Assembly (NCBI GenBank): GCA_010909165.1
Contig: MU008169.1
Location: 186,001 to 250,000, forward strand
Direction of reading: 5' to 3'
Length of the DNA stretch: 64,000 bases
DNA from: Anthoceros angustus
Taxonomy: Eukaryota; Plantae; Anthocerotophyta
In this document: positions 1 through 64,000 of the stretch, piece by piece
How positions within the stretch are numbered: position 1 is the first letter of the stretch
How the letters are laid out: every line of letters begins with the position of its first letter
The notes under the pieces: generated by a model
The model's database searches: none
Told to the model about the DNA's origin: nothing
What the model saw: only the letters and a program-made list of their open reading frames with translations
Made by a program: the position numbers and the translations under genes

Positions 1-579
1 GCAATGAGTTCATGCCCTCTATGAAATCCTGCACACTGGTCCAAGGGATGTAAGCTAGTCGTTGTTTGTCTTGGCAGACAAGATGGATGCTTGTATGAGG
101 ATTGCTACCATTCCAAGTCATTGAAAGAAAATTTCCCTCCACCGGCCTCTAAAGCGCAAAGGACAATGCGTTGCAACCTCATCCATCACTGGAGCACAAT
201 CGATTATCGTGCATCCTCCACCGGTCTTTCAACTCTTCTGTGCCTGCTTTGAGGCGCTCTCTCGCTCGTTCTCAATGAAGCGAGCGAAGGCGGCGATGTC
301 GCCGCGGGGTGCCACGACAATCGTGGCGACGGAACTTGAATTAGTTTCCGTTGCCGGTGCTTCGATTGCGGGTTGGCACGGATAAGAGAGAGAGGAGAGG
401 AAGGCCATGCTCATGGCATGGCATGTGGATTCGCCGGTACCTTGGCGAACCGATATTTAGGCCTAGCCCTCCTGCAAGCCCTTCCCCAATGTGGGCACCC
501 TGGTATTTGGAGAAGGGGAAACAGCTCCATATGCAGATTAGAAGACACCAAGCTAATGCTTATGTACCAATAGAGTTTT

Positions 580-2203
580 AAACAGCGTCTGTTTAGAAAG
601 AGGTTTCTCCTGAAACCCCTTTTTGCACACGGATGTGGCCGGACCCCTTTTTGCACTTGAAAAAATCCGCACTATAATCAGCCTTTTTGGTATTTCTCTG
701 CGGACATGTCACCCGCAACCTTTTGAATAATTGTTTTGATACACGTTATTTGAGATTGTAGATTGCAAGTACGTGGCAAAACCTAAAGTCCCATTCTCGT
801 TCGGCTTTTTCTTTCAAACACGTAATTCAACAAACTTATGCGCGCACTTACATCTAAATAGCTTCCAACATCCGCAATCATTGCGTGTTGGACGATACAA
901 ACGCTTAGAGTTTTTAGGGCTTGTTAGACTCGTGCGCAAACTTGTTTGCGCACCAACCTTTCATTCATACCACCAATCCTAAGACTATACTCGCCCGAGA
1001 ATTTTACAGACTTTGTTTCTTAGACATTGGGACAATAATATCTTCGTTGACCTGATATTCTTGATCCACATGCGAGAATGAGAGTGGCATGGTCTCGCAC
1101 TTGAGCCGGGCCCACGCCAAACGCCTCAAGATTCAAAAGATGCAAAAGGTTCTCACTACTAGTTCAAAGTTTTAACCACTAGAAAAAGATGAGGGTTAAG
1201 TAAAGATAAGAACATATCCACATTAGAGAGGTGCACAAAAAGGTTGAAAACGCCGAAAGGAACCCTTTAAAACAACAAAATATCAAAACAAATACAAAAT
1301 AATTCAAAAATTGTCAAAAATTTTAGGGCAAGTGCGACTTGCCTCAAAAACTGGACTTTTTGTGATTTTTAGGGTTTTAAGGGTTTTTAGACTTTTGCTC
1401 TTTTTCTTTGGATGAACTGTCTGAATGACTAGGAGGCATGAACCATATGGGTTCATGCTCCTAGGCCCTTCTTGACCTTGGGTGCGTGCACCGGGCCTCC
1501 TGCCCCTGTGCGCGCACTTATGCGCCTAGGCCCTTCTTGACCTTGGGTGCGTGCACCGGGCCTCCTGCCCCTTGCCCTCCGGTACATGCACTTGTTCACC
1601 CACCGGGCCCCCTAGCATGTTTGATGATAACCCGGATTAGGTCATCACGAAAGAGACTAAACACCGTAAAGGATAAAAGGGATAGGGTGTTCTTCGTCGC
1701 ATTAGGGCATAGGATAGATATATGAGAGCGGTCTAGGTGAACCTCCGCCGATGTCTACTACTTGTTATTTTGTTGGGAGTTCCAAGACATCCTCGGACCT
1801 CCAAAAGGACATGTTTCCCCATTAGAAGATTATTTTTCGCGTTCTTTTTGCGGTCGTGCACAAGTTTGCGATAGCGTTGTTTAGACGCGCACTTATGCGC
1901 GCCTAGGCCCCCGGTATACAAAACATACAAAACCACACAAAATGCGTAAACTACGGACATGACGAAATTATGGAACAATGAGGTCACTAGCCCTTCATCA
2001 CACCGACTAAATCGCCATGAACTCGAGTACAAGGCGCCAATGCGTGTAAATGACTGAAGAAGTGCCGAGCCGAGAATGCCCGAAACCGATGGATGAACAC
2101 CTACAAAACCAACAAAACCAAACCAACTTCGCTCAAATAGGGTTGGGATTTTTTCCAAAACCCCTTTTGACAGGAGAAACCCCTTTCTAAACAGACGCTG
2201 TTT
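580..2203. mobile_element. Non-autonomous TIR DNA element (~1.6 kb) flanked by 41-bp direct repeats
   Basis: Left end 580-612 AAACAGCGTCTGTTTAGAAAGAGGTTTCTCCTG is the reverse complement of 2171-2203 (32/33 match). Flanks 538-578 and 2204-2244 are direct repeats (38/41). The interior is AT-rich with no credible ORF and has a ~65-bp tandem duplication at ~1461-1570. Confidence 0.75.
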
Positions 2204-2675
2204 TTAGAGGACACCAAGCTAATGCTTATGTACCAGCAGAGTTTGACAATTATACAGTTATTTGGTAAACATAAAGGTAAATACTTATGTAGCAGTTTGG
2301 TAAACATGAAGACAAAGTGTGTTAGCTTGAAGGATTCTCAGAAAGTGTTTAGCAAAATTTTGCTCATAATTAATTAATGATGTAAAATGAAGTTTAAATC
2401 TCAAAATTATTATAACTCTTTCTAATTGTTATCATGGGCTAAATGGCATGCCATACATATCTCATAGGTAGTCATTCATATTGTATAAATATATTTTAAC
2501 TAATATTTTATTATGTTATATTATGAAGTTTTGTAAAAAGAAAGTATATTCATAGTTTGTGTTTGTTTAGAGAACTAGGTACATACGTACTTTGTATTGC
2601 AAATGGAGACCTCTTGATAAACCCCTTTTACGGGAGTGGGGGAGCATGTTAGGCGTAGGAGAGCAGACGCGGCGA

Positions 2676-2739
2676 ACCTGCCTTGGGCGGGCGGTAAATG
2701 GTCGCGACCATTTAGGATACCGCCCGCCACTTGGCAGGT
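2676..2739. promoter_or_regulatory. Long inverted repeat upstream of FNR
   Basis: Perfect 20-bp palindrome TAAATGGTCGCGACCATTTA (2695-2714), extended by GGCGGGCGG/CCGCCCGCC and ACCTGCC/GGCAGGT arms, about 100-160 bp before the FNR ATG. The structure is seen directly; a regulatory role is inferred. Confidence 0.4.
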
Positions 2740-2835
2740 CGAACGGTCAAGGCTCTGCTAGCGCAGTAGAAAGGCACTGAGGGTCCGGTGTGGAGGGAGC
2801 TGCTACCATCCGTGCGCAGGGAGCTGAAGGGGAAG

Positions 2836-3999
2836 ATGGCCAGCTCCTCAGCAACGATGGCGGCCCAGGCGCAGACCCAGGCGCACGCTGTGCAGCCTGC
2901 ATTTTGCGGTGTCCGGCGGAGCCGAGGTCGGGGCCTGGAGGCCAGGGTGGCAGCATGTCCCAGCATGCAGGTGGCTTCCTTCGACGCGCTCAGGCTGCAG
3001 GTGAAGAGGAGACCCGGCGGGCCGGCGGAGAGGAGCAGCAGGAGCAGGAGGCCGCTGGCGGTGCGGACCAGCAAGGTGGCCCTGCGGGCGCCGGATCTGG
3101 AGGGAGCCAAAGAGCCGCCTGTAAATCTCTTCAAGCCGAAGCAGCCGTTTGAGGCGACGATCAAGTCGGTGGAGCGGATTGTCGGGGCTAAGGCGCCCGG
3201 GGAGACCTGCCACATTGTGATCGACCACGGCGGGAATGTGCCGTACTGGGAGGGGCAGAGCTACGGCGTCATCCCGCCCGGGGAGAATCCGAAGAAGCCC
3301 GGGACTCCGCATGCAGTGCGCCTCTACTCTATCGCGTCCACCAGGTATGGCGATGAGTTTGATGGCAACACGGCCAGTTTGTGCGTGCGGAGAGCCGTGT
3401 ACTACGACCCGGAGACCGGGAAGGAGGATCCGAGTAAGAAAGGCGTGTGCAGTAATTACCTCTGCGATAGCAAGCCCGGGGACAAGGTGCTCATCTCGGG
3501 GCCGTGCGGGAAGGTTATGTTGTTGCCAGAGGAGGATCCGAACGCGACGCATATTATGGTGGCTACTGGAACGGGAATTGCGCCGTATAGAGGATATTTG
3601 AGACGGATGTTTCTGGAGAATGTGTCGTCCTATAAGTTCGGGGGCCTGGCTTGGTTGTTCCTGGGAGTGGCCAACAGCGACAGCCTCCTGTATGATGATG
3701 AGTTCAAGAGCTACAAGTCTAAGTTTCCTGATAATTTCAGGTACGATGTTGCGCTCAGCCGTGAGCAGAGCAACGCCAGAGGTGGGAAGATGTATGTGCA
3801 GGACAAGATTGAAGAGTACAGCGAGGAGTTGTTTCAGCTTCTGGACAAGGGAGCACACATCTACTTTTGTGGCTTGAAAGGCATGATGCCTGGGATCCAG
3901 GACACCTTGCAGAGAGTGGCGGAGGCAAGAGGAGAGAGCTGGGAAGAAAAACTGTCGCTTTTGAAGAAGAGAAAGCAATGGCACGTTGAGGTCTACTAG
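2836..3999 (+). CDS. RFNR: Ferredoxin-NADP+ reductase, root (heterotrophic) type, with plastid transit peptide; intronless
   Basis: The ORF contains [35 protein letters not shown] (FAD binding), [29 protein letters not shown] and a C-terminal WHVEVY. The Ser/Ala/Arg-rich N-terminus starts at ATG 2836 (the ORF track start at 2788 is a GTG). Confidence 0.97.
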
Positions 4000-5474
4000 C
4001 TGGAACGCTCACTGCCGACTAAGACTGAGGTCATGGCAGTCCATGTTTGCACAAATTCTTATGATAACAATTTTTTTTTAATTGCATGTCAGAGTTGATG
4101 TCTCGTTCACCTGAATCTATTTTGGTACGATGTGAGAGTTTGCAACTGTAGCCACTCAGTGTGTGACCTCTCACTAGCTATACCCTCTCTTCGGTCTTTG
4201 GCCTTGCGCAGCCTCTACTCTTGTTGATCTCAGTGTTGCCGACTCGAAAGGTTGAAAATTTTCTAGAACCTCTATTGCAGTAGTGTGCAGTGTGATGTGG
4301 GCCTTGGAGCTCGGGTGCTGTTTGATACTATTGCTTCTTTGAGCGATTGGGACAAACATCAGTAATTGATTGATTTTCCGCTGCAGCAGATCACAACAAA
4401 GCAGCTGAGTCTGATGAGCAGGGACCTCTGTCGTCAGGTGGTGTCATGGGATTTAACTTCAAACTGCTGAGAGGAGGCTTGAAGCTCAAGAACGTGGTTC
4501 CGTTGAAGATGAATTCAAACCTGCAGCTGTTTCTCAACTAGGTCGTCGTGTCAATTTGCATGCCTGCAAGGAAGATGATTCTTGTTGCTTAACTTGCAGC
4601 ACTTGCCCATATGACTGGTTAAGGTTATATCCGGCAATGCAACCACGGAGAAACTGGTGGACGCATTGATGTTGTAATTCAGAGTCGGATGGTGAGGTTT
4701 GATGGTTTCCCGTTTTCTGCATGCAGTCTCATCAGTTTCAGTCATTTCTTGTACCTTCCATCAGTGGTACCATCTCATGCATTTTTGTGCCAGGCAAATT
4801 GACATAAGCAAATCCATTGCTGATGTTTGGCACCTCGGTGCCACCACACCTTATGTCAGCACAGAGCTTGCATAAGACATAGGAGGTGGGTTCTCCTGGT
4901 TTTTCCAACTCACTGGTTGGTGAGTGCAGGTCACAGATTGCACTGGTTTATGAGGACATGGTGTGGCAGCCCCGAACGAAGTGGAGCATCTTTCGCAATG
5001 CATCAACCATGAACTAACTTATCAGGAGAATGATTGGCCCCCCTTGTCTTACTAACTATTTCCTGCGGTGTAGCACTTGCATGCTCACTTTTGTTCTGCA
5101 TATGGGCTATTGTTTGCTGCAGAATATTCTGCCGTTTGATGCGAAGAAATCAGAAACTGCTCGAAGTGAATCAGAGCACATGTGCTGTGTGTCATCAAGT
5201 GTCTGCTCCATATCGAGCGCAATTGTTCCAAAATTAGCAGCAACCGTTCTGCCCGGTAAAAACGATTTTAGGGCTTGACACGTAGATGGTACTGAAACCC
5301 CAGACTGTGGCAAAATGTACTGTGCTGGTGGTGTCCAGTGGTGCCTGTTGGTGTTTAGTCCTTCGCTGGTTGCCTGTTGTCCTGATGTATAGGGTCTTGG
5401 AAGTCCACGAGATATCCTGCGAGCACCAAACGAAAGAGATCTTTGCAGAGGATTCCGATCCAGATCACCCCTGC

Positions 5475-5553
5475 AGGACGAAGCCTGCATACTATATTAA
5501 CCCCTAGAGGACGAAGCCTGCAAACTATATTAACCCCTAGAGGACGAAGCCTG
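5475..5553. repeat. 33-bp tandem repeat, ~2.4 copies
   Basis: The unit AGGACGAAGCCTGCA(T/A)ACTATATTAACCCCTAG starts at 5475 and 5508, with a partial copy at 5541; no spacers. Confidence 0.9.
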
Positions 5554-5968
5554 TTTTCTAGGTTTCGGGCTGAATTTTAGTTATTTATGTACATTTTAAA
5601 TACAGAAATAAATCGGGTGACCTGGTTTTCACTCCCACAATTACCATTATGCAGAGTTGCATCCACTCATCCGTCTCTAAAAACTACAGGGTCTTAATAC
5701 GCCCCTTCCACAAATTTCCAATGCGCTCTGGCACTTCATGCTCACGGTGCGAAGGGAGAGCATTGGGTTAAGCAAAATTTATCACAAGGATTTCAGACAA
5801 GGCCATGGACATCCTCACGAAAAAATCACTACGATAGGAGGTCCGAGCATGCCCATCCCAATTTACAAAAATTCGGCCATTCACACTAAGGCCTTCCGTT
5901 TGCTGGTAATCTGGCCTTGGTTCACAACATCTTTGAAGAATCTCTCCGCATGTAATCTGGCCTTGGTT

Positions 5969-6072
5969 CATAGCATCTTTCATCAATCTCTCCTCCATGC
6001 CAATCGTGGGGGCATGGGATCATAGCATCTTTCATCAATCTCTCCTCCATGCCAATCGTGGGGGCATGGGAA
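5969..6072. repeat. 52-bp tandem duplication
   Basis: CATAGCATCTTTCATCAATCTCTCCTCCATGCCAATCGTGGGGGCATGGGA occurs at 5969 and 6021. Confidence 0.9.
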
Positions 6073-6537
6073 TGGTGTCCGTTTTTTCTTTTCTGCTATA
6101 AAAATTCACATACTCCCCTCTATGCCGAGCACATCCCCTCAAAGGTCCAAGATGAAGAATGGATATAAAAAACATCCCACACCCCAAAACACACAGAACC
6201 GATAACTACACAATTTGAGTAGATTCATCCAGCACATAAAGAACTAGGGTTCTCAAGAAATAGAAATATTTCTACACTTAATACGAACAATGATAAAATA
6301 TTATAGAGAATTTGGAGACTTTATATAGACATTTCAAAGTATACATCGAAGTCCCGCATTGGGAGTTTTAGCCCAAAGTAACCTCGTAGGCTAGAGTTTT
6401 GAAATCTTGAGGGCCTTGCACACTGCGAGGACCGAGGGCATAATTTATAGCTAGGAATTTCAATTTTCTCTCTTTTACATGGTATTACCTCTACTGGCGG
6501 TTCGCACAAGGGAACTGGCACGCACCCGCCCAGAGAC

Positions 6538-7960
6538 GGCGTGGTTTGGATGAGGGAACTTGATAAGCCCCGTGACGGCGGGGATCTGGCGTGGTTTGGA
6601 CGAGGGAACTTGATAAGCCCCTTGACGGCGGGGATCTGACACCGAAGGCTTTTCTTTAAATTTAAGGTGTTGTTAGAATGGTAAATCTTGCAAGCTTGTG
6701 TTTAGCTGTTGATGAGTTGAGAGCGTGATTTAGATCAAAAAGGCTTCTCTATGATATGCTTGCTGATGAGTTGGGATAGTGAATTGGATCATGAGTGTGA
6801 TGAGTTTGAGATTCAGCAATACTTACTTGATGTACAGCTTATCCAAGGAACTTTTGAAGTTCATTGTGTCCATCCATTACTTTTGAGATTCAGTGATGCT
6901 TACCCGATCTACGGCTTATCCAAAGAGCTTTTCAAGTTCATTGTGTCCATCTATTACTTTCAACAATGTTGATGTGTTTGTTCCCAAGTCTCATCTTGTT
7001 TTCCCTAGTTGAGAGGTATTCAAACACGTTGTGGCGTGTCTTTTTCTTCATGTGGTGATAGCTCACCCATGGCACTATACTTAACTTTGCACAAATTGCT
7101 GGTCGCCATCGTAGGTAACAAATCCAATGCCCAACTAACAAGCCCGGGTAAGACAAGAAATTCAACAACTTAGTTTGCAAGTTCAAAATCCTATGCCCAA
7201 TTAACAAGCTCAATAAGACTTGGAAATTCAACGTCTTAGTTTGCAAGCCCAAAATCCAATGCCCAACTAATAAACGTAGGTAAGACTGGAAATTCAATAG
7301 CTTAGTTTGTAAGCAAGGTGCATGAATTGCTGTATTCGTCGTCTAGGCATTTCAACTCCTAACACCTTCTAGAGGGAAGGACATGGAAGTCAAGGACCAA
7401 TAAGTAAATGTGTGGTAGAAGTTAATTGTGATTAACACACCACATAAAATTAAAATAATAAAATACATAAGTGGTTTCTAGAAAGTCCTAAGACCAATGA
7501 GTAAATGACATGTAAGCCAATGAGTAATGCACATGGAAGTCAAGGACCAATAAGTAAAGGCGTATTAGAAGTTAATTATGAGGAAGGATTCAATATCACG
7601 ATAATTACTCCGGATTCCATTTAAACTCTCCATTAAATTACATGAGGGGCTAAATTAGTCCGAGGAGGGGTGAAACCAAGAAGTCTAATACAACCTTTGG
7701 TTGGAATAGTTTTGGGTTTGGGTGACCTGGATTGTATTAGAACTTTGCAGTAAACTACACGTAGACCAAATTAGTACAAGGACGGATGACACCGAGAAAT
7801 ATAATCCACCCTTCGGTCGAATAAGCTTTGGGTTTGGATAATCCAAATTCTATTAAAACTCTGCAATACACTATATGTGGGGCCAAACTAATTCTAAGAT
7901 GGGTGACACTGGGAAGTCTAATTCACCCTCAGGTCGGATTAGTATTGGTATGGATGACCC
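6538..7960. repeat. Cluster of short tandem arrays (50-bp x2, ~65-bp x3, diverged ~120-bp units); probably a decayed non-autonomous DNA transposon
   Basis: 50-bp unit at 6538/6588. Units of AAATCC(A/T)ATGCCCAA..GAAATTCAA..TTAGTTTG at ~7121/7185/7251. Recurring GGGTGAC/GAAGTCTAAT motifs at 7660-7960. Element termini were not identified. Confidence 0.5.
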
Positions 7961-8454
7961 AAAGTGAAGTCTTGGTATATATGTTTTTTGAACCATATAT
8001 ATGAATTATATATATATATGGTACCTTATAAGTGATAAATCTATGTATATGTATATATCTATGATGAGTAAAATTAAAATGAGTCATATAACTAAGATAG
8101 GTATCTTGTTTGTGTTAGGACCTGGTGGTGTGACAGCTGGGTAAACGATGTAAAATCGTGAGTATGAGTCGAACAGCAAAGCGAGGCAAAGGAAATGGAC
8201 GTGTGACGCGAGTCGTAGGGGTCTCACTCGTCACGTCCCGCCAATGCACAAATTCAAACCGTCCTCCCCAGCGCCCAGGGCGGATCCTCGCATTAGAATT
8301 GGCTTCACTCCACGACTTCCAGACACCAGCCACGTCGAAGCCCCAGTTCCTCAGACTATTTTCTGGGAGGATGCGGGTGTTCCCACCTCTGAGGTGTCAC
8401 AGGCGGTGTTGAAGCTGGCTCCCCTGCTTTCGTAGGCTTCGGGGCTGGAGGCCA

Positions 8455-11400
8455 ATGGAGGACACAGGATCCCGGAACGACGCTCTCTTGTTTGGTAGGA
8501 TCTATGAGCTTGTCTAGCATACTCTTGAGTGTGCGTTCTGTTTGCATCTCGCAAAGAGCCAATTTCGATTCTCATGTTTAGGAGGGTTGGATTGCAGACA
8601 GAGTTATTTCCGCAACTGGCAAGCATGTTACAGTGGTCTATTCACGTCGCCACAAGGACGCTGGGCCCCGGCGGCCCTCGCAAGAAACACTCAAGAATGA
8701 TGTCAGCAAATCGCCGCAAGCTGTCCCCAGAGACAAGGAGAAGAAGTACAGTCTGATACTCAATTGCCAGAACAATCAAAATCGCGGTCTGCTGGGAGGT
8801 TGGAGGTCTTTCCCTCTCAGTTGTGACTCAGCTATTTTTCACACACAACTGGCAGGTCGCAGAGGGGTGCTGGCAACGTGGAGCAACACCGGCAGAGCTG
8901 GATCGACCGCTCTCTGTCACTCAGGCGAGTTCTTCCACGCTTGTCTGATTTCCTGCTCGTCCCTGCAAGCGGCGCTGGATCCGAGTGGTGCTGGATTGGC
9001 TGTAATTCGCATCCCCTGCTCGTGACAGGCGGAGGAGGAGCAGTATTGTGCATGCCCTGGACGATGGCTGCCCAGCAAACCAAGGAAATGCACGAGGAAA
9101 AGTAGGCGTCCCTTGCGGAGGAGTGGTACGTGCAAATAAGAAACTGTCCTGCCATTCCTACTAGTAGTGTGTAAACTGGCAATTAGTGACGGTGTTGGTG
9201 GATGTTGTGCTTCAGCAGATGCAAAGAAGGAAAAAGGCAGAGGCACCCATTGAATTTGTCGAAGAGCAGCAGGCCATGTTCGCTGAGATTGATGCCTTCC
9301 AGCTGGAAGAGTCAGTTCCCTCTCCTATTCACATCAGAGGCTGGAAAGATGAAAATTCGGATGCAACAGCTGTGGACATCACGTTGTCGTTCCATGCGCG
9401 GCATGCTCCTCTTGAAGCAGTTCCAGAAGATGCCTCAGGGGAGATCTCTCAGCAAACGCCCGCAAGCTATGTTCTTTCAAGGACCAGACATATGTTGGCT
9501 GCTGCGCTCTCAACTCCTGATGGCTTAGCAGACTCTTCCGTTGTATCTGCTCAATTCAAGCAGACATGGGATTATGGAAGACATCGGGATGGTGCTCAAG
9601 ACTCTACAGGATGTCAGAATGAGGTGGAAACGCTTGTGGAGCTGTTCCCTCGTTCCATCCGGGTCACTGATTCCGAGGAGGATCGAAGAATTTTCGAAGC
9701 TGAGCCTTGTGGCACTGCTGCTTCTTCTCTGGTCGAACCTCTACATGCTGATGCTACAGGGTCAAGCACTTGTCGATCCAAGGGGTCTAGAATTGGCCGC
9801 AAATCAAGGGCTAGTTCGTCTGTACCCCCTCCTGAACTACCAGATTTGTTTCGAACAAGAGAGTTGTGCCTGACACACTATAGTGGGGGCCTCATGCAAG
9901 AGAGCGAGTACAACGACTCACAGAACTGTTCTAGTCTGAGGAATCCAACAAGATCTGCCGCCCAGGAGCAGTCTATGGGACTTCTTAACGTTTGTAGGAC
10001 GGCTGACCTGACAAATGATCATTCCAGTGATAAACAGGGGGCCTCCTCTGTTCATGACTTCCAAGACGGGGAGTTGGTTGGTCCCAAAAGGTTATCCTTC
10101 AGCCATTCCAGGGCACCTTTCGGGCTTGCTGCTGAAAGTGAAGAGTCAACATTTCAGGAGCTTGCCACTCGACAAATATTCTCGACAAGCCCATCTCAAC
10201 ATCTACATCAAGTGGCCAGAGCAGGATCTCTTGCATCAGGCCTTGGAGCATTGACGCTGGACCGCCTCTCACTTCATGACAGAGCTGAACCGTACTCTGC
10301 AATTTTGGAAGAGGATGAGGAAGATGAAACAAATGAGAACATTACAGTCAAAGAGAATGGCAATGTATCATGCGTGGATGATGATACAGTGTCGATTTTC
10401 CATGGGCTCCTGAGAGAAAGTGGACAAACCCGTCTAACCACCCAGAGGGAGGCCATTTCTGCTTACTGGTAATGTCCCAACGACCTCACTGTCATCGGGA
10501 GTCCAAGTTATGTGTCTGGTGGATGGCTCTCACTTTCAGTAATAGCTGTACATTTTTGTTGCTGTGGCAGTGATATGAGCAAGATAACCAAAATTGGAGA
10601 AGGAACGTATGGAGAAGCTTTCAAAGAAGGCGACACTGTTCTGAAGATTGTACCTGTTGATGGGAACTTTCGCGTTAACGGGGAAATACAAAAGGTATAC
10701 GCAATCTGTTCAGTGCTTTGACCCATTCGTGTCAGGTGAAATTTGTCAAATTCAGACGTTGCTCACCACATTTTTGCAGACTTCTGCTGAACTCTACGAC
10801 GAGGTGCTTCTCTCCAGCACTTTGAACAAGTTGCAGCTGCCAAAAAGTTCAAACTTTTGTAGTAACTTCATCACCACTAAGGGGTAATAATCGTTTGTCT
10901 GGCTGAGAGGGAAAAAACTGTGGGTGACGTCTCTTTCTGGCAAGGTGGTGTATTATAGCAAGCAATGATCACCACTGCTGCTATCAGGATAAAGTATTGT
11001 CGAGGAAAGTATGACGAAGACCTAATCCGAGCATGGGAGGAGTGGGATAGCGAACACACATCAGAGAATGATCATCCAATGTCTTTTCCAGAACAACAGG
11101 TTTGCCTTGCTTACATGACTATCACTCACGATGTTTCCTATGCTGTGTCTCTGGCGACTGTTCTGGATGATGTACATCCAGTACTTTTCTAACTTTTGGC
11201 GGGAATTAGCGATATGTCATTTTTATCCTGGCAGATGGGGGGAAGGATTTGGAAAGCTTCGTTCTCGCAGACTTCGATGAAGTTCAAAGCCTGCTTGTTC
11301 AGGTAGGGCTAATTGTTCACAGCGCACTCTTTCCAGTCTGATGCATGCCATATCCACAGCTCTGCAACTCTTATGCCTCGGCGCAGGTTGTTCTCTCTCT

Positions 11401-14400
11401 TGCTATTGCAGAAAATGCGTGCGAATTTGAACATCGGGATCTCCATTGGTAATCCATCTTATCCCTCAGTTATGATCTCCTTAAGCTTGCTGGTATCGTG
11501 GGAGTGGCAGTTCCAGGGCTGTCAGTACTTCGATGAGGTGCAACTTCACTGTTATGCAGGGGGAACCTTGTGCTAGCTAGAACTGAGGACTACGCAAAGG
11601 CTTATTGCTTGGATGGAAATGCGCTACGGACTAGGACGTGTGGGTTGTCGTTGTCAATAATTGACTTCACCCTTTCACGAGTGAATACAGGTGCCGGCAT
11701 TTCTTGAGTCACCAGCCACCCGAAAAGAATCTCCCTTTCTGACCACGACTACAACGTCACGTTTATGTTCCTCGCAGGAAGGCAAGTTCTGTTTTGCAAT
11801 CTGGGAGCCGATCCTGCAATTTTCGATGGACCACCGAGAGATATTCAGGTACCCAGCTTTCTCAAAGGAGCGTACGGAGTTGCGGGCAGTTGATTTAATT
11901 AGAGTGCCTTAATTGCAGGCAGACACGTACCGAGGGATGTTGAAGATAACACAAGGACATTGGGAGGGAAGGTTGGCCTTGGACACAGCAACACCCTTCT
12001 TCTTATCGCCTCGACCCCTGTGTACCACTATGCGGTTCTCAGTAACATGTAATGATCTAACAGGTTTCCCAAGACAAACGTTCTGTGGATCCACTACCTT
12101 GCCAGCATTGTCCTCAACAAGAAATCTTTTGTAAGTTATCTTCCGCGGTCGTCCAGTGCATGACAGAAAAATGTTTGAGCACTTCGTTTTGGTTTGTGGT
12201 CCTTGTGAATCGTTTCCCAGATCTTGTCCTTAAGTTGTGTTTCTTTAGTACCTACCAGCTCCCAAAAGCTACTAACGGTTTAAATACTGAAATACCAATG
12301 ACATTAATTTATACTTGATCCTACATATGACCCTGAGGGCGCTGCTGAGGCTGCTGGGTTGATAACTTCTGACTGCTGAGGATTTGCATTGTTTGGCTTG
12401 AAGACAACCATGTCGCCTGGAAATAACATACCGATCATTCTTTTTTCCATAGAGGTGCTTGCCAGCAGTAATGTCTGGCTTGGCAGTTGAATCACAGCAC
12501 ACAATTTCTTTTCTGCCAGCTGGCCGAGGAACAAATGTTGACCCAGCGGCCTGAAAGCCAAAACCTCTGCTTTTCCCTGAAACTCTTTGCTGTTCATGAG
12601 TTCCTGTTCAATGAGCCTCATTATCTGAATTGTAGAAGGCCAGTCTGCGGCAAGTGTTTCTGGTGACGTACTCGGTCTATAACACTCTAAGTTGCAAATA
12701 CGCACAGGTTTTCCTTGACGGAGACCTGCTAATACGCCGTCCCACAACTTTGCATACTTTACTCCAGTTGCCTGAGTAGACTGTGGAGCCTGTTGCTGTG
12801 GATTCGCCGGGGGCTGGCCGAGTGTATGCTGAGGTTGGAATGGCTGTTGAAGAGTCTGCTGTGAAGTTTGTGTGATCGAAGATGGTTGCAAGCTTTGAGT
12901 AGGCTGTGCCATGTTAGAGAGAGGACCAGTAACTCCTGGTAATCTGTTTGCACCAACTCCTCCAACTTGAGTTGCTGCTCTGTTCGGAAGATTACTTCCT
13001 GATGTCAAACCCCCTGCGCTCCGTGAATTAGGTTGGCCAATAGCTGCAGTACCTAGACCCCTTACCTGGCCAAGTCCTCCAGCCAGCTGACCATTCGGAA
13101 TGCTGACAGCAGTAACCTCAGCCCTGCTCATCATCAAGTTTGCTGGCTGCATTCCAAAGGGACGTAACCCATTTGCAACATTTCCCTGTCCTGCAATGTC
13201 TACCTGCAGACTACTGACACCCACTTGACCTCCAAGTGTATTAGGTCCAATTCCCATGGACGCCTGGCCCATAGTAACTCCAGGGAAGGAGTTTACCCCA
13301 GTTCCCTGAGACGATAGGATATTTGCAACTCCCTGGAAGCTTCCATCCGCACCCTGCAAAGCACCATTGTTGGCCCCTCGCGATAGCTGTGTGACTGCAT
13401 GATAACCGGTTGACAGCACGTTTGCGTTGGAGACGAGAGAGGTACTTGTCACATCCTCCTGCTTGACCACAACATTTGAGACAGAGTTCAAGGTATCCTG
13501 TACTGCATTGGTGGACGGGGCCATACCAGTGCTGATCACAGGTACACCTGTTCCAGTCGCCACCTTAGTATTAGTAACCAAGACAGGTGGCAATCCTGAA
13601 GAAATCTCCATCTTAGCTTTGCCTGTAGGAACACTGACTGAATGTCCTGCAATTACACTTGCCGTTTGCCCTGACGTGAGCGGGATGTCATGAAGTTCAG
13701 CTTTCGAGACTGGAGGCAGAGAGGAGTTGTTCCCATTGATGCCCAAAACAGCACGGGCCTCCCAGAAACCATCAGAAAGAAGAACTGTATGGTAGGGATA
13801 CTGCTTGGGATAATGACTTCTTGGGTCAGTTGACCTTGAGTTCGCTTGGCCAAGTTGTAAACCGCGCGCAGCTGAGAGTCTTCTTGGGCAAATCACTGAC
13901 AAGGAGACATAGCATTGAGGGAACCACTTGGCCACATCCTCTGAATCAGCAAGGCGCCACTGTCGTGTCTCTGACTCTGAGGTGTTAGAGTCGCCATTAA
14001 AACTAATAGGTGGGGTGACGACAGGCTTTGGTATGCTGCAGGAGCAGATGTAGCTATCAGGAGGACGTGCTTGCCAGCAGTAATGTCTGGCTTGGCAGTT
14101 GAATCACAGCACACAATTTTCTTTTCTGCCAGCTGAACGAGGAATCCATGTTGACCCAGGCGTCCTAAAGCCAAAACCTCTGCTTTTCCCTGAAACTCTT
14201 TGCTGTTCATGAGTTCCTGTTCAATGAGCCTCATTATCTGAATTGTAGAAGGCCAGTCTGCAAGTGTTTCTGGTGACGTACTCGGTCTGTAACACTCTAA
14301 GTTGCAAATACGCACAGGTTTTCCTTGACGGAGACCTGCTAATACGCCGTCCCACAGCTTTGCATACTTTACTCCAGTTGCCTGAGTAGACTGTGGAGCC

Positions 14401-17328
14401 AGTTGCTGTGGATTCGCTGGCCGAGTGTATGCTGAGGTTGGAATGGCTGTTGAAGAGTCTGCTGTGAAGTTTGTGTGATCGAAGATGGTTGCAAGCTTTG
14501 AGTAGGCTGTGCCATGTTAGAGAGAGTACCAGTAACTCCTGGTAATCTGTTTGCACCAACTCCTCCAACTTGAGTTGCTGCTCTGTTCGGAAGATTACTT
14601 CCTGATGTCAAACCCCCTGCGCTCCGTGAATTAGGTTGGCCAATAGCTGCAGTACCTAGACCCCTTACCTGGCCAAGTCCTCCAGCCAGCTGACCATTCG
14701 GAACACTGACAGCAGTAACCTCAGCCCTGCTCATCATCAAGTTTGCTGGCTGCATTCCAAAGGGACGTAACCCATTTGCAACATTTCCCTGTCCTGCAAT
14801 GTCTACCTGCAGACTACTGACACCCACTTGACCTCCAAGTGTATTAGGTCCAATTCCCATAGACGCCTGGCCCATAGTAACTCCGGGGAAGGAGTTTACC
14901 CCAGTTCCCTGAGACGATAGGATATTTGCAACTCCCTGGAAGCTTCCATCCGCACCCTGCAAAGCACCATTGTTGGCCCCTCGCGATACTTGTGTGACTG
15001 CATGGTAACCGGTTGACAGCACGTTTGCGTTGGAGACGAGAGAGGTGCTTGTCACATCCTCCTGCTTGACCACAACATTTGAGACAGAGTTCAAGGTATC
15101 CTGTACTGCATTGGTGGACGGGGCCATACCAGTGCTGATCACAGGTACACCTGTTCCAGTCGTCATCTTAGTATTAGTAACCAAGACAGGTGGCAATCCT
15201 GAAGAAATCTCCATCTTAGCTTTTCCCGTAGGAACGCTGACTGAATGTCCTGCAATTACACTTGCCGTTTGCCCTGACGTGAGCGGGATGTCATGAAGTT
15301 CAGCTTTCGAGACTGGAGGCAGAGAGGAGTTGTTCCATTGATGCCCAAAACAGCACGGGCCTCCCAGAAACCATCAGAAAGAAGAACTGTATGGTAGGGA
15401 TACTGCTTGGGATAATGACTTCTGGGTTGACCTTGAGTTCCGCTTGGCCAAGTTGTAAACCGCGCGCAGCTGAGGAAGTCTTCTTGGGCAAATCACTGAC
15501 AAGGAGACATAGCATTGAGGGAACCACTTGGCCACATCCTCTGAATCGGGCGCCACTGTCGTGTCTCTGACTCTGAGGTGTTAGAGTCGCCATTAAAACT
15601 AATAGGTGGGGTGACGACAGGCTTTGGTATGCTGCAGGAGCAGATGTAGCTATCAGAGGACGTGCTTCTGCCTGTCGGATCCAGTTACGTTTGCCACACT
15701 TTGCCCTGGAATACACATGAGAAGAGCCTCTGCCAGCCCCTCAGCCATACCCACTTCCCCAAACCCTCCCCACTGAACTGAATGTTACAGAGCCATTGAA
15801 GGAAGATATCCATATTGCTGGTCCAGCCCACCTGCTGTACCAACCCTGCATGATTAGCATGATGGCTGTTGAACAAAACCAAACCAGTTTCTCCTGGGGT
15901 AACTGACAATTTCTGCCCATTAACATCCTGACCATAGAAAGCTCGGACAATTTTCTCAACATACTCCCTGTGTATGAGGCCATTGATATCCCAAAGCAGC
16001 TGTACTTTCAACCACCACTACCAGCTGACGAAGTTGAGATGCCATCTTGTGTAACATCGCACAGGCTGCATGACAGACCCTGCTCAACCTACATTGCCAT
16101 GACGAGGACTCAGATCATTCAGTTAGACAACTCTGATCCCATGGTGTTGCTCATGCAGAACTGTTCCACGAAGCAGAAACGAGACCTGTTCCAGTCGTCA
16201 TCTTAGTATTAGTAACCAAGACAGGTGGCAATCCTGAAGAAATCTCCATCTTAGCTTTGCCTGTAGGAACACTGACTGAATGTCCTGCAATTACACTTGC
16301 CGTTTGCCCTGACGTGAGCGGGATGTCATGAAGTTCAGCTTTCGAGACTGGAGGCAGAGAGGAGTTGTTCCCATTGATGCCCAAAACAGCACGGGCCTCC
16401 CAGAAACCATCAGAAAGAAGAACTGTATGGTAGGGATACTGCTTTGGGATAATGACTTCTGGGTCAGCTGACCTTGAGTTCCGCTTGGCCAAGTTGTAAA
16501 CCGCGCGCAGCTGGGGAAGTCTTCTTGGGCAAATTACTGACAAGGAGACGTAGCATTGAGGGAACCACTTGGCCACATCCTCGGAATCGGCAAGGCGCCA
16601 CTGTCGTGTCTCTGACTCTGAGGTATTAGAGTCGCCATTAAAACTAATAGGTGGGGTGACGACAGGCTTTGGTATGCTGCAGGGAGCAGATGTAGCTATC
16701 AAGAGGACGTGCTTCTGCCTGTCGGATCCAGTTACGTTTGCCACACTTTGCCCTGGAATACACATGAGAAGAGCCTCTGCCAGCCCCTCAGCCATACCCA
16801 CTTCCCCAAACCCTCCCCCACTGAACTGAATGTTACAGAGCCATTGAAGGAAGATATCCATATTGCTGGTCCAGCCCACCTGCTGTACCAACCCTGCATG
16901 ATTAGCATGATGGCTGTTGAACAAAACCAAACCAGTTTCTCCTGGGGTAACTGACAATTTCTGCCCATTAACATCCTGACCATAGAAAGCTCGGACAATT
17001 TTCTCAACATACTCCCTGTGTATATGAGGCCATTGATATCCTAAAGCAGCTGTACTTTCAACCACCACAACCAGCTGACGAAGTTGAGATGTCATCTTGT
17101 GTAACATCGCACAAGCTGCATGACAGACCCTGCTCAACCTACATTGCCATGACGAGGACTCAGACCATTCAGTTAGACAACTCTGATCCCATGGTGTTGC
17201 TCATGCAGAACTGTTCCACGAAGCAGAAACGAGACCTGCGTTCCTTCCGCAAGCGAGTCCTGCTCTATGATTCCGCCAAAGCGGTAGTGTCGGATGACTT
17301 CTTCCACGATATATGGGTTCAGTCATAG
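8455..17328 (+). CDS. HASPIN: Haspin (histone H3T3) Ser/Thr kinase, 15 exons, 839 aa
   Basis: Phase-consistent exons: 8455-8494, 8598-8745, 8856-8924, 9029-9101, 9216-10468, 10571-10694, 10780-10883, 10988-11099, 11210-11302, 11387-11448, 11560-11690, 11778-11848, 11919-11971, 12064-12130, 17209-17328 (sum 2520 nt). Motifs: FAEIDAF, KIGEGTYGEAF, KIVPVDG, WEEWD..SENDHP, GGKDLESF, EFEHRDLHWGN, IIDFTLSR, FPKTNVLWIHYL, and C-terminal KRDLRSFRKRVLLYDSAKAVVSDDFF. All match plant haspins. The four short 5' exons are less certain than the kinase exons. Confidence 0.93.
12304..14072 (-). CDS. MED25: MED25/PFT1 module 4: late vWA domain, low-complexity middle, ACID domain and stop; intronless
   Basis: The 543-aa ORF ends KYAKLWDGVLAGLRQGKPVRICNLECYR...WPSTIQIMRLI...LCAVIQLPSQTLLL...MIGMLFPGDMVVFKP, which is the plant MED25 ACID domain. 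Short compensating frameshifts occur near 13830-13870 and ~14042. Confidence 0.92.
14073..16045 (-). pseudogene. MED25: MED25 module 3: start codon through most of the ACID domain, frameshifted, fused to module 4
   Basis: ATG at 16045 (ATGGCATCTCAACTT). Near-identical to modules 2 and 4 but with many 1-bp indels. It breaks after VIQLPSQTLLLA and jumps to KHVLLIAT at a GTGCTT microhomology (14067-14072). Confidence 0.85.
16159..16206 (+). pseudogene. Truncated copy of haspin terminal exon
   Basis: Same acceptor context (GTTGCTCATGCAG|AACTGTTCC) as 17209. It reads NCSTKQKRDL and then switches into antisense MED25 sequence at ACCTG (16184-16188), giving FQSSS*. Confidence 0.8.
16189..17095 (-). 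CDS. MED25: MED25 module 2: clean N-terminal vWA domain, 3'-truncated
   Basis: MTSQLRQLVVVVESTAALGYQWPHIHREYVEKIVRAF...LVQQVGWTSNMDIFLQWLCNIQFSGGGFGEVGMAEGLAEAL...SLSVICPRRLPQLRAVYN matches the PFT1 vWA domain. It is open for ~300 codons without introns. Confidence 0.9.
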
Positions 17329-17599
17329 GGCTACGACGCAGTGTGTAAGGACTTTGACGCTGGAAAGAGCAGCATGTGTGGAGGATTTTACTGCTCATCG
17401 TAGCAATTTATACGAACAATGCTGTCTTAGGGTTTCGTCGTTTGGCGAGTCTAACCTCAGTTACTTTCGCCGAGTTAATGCTGTGGGGGTCTGGGTTAAC
17501 TTCTGCAGTCTAATGCCCGGCCGCTCCAGATAGCGATCGTGGCAGAAGCGGTCATGCATTTTACCCTCAGAAGTTTGCACTGACGTAATCGGAAGCTCG

Positions 17600-18307
17600 G
17601 GAAGTTCAACTTTCGACGGGCCTCCCAGAAACCATCAGAAAGGACTGTATGGTAGGGGTACTGCTTGGAAGTCAGTTGACCTTGAGTTCCGCTTGGCCAG
17701 GATGTAAACCGAGCGCAGCTGGGGGAGAGTCTTCTTGGGCGTATCACTGACAAGGAGACGTAGCAGTGAGGGAACCACTTGGCCACATCCTCTGAATCTG
17801 CAAGGAGCCATGGCCGTGTCTCTGACTCCGAGGTATTAAAGTCGCCATTGAGACTACCTAATGGGTGGGGTGACAACGGGCTTTGGTATGCTGCAGGGAG
17901 CAGATGTAGCGATCAGTAGGACGTGCTTCTACCTGTCCGATCTAGTTACGTTTGCCACACTTTGCCCTGGAATACACATGAGAAGAGCCTCTGCCAGCCC
18001 CTCGGCCATACCCACTTCCCCAAACCCTCCCCCACTGAACTGAATGTTACAGAGCCATTGAAGGAAGACATCCATATTGCTGGTCCAGCCCACCTGCTGT
18101 ACCAACCCTGCATGATTAGCATGATGGCTGCACAAAACCAAACCAGTTTCTCCTGGGGTAACTGACAATTTTCTGCCCATTAACATCCTGACCATAGAAA
18201 GCTCGGACAATTTTCTCAACATACTCCCTGTGTATATGAGGCCATTGATATCCCAAAGCAGCTGTACTTTCAACCACCACAACCAGCTGACGAAGTTGAG
18301 ATGTCAT
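17600..18307 (-). pseudogene. MED25: MED25 module 1: diverged, internally deleted vWA copy
   Basis: ATG at 18307. It carries substitutions as well as indels relative to module 2, has an internal deletion near 17615, and similarity stops at ~17600. Confidence 0.85.
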
Positions 18308-18420
18308 CTTGTTTAACATCGCACAAGCTGCATGACAGACCCTGCTCAACCTACATTGCCATGACGAGGACTCAGACCATTCAGTTCGACAACTCTGATC
18401 CCATGGTGTTGCTCATGCAG

Positions 18421-18510
18421 AACTGTTCTGCGAAGCTGAAGCGAGACCTCGTTCCTTCCGCAAACGAGTCCTGCTCTACAATTACGCCAGAGCGGCAGTG
18501 TCGGATGAAC
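18421..18510 (+). pseudogene. Diverged, frameshifted third copy of haspin terminal exon
   Basis: CTCATGCAG|AACTGTTCTGCGAAGCTGAAGCGAGACCTCGTTCCTTCCGCAAACGAGTCCTGCTCTAC aligns to 17209 onward with substitutions and a 1-bp deletion. Confidence 0.8.
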
Positions 18511-18655
18511 TGCCACTTCCACACACCCTCCCACGTTGAACTGAATATAAGAGCCAATGGACACACACATCCTTATTCCGTGTTCAGCCCACCTGCTGTG
18601 TCAAGTGTTCCTCCGCATTGTGGTCCACCCCACCCGCTGGACCAAACGTGCATGA
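18505..18655 (-). pseudogene. Old, highly diverged MED25 vWA relics (two fragments)
   Basis: The minus strand reads SHARLVQRVGWTT and TQQVG*TRNKDVCVHWL..IQFNVGGCVEVAV. Both align to NHAGLVQQVGWTSNMDIFLQWLCNIQFSGGGFGEVGM. Confidence 0.7.
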
Positions 18656-18871
18656 GAAACAGAATGACTTGCTGGACAAAATCACAGCAGTGTCCCTTGA
18701 GATAGCAGACAATTGCCGTTAGAGGCAGGCGACTTCGTGTGCGAAAGCTGGATTCGGAGACAAATGAGGGGAGAAGCTGCGCAGGTCAGGACGCCAAAGG
18801 GCTAAATTACCATTCTAGTGGTCCCTTTGCGATTTAGGGTTTGTTCGCTTAGTGACTTGCCGTCCTCGGGA

Positions 18872-20136
18872 ATGTGCAGCAGGTCGCTATCCTGCGGGTC
18901 TGGTTCAATTGCTGGCTGGAAAATATGCTCAGCCGAGGTCAAGCTGTATTTCTCCTGGCAGTGGCAGATCCGGAATATGGTTGTGGCCTCAACCAACGGT
19001 TGTGGCACTAGCTTGGCAGCCCTCGTTGTTCCTCGAAGCAATGCTCAACAGTGCTCATCAGATGCGTGCCTTGATGGATCTCCCTTGCTTCAGCAGGGTT
19101 CTGTCGAAGTTCTGGACCTTCCGGTTCCCCTTACTCCATTCAGCTCCGAATATGCCAGATCGGTAGAGCTGGAGCGGGCGATGGTGGCAGAAGCGGCCAT
19201 GCAGTCTAGTGAGGGAGTCAGCAAGCAGCACATTGTTTATGAGGATGAGTGGTTTACAGTGTTCAACAAGCCTTCGGGGATCTACTCCGAGCATGTGCTT
19301 GCCACTGTCAAGTCCATGCTACGGGACGGGGACTTGGAAACTCGTGAACAAGGTGCAGGGTGTTCGTTTTGCTTTTTTGTATGTTGCTGGCACGCGCTCA
19401 TTCCCTTGCTGCTTTCTGTGCAGCTGAGGATTTTCAACCTTTCGCCCACATGGTGAACCGTCTAGATCGTGACACCAGTGGAGTGCTGGTGGTGGCAAAG
19501 TGCAAGGATGCTTGCGGGAAGCTGGCCAATATGTTCACAAAAAGGCAGGTGGAGAAGGCGTACGTGGCTCGGTGTGCTGGAAGACTTCCAGAGTGGACGG
19601 GCATGCAGATTGAGTCCGGGCACGGAAGGTCCAGGTTCGGTGCGTGGCGGGTCTACTCGGTCCACGACATTGGAAGAAAGCTTCCAGGCAAAGGAGGGTC
19701 TTCTATAAAGGACATGAAGACAATCTTTCAGGTGATTGGGCCCAGGGCTCCTGCACTTGTTGCTTCTTTTGAGGCTCTCAAGTTGAAATCATGCATTGAG
19801 GATGGCAGTGTCCCAGCAAGGAAAGTGCTGGTCGTTGGAAATGACATGACAGAGGATGCAACCAAGAACGACTACAAGCCTGCAGAAGATGTTGAGATCA
19901 TCCTTCGTGCAAGCCCTTTAACCGGTAGAACACATCAAATAAGGCTGCACTGCTGCTACTTGGGAATGCCCTTGATAGGCGATGTGAAATACGGTGGACC
20001 TCATGAGTGGGATGGCACTAAGTATGATGCCCATTGCCTGCACGCGGAACGCTTGTCCTTCAAGCATCCCATCACTAAACAACCTGTGCTAATTGTTGCT
20101 CCCCATCCTAACTGGGCACCTAAGGAAATGTTTTGA
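18872..20136 (+). CDS. RluA-family RNA pseudouridine synthase (plant At1g56345-like), 2 exons
   Basis: Exon 1 runs to 19353, GT-AG intron 19354-19423, exon 2 is 19424-20136. Motifs: IVYEDEWFTVFNKPSG, catalytic NRLDRDTSG, SGHGRSRFGAWRVY, TGRTHQIRLHC, GDVKYGG, LHAERLSFKHP. The start could be ATG 18872 or 18977. Confidence 0.93.
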
Positions 20137-20401
20137 ACTTCTCATCAATTCTCGATGCCATTCCTGCACGAACACTGAAAGAACGTATAAATCCGCAGAA
20201 AGGACTGTTAGGGAAAGGTATGAAAGCGGTTTAGGGAAACCAGCATTGAGATGTGTGCTACCAGAAAGCTGGTTTGTAGTACAAGCTCTTGTTACTATTT
20301 ATCGGTGTTTTAACTTTTGGAAATGTTCGGCTGTTGCTTTTGCTCATCAACTAAGTTTGTACGGCTGTTTGCTGACTAGTAGTAATCCAGTAACGATATT
20401 G

Positions 20402-20590
20402 TTTCATTCACTTGTCATGTAGCAATCGTTGCCATACTGTTTCATTCACTTGTTATGCAGCAATCGTCGCCATAATGTCATAATAGGAAGCATCGAGCAC
20501 TCAGCTGCAACTCATTCACTCACTTGTTATGCAGAAATCGTGGCCACAATGTCATAATAGGAAGCATCGAGCACCCAGCTGCAACTCAGT
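20402..20590. repeat. Imperfect tandem repeats (~75-bp unit plus partial units)
   Basis: TTCATTCACTTGT(C/T)ATG.AGCAATCGT recurs three to four times; AATGTCATAATAGGAAGCATCGAGCAC.CAGCTGCAACTCA occurs twice. Confidence 0.8.
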
Positions 20591-20779
20591 TGATGCATAC
20601 TAACTTGGCTGGAGTGCACACGCAAATCCCAAATTCTCATAATTCCAACCCCCGTGTTTATGGAATACCGATCTCGTCACTAAGCCGGGTGTGTGTCAAG
20701 TTTTTCTCTTCCGGTATTCTACATGAAGATGCTACGCATCTTCAAGATTCCTTCATCACATACGCGCCACATCAACGCA

Positions 20780-22520
20780 TGACGGGCCGTACGCACCACA
20801 AAGTTTTTTTGTCTCGCAACTTGCCCCTGATATTATTTAATCTCGTCATCTACTTTTCTTCTCGCCATTTAGGGTTTTGTCAAACACACATACTCATGTT
20901 TAGGGTTTTCCGCACCACATGGACATATATATCGGATCGGACATGTCTCGCCACAGGAAGCCCCGACTATGGGCATGTTAATGCTCAAGACCGCATTTTC
21001 ACCGCCGCGGCCTGGATGTTAGCATGGAACATGTGCGTTGAACTGTTTTCCCCATCGTGCATCTGGTATGCGTGCCAAACAAGGTGGCCAACCAAGGTGA
21101 TGTCTACGGATGCTAATCGTGCAAAGCTTCCTCCCTCTCGCCACTTCTCGTATGAAACCGAACACGACTGCATGCAAAGCTGGCATTACAGATCTGAAGA
21201 TGCTTCACAGTCTCCCCCTTATCAACCTCATCAAACAGGGCAATGTCACAACATCCTACAAATCCACTTCCAGTCCTACCAGACAGCAGCAAGAATTGCT
21301 GCATGCTGCCATTGAAAAAAAAAGAGTCGAACATAGTCTACGCTCACACCTCATGGTGGGAGGGCTCACAAACAAAAAAACACATCTCGCTACGCCCCGA
21401 TCAGTCCCGGAAGAGCCTTAGAGCAGGCCCGCCATCCTCTGTGCCCGGTTCCTCACTGGCAATATGCTCAAATGTACGGAGATGCCACCACCGGGCATTG
21501 AATTGTCGACCGGGTGAGAAACCCAAGTCGCATGTCCATTTTGTCGCAGTGGCGCATTGTTGAGGGCAAGGTTGCATCACCGCCATATATGCCATGGGGA
21601 ATCGAATCGTGGGGCATTGCGGATGGCGGGGACAATGCATATGCAAAGGGCTTGGAGGACATGGACTTCTCTCGACATGTATCGCCGCACATGGCAATCA
21701 CAACACTGCTGTGAGTGCAGGAGTACACGGACGATTGTCGAATACCTCCACCGGTGGATGTAGGCTGAAGCCACCCCATGGGCGTGGACGGCGATCACCC
21801 TGCTGCGGGCTGTGGTGCACCAGGCGTGAGGGGCTTGCGGCCCAGATTTGAGGCCCTTCCAGAAGTGAGCGGGGTGTAGGTTGTAGAAAAGTGTTTTGTG
21901 CGCTCCCACATGACATGGGAGCGTTGACAATGTGGATTTCTCTCTTCTGTCCTTTTGAGACATGAGCCCAGGTGGCTTTCTTCTAGTCGAATGTAAAGTC
22001 CATCAGACTGGAAGATATTGTGGGCAATCGCATGAGGCTCTATTTCGCAAATGCACCGCGTAAGGCCCGATGGTCGAAAAAGCCGCGCTGGCGAGGTAGA
22101 TGGCGCCCAGCACGCAAAGGCCTGATGGCTCGAGAAAGGCCGGGCGCCGCGTGGATGGCTCTCGCTATCTCGCCAAAAGGCTCGGTGACGGTTTCTTTAC
22201 CAAGAACCGACGCGATGGGGTCATGCTAATGAGGCCAGTGCTAAGGCCCATGTTGACCGATGTTTAAAAGAAAACCTTGTGTGTCACAACCTAAAAGAAT
22301 CTTCACACACACCACTTGACGCAGATCGGACACGAGGCGTGCACCACGGCCGATGTCATCAAGTGTGTGAACATCGAAAGTTTTCAGCTTACCATGGGTT
22401 AGAAAAACTTTTGTCACCATCGAAAAAACCCTAAAGTGGCTGTGTGACATCAGAAGTTTTCCCGCCGTATGCAATAGAAAAACTTCTTTTGTCACCATCG
22501 AAAAAAACCCTAAAGGGCTT
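20780..22520. mobile_element. Possible non-autonomous DNA transposon remnant
   Basis: Left-side TTTAGGGTTTT and CACAAAGTTTTT motifs (20790-20910) are inverted relative to right-side AAAACCCTAAA and AGAAAAACTTTT motifs (22400-22515). No ORF; true termini not found. Confidence 0.3.
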
Positions 22521-24072
22521 GGTGACAAGATCGGTATTCCATACGTTTTCATATGAGACCTAGAATCTTGATCTTTTTTTCCTAGTAATAATTTAGAGTA
22601 CGCTCTGTGCACTAGACTGACTCGTGTGTGTGCTGCCCATACTTGAGAACACGTGACAATACTTTATTTATCAGCGTGGCACCCGCAGCGAGACCAACTT
22701 GAAGAGTGAAAGGCTTAGCTTCTAACATCTCTCATGTCCTCTCTGTAGAACGTCCTTTATCTGCCTCCCTTCTCACCTAGTTGGTCACTAATCAAAACCT
22801 TCGTAAACTAATGCAGAGATTCGCGTGAATCTTTCTACAGACTTGTTTATCCATTCTACCTTCTTTAATACTTGCTGCATCCTCCCATGAGGCATGTGAT
22901 TGAGCGTAAGTTTTGTGGGTGCACGTAATCGTCCCACGCAAATTCTACACCTCCTCCACGAGGGAGAGCTACCACCTTACATAGGATGTGCAATTTGTGG
23001 CTTAGAAAAGTGGGTAAAGAGAGCTACTGGGCTCCTATCCTGGTGGCTCAGCTAAGAGTAAGCTTACAAATCGAGCTCGAGAATTTTCGAAAAGCCGCAC
23101 GCCACCAACGACCATTTATGTGTGTGTTATGTACCAAGGCATCTGACCTCATCAAGGGAGAGGGCCAGGCGCCAGCCAGGGGGTGCTTAGGATCGAACTA
23201 TGGAATCCCACATGTTTGATTGAGGATAAGGGTTGTGAGGACCTCAAGAAATATGTCCCTTGGATACTTTGAAGTTGTATCTCAATCTCCGTGCCATCCC
23301 AACTATAAGAGAAGGCGGAACTTGATGAATAAAATATGGCTGTGCAGGGGCTCTTCCCCGCGAGTTGTTTTCTAGCTACAGTACATTGTGCAAGGCTACA
23401 ATCTTGTTTGAAATTCCTGCGGCATGTGCCTTGACTCCAATGAGTTTGAGGCGATAAAATGCCGGTCCCCATCGCATCTCAAACCATGGGGCTAATGATT
23501 GCATGATTTTCTCGGTGGAGGTGTGTGACCCATTAAGTCGCTTTTAAGCGAGGCTGATGCCCACCAATGTCGAAATATTGCTATTGACGTGAGTGCTCTT
23601 TTGAGAATTGCCCACACCGTGGGCTGGCCCCGTCGGTGCCAAGGCGGCTAATGCGCTTGCTTAACCTGGCTGTGCGCCTGTATCATATGCCCCGTATACA
23701 AATTAATTCGGGCCAACCATACATCGTTTGCTATGTTCAAATCAATAGACTTTTCATAAATGAGAGTCCAATATAAAGTAATTTGATTGGATATAATTAT
23801 TTTGATTTAAATTTTGAAATAAAATTTATATGATCAATTATAATTTATAATATGGACTAAAATCTTATCTTGAAATACAATATGATTATTTTTATATAAT
23901 TTATACATTTTTAGTCATTTCCACATACTACCACATTTCATGCAATGTCTTCATACGTTAAAAAAATATCTTTGATCACCTTCACATAAGTGCTTGAAGA
24001 TGTGGAGTCAATGGACAGCCCTCAGCCATAATAATTACTCTATGTTTGCGTAGAATTTCATCTATGGGCATA

Positions 24073-24228
24073 TTGCAATTTAACAAGCAATGTCCATGCA
24101 AGGTTATCCTTTGACATGTGCGTCACGTACATTTCTAGCCATAGATGAATTTCACCAGTGCAATTTAACAAGCAATGTCAATGCAAGGTTATCCTTAGAC
24201 ATGTGCGTCGCCTACATCTCTAGCCACA
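24073..24228. repeat. ~84-bp tandem duplication
   Basis: TGCAATTTAACAAGCAATGTC.ATGCAAGGTTATCCTT.GACATGTGCGTC occurs twice. Confidence 0.8.
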
Positions 24229-27057
24229 GCTTTCCGTGAAGATCATTCCAGCATACTTTCAGGTTTCCATACCTTGGAGCATACTAAGGGATTGTAGGCT
24301 CCCTAGTTCATAATGAGGATCGATCTCCAAGTGGTGGTTACTCAGTTGGAAAAAGATGAACCATACAACTACGCCATATGCCGCTACGCGTTATTGTTCA
24401 GGACTATGATGCAAGCTCACATGTTTATTGAGGGTGTGTCACTTGTTTCATAGGTATCTCCCAGGTGGGTGATGCAAAAGTATGAAGTCATGTAAGTGGG
24501 CCGGTGCAATATTATTCTGATTGTTAGCCAGGCGATTCCTCGCTCCAAGAACATGCAACGGCCTTCGCGGTAGGGATTTTATTAGGTTGACTCTCTGAGT
24601 TCAAGATGAAGAGTGCCTCGAGCTACTAGACAGGCTGCAAGAAAGGCACTTCTTTTGCCTCTTCTCCATCAAGTGAGCAATTGCTCGACACCCAGAAGTG
24701 TTATTATTTTACGAGCTAATACAGTGTACATTCAGGACTTGTTTGCTGCCATACGTGATGCAGAGACCACATCGGCCGGACCATAGTTAGGAAGATCCTA
24801 TGTTAATAGGCCAAGGACACCAGGAAATCAAGGTATCTTCTCGTGAACCGGATACGCATACGACCACACCTTGAAATAGCTAAAAACCTCGCAGTAACCT
24901 TTGCCAATCGCCGTGCTCTTGTGATGTGCTCGTGCTTGTCTATGGTGGTAACCATAGTGTCAGTGTCCCTCCCAACTACTACCCTTGCTACAATTTCTCT
25001 AGTATTCTACCTTGCAGGCATTGCACTGTGCTGGTTTTTGTAAGTGCCCACACTATTTGATCAAAGTACGTAACACATCTCTCCGAGTGCAAGCGCTAGC
25101 ATTTTTTGTTCTTCCTCATAATCACAAAAATGCTAAAACGACGCATTTATACGGAACGGACTTTTGTGGACTCCGGACCACAAATTCGGGCGACATACTC
25201 AATCCTATGTCGCGGTCGAGATGTCTAACTCTAAGGGAATGGTTCCGTCTGCTCACTGCTTCTTTAACTACTCCATACTCCTAGCTAGTCTAAGCCGCTA
25301 TCAAGCAATGCCGACCACACTTCCGAATTCCTCGACATTTAGGAGTGAGAAAGCGTAATTCCCCACGACGCAACACGCATCCTCTGAATCAGTTCTACTA
25401 TGACGATCGGGCTGGGGCCGACGTAGAAGGCGGGGCCGTAAACGATGCTCAAGGTGCCTCCCGACCCTTCCAAAGAATCGAAAGCAGTAATAATCCACCC
25501 TTCGTAACACACCTGGCCGGAAGTTATGTAGCCGGCCCAACCATACCACCGCTCGAACTCTCTACTTTGCACTCTCTGCTCACCTCTCCACTTCATGTTC
25601 CATATCAAACTCTACCTAATGTGCTTTATACCGGGCCGAACGCTTAAGGACTCAGTTCATGCCCTTTCGTGTTTGCCCTCAGGGGCAATTCTATCCCATC
25701 CTTTCTTCACTGCTCTTGCACTGCTAGGTGTGGCCAGGGTACTGCGCTCGCGATAGGGAAATGCCGAGTCACAGCACTTCCTGGCCCATATCCACATGGT
25801 CCAAACAGGCCCCAAAGCCTCCCCACCCTCATCGGGTCGTCTCGTTCCCTTGTCCGCCCGGCCCATCTCACACCAATATTCCTGGCCCTTGGAGGAGCAA
25901 GGCGTCGCGGTTCCTCGCCGCCACCGCATTCACCCTCCATGCGTGCTAGGTCTGGCACACCGGCAACCGGAGGTCCTCTCCAGAGTAGTTCCGCCCACTT
26001 GGTGACCTCTCCTGCATCGCATTAGCATCGATTCATGCGAGCCTGCGATGCACAACACGGGACCAACCCTCAAAAGGAAAATCGCATTCGAGGGATCACT
26101 AAGAATTTCCCTTCTTATATCGCTTCTAAGGTGCGTGGCCTTTATTACAACCCGAATGTTGGCCCTACTTCTAGCTACCTGCACACGCAAGAGGAATGCC
26201 CGATCTCATCGCTGGCCACAGGCTACCTACATCTATGACAGCTTGACAATGGGGTCATTGCTGACTCCTCAATGACTCTTATCCGGCAAATTTCAACTCC
26301 CCAACCCTAGGGTTGGAAGAAACTTCGCAGTTGCACTTCGTCTTGTCGCGGTTAGGTCTAGTCCAAAGGCGCTGCAGCTGGGCGTGGTTGGCAGCTCTAT
26401 GGTTTGGGATCGTATTCTCGGTGATTTGGCCGAGGCCGCTCGACAAGCCTACAACACCTCCCATTGCCCGTGACTTGGATGCTCATGGTTCGGGGAGCAG
26501 TGTCGACGCTATAAGAAATGGGGAGGAGGAGGGCTCATTATCTATTTGCGCCATCGTCGATGGCGTGCACGCCAGCTGGCGGTCACCGGTGCCAAAGGGC
26601 GAGGAGGAAGGCTAGCCAGCCGCCGCCTGCATGCTAGTGGAAACTGCCCGCCATGGCATACCGGGGCCAAAACCGAGTGCGCGCAAGCGCGTGGGCGATC
26701 TGCCGCCTTCCCCAGCACGAGGTGGGGCGGAGTGGATGCCTGGGAGGGTCCTTCCATGGAGCCTGGATGGGAAAGGCATGGTAAGCCCTCGGGGAGGGGA
26801 GGTGCACGCACCGCTGCGGGAAGGTGCTGGGCTGCATGGCGAGGAGGAGAGGGGAGTCGCAACATAATCCTCCTCATCTCCATCCTCCCCGTCTCCAAGA
26901 TGTTTCGCTAATCATGGAGCTAGGGTGCAGTGGACTACCCGAATTTCAAGCGAAAACGCTGGGAGTATGAAAGGGGCCTCCCCACACCTAGAGATTGTAA
27001 CAGAATGAATTGCACGAGGTGCAAGAATGAGGACCGCGTGTGGAGGATGATGGTGGC

Positions 27058-27960
27058 TGTGGGATCAGCCTGATTGGGGTTAGGAAATTAGGTAGGATTT
27101 TGTTTTTCAGGTGGTAGCCAAGGATAGAACGAGGCTAAAAGGAGGGAAATAAGCCCAAGCAGCATCCTGGACTACCGAGTATACCGACCCGTGAGTGAGG
27201 AACGCATTAGACCCACGATGGCGCGCGACGGGGTAAGACCGACCCACTCGTGACCGTGACCAGCAGTACGCCAGGAAGGTAACTTAGTTGGAGCGTAAGG
27301 ACGATCACACGCCACGTGACGATTTCGAGTGGAGGACGCATGCAGCGGGTCAGACTGTGAATTCGCCAGCAGGCCGCAGCAGTGTATTCACGCCTGGCCG
27401 CGCGGGCGGTAAGGCCGCAGTACGCTGGTAGAGCCAGAGTAAGCCCGCGCAGTGCTCTGCGCCATGATGGTGGAAGAGGCGCCCCGCCTGCCGGTTACTC
27501 CCGGCGGTCGCGAAGAAGGCTACCAGGCGGCTCGAGACACTTTCGATTTGCGCCCGCAACCCCGCTCGCAGATCTCGGGACACTGACGCGGCGCGGCTCA
27601 CCGCTGAGGCCTGAGAAGCGAACGCGCGGAGGTTTGCCAGCCTCACAAGCGCGACAGAACTAAGGAGAAGAAGGCGATGGCACCCAAAAGCCCGCGAAGT
27701 TTGGGAGCCATGGAACCTGTGGAGCGCAACATTGTGACCCGCGCTATCCGGACTTTGGGCTCGCCCGTGAAGCGGGAATTGGTGGAGTGGCATTGGACGT
27801 GTTCCAAATGGTCGACCTTTGACGTCACCGTCCGGAGTTTGCCCTAAGATGTCAAGGCGGTCAACAAGGAGGTGCGGTCCAAGAACCTCCGAGAGGACCC
27901 AAGGCGATGGACCTTGAGGTCCGGGCGGCCTACAACCGCCCAAGGAGGAAGAGGGGAGGT
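27058..27960 (+). mobile_element. Truncated extra copy of the gypsy LTR 5' end, part of a ~1.18-kb tandem duplication that includes host flank
   Basis: 26785-27960 is repeated from 27961. Both copies contain host flank followed by the TGTGGGATC..GGGGTTAG LTR start; the junction lies in GCCCTC. Confidence 0.8.
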
Positions 27961-28241
27961 GCCCTCGGGGAGGGGAGGTGCACGCAAATCACGCTGCGGG
28001 AAGGTGCTGGGCTGGGCGAGGAGGAGGGGAGTCGCAACAATCCTCCTCATTCCATCCCCCCGTCTCCAAGATGTGGGCAGCTGGCAATCGTGGGCAGTTT
28101 TCTAGGGTGCAGTGGACGACCCGCCGTTTAGCGCAAACGTGGGAGTATGAAAGTGCCTCCGTTACACCGGGAGATTGTAACGAAATTGCACGAGGCAGTG
28201 CAAGAATGAGGACCGCGTGCGTGTGGAGTGATGATGGTGGT

Positions 28242-31200
28242 TGTGGGATCGCGATTGACTGGGGGTTAGAAATTAGGTAGGATTTTGTTTTTGTGAGCAA
28301 GGATAGAGGCTAAAAGGAGGAAATAAGCCCGTTAGCACTGGACGCACTCGAGTATACTCCGACCGGAGTGAGGAACGACTTAGACCTACGATGGCGACGG
28401 GTAAGACCGACCCACCTGTGACCGTGTGATAAGTACGCTGTGGAAGGTAACTTAGAAGTTGGAGCGTAAGGACTGACCGGGCGACGCCACGGGACGACTC
28501 GAGTGGAGGACGGCATGCAGGTCGACCGTGAATTTTGCCAGGCCGCATAGTTATTCACGCCCGCGCGCGCGCGGGGGCCGTAGTACGGCAGGGCGTAGCG
28601 CTGCAGGCTGCGTGCACTAAGGCTACGGATGGAAGAGGCGCCCCGCCGCTTCCCGGGCGTGGTCGCGAAGAAGGTCATCAGGCGCTCGAGACCTCGCGAT
28701 CTGCGCCCGCAACCGCTCGCGGTATCTCGGGACACTGACGCCTGCGCGGCTCACCGCTGAGGTCGGAGAAGCGAACGCGGCGAAGGAGGCTCAACGCGCC
28801 AGCCTCGGCAAAAGAACCAAGGGAGAAGAAGGCGATGGCACCCAAAAGCCCGCGAAGTTTGGGAGCCATGGAACCTTGGAGCGCAACATTGTGACCCGCG
28901 CTATCCGGACTTTGGGCTCGCCCGTGAAGCGGGAATTGGTGCAGGAGTGGCATTTGGACGTGTTCCAAATGGTCCGACCTTTGACAGGTCACCGTCCGGA
29001 GTTTGCCCAAGATGCGGGCGGCGGTCAACAAGGAGGTGCGGTCCAAGAACCTCCGAGAGGACCCAAGGCGATGGACCTTGAGGTCCCAAGGCGGCCTACA
29101 ACCGCCCAAGGAGGAAGAGGGGAGGTGCCGAGCCCTCAAGGCGGGGAAGATAGGTCCCCACAGCAGCGGCCTCGACGCAACGGACCACCAAACGTTGGTC
29201 GATATCCGACCTGCTGGACCGAGTCGTGGCGGTGGCCCGGATCATCGCCCATCTGAACTCTACCACCAAGGTGGATCACCTTGGTGATAATCTATTAGTG
29301 TTCCCGCACGCTGGGAAGAGGGCGACTGGGAAGGATTACTCGCCCGGCTTAGCCTGAAGCTCAAGCTCGGAGAAGCCTCGCCATCTGGCCGCCCCATACC
29401 CGATCCATGTATGGGGCATTTCAACTCCTCGTGGAAGGAGAGCTTGAGCGAGCGCCCGAAAGGACTGAGGCCTCCCAAGTGGAGCGGCAAGGGCGCCGGA
29501 GGAGGAGGCCGACAAAACCAAACGGACTCGGAGGAGGATGACTGAGGATTCCTGACTCCATACGCCTGAGCGGACCCTCACCACCTGTGGAAGTATGGAA
29601 GCACCCCTCCCTCCTTCCGTGCCCCAACTGCATAATGCCACAGAGAAGTGTACCCTCATGGCCATCACTCACTGAGGAGCCCCGCTGCACTGTGAGAGAG
29701 CCAAGAAAGACTTACCAACGCTGTACCCCGGCCACAAGACTCTTCCCCGCCGACGAGTGGCAAGAAGTGAGGAAGTGAGGAGGCGTAAAGGACGCCTGTG
29801 GAGCGGAGGACACCGGCAGCAGCCTGATCCGAGCCGGGTCCTGCCGGCGTGAAGGGGCAAAGGGCGGCTCCCTGACTCCATCACCTCCGCCGAGCCCGTG
29901 GAGAAAAGGGCGAGAAGGAGTCATGCGCCAAAAGGAGGGGAAGCCCGAGCCAGACTGTGACCTAAGGGTCCCGATTGTCCGAGAACCGACTGACGCCCGG
30001 ATCATGGAGGGGTCCTCGACTGACGGAGATGCCGCCCCACGGACTTTGTGGGAGCCTCACTCAGCAGCCGTGGAGGAAACACGGGGTCCTGCCACCGCCA
30101 TGGACGATGCCTGGGTCTCAAGGGATGGCCGAGAAGGCCTGGAGGTGGAAGCCACCCGAGGCGCATGGGTCCTCCGTGAGCAGCTGGGGAGCCCAGGCGA
30201 GGGAAGGCCAAGCCTCGCAGGATTGAGGAAGGAAAACGCCGGAGGCGGAGAGGGAGGTCGTCCATCCGCAAGGACGACTAAATTCCTTCACCGAGGAGGA
30301 ACAGCAAGTGCCAAGGAGGCCCAAGCGGGCGGAGGACCTCCGCAGTGAGGGGCGAGCGCAGAAGGTGAGGACGCCCGGCAAGCGAACGGGCGCGGATCTC
30401 GAGGCAGCCCGACCGACCAGAGCCAAGCCGAGAGGCTGTGAAGGTGGCCAAGGAGGCGGAGGCCACGGCGGGCCGATCGCGATCACCAGTGATCGAACCG
30501 GTGGAGAGAGGCGAGAGAGCCGGCCAATCAAGGCCGAGCAAGTGGTCAAGGAGCAAGCACGAGCCGTGAGGAGGCGCTGAGGCCAGACCCGGGAGGTTGG
30601 GGACCCTGTGCACTGCAGGAGGTAGAAGGGCGAGGTGGAGCCGGAGGAACAAGGACACTTTGGAGTTGCAACCCAAGACGACGGAGCAAGCAGGGGTTCT
30701 CAACGAGAGAATCCAAGACTTCGAGAGAGGTGGAACGCCCAGCCCGGGCTTGAAGACGGAGGAGAACAGCGGCAAGGAGTTCGACCGCCAGTTGCAGCAG
30801 GACGGCAAGCTGTGAGCCTGACGGGATACCGCCCGCCCGGAGAAGGAAGTGGAGGACCTCCGGAAAGAATAGAAGAAGGAGGAAGGCAATCGGAGGAAAA
30901 GGTACATCTTGCCAGAAGCAAGGAGCACCCCATGGCCCGCAACCGTGAGTCAAGCAACAACGGAGGAGGAGAACGCCGAGCAAGGCAAGAGGTAACTGAG
31001 GCAGCCTTGACGGCCTCAAGGGAGTCCGCCCACAACCGTGAGCTTGGCCACGAGATGCAAAGGGCGATCCGCCTGGGCCACGAGCACCTGGAGGAGGGAC
31101 TGCCCGGCTCATGTGGAGGAGGCGATCTGCAAGTCGATCGACCGCCTACCACCAGAGCCCTCAAGGCCTGAGGTCCCGCGCCACCCCAGGAGGGTGGACC

Positions 31201-33060
31201 TGGGACCAAGGAGGAGCGAGGGAGGACGGACGGACAGACAACCGCTGGAGTCCTAGGAGCTGCTTGACGACGGCAGCAGGCGGGAGAGCATGGAGGAACC
31301 GGAGGAGGAGGGGCGCCACACCGAGGTAAGCCAGACCTCGCATGGAAGGACGAGGGAGGATCTTGAAGGGAAAAACCGGGCATTCGGGAACCAAGGGAGG
31401 GCCTGGATGAACCTGGCTAGCCCGGCGAGGAGGCATGCCCAGAGTCGAGGTCCTGACTTGTCCCGACTCCCAGGAAAGGCCGGATGAGGTCCCCTCAAGG
31501 AAGTCTGACCTAGGGATCCACAGTGACGAGTCCGGCCCCGAGGTCCGGACCCTGTGGAAGGGTTGGTCCAAGACGGACCTAGAGGCCCGGCCCCGAGGAC
31601 CGACTCAAAGAAGGCCGGGCTGAGACCGACTGAGGGAAGACTGACCTAGAGGTCCGGACCGAGTCGACAGGTCCCGAGGTCCAAACCCGGGAGTGGGGAG
31701 AGCCATCCACCAACCCCAGCAGATCCAACCCCTTGAGGGCCCACCGCAGGGCCCGCCGAGAGAGAAGAGGAGGACGAGGAGACTTGGTGGCGTCACCGCC
31801 GCACCGGTGGCGCACGATGCCCCTGAAGAGGAAGGGGCGCCACACCGAGGTAAGCTCAAGACCTCGCATGGAAGGACGAGGGAGGATCTTGAAGGGGGGG
31901 GGGCAACCGGGCATTCGGGAACCAAGGGAGGGCTCTGGATGAACCCCTAGCCCGGGCGAGGAGGCATGCCCAGAGTCGAGGGTCCTGACTTTGTCCGGAA
32001 GGACCCCCGAGGTCCGCCTCCTGGAAGTCCGAGGATCCAGACCTAGTGACGAGTCCGGCCCCGAGGTCCGACCCTGTGGAAGGGTCCAAGACCGGACTCA
32101 GTCCGGCCCCGAGGACCTGACTCAGAAGGCCGGGCCAGGACCTGACTGGAGGGAAGACCGGACCTAGAGGTCCGGACCGAGTGAGACAGGTCCCGAGGTC
32201 CAAACTCGGGAGTGGGGAGAGCCACCTCACCAACCCAAGATCCACCTTGAGGGCCCATGCAGGGCCACGAGAGAGAAGAGGGAGGACGAGGAAGACTTGG
32301 TGATCTGTCGCCGCCACGGTGGCGCACCGATGCCCTGAAGAGGGGGCCTACCGGATCATCCGATTGGCGCCTGCACTGGCTGTGGCACCGCCGCCAAGAA
32401 GGAATGACTATCCCACCACCGACGGCGAGAAGTGGAGGGTGGTAGGCGGCGGGTTAGCATACCGAGCCGGGCCTCACCGTAATAGAGGTGTAATAAAGGC
32501 GCCGACCTTCGGCGAGAGGGCTAAGGCCGCTCAATAAATCATCTTCTTGGTGTTGATGCCGCTGCACTGTGTCTTCTGCTAACGTGAGTCCCGAGTCACC
32601 GAGGTACCATACCCGGGAGATTGATCGTGGTCCCGTGACGACCTAACGTGTGTGTGTGGTGATCAGGTGCTCGCCCGAGCCGCGCGACCGAATCTGACGA
32701 ACGCGTGAGCCGGAGGAACTCCGGAGGGCGGCAGCCCGGACGGAGAGGCCCGCGAACGAGAGGAGGTCCGGATCGTAACCCGCAAGGCTTTTTTCTAAGA
32801 CCGAGGAGTGTAGCGAGGTGAGAGAGAGGAAAGGATGTGTGAGGACGGATGTGAACGATACGGACGCGAACGGGTCTCAAACGCTTGGCCATACCGGCCC
32901 GTGACGGTGAACGCTGGAAGTTAGAGTGTGTGGAGAACGAGCGCTAAGAGTAGGAATCACCAAACGCGCAAACGGAGCCTATCATTCCTTTGGGAACGGA
33001 TTTCTTCCTACAACGACACGGATTGTGCGCGCCTACCGCCATCACGAAAGTCGCGCCACA
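28242..33060 (+). repeat. 5' LTR (4.8 kb, includes an internal ~525-bp tandem duplication at ~31300-32330)
   Basis: Colinear with 39759-44082 along its length and ends GTCGCGCCACA immediately before the PBS. Confidence 0.85.
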
Positions 33061-33279
33061 TTTTGGCGCCGGGAATGAAATCGCTCCGTAGCTGCGGATG
33101 CGTGAGGACGGAGGTAGAAGAGTTACGAGAGTGGACGCCAGATCGCCCGAGCGCCCGAGCAGAGAGACGACGAGCTCGAGAGGACACCACCAACAGTAAG
33201 TGTGTGGAGTCGATCGAGAGGACGCAAGACCAAGTCGTGCGGTAAGGGGCGGTTCCTCATCCTTAATCACGCGATGGCA

Positions 33280-36200
33280 TAACGCCGACCAAGCGATTCT
33301 CTCTTGAGGTAAGAAGGAGAGAGACCAAACCTTCGTGGAGGATTTTGTGTCTCGCAAACTTCAACGGAGAAGGTTGGACGCCTCATTCAAATTGCTCCAA
33401 GGTCCCGCGGGCTGGTATCGGAGGAAATACGACCGCCTGTAACGCACCGCAACCTTCAAGATTGAAGGATGCCTTCAGAAAGATTCCGCGAATCGATCAA
33501 GAAGGCTATGTTGTCCAAACTCGAGAATCAAGCGAGGAAAGACGGAGAAGTTGGGATCAGACATCGAACGGTTCTACGCCGGACCGCACCCCACTCACAC
33601 TACCATGCAAAGGTACGTTGGTTCGCAATGGCTTATCCAAGCCCAAAGCACGTGCTAAGAGAAAGATGTGAGCAAGGCGGAGAACTATGAAGAATCGATG
33701 CACCAACGACGGCCGAGGACTCCAGGAGGAAAGAAGAAAAGAAGAAGGGCCTGGATCAAGATGAAGAACCCTGACGGAGGATGATGAGACCGAGGCACGA
33801 GGAAGAGGAAGAGGACTCAAGAAGAATCCGAGGAGTGGAAGAAGAAGAACCTAAAATAAAGAAGAAGAAGCCCGAGTAGTGAGGGTGGAAAGAAGGAGGT
33901 CATGATGCCCGCTCCAGAGAGGTCCCGCCACCCTCCTTTGAAGGAAGTAGCGGCCGAGGGAAGATCTAGAACGGTAATGAAGAGGGTGGAGGAGTTGACG
34001 ATCAACCGTGAAGGATAAAGAACGCGGCGGCCACCACGGTCCGACTCATCTGGTGCGTGTGTCACCAACATGGGCATTCAAGGCCAACCGCCTCCGCACG
34101 TGGAACCGTGGAGTACGACTACGGGAAGAGTCCGAGGAGGACGATGAGACCGAGGCACGGAGGAAGAGGAAGAGGACTCAGAAGAACTGAGGAGGCCATG
34201 GAAGAAGAAGAACCCCAAAATAAAGAAGAAGAAGCCCGTGAGTGAGGGTGGAAAGAAGGAGGTCATGATGCCCGCACTGACGAGAGGTCCCACCCGCCCC
34301 TTTGAAGGAAGTAGCCGAGGGAAGATCTAGAACGGTAATGAAGAGGGTGGAGGAGTTGACGATCAACCGTGAAGGATAAAGAACGGCGAAGGCCACCACC
34401 ACGGTCCGCATTTATGGTGTGCGTGTCACCAACATGGGCATTCAAGGCCAACCGCCTCCGCACGTGAACTGTGGAGTACGACTACGGGAAGAGTCCGAGG
34501 AACAAAGTGGAGGACGATACCAAGTGCAAGAAGCACAACCGGACCACGAGATCCTGTGATGTACACACGGCTTGGTCCGTCATCGATCGACCGATGCAAA
34601 GACGCATGGGAGCCCTCCGTGAATTCTGGCGGCGTGGTCTGCTGGAACTGGGAACCCCCACTACTCCAACGCGTCCCATACCCCACCGCAAGGCATAACG
34701 GAGACTTTGAACGGTGTGGAGATTAGCAAAGGGCACATGCCGAGGTACTCAGGAGAATCCTCGCTCGAGGGTATGCGCTCGCACCCTGGGAGCCAAGACC
34801 ACCACGCCCTAAACTGTATATAAATTGAAGACGACAATCATGGAGGGAGGAGGCACCGAGGAGCTCGAACGAGGTGGTACCAAGTTCAAGGAGAAGAAGG
34901 CGGACCGAGGTACCGGAAGTGTCAACCCGAGTCGCAAAGGAGCGAAGGAACGGAGACAAAGAGGAAGAAAATGAGGATAGTCCCACTGACACGGAGGACT
35001 AACACCCGCTGAAGCCGAACCCGCCAAAGAGGACGAGTTAAACCGGGCCCGCCAGAGAAGAAACCAAAAGCCACCGGAGTCTCCGAGAAGGACTCACCCA
35101 CGGCAACGCCAGCTTCCACCGGATGTGGTTCGAAGTGACCGAGATGCTTCAAGAAGAACTCCGACAGACCGATAGTCCGCCACCACAGCAAAGAGCCAAA
35201 CCGGAGGAGACAAGGCGAACGCGGACGCGGGCAGAGAACCACCCGCCCTTTCAAGGTGGCCGACTTGATGATGGACCAACAACACTTGGTGTCCCTTAGC
35301 GAGTTAAAGGACAACCCGGCATCGGCTGTGAAGTCCGAAGGCCATCGTGGAAACGCAACCACGCCGGAACTCCGGCAAGGGCAAGAACGTGGAGGTAAGG
35401 GTCGATCTCATACGGACTCGCCAGCAGTGGAAATTGCGGTGTAATTAAAACGTGCCTCTAGACACGGGTCGAGTGAACCTCATCACCGAGGCCACCGCAA
35501 GACGGCCGGGTTCACCACCTTCGAGCCATCCACCAAAACCCTCGTGATGGCGGATATCAAGCGAGCCAGGGAGTTGTCCCGAGTCCAAGCCACCATAGCG
35601 GAGCCCCTATACATTAGATTTTGTCACATCGACCCGGACTGGGGTATGAGGTCCTTAGCGGCGGCCGGGCCTCGCTGCATAAAACTACACTTGGACGGAA
35701 GGAGACACTGCCGGACTGGGATCCAAGGTGAGGGAAGGACGCAGCGACACTGAGTAAGGACACATCGTGGAAACCACAAGACTGTAGGGTACACCTCCGC
35801 CAAGACAAGGGGACGATGAACGCGAGGATACGAATGAGGACTACCCTTTCCCAAAATCACGTGGTCAAGGAGGAGATGGATTAATGAGGGACGCCTTTGG
35901 AGCGAGGTGGACGAGGAGGTCATCGATTGTTTTAGGTGGACTCATGACCAAGAGCCGGGAAGGCAATCAAGAGGAGGGTCCAGCAGAGACGGGAAGTAGA
36001 ACCGAGGAAGTAACCTCCCACTGACGAGCTCTTCCGGAGTGGGGAATGCGTGAAGATGAACCCGATGGAGGACGGAACACCCGAAGCCGAACCCGCCAAA
36101 GAGGCGAGTTAAACCGGGCCGCCAGAGAAGAAACAAAGCACCGGAGTCTCGGGAGAAGCGGACTCACCAACGCAGCTTCCGGATGTGGTTCGGAAGTGAC

Positions 36201-39200
36201 CGAGATGCTTCAAGAAGAACTCCGACGGGACCCAGTAGTCCGCCACCACAGAACAAACCGGAGGAGACAAGGCGACGCGTGGGAGAACCACCCGGCCCTT
36301 TCAAGGTGGCCGACTTGATGATGGACCAACAACACTTGGTGTCCCTTAGGCGGTTAAAGGACAACCAGTATCGCAAGTCCGGAAGGCCATCAGGAACGCA
36401 ACCACGGAACTCCTTGGTGGGAAGGGCAAGAACGTGGAGGTAAGTGTATCTCATACGGACCACAGGCGCCCGATGGTGCGGTGGAATTGCGGGGTGTGTA
36501 ATTCAAAACGTGCCTCTAGACACGGGTCGAGTGAACCTCATCACCGAGGCCACCGCAAGGCGGTGGGGTTCACCACCTTGAGCCATCCACCAAAACCCTC
36601 GGGATGGCGGACATGTCGCGCCAGTGAGTTGTCCGAGTCCAAGCCACCATAGCGGAGCCCCTATACATTAGATTTTTCGTCATCGGACCGGACCACAGGG
36701 TATGAGGTCCTGTTAGCCTTGGCTGGCCTCGCTCGAACTACACTTCGGACGGAAGAGATACACTTCAAGCGTGGGTGGGATCCAAGGTGAGGAAGGGCGA
36801 CTGGAGTAAGGACACGTCTTGTGGTGAAACCAGCACCAGAGGGTACACCTCCGCCAAGACAAGGGAGGCGATGAGCGAGGATACGAATGAGGACTACCCT
36901 TTCCCAAAATCACGTGGTCGAGGAGGAGATGGATTAGGAGGGACCTTTGGAGCGGAGGTGGAGAGGTCATCGATTGTTTTAGGTGGACTCTGCGGCGGAC
37001 AAGAGCGGGAAGGCAATCAAGAGGAGGGTCCAGCGGAGGGGAGAAGTAGGCGAGAAGTAACCCGTTTCACCGAGCTCTTTCGGGAGTGGGGAATGCGTGA
37101 AGATGAACCCCGGATGGAGGACGACGGCGTGGCGAGCGGCAAGAGAAAGGGAGCAGTCAACCGGACGATGTGGAAGACGTGGAGGTTCGCCGAAATTCCT
37201 CAAATTCCGCAAGGGCATGCCGGAGGGTTAAACGAGACCTCACACGGTTGTTGGGGAATTCAGAGGTGTTTGCTTTCAAGGTCACGGATATGAAAGGCAT
37301 TCCAAAGCGATGGGCGAACACCGGATAGATCTAAGCCGAGGCGGTGCTGTTCGGATTAGGCGGTATCAATCCCAAGCACTCGCTCAAGGTCAAGGAAGTC
37401 CTGATAAGTATCCGGAAGCGACATCATCTTCCCAATCGTGAAAAGGAGTGGGTGGCGCCATTGTGGTCGTCAAGAAGCAAGAAGATTCGGGTCCACAGAC
37501 TGGAGAAACAACGCCACAAAAGGACCATTTCCCATGCCCTTTGTGGACGATACATCGACAAGGTGGCGTCGAGTACCTACTCCTTCTTGACGGCCATCGG
37601 CCACAACCGCCATAAGGGAGTCTGACCGATAAGACAACATTCACCACGGAGTGGGGACGCTTGCCTACAAACGGAGTGCCTTCGGATGACAGCACCCGGA
37701 TCATTTATGCGATGGTGACCACCAATGTCTTCCGGAATTCTGAGGGACTTCATGGAGGTGTTCTTGGACGACTTCGTGCACGGAGAGGAGGACAAACACG
37801 GGACATTTGGAAGTGTTTGGAACGATGTAGACTCAACTGCTCGCATCCCGAGAGAATGCTATGACATGAGGGAATCTTGTTGGGGCACCGAGTGCAAGAG
37901 GGATAGAGGTGGACCAAGACAAGGTGAAAGTCATCCACCGCAGCCCACCAACGAACTTGAAGGAGTTACGGGATTCATGGGCATGGTAGGTTACTATAGG
38001 CAAGATTTTGCAAAGCGGGCCTGTGCTAACTGAGCTACTCAGAAGGAGGAGGAATGGACCGACGCCGTAAAGGGAGGCGATTCAGACCTCACCACTGTCG
38101 CCCCAAGACTCAAAGGACCTGACCGGGAAGCGATTCCATACGTGGATGTGCCGCACCGCCATCGGGGTAGTGCTCACCAAAAGATGATAAACGAGGGATC
38201 ACCCAATCTACTACGCTGAAGACACCACGACGGAACGGAGGTACACTACTACGGAGCGAGAGGCATTGGTATGGTATACGCTAAGAAATTCACACTACCT
38301 TCCCGCCCAATGAGTTTGTGTTCTATGTTGATCACTGCCAAGCATTTGGTGAACAAGGCACTTGTCCACGAATCATGAGGTGGATTCGCTGGAGTTCACA
38401 TTTGAGGTGGAGACTAGGCAAGGACGGCAACACCAATCACGACTTATCCATTAAAACGGAGCCCGCCCCAGGATCAAGAGGACGCCTGAGGATGAGGAAT
38501 TGGCGGATAGAGGAGGAGGTAGAGGAGCACACACCGGACAAACCCAAGTCGGACAACAAAGCGGAGAAGGGCGACGCAGGGGCGGCCTCTTACGCGGAGT
38601 TGGAAGCACTATGGGAGATGGAGCTACCCAACGAATCGAATCGCCGCAGTTTGTGCACTACGCCGCCTTTCCAGAGCAACGGTGCATCTTTAAGGACCGG
38701 ACGGTGGAACGAAGGTACCTCAAAGTGAAACGGAGGTGGTAATAAAGGGGATGCACGAAGGACTAGGTGGTGGACATTATGCAACAGTCACCACCAAGAA
38801 AATCTTGAGGTCGGGTAATCGTGGCCCACCATGTATGGGGAAACACACCAATTGTGAAGAAGTGTGATGCTTGTCACGAGGGAAGCCGACGCACAACTCA
38901 ATGGCCGTTAGTGCCCATACTAGCACTAGCGCCTTTTGAGAAATGGGGCATCGACTTCTGGACCCATATACCACCCACAGTGCACACACGTAAGCGGTAC
39001 ATCTTGGTGGCAACGGATCATCGCACTGTGTGGGTTGAAGCTCGCTACCGAACGGACCGCGAGCACGGTGGCCAAATTCCTACGAAAACATCATCACAAG
39101 GTATGGGTGTCCGCTGTACCGGTAGCGAAAACCCATTTCCTCAATGATGTGATAACGCAATGACGGACTATTTCGCATCACACATCGAAACGCCCCTACA

Positions 39201-39450
39201 ATCCAAGGCCAACGACCGAGAGAAGACCAATGGACGCCGCGATCCTCAATAAGCCGACGGTTAACTATGCGCACGATCGATACAAAGTCGCCATCGGCGC
39301 TATGGGCTCGTAACGCAGAAGGTAACCACGCAACGAACTCCGTATTATTCGACTATGGGCACTCACCCGTATGTCGAGTTTGAGGTGCCAACACTCCGTC
39401 ATGATGGAAAGGCGCTTAACGGATGAAGAGAGCCAACGAGCGGTTGCTAG
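33280..39450 (+). pseudogene. gag-pol remnant (gag, aspartic protease, RT, RNase H, integrase), heavily frameshifted
   Basis: Fragments read across frames: protease LDTGSS-like at ~35460 and again at ~36510; RT EWVAPIVVV, YSFL, FMEVFLDDF, GFMGMVGYYR; RNase H YTTTEREALGMV and FYVDH; integrase WPTMYG, CDAC, PFEKWGIDF, RYILVATD, STVAKFL. Tandem duplications at ~33778-34490 (360 bp) and 35000-37122 (~1075 bp). Confidence 0.88.
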
Positions 39451-39758
39451 GGTTTGTACAAAGACACGGAGGACCGGAAGAGGCGCAACAATTGCAATGT
39501 AATCAACGCAAGCCGGCATGATAGGCGCCTTAGAATCGTGAGTATGTGAAGGAGGGAGATCCGCCTCCTTACGATACCGACATATGCACTTCCTGTAAAC
39601 TCCACCTACGATGGATGGGGCCTTACCAAGTCGCATTTAGTATACCCCAATGGGTCCGCTCACCGGCGCTTGGATGGTGAACCGCTGCCCACTGGTGAAC
39701 GGATGGTGAAAAGTACCACGCTTAGTGTTGGCGAGACGCCAACAGTGAGAAGGGAGTA

Positions 39759-42700
39759 TGTGGACTACGGACTTCGGGGTTAGAAATTAGGATTTTGTTT
39801 TGTGGGAGAAGGATAAAATGAGGCGGGAGGAAATAAGCCGTTAGCACTCGGACGTATACCCCGACCGAGTGAGGAACGATTTAGACGGCGATGGCACGGG
39901 TAAGAAGTCCGACCCACCTGTGACCAAAGGTGATAAGTACGCCAGGAAGGTAACTTAGAAGTTGGAGCGTAGGACTGACGGGCGACGCCACGTGGACGAC
40001 CCCGAGTGGAGGACGGCATGCGCGGTCAGACCGTAACCTTGCCAGAGGTCAGTATTCACGCCGCTGGCGCGCGGCACAGTAAGGCCGAGTACGCGCGCAG
40101 AGCGCCGAGTGTTGGCGCACTACATGTGGAAGAGGCGCCCGCCGCCGTTACTCCCGGCGTGGTCGCGAAGAAGGCTTACCGCGGCTCGACAATTTCGCGA
40201 TCTCGCGCCCGCACCGCTCGGGCGGTATCTCGGGACACTCGACGCCTGCGCGGCTCACCGCTGAGGTGAGCGAACGCGCGGAGGCTCAACGTGCCAGCCT
40301 CAAGCTGCTGAGAACCAAGGGAAGAAGCACCCAAAAGCCCGCGGAAGTTTGGGAGCCATGGAACCTTGTGGAGCGCAACATTGTGACCCGCGCTATCCGG
40401 ACTTTGGGCCTGCCCGGGGGAATTGGTGAGTGGCATTTGGACGTGTTCCAAATGGTCGACCTTTGACACTGGGTCCGGAGTTTGCCCGGAAGATGTCATC
40501 AACAAGGAGGTGCGGTCCAAGAACCTCCGAGAGGACCCAAGGCGATGGACCTTGAGGTCCCTACCCTACAACCGCCCAAGGAGGAAGAGGGGAGGGTGCC
40601 GAGCCCCTCAAGGCGAAGGGAAGATAGGTCCAGCCAGCAGTTGCTAAGGCTCGACGCAACGACCACCAACGGTCGATATCCACCTGCTGGACAATGAGCC
40701 GTGCGGCCCGGATCATCGCCCATCGAACCTACCACTAAGGTGGATCACCTTGGTGATAATCTATTAGTGTTCCCGCACGCTGCGCCGGGGAAGAGGGCGG
40801 AGGGAAGGATTATCTTCGCCAGCTGTGAAGCTCGCAAGCTCAGGAGCGAGAAGCCCGCCATCTGGGCCGCCCCCATACCGATCCATGTATGGGGCATTTC
40901 AACTCCTGTGGAAGGAGAGCTTGAGCGAGCGCCCGGAAGGACTGAGGCCTCCCAAGTGGAGCGGCAAGGGCGCCGGAGGAGGCCCAAAACCAAACGGAGG
41001 GAGGAGGATGACTGAGGATTCCTGACTCCATACACTGAGCGGACCCCTCACCACCTGTGGAAGGGAAGCACTCCCTCCTTCCGTGCCCCAACCGTAATAC
41101 CCCAGCAGCCCTCACGGCCATCACTCCTACCGAGGAGCCCCGCCGACTGTGAGAGAGCCAAGAACGCAAGACCACGGCCACCAACGCTGCACCCGGCAAA
41201 GATTCTTCCCCGCCGACTGAGTGGCAAGAAGGAAGAAGGAGGAGAAGAGACGCCTGTGAGCGGAGGACACCGCAGATCCAGCCGGCCCCTGCCGATGTGA
41301 AGGGGCAAAGGCTTGACTCCATCACCCGCCGAGCCCTGGAGAAAAGGGCGAGAAGGAGCTCGCGCCAAAAGGGCCAAGGAGGGGAAGCCCGAGCAAGACT
41401 CGTGACCTAAGGGTCCCGATTGTCCGAGAACCCACCGGACTTGCTCCGATCGCGGTATGGAGGTCCTCGACGACCGGAGATGCCGGCCCGCAACGGACTT
41501 TGTGGGAGCCTCACTCAGCCGTGGAAACACGGTTCCCGCTACTGGCCATGATGCCTGGGTCAATGGGATGGCCGAGAAGGCCTGTGAGGTGGAAGCCACC
41601 CGAGGGCGCATGGTGCTCCTCCGTGAGCAGCTGGAGGAGCGTGAGGCGAGAAGGCCAAGCTCGGCAGGATTGAGGAAGGAAAACGCCGGAGGCGGAGAGG
41701 GAGGTTTGGTCCATCCGCAAGGACCGGACTAAATTCCTTCACCGGAGGAATAAAGGGCAGCCAAGGAGGCCCAAGCGGAGGACCTCCGCAGTGAGGCGAA
41801 CAGAGCGAGGACGCCCGGGCGCGAACGGGCGCGGGATCTCGCGGAGGCAGCCTGACCGGACCGCCAAGCCGGAGAGGCCTGTGAAGGTGGCCAAGGAGGC
41901 GGAGGCCACGGGCGGCCGATCGCGATCACTATCGGCGTGATCGAACCGTGGAGAGAGGCGCCGAGAGCCGCCAATCAAGGCCGAGCAAGTGGTCATGGAG
42001 CAAGCAGGAGGAGGAGGCGCTGAGGCCAAGCACCCGGGAGATTGGGGACCTGTGGTGCACTGCAGGAGGTAGAAGGGGCGAGGCGGGGAGCCGGAGGACA
42101 ACAAGGACACCTTGGAGTTGCAACCCAAGACGACGGAAAGCAGGGGTTCTCAACGAGAATCCAAGACTTCGAGCGAGAGGTGGAACGCCCAGCCCGCTTG
42201 AAGACGGAGGAGAACAAAGGGCGGCAAGGAGTTCGCCGCCAGTTGCAGCAGGACGTGGCGGCCGTGAGCCTGACGGGATACCGCCCGCCCTGGAGAAGGA
42301 AGTGGAGGACCTCCGGAAAGAATAGAAGAAGGGAGGAAGGCACTGGAGGAAAAGGTACAGCGTCCCGGCCAGGTGAAGTGAGAGCTCACCATGGCCCGCA
42401 AATGGCGGAGTCAAGCAACAACGGAGGAGGAGAACGCCGAGCAGCAAGGTTGCAAGAGGTAATCTGAGGCAGCCTTGACGGCCTCAAGGGAGTCCGCCAC
42501 AACCGTGTGAGCCCACGGACAAAGCAAGAAGTGGGCGATCCGCCTGCCACGGGAGCACCTTGAGGAGGGAGTACTGTGCCCGGCTCATGTGGAGGAGGCG
42601 ATTCTGAAGTCGATTCCGACCGCCTTACCACCAGCAGCTCCTCAAGGCTCTGAGGTCCCGCGCCACCCCAGGTGAGGGTGGACTCCGTAAGGGACCAAGG

Positions 42701-44082
42701 AGGAGCGAGGGAGGACGGACCGGGACGACAACCGCTGGAGTCCTAGGAGCGCCGCTTGACGACGCAGCAGCAGGGCGAAGGAGAGCAATGGAGGAACCGG
42801 AGGAGGAAGGGGCGCCACACCGAGGTAAGTTTCGACCTCGCATGGAAGGACGAGGGAGGATCTTGAAGGAAAGGGGCAACCGGGCATTCGGGAACCAAGG
42901 GAGGGCTCATGGATGAACCTGCACAGCTGGGCGAGGAGGCATGCCCAGAGCTCGAGGTCCGGACTTTGTCCTGACTGAGGAAAGGCCGACCCGAGGTCCG
43001 CCTCAAGGAAGTCTCGACCTAGGGATCCAGACTCTGACGAGTCCCGGCCCCGAGGTCCGACCCTGTGGAAGGGTTGGGTCCAAGACCGGACCTCAGAGCC
43101 CGGCCCCGAGGACCGACTCAAAGAAGGCCGGCCAGGAGACCGAGGGAAGACTGACCTAGAGGTCCGGACCGAGTCGACAGGTCCCGAGGTCCAAACTCGG
43201 GAGTGGGGAGAGCCATCACCACCAACCCCAGCAGATCCATCCCTTGAGGGCCCATCGCAGGGCCCGCCGAGAGAGAAGAGGGAGAGAGAGGACGTGGTGA
43301 TCATTGTCGCCGCACCGCAATGGCTGCACTGAAGAGGAAGGGGTCCCGCGATCATCCGATTGCGCTGGGGGTGGCCACGGCGCAAGAAGGAATGAGGGGC
43401 TATCCCACCCCACCACCGACCGCGCGATAGGTGGAATAGTGGTAGTAGGCGGCCGGTTAGGTACCCCGGCCTCACCGTAATAGAGGTGTAATAAAGGCGC
43501 CCGACCTTCGAGTATAAGAGGGCTAAGGCCGCTCAATAAATCATCTTCTTGGTGTTGATGCCGCTCTGCACCTTGTGTGTCTTCGCTAACGTGAGTCCCG
43601 AGTCACCGAAAGGTGCACGATACCCGGGAGATTGATCAAGGTCCCGTGACGACCTAACGTTGTGGTGTGTGCAGTGGTGATCGTGACAGGCTCGTCCGGA
43701 GCGCCCAAGACCGAACGGATCGAACGTGGAGCCGGAGGAACTCCGGAGGGCGCAGAGCGGACGGAGAGGCCCGGAACGGAGGAGGTCCGTGGTAACCCCT
43801 TTTTCTAAGACCGAGGAGTGTAGCGTGAGGGAGAGAAAGGACCGATGGACGGATGAACGATACGGACGCTAACGGGTCTCAAACGCCCATACCGGCCCAG
43901 ACGTGAACGCAGAGAAGTTAGAGTATGTGTGTTGAGGTCAACGAATGACTACAGGGAATCACCCAAACGCAGTAAACGGAGGCCTAGCCATTCCCTCGTT
44001 TCCCAGGGAACGGACTTCTTCCTACAAATTTACCACGGGATTGTGCGCGCTACTACCGGGCCCATCAACGAAAGTCGCCCAC
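39759..44082 (+). repeat. 3' LTR (4.3 kb) with TATA and AATAAA near its 3' end
   Basis: Follows the PPT. TATAAG at 43513-43518 and AATAAA at 43535-43540, which places ~3.7 kb upstream of the TATA in U3. Confidence 0.85.
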
Positions 44083-46550
44083 GCTGGTGTTGTCGTGTTA
44101 TGACGACAGCCGGCGACACAGGCAAGGATGGAGAATCGGGCTCTAGAAGAGCTTTGTTTGATGGCCATGACCTCCGAAGGAGTAAGGGCGTGAGGGCTGG
44201 GCCTCAAGTGGGCGACAAATTGCTACCTTTGGGTGACATTGCTACAGGGGAGCATGAGGAAGAGGAGGAGGCCCGCGAAATGTGCTGCTTCTGAGTCCCG
44301 AGAGGCAAGCCTGACGAGGGACACCACCGGACACCGACACAAGATGGTGAAAGCGGGAGGGAGGCAGGGAGGCGGAAACATGGTGAAGAAGAGGTGGAGG
44401 AGGACCTACCCTGAGCAACATTACGCATGACAGGAGATAGGAGAGGCCGATGTAAAAGTTGGCCGGTAAGCCACTTGACAACATTATGTGCTGTTGTCTG
44501 TTGTGCAAGTCGTATGGTCGGTGTTATATGCCATTTGTGAGTCAAGCTATGTGATGGAGGAGTGGGTGGAGAATGAAGATGAGGAGGAAGAGCCATCACC
44601 GGCGAGGGACAGGATCCCAACCGGGTCTTCCAAGAAATGCTGCAGAGCTAGTGTGCGCGATGGCAGCTTGATGGTACCATGGTCGAGCCAATAGACCGAG
44701 TCTTTTGAGGGACATGTTGGTGAGGAAGGTAGAGTATGAGTTCCCTAGTATAGATCGCGAGGATATAAATGGCTGCGGTTTCAGCGGGGCTCATGACAGA
44801 AACCACAAGCGTTGGCAAGAAGGTGCGCCACAAGTCATGCGATGTAACTGGAGGAGAAGGGAAAGATCTGAGAAATGGCTGCACCTCTCAAGAGGGCCAA
44901 GTACCGCAAAGCATGGAGATTTGTGGAGGCCAGGAGCAAGAAGTGGTCACGTATGGCCGCGGTATATCGGTGTGTAGCCAACCCACAACACTACTACCAG
45001 CGAGTTCTTTTAAGATGGAAACAAAGATGGGGAAAATACGCTCACGACTAGCTTAAGATGTCTACTTCGGGGACAAGGTTTGTCTTTATGGTTGTCTTAA
45101 TCAGCGCGTCCCTACCCTTTCTTAAGATGTATGTGGCGGGCAAGAGGTAGCTAGGGCTTCCCAGCTGAATGACGCCGGATGCTAATGGTACGTGCGAGTG
45201 GTAAGTGTAGGGCGAATTTAATGTGGTGGAATGCTTCGTGCGAATGCTCGAATAGGTGTCGTGAAAGTCGAGGGCCGGTTGTCGCATGCCCACGTACGTC
45301 CGGGGCGGCCGAGTGGTCTATTGGTAAATCTCGCCTCACGTGCCCCACATCTGGCTAGCTTGATCCGGAATCGGTTCCGGATGGTGAGATCCATCATGGC
45401 GCCCCCCACGTGTCACCTTCACCACGGGTGCGATCCGCAGCAGCAGATTTAATGCTGCGGATGTCGGCCTCATTGCCATACCGTTTGTGAGAGAATCGAG
45501 TAGAGTGCTTCCGTAATCATTCGCAATCATTGATCGTCGTCTCTTCTGCCACAAGCAAGGCGTGTCAGATTCTCAAACTGCACAAGTAGGTAAGTAAATA
45601 ACGAGATATTTTACTTCATGAATTAACTGGGACTTCTGGATCATCGACAGGATGCAACCGCACGATTTTAACCTCAATGGTTTCGCCACAAGATTTTTTA
45701 CCTCTATTCAAAATTGACCAGCTTTTCCCAATTCTAACGATAACCAGTGTAAACGTAAATACTCCCGGTGTTCTACGCAATACCGCATTAATACTCCTAA
45801 ACGCACCTGCACTTAACGGATTCCTTGGGACCCCAGCCGCCCGCTTCGGCTTACGGTGGGAGCGTCCACGGATACAATCCTTCTTCTTCCAGTTTTCGCT
45901 TGAATTTTTCCCTCGTAAAGACTGCAGATTAAACTACATCGTCTCCACCCCATCCGCCTTACCATGTTCAGCCGTCTGCAAGTGGAAACAAATCACAACG
46001 TCAGGCCTTTGTTTGCCAGGAGTTTAGAGTGAATGTCTGCAATGTCATTCTCGCATGTACACTAACCTTATCCCGCTTCTTTGTGCTCCGGGTGACCCTC
46101 CTGGTGGTTGAAGGTGGAAATGCTTGAATGCTGGGCACTGTGTCCACGCCCGTCAAAGCGCACTCTTCGTCAGAAACCCCCTTGCCACACTCCACTCCCT
46201 GCTGCACTCCTCCTTCCTCCTGAAGACCATTTGTGATATCGGTGTCTCCATGATTGATCACTTCCATTCCTGGAATGCACAAGCCCATCACAAGGCATCA
46301 GGCTAAAGATGCAATGGATTACGCACTGTAAAGGAAAACGAAGAAAACACGTACGAGGATAACATGATGATTACAGTTGCTGGAGAACAAGTGGTATGCA
46401 ATACATGTACATTAACGAACATGGACGAAGACTTACCCCTGTATTGCAATTGCGATCCCAAAGCCTTTGCATGTCTTTGATATCGTGTTTAAGGGCCCAA
46501 TCGGTCTCCTCTTGGTTAGGATACTTACCCCAGTGGATAAGGAACCGCTT

Positions 46551-47021
46551 CTAAATTCTGTAGCGCCACCCCGCCCGTAAGGATTTGTGCCGCTCGTCCG
46601 TGTCTTGCCACTCGTGCTTCGACACAGTCATTTGCTGGCACCTCGGCCATCTTCCGTTCCCTCGTTCATACTCTGAACATGCCCATTGAATTGCTTGTGC
46701 CCATTCCTCCTCACAAACGTCAGATGGCTTCGGCACAGTGTTCGGCCTCCCCTTCCTCATCATTTTCGCAGCCCTCCTAACCTTCTTCAGGTTGGTGAAG
46801 TTACGTTGGAATTGACACTTAGAAAAACGAGTGTTGATAATATCTACGTTCGTGATCATTGGGAACTGTGCCTTTATCAAGTCGATCAGCTCTGTTCGCA
46901 GAGATACAGGGTGTTTCGTCCATGACTTCAACAACTTCAACCTTGTGACACAAAGCTCCTTTGTCCGCTTGTGAAAGTCTGACTTCGCTCTACCTGATAG
47001 GCCACCGACAAGGGTGTCCAC
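46551..47021 (-). pseudogene. CACTA second-gene (TnpA/Transposase_24-like) fragment
   Basis: KSWTKHPVSLRTELIDLIKAQF...PKPSDVCEEEWAQAIQWACSE fits the W..(V)P...K...I...F / P......W.....W.S pattern of En/Spm ORF2 proteins. Assigned by eye only. Confidence 0.5.
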
Positions 47022-49789
47022 CTCGGCCGACCCAGTTCGGGTTTGGGTGCTCCTCTAACATCAGCTTCGTGATACCTTGCACAGTTTCTGCCCCATGCGC
47101 GCTTATCAAACACCGCACAATGTCAGTAGCTTCATGAGGGCGCAAGAGACTGCGCAAATATTAATTTCGGGAAAACATAGCTTGCCTTCTTCAGGAGATA
47201 GCCTCTGCGATTTTCCCACAAACACCATTGAAGCATTTCATTGTGGCAGTCGCGAAATTTGTCTCACAATTCTTCCATGCACTTGCATTGTCCCCCTCCT
47301 CTCCTCCTTCCGTCGTGAGCACAGGCTCATGATGAGGACTCACTTGAAACCCCATTACTTCCTTCCATGATGGTCGCCATTCTGAGGTGACTCCTTGCCT
47401 CAATCTCACCATTTGGCCAAATTTCACGATCAATACAAGATTCTAGGCTCTCCCACCTGGTGGGTGCTCTGTGACTCAACAAGTGAGCGTCAGTGAATGG
47501 ATTCTTGACATGTTGGAAAGGCGCATGTAGAAGGAAAGGGGCGAGAAAGCAAAAATTCGAGGTTGGAAGAGGCGGGGAATGGCAGCAGCGTAAGCTTCTG
47601 CCATTACGGCACGCTGGTCGAACTTCAAAGTGTACTTGCTTTTGCCGTCGAAGGCGTGAGCTCGTCCTTTCCTTTGTTCGCGGTATCCCGCAAGTAGTTA
47701 CTTGGCTCGGCCGTGGCGATTCTTGGGCGAGTTCCCGTGACCCCTCGGCGCACATTCCGCCTACAGCCTCCATATCCATACTCTTAAAAATCAAGGACAT
47801 CTTCCACTGCTGAGGTTGGAGAAGTCTTTGCGGCAGTGGTCTGCCTGACTGCTGACTCCGTGACGTGTTCTAATATAACATTGCTTTCCCACATCATTCC
47901 GTCGAAGCCCAAAAGACAGCTGCTTGGATGTGGAAGCGGGGGTCTTTTCGCAGTCTTGGAGGGACAAAGCTCCATAGTAGCTTCCCTTCTATCCAGCTCT
48001 TTAGTGCCATCTTTGGAAAATCCACAATCCTCCATGATGAGGGCTGTTTGTGCTGCGAGGTCCCCTTCTTCAACATTCCCCATATTCAATGGCTCTGCAA
48101 CACTAGCCATCTTTGGCATCTTACCAAGCTCGGAATTCGCCATCTTTTCCAGGATGAGGATGGGCCATAGTGATGAAGGACATGCCTGTCAGCACCCTTG
48201 CCAGCTTGCAAGGTTCCATGGCATGCGGGCATAGCGCATGCCCCGGGTGCGATGCGGCATTGTATGTGACCGTGTTTTTGTTGGGGACAATAGGCTTCCA
48301 GAGATTCCTATGTTTTCATTGGCCAGAACGTACATACTAGAAGAAGCACCCGATCGTGAACGCAAACGTACTGGACACCGCCTCAAGAAAACGTCCTTGC
48401 AGTCAGGCATGCTGTAATAGGCACATCTCACCGTCTTGTACAGTATTGATCACTTCACAACTCATAGGGAACAGTGTTGGGTCGTAATTCTTCTCCCTTT
48501 CTCCACTCCCCAAGAGGCGGAAATTCGCTCAATCCTTATAAATGCATATTAGGAGACACCAATGGAGATGGTGTGGCTCAGTATATGCCGTCAATTCTGG
48601 CGATTTTGATTACGATGGAGATAGATAAAAGCGCGGAAGCGATTCCTCGATGTGATGCAATATGGAGGCTCAACAAGCGCCGGAGGGACATCAGCGAAGC
48701 GTGGCCAGGCGTGAAGCCTACTTGGCGATGGGATCACAAGGCGTTTCACGGATGGAACTATGTTTGTGCCAGGGCTTTTGAGGAGTCCATGAGTGCCCTG
48801 ATCCCAGATACTGGTCCCGTGGGTGGATGATGCAACTCATGGAGTTGTAGGGGCTGTCTGCGACTGCAGGAGTTCATTTTCGCACGAGTTTCGAACAAGG
48901 ATGCTGGCCCGTGGTCACCTGGGCATCGTCCCAAACTGGTGCCCCTCTACCTCCCGCCCGGGGGGTTCGTCGGCGACCATCCAGCGTTGGGGCCTTGGAA
49001 TCCTTGAACTCAGGCGAAGGACTGGGAGGAGGGTATGTGGCGGATGTCTGGAGGAGTGCGTACTTTGCGCAGAAGGAGAAGGTCTTGGTTGTGAAGTGAG
49101 CACGCCCGGTGTCGAAGATGGTTTCAAAGCCAATCATTTCAAGGCCGATTTGACATAATGGTTGTTGACCTCCAGCCCATGTTTGTGGAAGACGGAAGCA
49201 ACCTTGCAAGCAGGAAGCTTTGGAGGACATCCTCACAGTGAAGGTGGAGCGGAGGTGGAATTTTTACGAGACACCAAACATGGCCCCCGGATATGTCTCA
49301 GGACGGTTGGGCCACCATGGAGCAAGAAACGTTTGAATCTATACACAGGACCAGAAGAGTCTCTACGGAACATGTTGGCTCTACCTTGCAAGACCGGCGG
49401 CAACATCGCGATTTTGAAGCGCGAGGTGGATCACATGTGGAGCATAGGCCACTTGCACAGGGTGCCTTTCGTTTACCTCAGCAATTTTCATTTTGTAGCC
49501 TACAGTTACACGCATGAATGGCGATGGGATGTTCCATCTTATGGAGGCACTAGACCTTGTAGTTAGGACATGTCAACGCATCGGGTCGTGGCGGTTTGCT
49601 GCTGCCTTGTGGGCGCACCTATGCCTTCCTCTTTGCACCACGAGCAATGGATGTGCCTTTGAGAGTGGAAGTCTTCACTGACTAACATGCACTTCCTCTT
49701 TAGTTAGCGTCATTGGCCTCCATGTTGACGCGGTTGTTAAAATTTGTCGCGTTAGTGAAGGCAGCTTGGCTAGCAAGCTAGGCTATTTC

Positions 49790-51900
49790 ATTTGCTTTTC
49801 TTGTTTGCAGAGACTACTAGCTTTCTCCCAGAGCACCAAAGATTGAGATCGATGCGAATGTTTGAAAGAAATTCAAGTTCTAGATTCACTTGCCAATACT
49901 CGCATACTTTAATATGTTCCACGCCCAACTTTAGACTTCCTGCAATGCATCCCAGGCGGAGGGAATGGGTGTGCATATATACCAATGTCGCTTCCCCTCT
50001 CTCCAATCTGGATGAGCAAATGCTTGAGTCACATGGCGAGGGAAAGTAAAAGGACCGGTTTGGTGATCGCGGTGGTACCGTCTGACGCTTCAAGCGTATC
50101 CACAAACATAAACCCGCTCATATCCACTTCCATGGACGGTGGCTGTCGTGAAGTGTCACATTCAACCACTTCACATTAAAGACAATTGTGTCTGATTGTG
50201 GCATCAAATCGATAATTGCTTCAATTTCTTCAATTTGACCAAAAAATTCTCTAGAGCCTTCTTCCATGTGTCCATACACCCAAGAGTCTGTGTTGCCACC
50301 AGCGTTGATCGCAACCCTTGTCACAATGGTAGCCTTAGTTCTAATCCACGGTAGGCATCCAATGATATTAGCGGGCGGCCACTAGAGCCCGAATATCGAG
50401 AATCTGGCAAATGTGTCCGCCCTCGGCAACTCCTTCCTCAAGCCATTGAAGATAAGAAAGGCGCCTGATATGCTTCATTGAACTCAAGTGGAGGGCAATG
50501 CATCCGATTACGACGAGATACCAATGCAAGCGTTTTGCTCATCCACTAAGAGTTATCGGTGCAGGTTTCCCAATAGGCGCTTACGTAAGGTGGTCCAAGG
50601 TCATGTACTTGAATTGGTGCCCGACGCGCAAAATGTCTAACAAACATGCATTCCATTGATAAGTAACCCGTCGCAAGGCTACCCTCCGGCTTTGCTTTCT
50701 GCCGTACAGACTGTTTGAGGACGTGCATATGCCTTTCAAAGGGATACATCCACCTGCATTGTACAGTGCCATGGGTTTCAACTTCGTCAAGAAGATGGAT
50801 GATCATATGTTGCATCGGGTTCCAGAATGTCGAAGGCATGCATTTCTCAAGCTCAATCATGATGTCTATAACCTTGGACTTCATTCGAGGAATATCGGCC
50901 ATAGGTATGGATTTCTTACATATCCATCGATAGAGTGCACTTAGTTCACATAAGGCCGAGTACTCTGGGTCTTTAAGGCGACCCCGCAATGCGATCGGAA
51001 GGTAATATTGCAGTAGTAAATGCCAGTCATGGCTTTTTAGGCCGGTGACTTTGGTTCCTCGGAAGCACGTTGCCAAGTTCGCTCCGAATCCTGTCGGTGG
51101 TCTCATCCTACATATTTCATTTTTAACAGCATCTAATGCCTCCCTCGATAAGGAATATGATGCGGGAGGAAGGTGAGCCTCATTGTTTTCATGAATAAGC
51201 CACAACCACGGCTTTGAGTCGGCATCCTCCATATCAACCGGTCCGTTATGAGTGTCCCATTGACCCGGTCAACACATTCCACAAGGCTGTGGTTGTTGAT
51301 TCAACATGCATAGTGTCCTTCAACCATATTTTATGAATATCCGGAAAGTACGGTAAATGCGGAAGAAGGTGACATCCGTTTCCTCCCATTGCATCATTAC
51401 GGGATTGGGCGGGCGCTTCCACCTTTGCATTTGAGTACACCTCGAGCGGTGAGGGTGGCATGACCTGAAGCTCTATTTTGTTATTAAAGAACTCTCGATT
51501 ATCAATACGCTTGTCATGGAGGATGTTGTCGGTAGCGATGGCCGCCATATACGCTTGTCCATCCTTTGTGACCATCTGAGGCTCGAGGTTGAGCCACACT
51601 CGATGCAACATTTGTAGCCTCGGACACTGCAGGAACTAAAAGAACTCCTAAACACGGATAGTCACAAGTTGCATTCAAAGTGCGGCCGGAGTAAAAGCTG
51701 TTCAGGACTTCCCAAGGTTTGGAATGATCAAAGGCTTGGACACCGTGAAGAAGGTTCTGCAGAGCTCTGCCAATATAACGGCTCCAAATATGTCCATGTT
51801 CTTCACTTGCTTTGGCGAGGAATGATGATAGGTGGGGACAATATCTTCTTGGTGAAGCCGATGGCTATTGTTGACGTGGAAGGACAAACCGCATGCCAAG
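49790..51900 (-). pseudogene. CACTA transposase (TnpD) C-terminal half, copy 1 (end of Transposase_21, DUF4218, DUF4216-like)
   Basis: KVTGLKSHDWHLLLQYYLPIALRG; IELEKCMPSTFWNPMQHMIIHLLDEVETHGTVQCRWMYPFERHMHVLKQSVRQKAKPEGSLATGY; EFFGQIEEI. Confidence 0.9.
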
Positions 51901-51945
51901 ATGCTATAAAGTAGGGTATAAAGGGCCTATTTACACAAATAGTAN

Positions 51946-52750
51946 TCGGCGACGGAGATCGGCTTGCAGATATGGCCGTTCATGCCGGCGTCGCCGGCGG
52001 CGAGGATGTGTTCGGGCAGCACGTCGGCGCTCAGGGCGACGATCGGCGTGCGCCGGTTGCCGCCGGCCAGGCCGGATCGCCCGGGCGGCGGCGAAGCCGT
52101 CCATGCCGGGCATCTGCAGGTCCATGAGGATCAGGTCGAACCGCCGTTCCGCGGCGAGGCGCAGGGCCTCCGCGCCGCTGTCGGCCTCAAAGACCTCGTG
52201 GCCGACCGCCTGGAGCATGGCGCGGACCAGTTCGCGGTTCACGGCGAGGTCGTCCACCACCAGCACCCGCGCGACGTCCGTCCGCGCCTCGGCCTCCGCG
52301 CCGGCGGCGTCGGCCGACGGCTCCAGCGCGGCCGGGGCCAGGACATGGAAGCGGAACGTCGAGCCGCCGCCGGGCGAGGCGCCATCTCGATGTCGCCGCC
52401 CATCAGCTCGACCAGGCCCTTGCAGATCGACAGGCCCAGGCCGGTGCCGCCGTGGCGGCGGCTGACCGAGCCGTCCACCTGCGAGAACCGCTGGAACAGC
52501 AGCCGGGCCTGCTTGTCCGGCGGCACGCCGACGCCGGTGTCGGAGACGGCGACGTCCAGCCGGTCCTGCCGGGGCGATAGGAGGCCGCCACCCGGATTTC
52601 GCCGTGGTCGGTGAACTTGACGGCGTTGCCGACCAGATTGACGATCACCTGCCGCAGCCGGTCGGCGTCGGCGGCGAGGACGGCGGGGTCTCCGGGGCGA
52701 TGTCCAGCCGCAGGGCGATCCCTTGGCCCGCGCCTGTTCGGCGAAAGGCA
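51946..52750 (-). other. Bacterial hybrid histidine kinase fragment (HATPase_c plus receiver domain); probable contaminant or chimera
   Basis: [97 protein letters not shown]. It is far more GC-rich than its flanks, broken by 1-bp deletions, and starts immediately after the only N in the window. Confidence 0.9.
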
Positions 52751-53339
52751 ATGCTTGGATGTGAAGGGGTCTTTTCGCGTCTTGGAGAGACAAAGCTCCG
52801 TAGTAGCTTCCCTTCTATCCAGCTCTTTAATTAGTGCCATCTTTGGAAAATCCATAATCCTCCATGATGAACGCTTAGGCCACAGGTCCCCTTCTTCAAC
52901 ATTCCCCATATTCAATGGCTCACACACTAGCCATCTTTGGCATCTTACCAAGCTCGGAATTCGCCATCTTTTCCAGGATGAGGATGGGCCATAGTGATGA
53001 AGGACAAGCCTGTCAGCACCCTTGCCAGCTTGCAAGGTTCCATGGCATGCGGGCATAGCGCATGCCCCGGGTGTGATGCGCCATTGTATGTGATGTGTTT
53101 TCATTGGGTACGATAGGCTTCCAGAGATTCCTATGTTTTCATTGGCCAGAACGTACATACTAGAAGAAGCACCCGATCGTGAACGCAAACGTACTGGACA
53201 CCGTCTCAAGAAAACGTTCTTGCAGTCAGGCATGCTGTAATAGGCACATCTCACCGTCTTGTACAGTATTGATCACTTCACAACTCATAGGGAACAGTGT
53301 TGGGTCGTAATTCTTCTCCCTTTCTCCACTCCCCAAGAC

Positions 53340-54572
53340 GGGGAAATTCTCGCTCAATCCTTATCGTCTGTAATGGGAGACACCAATGGAGATGGTGTGG
53401 CTCAGTATATGCCGTCAATTCTGGCCAGTTTCGGTGCATCGTCAGATGGAGATAAAGGCGCGGGAAGCGATTCCTCTGATGACAGTGTAGTATGGAGGCT
53501 CAACAAGCGCCGGAGGGACATCAGCGACGCTGGCCAGGCGTGAAGCCTATTTGGCAGTGGGATCACAAGACTGTGTTCACGGATGGAGACTATGTTTGTG
53601 CCCAGGCTTTTGAGGAGTCCGCAGTGGAGTGCCCTGCAGTCTGGATACCTGGTCCCGGCCGGTGGATGATGCAACTCATGGAGTTGTGGGGCCTTTGCGG
53701 CCTGCATGAGGAGTTCATTTTCGCACGAGTTTCGAACAAGGATGCTGGCCCATGGTCCTGTGGCATGCGTCCCAAACCTGGTGCCCCTCTACCTCCGCCT
53801 CGGGGCTGGTTCGTCGGCAGCCATTCGCGTTGGGGCCTTGGAATCCTTGAACGGGCGAAGGACCTGGGAGGGTATGTGGCGGATGTCCTAGAGGAATTGC
53901 GTACTTTGCCGCACTTGAAGGAGAAGGTCTTGGTTGTGGAAGTGAGCACGCCAGCGTCGAAGATGGTTTTCAAAGCCAAGTCATTTCCAAGGCCGATTTG
54001 ACATAATGGTTGTTGACCTCCAGCCCATGTTTGTGGAAGACCCGGCAGAGGCAACCTTGCAAACGGGGAAGCTTTCGGAGGACATCCTCAGCGTGAAGGT
54101 GGAGACGGAGGTGGAATTTTTACGAGACACCAAACATGGCCTCCGGATATGTCTCAGGACGGTTGGGCCACCATGGAGCAAGAAACGTTTGAATCTATAC
54201 ACAGGACCAGAAGAGTCTCTACGGAACATGTTGGCTCTACCTTGCAAGACCGGTGGCAACATCGCGATTTTGAAGCGCGAGGTGGATCACATGTGGAGCA
54301 TAGGCCACTTGCACAGGGTGCCTTTCGTTTACCTCAGCAATTTTCATTTTGTAGCCTACACAGATTACCGCATGAATGACGATGGGATGTTCCATCTTAT
54401 GGAGGCACTAGACCTTGTAGTTAGGACATGTCACTGCATCGGGTCGCGGCGAGGGTTTGCTGCTATTGTGGGCCGCACCTATGCCTTCCTCTTTGCACCA
54501 CGAGCAATGGATGTGCCTTTGAGAGTGGAAGTCTTGCGCGGACTAAGACGCACAGACTTCCTCTTTGGTTAG
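53340..54572 (+). CDS. Unknown ~400-aa cargo ORF antisense to the CACTA transposase; second copy at ~48500-49700
   Basis: Consecutive open stretches 53492-54001 and 54006-54572 are separated by an apparent 1-bp frameshift. The same peptides (WPGVKP.W.WDHK, KTGGNIAILKREVDHMWSIGHLHRVPFVYLSNFHF) occur in copy 1. The opposite strand has many stops. Confidence 0.55.
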
Positions 54573-55875
54573 CGTCATTGGCCTCCATGTTGACGGTTGT
54601 TCGGGGTTGTCGCGTTTGTGAAGACAGGGCTTGGCTAGCAAGCTAGGCTCTTTCATTTGCTTTTCTTGTTTGCAGAGACTACTAGCTTTCTCCCATTTCA
54701 ATGAGCACACAGTTGAGATCAGGGTCTGAATGTTTGAAAGAAATTCAAGTTCTAGATTCACTTGCCAATACTGCATACTTTAATATGTTCACCACGCCCA
54801 ACTTTAGACTTCATGCAATGCATCCCAGGCGGAGGGAATGGGTGTGCATATATACCAATGTCGCTTCCCCTCTCTCCAATCTGGATGAGCAAATGCTTGA
54901 GTCACATGGCGAGGGAAAGTAAAAGGACCGGTTTGGTGATCGCGGTGGTACCGATACGGCCTTCGCGTATCCACAAACATAAACCCGCTCATATCCACTT
55001 CCATGGACGGTGGCTGTCGTGAAGTGTCACATTCGAACCACTTCACATTAAAGACAATTGTGCGGACTGTGGCATCGTCAGTAATTGCTTCCAGAATTTC
55101 TTCAATTTGACCAAAAAATTCTCTAGAGCCTTCTTCCATGTCGAATCGTCCATACACCCAAGAGTCCTGTGTTGCCCGACGGCGTTGATCTGCAACCCTT
55201 GTCCTGAAATGGTAGCCCCTTAGTTCTAATCCACGGTAGGCATCCAATGATATTCGCGGGCCGGCCACTAGAGCCCGAATATCCGAGAATGCTGGCAAAT
55301 GTGTCCAGCGGCCCTCGGCAACTCCTTCCTCAAGCCATTGAAGATAAGAAAGGCGCCCCTGATATGCTTCATTGAACTCAAGTCGGAGGGACTGCAATGC
55401 ATCTGAATTCTGGACAAGATACCAATGCAAGCGTTTTTGCTCATCCCTGCTAAGAGTTATCGGTCTAGGTTTCCCAATAGGTCGTTCTAGAAGGTGGTCC
55501 AAGGTCATGTACTTGAATTGGTGCCCGTACGCCGCAAGGTAATCTGCTGCCAAAAACATGCATTCCATTGATAAGTAACCTGTCGCAAGGCTACCCTCCG
55601 GCTTTGCTTTCGCCGCATGCATCGCTTTGAGGACGTGCATATGCCTTTCAAAGGGATACATCCACCGCTGCACAAAGGCCATGGGTTTCAACTTCCAAGA
55701 AGATGGATGATCATATGTTGCATCGGGTTCCAGAATGTCGAAGGCATGCATTTCTCAAGCTCAATCATGATGTCTATAACCTTGGACTTCATTCGAGGAA
55801 TGTCGGCCACAGGTATGGATTTCTTACATATCCATCGATAGAGTGCACTTAGTTCACATAAGGCCGCGTACTCTG

Positions 55876-58800
55876 TGTTAAAATCCTAGCAGTAGGATTG
55901 TGCATCCCTTGCATCTAGTCTAGCATGATTGAGATGCTACATTCTCGAAGATATTTTGTGGTATTCTCTCTATGTCAAAATGTATACAAAGTACGCCTTA
56001 AATAGTGTTTGTGGGTGTCTCTTCCAAGAGGCACACCCGTCAGAATTACTAATTACCTTAGTTACGCCTAAGGTTACTAGTCGGTCGAGGGTTACGACAG
56101 ATTATCCATTTTTCGTAACACTCCTCTGTCGGACGACGTAACCCAGAATGGGAGCTATCTCCCATGGAGCGCCGATGCTCCTCTTTGCGCCTCCTCCTCA
56201 AGGCTAAGGAAAGCCAAAGCCGCCTTGGGGTACTGACCAATAGGCAAGTCGTGGACTTGTGGTCTGAAGAAGTAGCATGACCCCTTGAAACAAGCATCTC
56301 AAGATCGCCTTTGCTTCAAAGATGAGTCATCGAGATCAAGTTCTTGCCCATTTATGGACGAGGAGCACAGCTCCAAGGTAAGCACCGAACCATCCTTGAG
56401 AGGAAATTCAAGTGCCTTGTCCCATGATCATGTTAGATCTACTCAATTCATCACCGAGTAACACCCTTTCCTTGAGAGGATGAGTATTCAGCAGGTGAGT
56501 ACTGTCTGACACGGGCGTGGCTCCACCGCCCGTATACCACCCGCATCCTTATGCAACTCGGTGTTGAGGCAAACCATAAGTATCTTTACGGTTTCTCTCC
56601 GTCAAGGCCCTTTAATCGCAACGCGGGTCACGCCTGTCATTCCCGGCTCTCCTTCTTTCTTGCGGCACTCGTGCTAATGGCAGGGCCCGCACTACCAGCT
56701 CGCGAGGAGGGGCAGAGGTTGAGTCACCTTTAGTGAAGTTCGCCTTGCGACCCTCCCGGCTTGAATGGTGAGCGCCTGTCGCATCGGCTTGGACCCTCAG
56801 AGGCGGCTCGCCTCCCTGAGCACCAATAATATCTTCCAGTGAGGGTGGAGGTGTACCGACTTACCATGGTCGATACCAACATCGCTGGTCACGGTTGTGG
56901 TAAGACGGTGGTAAGCTCATTAGCTGTGTGCGGCATCGCCTCCCGACATGGTTGAGCCAAGGGAGCTGCCCTCGCCGAACTTCGAGGTGGTAAATCGACG
57001 GTCTCCTTCATCCTCAAGGAGTTGAATTCTCGCCGCATAATCGTGCAAAGGTTAGAACATTATTAACATTGTAGGTGTTAGACAACTGGTCCTGACAGGC
57101 CTCCGTGAGGAACTCCACGCTAGGCACCGTGCTTGAGTCGAGTCCACGATGAGGAGGGCAATTGCAATCCCATTCAAGTAGTCCCATCTCACAATATCAA
57201 GAATCGATGGGGAGGTGTCAAGAGTTAGGCTTCTAAGGGTGCCAACAATCTTCCAAACACCTCGACCTATCAAGATGGACATGCGAACTCACACGGTAAT
57301 GTTGGCCATTGAATCTATCTTTCTTTGATCTGGTCGGTGAAGACTGCACTCCCATGGGAGGAAGTACGCTAGCCATGGAGCGAGCGAGTTGAAGTTGAAG
57401 TGTTGTATAAGTTGATTCACCACGCCTCGTAAGTTGTGGTCATAAAACTTCAAGTTGAATCCTCGTCATGGGTTGTTGGTGTGGTGAACAAAGGAATCTC
57501 TCCTCCACGAGTGCTTAAAAGATCCTTGAAGAAAACAATATCCCCTCTCTTGCTGGCTTTTAACTTCTCTCCACTTTCTTCTCTCCCTTTGTTTTCTTTT
57601 TATTTGTGTTCCACTGGGGCTTGCTTCCTTGCTCGCTTCTCTCTTTATTCTTCTCTTTATTTGGTGAGGGATTTGCCTTTATACTTCTGTCAGAATTATT
57701 TAACTATAGACGAAAACCATATACTTAGAACCAAAGTGAGTCGGTATAGTGGTTGGTCGTTTCCCGTAGGGGCCTGCAGGTCGCGGGTTCGATCCCCGTT
57801 GGTGCGTCTGTTTGAGTTTTTTTTTTTTTTTTGAATAATAGAGGGCCCTTGGATTAATGTCCCCCTCCTTACCGAAACGGCAACGGGGGCACCGATTCGG
57901 ACGGGCGCGCCCGTCCGCGTCAGGGCGGCCGCACCGGCCGCTGGGGGCGCCGTGCATGGGGTGCGCCGCCCGTGCGCGGTACTCCGGGCGCGCAGATCCT
58001 CCGCTGGGGTCAGCGTTTCGAGTCACGACGCAATCTCCAGATGCGCCTTTGGGTGCTGGTCGCGCGGTTCCGGAGATCGGTGCCTTTTTGGGTGGAATCT
58101 TCACGCTAGGGCCGGGCGGCCCCACCGGATCCACCGGCGACGCTTGCTTGGATCGGCCTGCGAGTCTGTGGAATTAGGCGTCTGCGGAACTAGATTGGTA
58201 GAGGAAGCGCCGCTTCACCGCTGTCGCAGACGCCGGGTGGAGATCGCCCTCCGCCCGCCTCCCGGGCGTCCCTCGTGGGCGCCGTGCCTGTGATTGCTGA
58301 TCAATCTTGTTTCAGGCTCGCCGACGCCGCCACACGCGCGGGAGCAGAAAATAGCAGATGCAGGGGGAGGAGGGAGGCCCCGTGCCTCTCCCTCGTGTTT
58401 TGGTTTGAAGCCATTCCACCCCTGCAGCTATATTTGTAGGGCGCGGGACCCTGAATTAATAAGCCACACAGGGTGATGGGGCTGTAGACCGGCTGCCATT
58501 GGAACTCCGGGGTTAAGTGCCCCGGTGTCAGATCAGTACTCAGATGGGGCCAACCAGGCCTCCCCATTCTAGATTCATTTTGATCCGTTTTTTTTTTTTT
58601 TTTTGCTCTCTATGCTAGCCTGGCTAGGATGAGAGTCTGTCCCTGCCCCCCCTATCTAAATTATGGGGAAGAAAAGGCAACTAACAGCAATAGTCGGCTG
58701 TGTGCAGGTAAGCGGCGAGGGCACTCTCGCGGGATTTGACATCGGCGAGAGAGGAAGAGAAACTAGGCTCCCAGTCAGGAGACTAAGCTCTGATACCATG

Positions 58801-59042
58801 TTAAAATCCTAGCAGTAGGATTGTGCATCCCTTGCATCTAGTCTAGCATGATTGAGATGCTACATTCTCGAAGATATTTTGTGGTATTCTCTCTATGTCA
58901 AAAATGTATACAAGTCGTCTTAAATAGTGTTTGTGGGTGTCTCTTCCAAGAGGCACACCGTCGAATTACTAATTACTCTTAGTTACGCCTAAGGTTACTA
59001 ATGGGTCGATAGGGTTACTGAGACATTATCCATTTCGTAACA
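55876..59042 (-). mobile_element. Non-autonomous Ty1/copia deletion derivative (3.17 kb, ~245-bp LTRs)
   Basis: LTRs at 55876-56120 and 58799-59042 (TGTTA...TAACA). PBS TGGTATCAGAGC (tRNA-iMet) on the minus strand at 58787-58798 and PPT AGAGGAG. Remnants of copia gag (FNGQHYRV..RMSILIGRGVWKIV..WDYLNGIAIA), a CCHC knuckle (~56660-56700) and protease (..KERVLLGD..KNLISMTHL). No INT, RT or RH. Confidence 0.9.
57738..57832 (+). ncRNA. tRNA-derived Pol III cassette (SINE-like head or tRNA pseudogene) followed by T16
   Basis: A-box-like GGTATAGTGG (57743-57752), B box GGTTCGATCCC (57786-57796) at tRNA-like spacing, and a T run at 57817-57832. The boxes resemble plant tRNA-Asp, but no anticodon arm or acceptor stem can be folded. 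Confidence 0.6.
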
Positions 59043-62000
59043 CTGGGTCTTAAGACCTCGCAATGCAATCATAAGGTACAGTAGTAAATGCAGTCATGGC
59101 TTTTAGGCCAGTGACTTTGGTTCCCTAAGCACGTTGCCAAGTTCTCCGAATCACTATGGTCTCATCCTACATATTTCATTTTTAACAGCATCTAATGCCT
59201 CCCTCGATAAGGAATATGATGCGGGAGGAAGGTGAGCCTCATTGTTTTCATGAATAAGCCACAACCACGGCTTTGAGTCGGCATCCTCCATATCAACCGG
59301 TCCGTTATGAGTGTCCCATTGACCGGTCAACACATTCCACAAGGCCTGACAGTTGTTCAGTTCAACATGCATAGTGTCCTTCAACCATATTTTATGAATA
59401 TCCAGAAGGTACGGTAAATGCCGGAAGAAGGTTGACATCCGTTTCACTCCCCATTGCCGCACATCATTACGGGATTGGGCGGAAGCAGCTTCCCACCTTT
59501 GCATTTCAGAGTACACCTCCCGAACAGAGGCAGAGGGTGGCATGACACGAAGCTCTATTTTGTTATTAAAGAACTCTCGATTATCCAATCGCCGCTTGTC
59601 ATGGAGAGATGTTGTCCAGTGGCGATGGCCATCGCATACCAGCTTGTCCATCGCCTGTGACCATCTAGGCTGCAGGTTCGAGCCACACTCAATGCAACAT
59701 TTGTAGCCTCGGACCTGGAGGCCTAAAAGGGCTCCTAAACCTGGATAGTCACAAGTTGCATTCAAAAGTGCAGCCCGGAGAGTAAAGCCTAGGACTTCCC
59801 AAAGGTTTGGAATGATCAAAGGCTTGGACACCCGTGAAGAGGGTTGCGAGCTCTGCCAATAACGGCTCCAAATATATGTCCATGTTCTTCACTTGCTTTG
59901 GCCCAGGAATGATAATTGGCATTAGGAGCCTTATGTTTCTTTGTAGCCACATCAGGGGGCAAGTTGTGAATGATGAGGAGAATAGGCCATATCGAATACG
60001 AACTCGATCGGTGACCAGAAGGGTTGAACCCATCGGTGCTGATGCCAAGTCGTATATTCCGGTCATCATCCCGAATCCAGAAGTTGCATCCAATCGCTGC
60101 CAAGCTGGTGTGTCAGCCATGATCCTCATGTGCCCATCATTGCTTTTATGAGTGGCGAACCAAGTAAGCTCACCGGCCGTTTTGGGGCTGGTGTACATTC
60201 TCACCAAGCGCTCAGTAATAGGAAAATAAAAAAAGGACTTGCGAGGGGTTTTCACCTTTTTTGGGGTTTTCACCTTCCCGATAGCGGGGCTCCCCACAGC
60301 GGTGGCAGAAGGCATCACCGGCACTAGGTCCCCAATAAATGCAGCAGTCGTTGACGCAGGCATGGATGCGGGCGGAGGACTGACCAATCTGCATCATGGC
60401 AACACGAGCATCCTGCCAGCTGCTGGGGAGGGAATTTTGCTTCGGCAGGAAAACATGATGATATAATGTCGAAGATGGCAATCATACCGGAGTCGGAAAT
60501 TTTGAAGCGGTCCTGTATGAATAGTAAAGATAGAGTGGCAGATAGGCGAGTATGGGAAGACTTCTCAGCTTCGTTGACCTCCCAAAGAGGAGTGGTGGCG
60601 TCCGCGCGGCACCGAGCGCGTGGAAGACCGGAAAAAGGGGCATGTTGCAGGCTTTAATTGCATCACCACCGAAACCCCAACATCCGAATCAAGCCATCTT
60701 CCTGTGTCCGTGAGCCTCGTAGTCTCGTGTGAGCTCCCTTGATGCGAATTCATTAGAATCTAGCTCAAACGAGGCAGAGAAATCATAGTGTGATGTAGTG
60801 GAGGCATCTTCGTCAGAGGAATCCATCGTATGTGGAGACACTCTTGAGGAAATTTCCTCACCGTCTAGAGTTGGAATGAGGGGGAAAGCGCCTGGCATGA
60901 ACCACGGCTGGAGGCGGGTGTGGAATTGGTGGCACTGGGGCACCCAATACCGGACATATCGGAGGCGGCCTTTGCCAAAGCATCAAGTTGGCGCCGACCT
61001 TTGCGCACAGAAAAGGGATTAGTGTCAAACCATGACCTCGCCTCGCCACAAACTCCACAAACAATGATCAGAAGCGAGCACGCCACCTCATTTTGTATCC
61101 GCAAACAACGGACATGCCACGAGAAATATCGCCTGAAGCTTGTTGGTGGGCGACAACTGGCAAGGACAAGCAATCTCGCCAATTTCTCGATTAGAGCGCC
61201 CATCCATGGTGCACACGTCAACGCACAATCCCTTTCGTGAACCGAAGAAAGTTTTGTCACTCCACGTTCTGGAAATAGCGTGCACTGGGCGAGGGAGGGT
61301 GAGCCAGCTGGATGATGTGTTCTCATGGGCCACAACCGAGCTGGATTGAACAGCCCACTCGACACATATCAAAGCGTCCGTTGGTTGCTCATCGGGCAAA
61401 CCGCCAAAACCAAATCGGTAACGCCAACGTGGGTGACCTTCCAACCCTTCTTTTTAAGATGCCTGTAAAGATGGGACCCCTTATCGCCTTAAATGAGGAA
61501 GATGCACGCAAAGGGTACACCTGCCTTAGCTGGTTGCCTTTTTTCAAATATGAGGTTAAGATGATCCAGCGTGCGTCCTATTCACCATGTCTTAAAAAGT
61601 TCTGTTTTGTAATAGTGCCCCCTGCGAAACGGAACGTGGGCTGCCCAACGAAGAAACGAAAGGATGCACCCGCACGCAAAGGAGCTACAAAGAAGAAGAA
61701 AGTGCAGGCGTCCTCCGAGGGTGTTTCAGCGTGTAGGTCTAGCATAGATCCCGATCCGCTTTTTCGACCGCAACATTCAAATGGATGTATGCATGATCCG
61801 ATAGGACCACAAATGGGACTACGCTATTGTCAAAGATGGACGGATGTGTCGATAGCCTTTTGTTTGCCTAAACAATTGAAATAATGGCAATAATCATGCG
61901 GTTTCCCAAAGTAATCATGACACTTTTTAGTATATATAAATAGATATTCATTAAACGTATAACGCAGTTGCCGATGGAATTCGGGCGATCACGCGCTTGA

Positions 62001-62519
62001 CCACCCGGAGGCCTCTATACCGAATGTGCTCATGGGGCAGCCAACCGCAACCGCATTTACAAAGTGGCAAGGACACAACGGCACGGACACCAATGGGTAT
62101 CCACGCACACCCCCACCCTCCCCGCACCGAACCTCGTAAGTGAGCAGGATGCCTACACGGCCCGCGTCCCACATTCGACCGGGTTCCTGAGGGGAAAGGA
62201 CGTGGTCGCATTTTCAACCCAAACCCTCACCATGATGTTACGAACACCGCGCTGTAGAATTGACTCGACTTACAAGTGAGAGAGTGGTTGCCGCCAGACG
62301 GAATTCCGCCAACAGGAACCGCGAACGGGAAAATTCACAATCGTGAGACACCGTCATTCGGAAATTGAGCACGATATTCTTATGACGAACAAACCACAAA
62401 TTTCCAGCCGAGTGAGCCTGTCATAAACGAGACACAAATGTCACATCCTTGTCTTTAATTTCGTCATATTCTGCCTCCTTTTGTAGTAGTGATGGGAGCG
62501 TAACTGCTGACGACGTAAG

Positions 62520-62700
62520 AGAGCTTTGTTGTTAGGGCCATGTTAGTGAGGCTGTTAGGCTTTGGAAGTTTTTGAGGCAGACAAGCAGTTCTGTTTCCAA
62601 GTCTCTCTTTTGTGCTTTGCTGAAGAAATGTCTAGTTAACAAGGACCTTGTTCTCGGTGGTCGATGCAAAGGGAGCATACTTGACGACGGGGCACAAACT
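62520..62700 (+). pseudogene. Possible PLS-class PPR gene 5' relic
   Basis: ELCC*GHVSEAVRLWKFLRQ..SKSLFCALLKKCLVNKDLVLG resembles the LC..G.L.EA / Y..LL..C...KDL..G start of bryophyte PLS-PPR proteins. It contains stop codons. Confidence 0.3.
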
Positions 62701-63077
62701 GCATGTTGATGTGTTGGCTAGTTAGACATGGCGTTTGGGCCAGGGTTCTGTCTGTCTTCACAACGAAGAACAAAATCCCCTGATCGGGTCACATTTCTAC
62801 ACTAAGAATTAAGGCATGGAAGCAACCATGGGAGATAACAATGGACAGACTTGGTGTCTTCCGTGGACAAGAAACCACAACCAATATAATTTTCCGAATT
62901 AAGAAGGTTGGTACATCCTACATACATGGGCAGCTCCCAGATGTGAACAGTCACACCCTTTCGGGCTTACTACAAAAGGCACAACGTACCCAAGACGCTC
63001 ATTCTTTCCTAATCATTCTTCCTTCTCCTCCATCCCTCTCCACATACACATAGATTGATCCTGCCTGGTTTCCTATA

Positions 63078-63089
63078 TGGTATCAGAGC
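63078..63089 (+). mobile_element. Isolated tRNA-iMet PBS; possible degenerate LTR element running toward the window end
   Basis: TGGTATCAGAGC is preceded by TA rather than CA. No partner LTR or retroelement domains were recognised. Confidence 0.3.
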
Positions 63090-64000
63090 AAGCAAAAATA
63101 TAGCCGCTTAAACTCCTTTGTGTGGTCCCTCCCCATCCTAGCCTCTGCCAGCACATGGATTGCTTAGAGTGCGGATTTTTTACAAGAATCCGTAAGATCT
63201 GATGCCCGATCTTGGCGATCTGTCCCACGACTTAGGTGATATGCGTGCCCATCAATCCGCAATCGAGTGGAGAACAGTGTAGACCAGTTATGGGCTTTCC
63301 TCCGCACCGCGCTGGCTGCTCAATTTGCCATGTGATGTGCTTGTATCCCTCTTGTACAATTAGAGCCAACATGTGTAGCCTCGTTACGTGTGAATCCTGT
63401 CATACCGAAGTATTCTGGTTGCAGCACACATTGCCTCGCAAATGCCAAGTTACGATGCGGACTCACGGATGGACGGAAGACCAACTCCTTCGAAGTTACT
63501 TGCAATCCGGAGCGTGAGCAGTGGCGACCCATCCGATGCATTTATACATGGGATCCGGGTCTTTCATGTCTCGATTCATAGGATTGGTGTACCATCTCCA
63601 TCGGCCCGAGGCTGCAAGATTCACGGAGGGAGCAACCGCCTCACGCGCGCCACGCCCGCACGCTGTGACGACATTTCAAACCAGCGCATGTCGGCGCCAC
63701 CGCTCATCCGCTTAACGGTGAAGCCACAAGGAATTATGACCCGCCCCAGGTCCGAATCGGTTACGATGAACGTGCCGGCGGGCGAACGGTTCATCACCTA
63801 GTGTTGGGGGAGCGGGGGATGAATACCTGGTCGTTATGCATTTAGGCTTCCAACAACGAAATTCAAATACCAATTTTCTTTATTCCCACTATGTCGTAGA
63901 ACTCCCTCGTGCACCTCCAATCCACCGCCTCGCAAGGCTTTATGTATCCCAACAAGTACCCATGTGATCGCCCAACATAGCCATATAGTAGTCCTCCAAG

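Follow-up and report, generated by a model that had tools for sequence, protein, structure and literature searches.

A MED25 gene antisense within the last intron of a haspin kinase gene: a probable intronless retrocopy, assembled with a 2.6-kb duplicated block of doubtful standing

The window (the whole stretch of 64,000 nt that was analysed) carries on its plus strand a gene for haspin, the mitotic histone H3-Thr3 kinase, and on its minus strand, within the last haspin intron as assembled, coding sequence for MED25, a general Mediator subunit. Haspin was modelled from 9186 to 17328, with an open frame and GT-AG at every boundary; additional 5′ exons may lie upstream of 9186. The features of the locus are as follows, in window positions.

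9186-10468, 10571-10694, 10780-10883, 10988-11099 and 11210-11302, plus strand: first five modelled haspin exons.
11387-11448, 11560-11690, 11778-11848, 11919-11971 and 12064-12130, plus strand: next five modelled haspin exons.
12131-17208, plus strand: last haspin intron as assembled, 5078 nt (~2440 nt minus the extra block).
17209-17328, plus strand: haspin terminal coding exon (NCSTKQKRDLRSFRKRVLLYDSAKAVVSDDFFHDIWVQS, then stop), to which the C-termini of homologues align at 45-68% identity.
12304-13563, minus strand: C-terminal part of MED25 (linker, Q/P-rich region and ACID domain), stop codon TAA at 12306-12304.
16202-17095, minus strand: N-terminal part of MED25 (VWA domain; Pfam Med25_VWA, 2e-37), ATG at 17095-17093.
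13564-16201, minus strand: extra 2638-nt block defined by self-BLAST and tblastn, frameshifted partial MED25 (residues ~1-695).
14064-14072: junction J1 of a 1.6-kb head-to-tail duplication (12452-14072 and 14064-15667, 96.9% identical).
16184-16188: junction J2 of a 1.05-kb head-to-tail duplication (15149-16188 and 16184-17238, 97.3% identical).
17616-18508, minus strand: older partial copy f, 92% identical to 16391-17297.
18513-18599, minus strand: small old VWA-like remnant, 78% identical to 16798-16886.

The haspin introns in the model measure 102, 85, 104, 110, 84, 111, 87, 70 and 92 nt, followed by 5078 nt; the first-pass annotation had given ~70-115 bp for all but the last, which agrees with the 70-111 nt found here. 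The donor and acceptor of the last intron were read from the sequence as AAATCTTTT/gtaagt at 12130/12131 and ctcatgcag/AAC at 17208/17209. Haspin homologues were retrieved with exon 2 as query against 1.84 billion representative proteins, and 12 full-length homologues were colinear with the window exon by exon in tblastn, their ...KKSF ending at 12130 and the following ~37 residues mapping to 17212-17322 with identities of 45-68% (68% for residues 644-680 of P0190). The kinase domain of the model, including the C-terminal helix, is colinear with these known members, and PF12330 (Haspin_kinase) is present in homologues P0190 and P0147. Donor, acceptor and terminal exon are accordingly retained at the coordinates proposed for them earlier. 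None of the 12 homologues matched 12131-12303 (tblastn), and the 39-aa terminal exon had no match in a sequence search of the PDB. Read-through from the exon ending at 12130 (exon 14 in the first-pass annotation) adds VSYLPRSSSA and then a stop, and haspin transcripts could often end without the terminal exon.

All data from public runs were used as contigs, in which neither strand nor transcript ends can be read. Runs X1 (RNA) and X2 (DNA) are from organism A, X3 (DNA) from organism B and X10 (RNA-like) from organism C. Three haspin introns are visible as GT..AG joints in RNA contigs of X1 and X10, and those of X1 establish that this run contains RNA. Haspin coverage in the contigs is low, and the contig graph branches where haspin meets MED25 RNA. 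The joint from 12130 to 17209, which had been put forward as a check on the nested arrangement, is absent from every contig of all runs searched, so that this junction rests on homology and splice signals; haspin would then be spliced across the MED25-bearing intron.

On the minus strand, a 328-aa open reading frame at 16151-17137 matches Med25_VWA (PF11265; E 2e-37, profile positions 2-211 of 213), and a 543-aa frame at 12304-13935 matches 345 MED25 homologues. The ACID domain aligns with the solved MED25 chain 8y4l_A (E 9e-47, residues 4-128 of 130) and is 60-69% identical to that of MED25 from other land plants. The MED25 coding span (12304-17095) lies wholly within haspin intron 12131-17208, between the last two coding exons and on the opposite strand. 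Its stop and the haspin donor are separated by 173 nt, and its ATG and the acceptor by 113 nt, both distances as annotated before. Using MED25 of Marchantia, Physcomitrium and Diphasiastrum and two transcriptome proteins as tblastn queries, single unbroken alignments were obtained across MED25 residues 116-722 and 7-309; MED25 at this locus is therefore without introns. As assembled, the MED25 frame stops after 328 aa. Removal of 13564-16201, as in an RNA contig described below, leaves one intact frame of 717 aa (~715 aa had been predicted for a collapsed gene), and only with this block taken out is MED25 colinear over its full length in one frame. The product resembles plant MED25/PFT1 in its N-terminal Med25_VWA domain, long low-complexity linker and ACID activator-binding domain, and is colinear with the Marchantia, Physcomitrium and Diphasiastrum proteins; it differs in its length (717 aa versus about 830-890), in the lack of introns and in ending ~30 residues past the ACID domain, with no long C-terminal Q-rich tail.

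Self-BLAST resolved the region into the layout a-b-c, b′c′d′, c′′d′′-e, that is, two abutting duplications, and together with tblastn bore out the earlier view that the region holds MED25 more than once. A description of the 5078-nt intron as essentially one reversed MED25 mRNA, on the other hand, does not hold, since the intron contains the extra 2638-nt block. This block also contains a truncated copy of the start of the last haspin exon (16159-16188), so that the terminal exon occurs in three versions, starting at 16159, 17209 and 18421, and of the four pieces of MED25 that the window contains, three carry frameshifts. Both junctions are clean, with no gap and no N, and show microhomologies of 5-6 nt (GTGCTT at J1, ACCTG at J2). 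Tandem Repeats Finder did not detect these repeats, whose period exceeds 500 nt.

The third terminal exon belongs to copy f, which comprises the MED25 5′ end with a frameshifted VWA and, from 18421, the haspin exon with a 1-nt deletion. An X1 contig (17469-17600) runs into copy f, and loose ends at 17297 in X1 and X2 correspond to 18509 onwards; as both borders are seen in the two runs, copy f is a genuine feature of organism A. Organism C does not have it: a second, small X10 contig lacks roughly 17345-18565.

X1 contigs of MED25 differ from the window at 0-3 positions (none in 16202-16582, three in 16590-17041). In one RNA contig (1131 nt), 13563 is followed immediately by 16202, and 243 nt fit either side of the joint. 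A genuine 2.6-kb block, spliced out of the MED25 pre-mRNA as a duplication-born intron so that the gene stays functional, would agree with the loss of exactly one repeat unit from this contig and the restoration of the reading frame, and two positions are GC-AG compatible (GCCT at 16259 and 16395). However, the motif ACCT does not occur in the shared 243 nt, so the collapsed RNA is not a canonical minus-strand GT-AG splice of the assembled structure; the 10 modelled haspin introns upstream are only 70-111 nt; and no RNA contig has the window's own d′ variant, the full X1 depth at 16092 carrying another base. Such an intron is considered very improbable.

Contigs of X1 also contain a second allele over 12083-12296, with 10 differences from the window, and X2 carries only this second allele (haplotype X, the expressed window-type sequence being haplotype W). 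The flanks of the two haplotypes differ by ~3-3.7%. An X2 contig passes from 12118-12445 straight into b′ (14067-14648); its depth across this a-to-b′ passage equals that of the flanks, so that X2 has the 1.6-kb unit only once. Compared with b′c′ over 1.24 kb, X2 shows 5 substitutions but 21 gap letters, and the window lacks the C at 15334 and the GTCA at 15425 that X2 and organism B both have. In organism B, a 6.2-kb X3 contig comprises 11650-13072 and 14673-15530 and runs upstream into haspin exons, and a 398-nt X3 contig holds the MED25 start with the first 30 nt of the last haspin exon. In organism C, a 3241-nt X10 contig runs from 17344 to 16606, then from 13961 to 11916, and continues into spliced haspin exons. 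One repeat unit is skipped in each of X1 RNA, X10 RNA, X3 DNA and X2 DNA, and neither J1 nor J2 is seen in any run. The 5078-nt length of the intron stands for the assembly; the extra 2638 nt are absent from the RNA, from the other haplotype and from both relatives.

Organism A thus presents two haplotypes 3-4% apart at this locus (12083-12296 and 11655-12445). X1 RNA holds both and X2 DNA one, though both runs are filed under one sample, and the material may be mixed or heterozygous. An X2 contig tracks the window to 15787 and continues with 110 nt absent from the window (beginning GTCGAGAAATGGGAAGG); this loose end may represent another MED25-like locus or a structural variant of that haplotype.

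The substitutions in the extra block resemble haplotype X. In a three-way alignment, the second half of c agrees with c′, and c′′ corresponds to haplotype W save for its first 18 nt, which agree with c′; J1 and J2 are therefore both embedded in apparently X-derived sequence, and the changes between W and X occur inside homologous stretches. Measured against the expressed frame (Nei-Gojobori), dN/dS was 0.19 for b′c′d′, 0.05 for the second part of c and 0.17 for copy f. Values of 0.17-0.19 argue for constraint on both copies, and all are far below the expectation for drift of one partner since duplication, so that the block acquired its substitutions as a functioning allele; its frameshifts are errors or date from very recently. 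Codon-position counts alone did not separate one neutral copy from two constrained ones.

Two readings of the block were weighed. Were the assembly correct, two tandem duplications would recently have arisen in MED25 through microhomology, templated by the homologous chromosome or a second haplotype and leaving an allele truncated after 328 aa and giving haspin a premature decoy acceptor at 16158/16159. The block could indeed be a real variant of the sequenced individual: its junctions are clean, with microhomology and no N, and the older copy f, whose junction is of the same type and which is confirmed in X1 and X2, marks the locus as prone to duplication. Against this, J1 and J2 occur in no run, the window-identical W-type RNA is collapsed, X2 and organisms B and C are all single-copy, and the ratio of indels to substitutions relative to X2 is abnormally high. 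A correct assembly is on balance doubtful, and we lean towards the block being an artefact or otherwise unrepresentative. On the favoured explanation, the extra 2.6 kb are two abutting duplications built from second-haplotype sequence, whether as an assembly or consensus artefact or as a very recent private rearrangement. It resembles false assembly duplications (haplotype retention, gap filling, chimeric reads) in its abutting copies of ~97% identity, one with the variants of the other haplotype and an excess of indels, and in its absence from independent data; it is unlike them in that its junctions have microhomology and no gap. The real last haspin intron is probably ~2.4 kb (~2.44 kb), and neither the 5-kb size of the intron nor the serial duplication is likely to belong to the expressed haplotype.

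As a control for artefacts, the remaining abutting duplications of the window were considered; all being old (9-21% diverged), they were uninformative on the MED25 block. These are four further exactly abutting head-to-tail repeats (26785-29129, 31299-32343, 33763-34501 and 34993-37123) with units of 0.4-1.2 kb, overlaps of 2-13 nt and a substitution divergence of 9-21%; three of the four overlap sequence that recurs at 39776-44082, and all look like old internal repeats, not recent events. The sole N of the window is at 51945, far from haspin and MED25.

MED25 appears to be expressed, as judged from contigs that carry no strand information, and not to be a dead retrocopy, a possibility the first-pass annotation had allowed for: RNA-derived contigs cover it and its collapsed frame is intact. 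X1 contig depth is 41-58 over MED25 and 9-12.5 over spliced haspin, which hints at a greater abundance of MED25 RNA, although contig depth cannot rank genes. The contrary reading, that the locus is a decaying array of MED25 retropseudogenes, with a functional MED25 elsewhere and the RNA derived from haspin pre-mRNA or contaminating DNA, draws on the frameshifts in three of the four pieces and on contigs that show no strand. It is hard to reconcile with a collapsed frame intact over 717 aa, dN/dS between haplotypes of 0.05-0.19, an ACID domain as conserved among land plants as this one (60-69%), MED25 contigs several-fold deeper than spliced haspin in a run that splices haspin introns cleanly, and a single-copy gene conserved in organisms B and C; we give it very little weight.

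With its ATG 113 nt from the haspin acceptor, MED25 must have its promoter and 5′ UTR in or beyond the haspin terminal exon. Within that exon, at 17229, X1 reaches a total depth of 47, to which a variant contig contributes 6. The haspin donor is spanned by X1 contigs of depth 20 and 13 over 12083-12296, and an uninterrupted contig of organism C extends from 17344 to 11916. Depth and continuity of these strandless contigs tentatively suggest that MED25 mRNA overlaps both flanking haspin exons in antisense. Transcription would start in or just beyond the terminal exon and cross the whole intron into exon 14, which would make haspin and MED25 an overlapping sense-antisense pair, with interference or double-stranded RNA formation between the two possible. 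The nesting proposed earlier thus holds for the coding sequence, and the transcript is probably not confined to the intron.

The intronless MED25 in the haspin intron is conserved in organisms B and C, relatives of organism A. In a more distant plant (L001, GCA_965154635.1), haspin has an intron at the same phase-0 position, after KKSY, of only 191 nt (14978/15170), and no match to MED25 was found in the 25-kb haspin locus. The MED25 gene of Marchantia occupies 7026 nt in at least 7 separate pieces, and there is no haspin within 10 kb of it. The pairing for which related genomes were to be compared is hence found in the two close relatives and not in these two plants. The short intron of L001 and the intron-rich gene of Marchantia point to an ancestral state of a short haspin intron and a separate, intron-rich MED25. 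Since MED25 is intronless inside a pre-existing intron, where its Marchantia orthologue has introns, retroposition is the best explanation, and on the sequence comparison MED25 most likely arrived as a retrocopy in the existing haspin intron. The retrocopy would have landed in this short intron in a common ancestor of the present organism and at least two close relatives. Neither a poly(A) remnant nor a target-site duplication was found in 12131-12303, which has T/G-rich stretches and no T-run; these marks may have eroded. Taken together, we think it likely that the locus holds a functional, intronless, antisense retrocopy of MED25 in the last intron of haspin, with a single 717-aa frame and an intron of ~2.4 kb when expressed.

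Protein-coding genes nested in introns are a well-known class, catalogued in Drosophila and mammals (PMC3814207, PMC8467205, PMC3192792), as are functional or 'orphan' retrogenes (PMC3548309, PMC4972966). Like the catalogued nested genes, MED25 has its whole coding sequence in one host intron on the opposite strand and is kept among relatives, with transcriptional interference possible; unlike them, it nearly fills a host intron of ~2.4 kb, compared with ~100 nt for the other haspin introns, and its transcript seems to extend over the host exons on either side. It shares with functional retrogenes an intronless structure relative to intron-rich orthologues, apparent expression, purifying selection and a new position, and departs from them in having no poly(A) tract or target-site duplication. 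The best matches of the sequence mark its source as a bryophyte-like plant. To our knowledge, few nested genes have been described in such plants, and no report of MED25 as a retrogene or of the haspin/MED25 pair was found in the literature.

The locus offers a clean, conserved plant case of a nested gene that fills almost the whole of a host intron measuring 191 nt in L001. It can serve to date a retroposition and to examine whether two housekeeping or cell-cycle genes are constrained by overlapping in antisense. It also shows that haplotype mixing can mimic serial duplication. An annotation that overlooks the lack of the 2.6-kb block in transcripts would contain a truncated MED25 and, for haspin, spurious alternative terminal exons. 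A bolder reading, which we hold to be possible without favouring it, is that the only MED25 of the lineage is this retrocopy, that its mRNA extends from the haspin terminal exon into exon 14 in an obligatory overlap kept through speciation, and that the locus is still spawning duplications of the MED25 start and haspin end. If true, expression of a Mediator subunit and of a mitotic histone kinase would be locked together in sense-antisense overlap that has persisted across species.

Within copy f, 280 nt (18170-18449) are 98% identical to 16958-17237 of the main copy, and the rest is ~90% identical. The 98% stretch covers the MED25 start, its 5′ flank and the haspin acceptor, a pattern that suggests recent gene conversion or a mosaic origin. 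The VWA-like remnant behind copy f is also present in organism C, directly after the haspin stop codon, where the X10 loose end corresponds to 18605 onwards. Further downstream, at 18818-19456 on the plus strand, a 212-aa open reading frame has a motif like that of RluA-type pseudouridine synthases (HIVYEDEWFTVFNKPSG); its position leaves ~1.5 kb downstream of haspin for the MED25 promoter, and much less in organism C.
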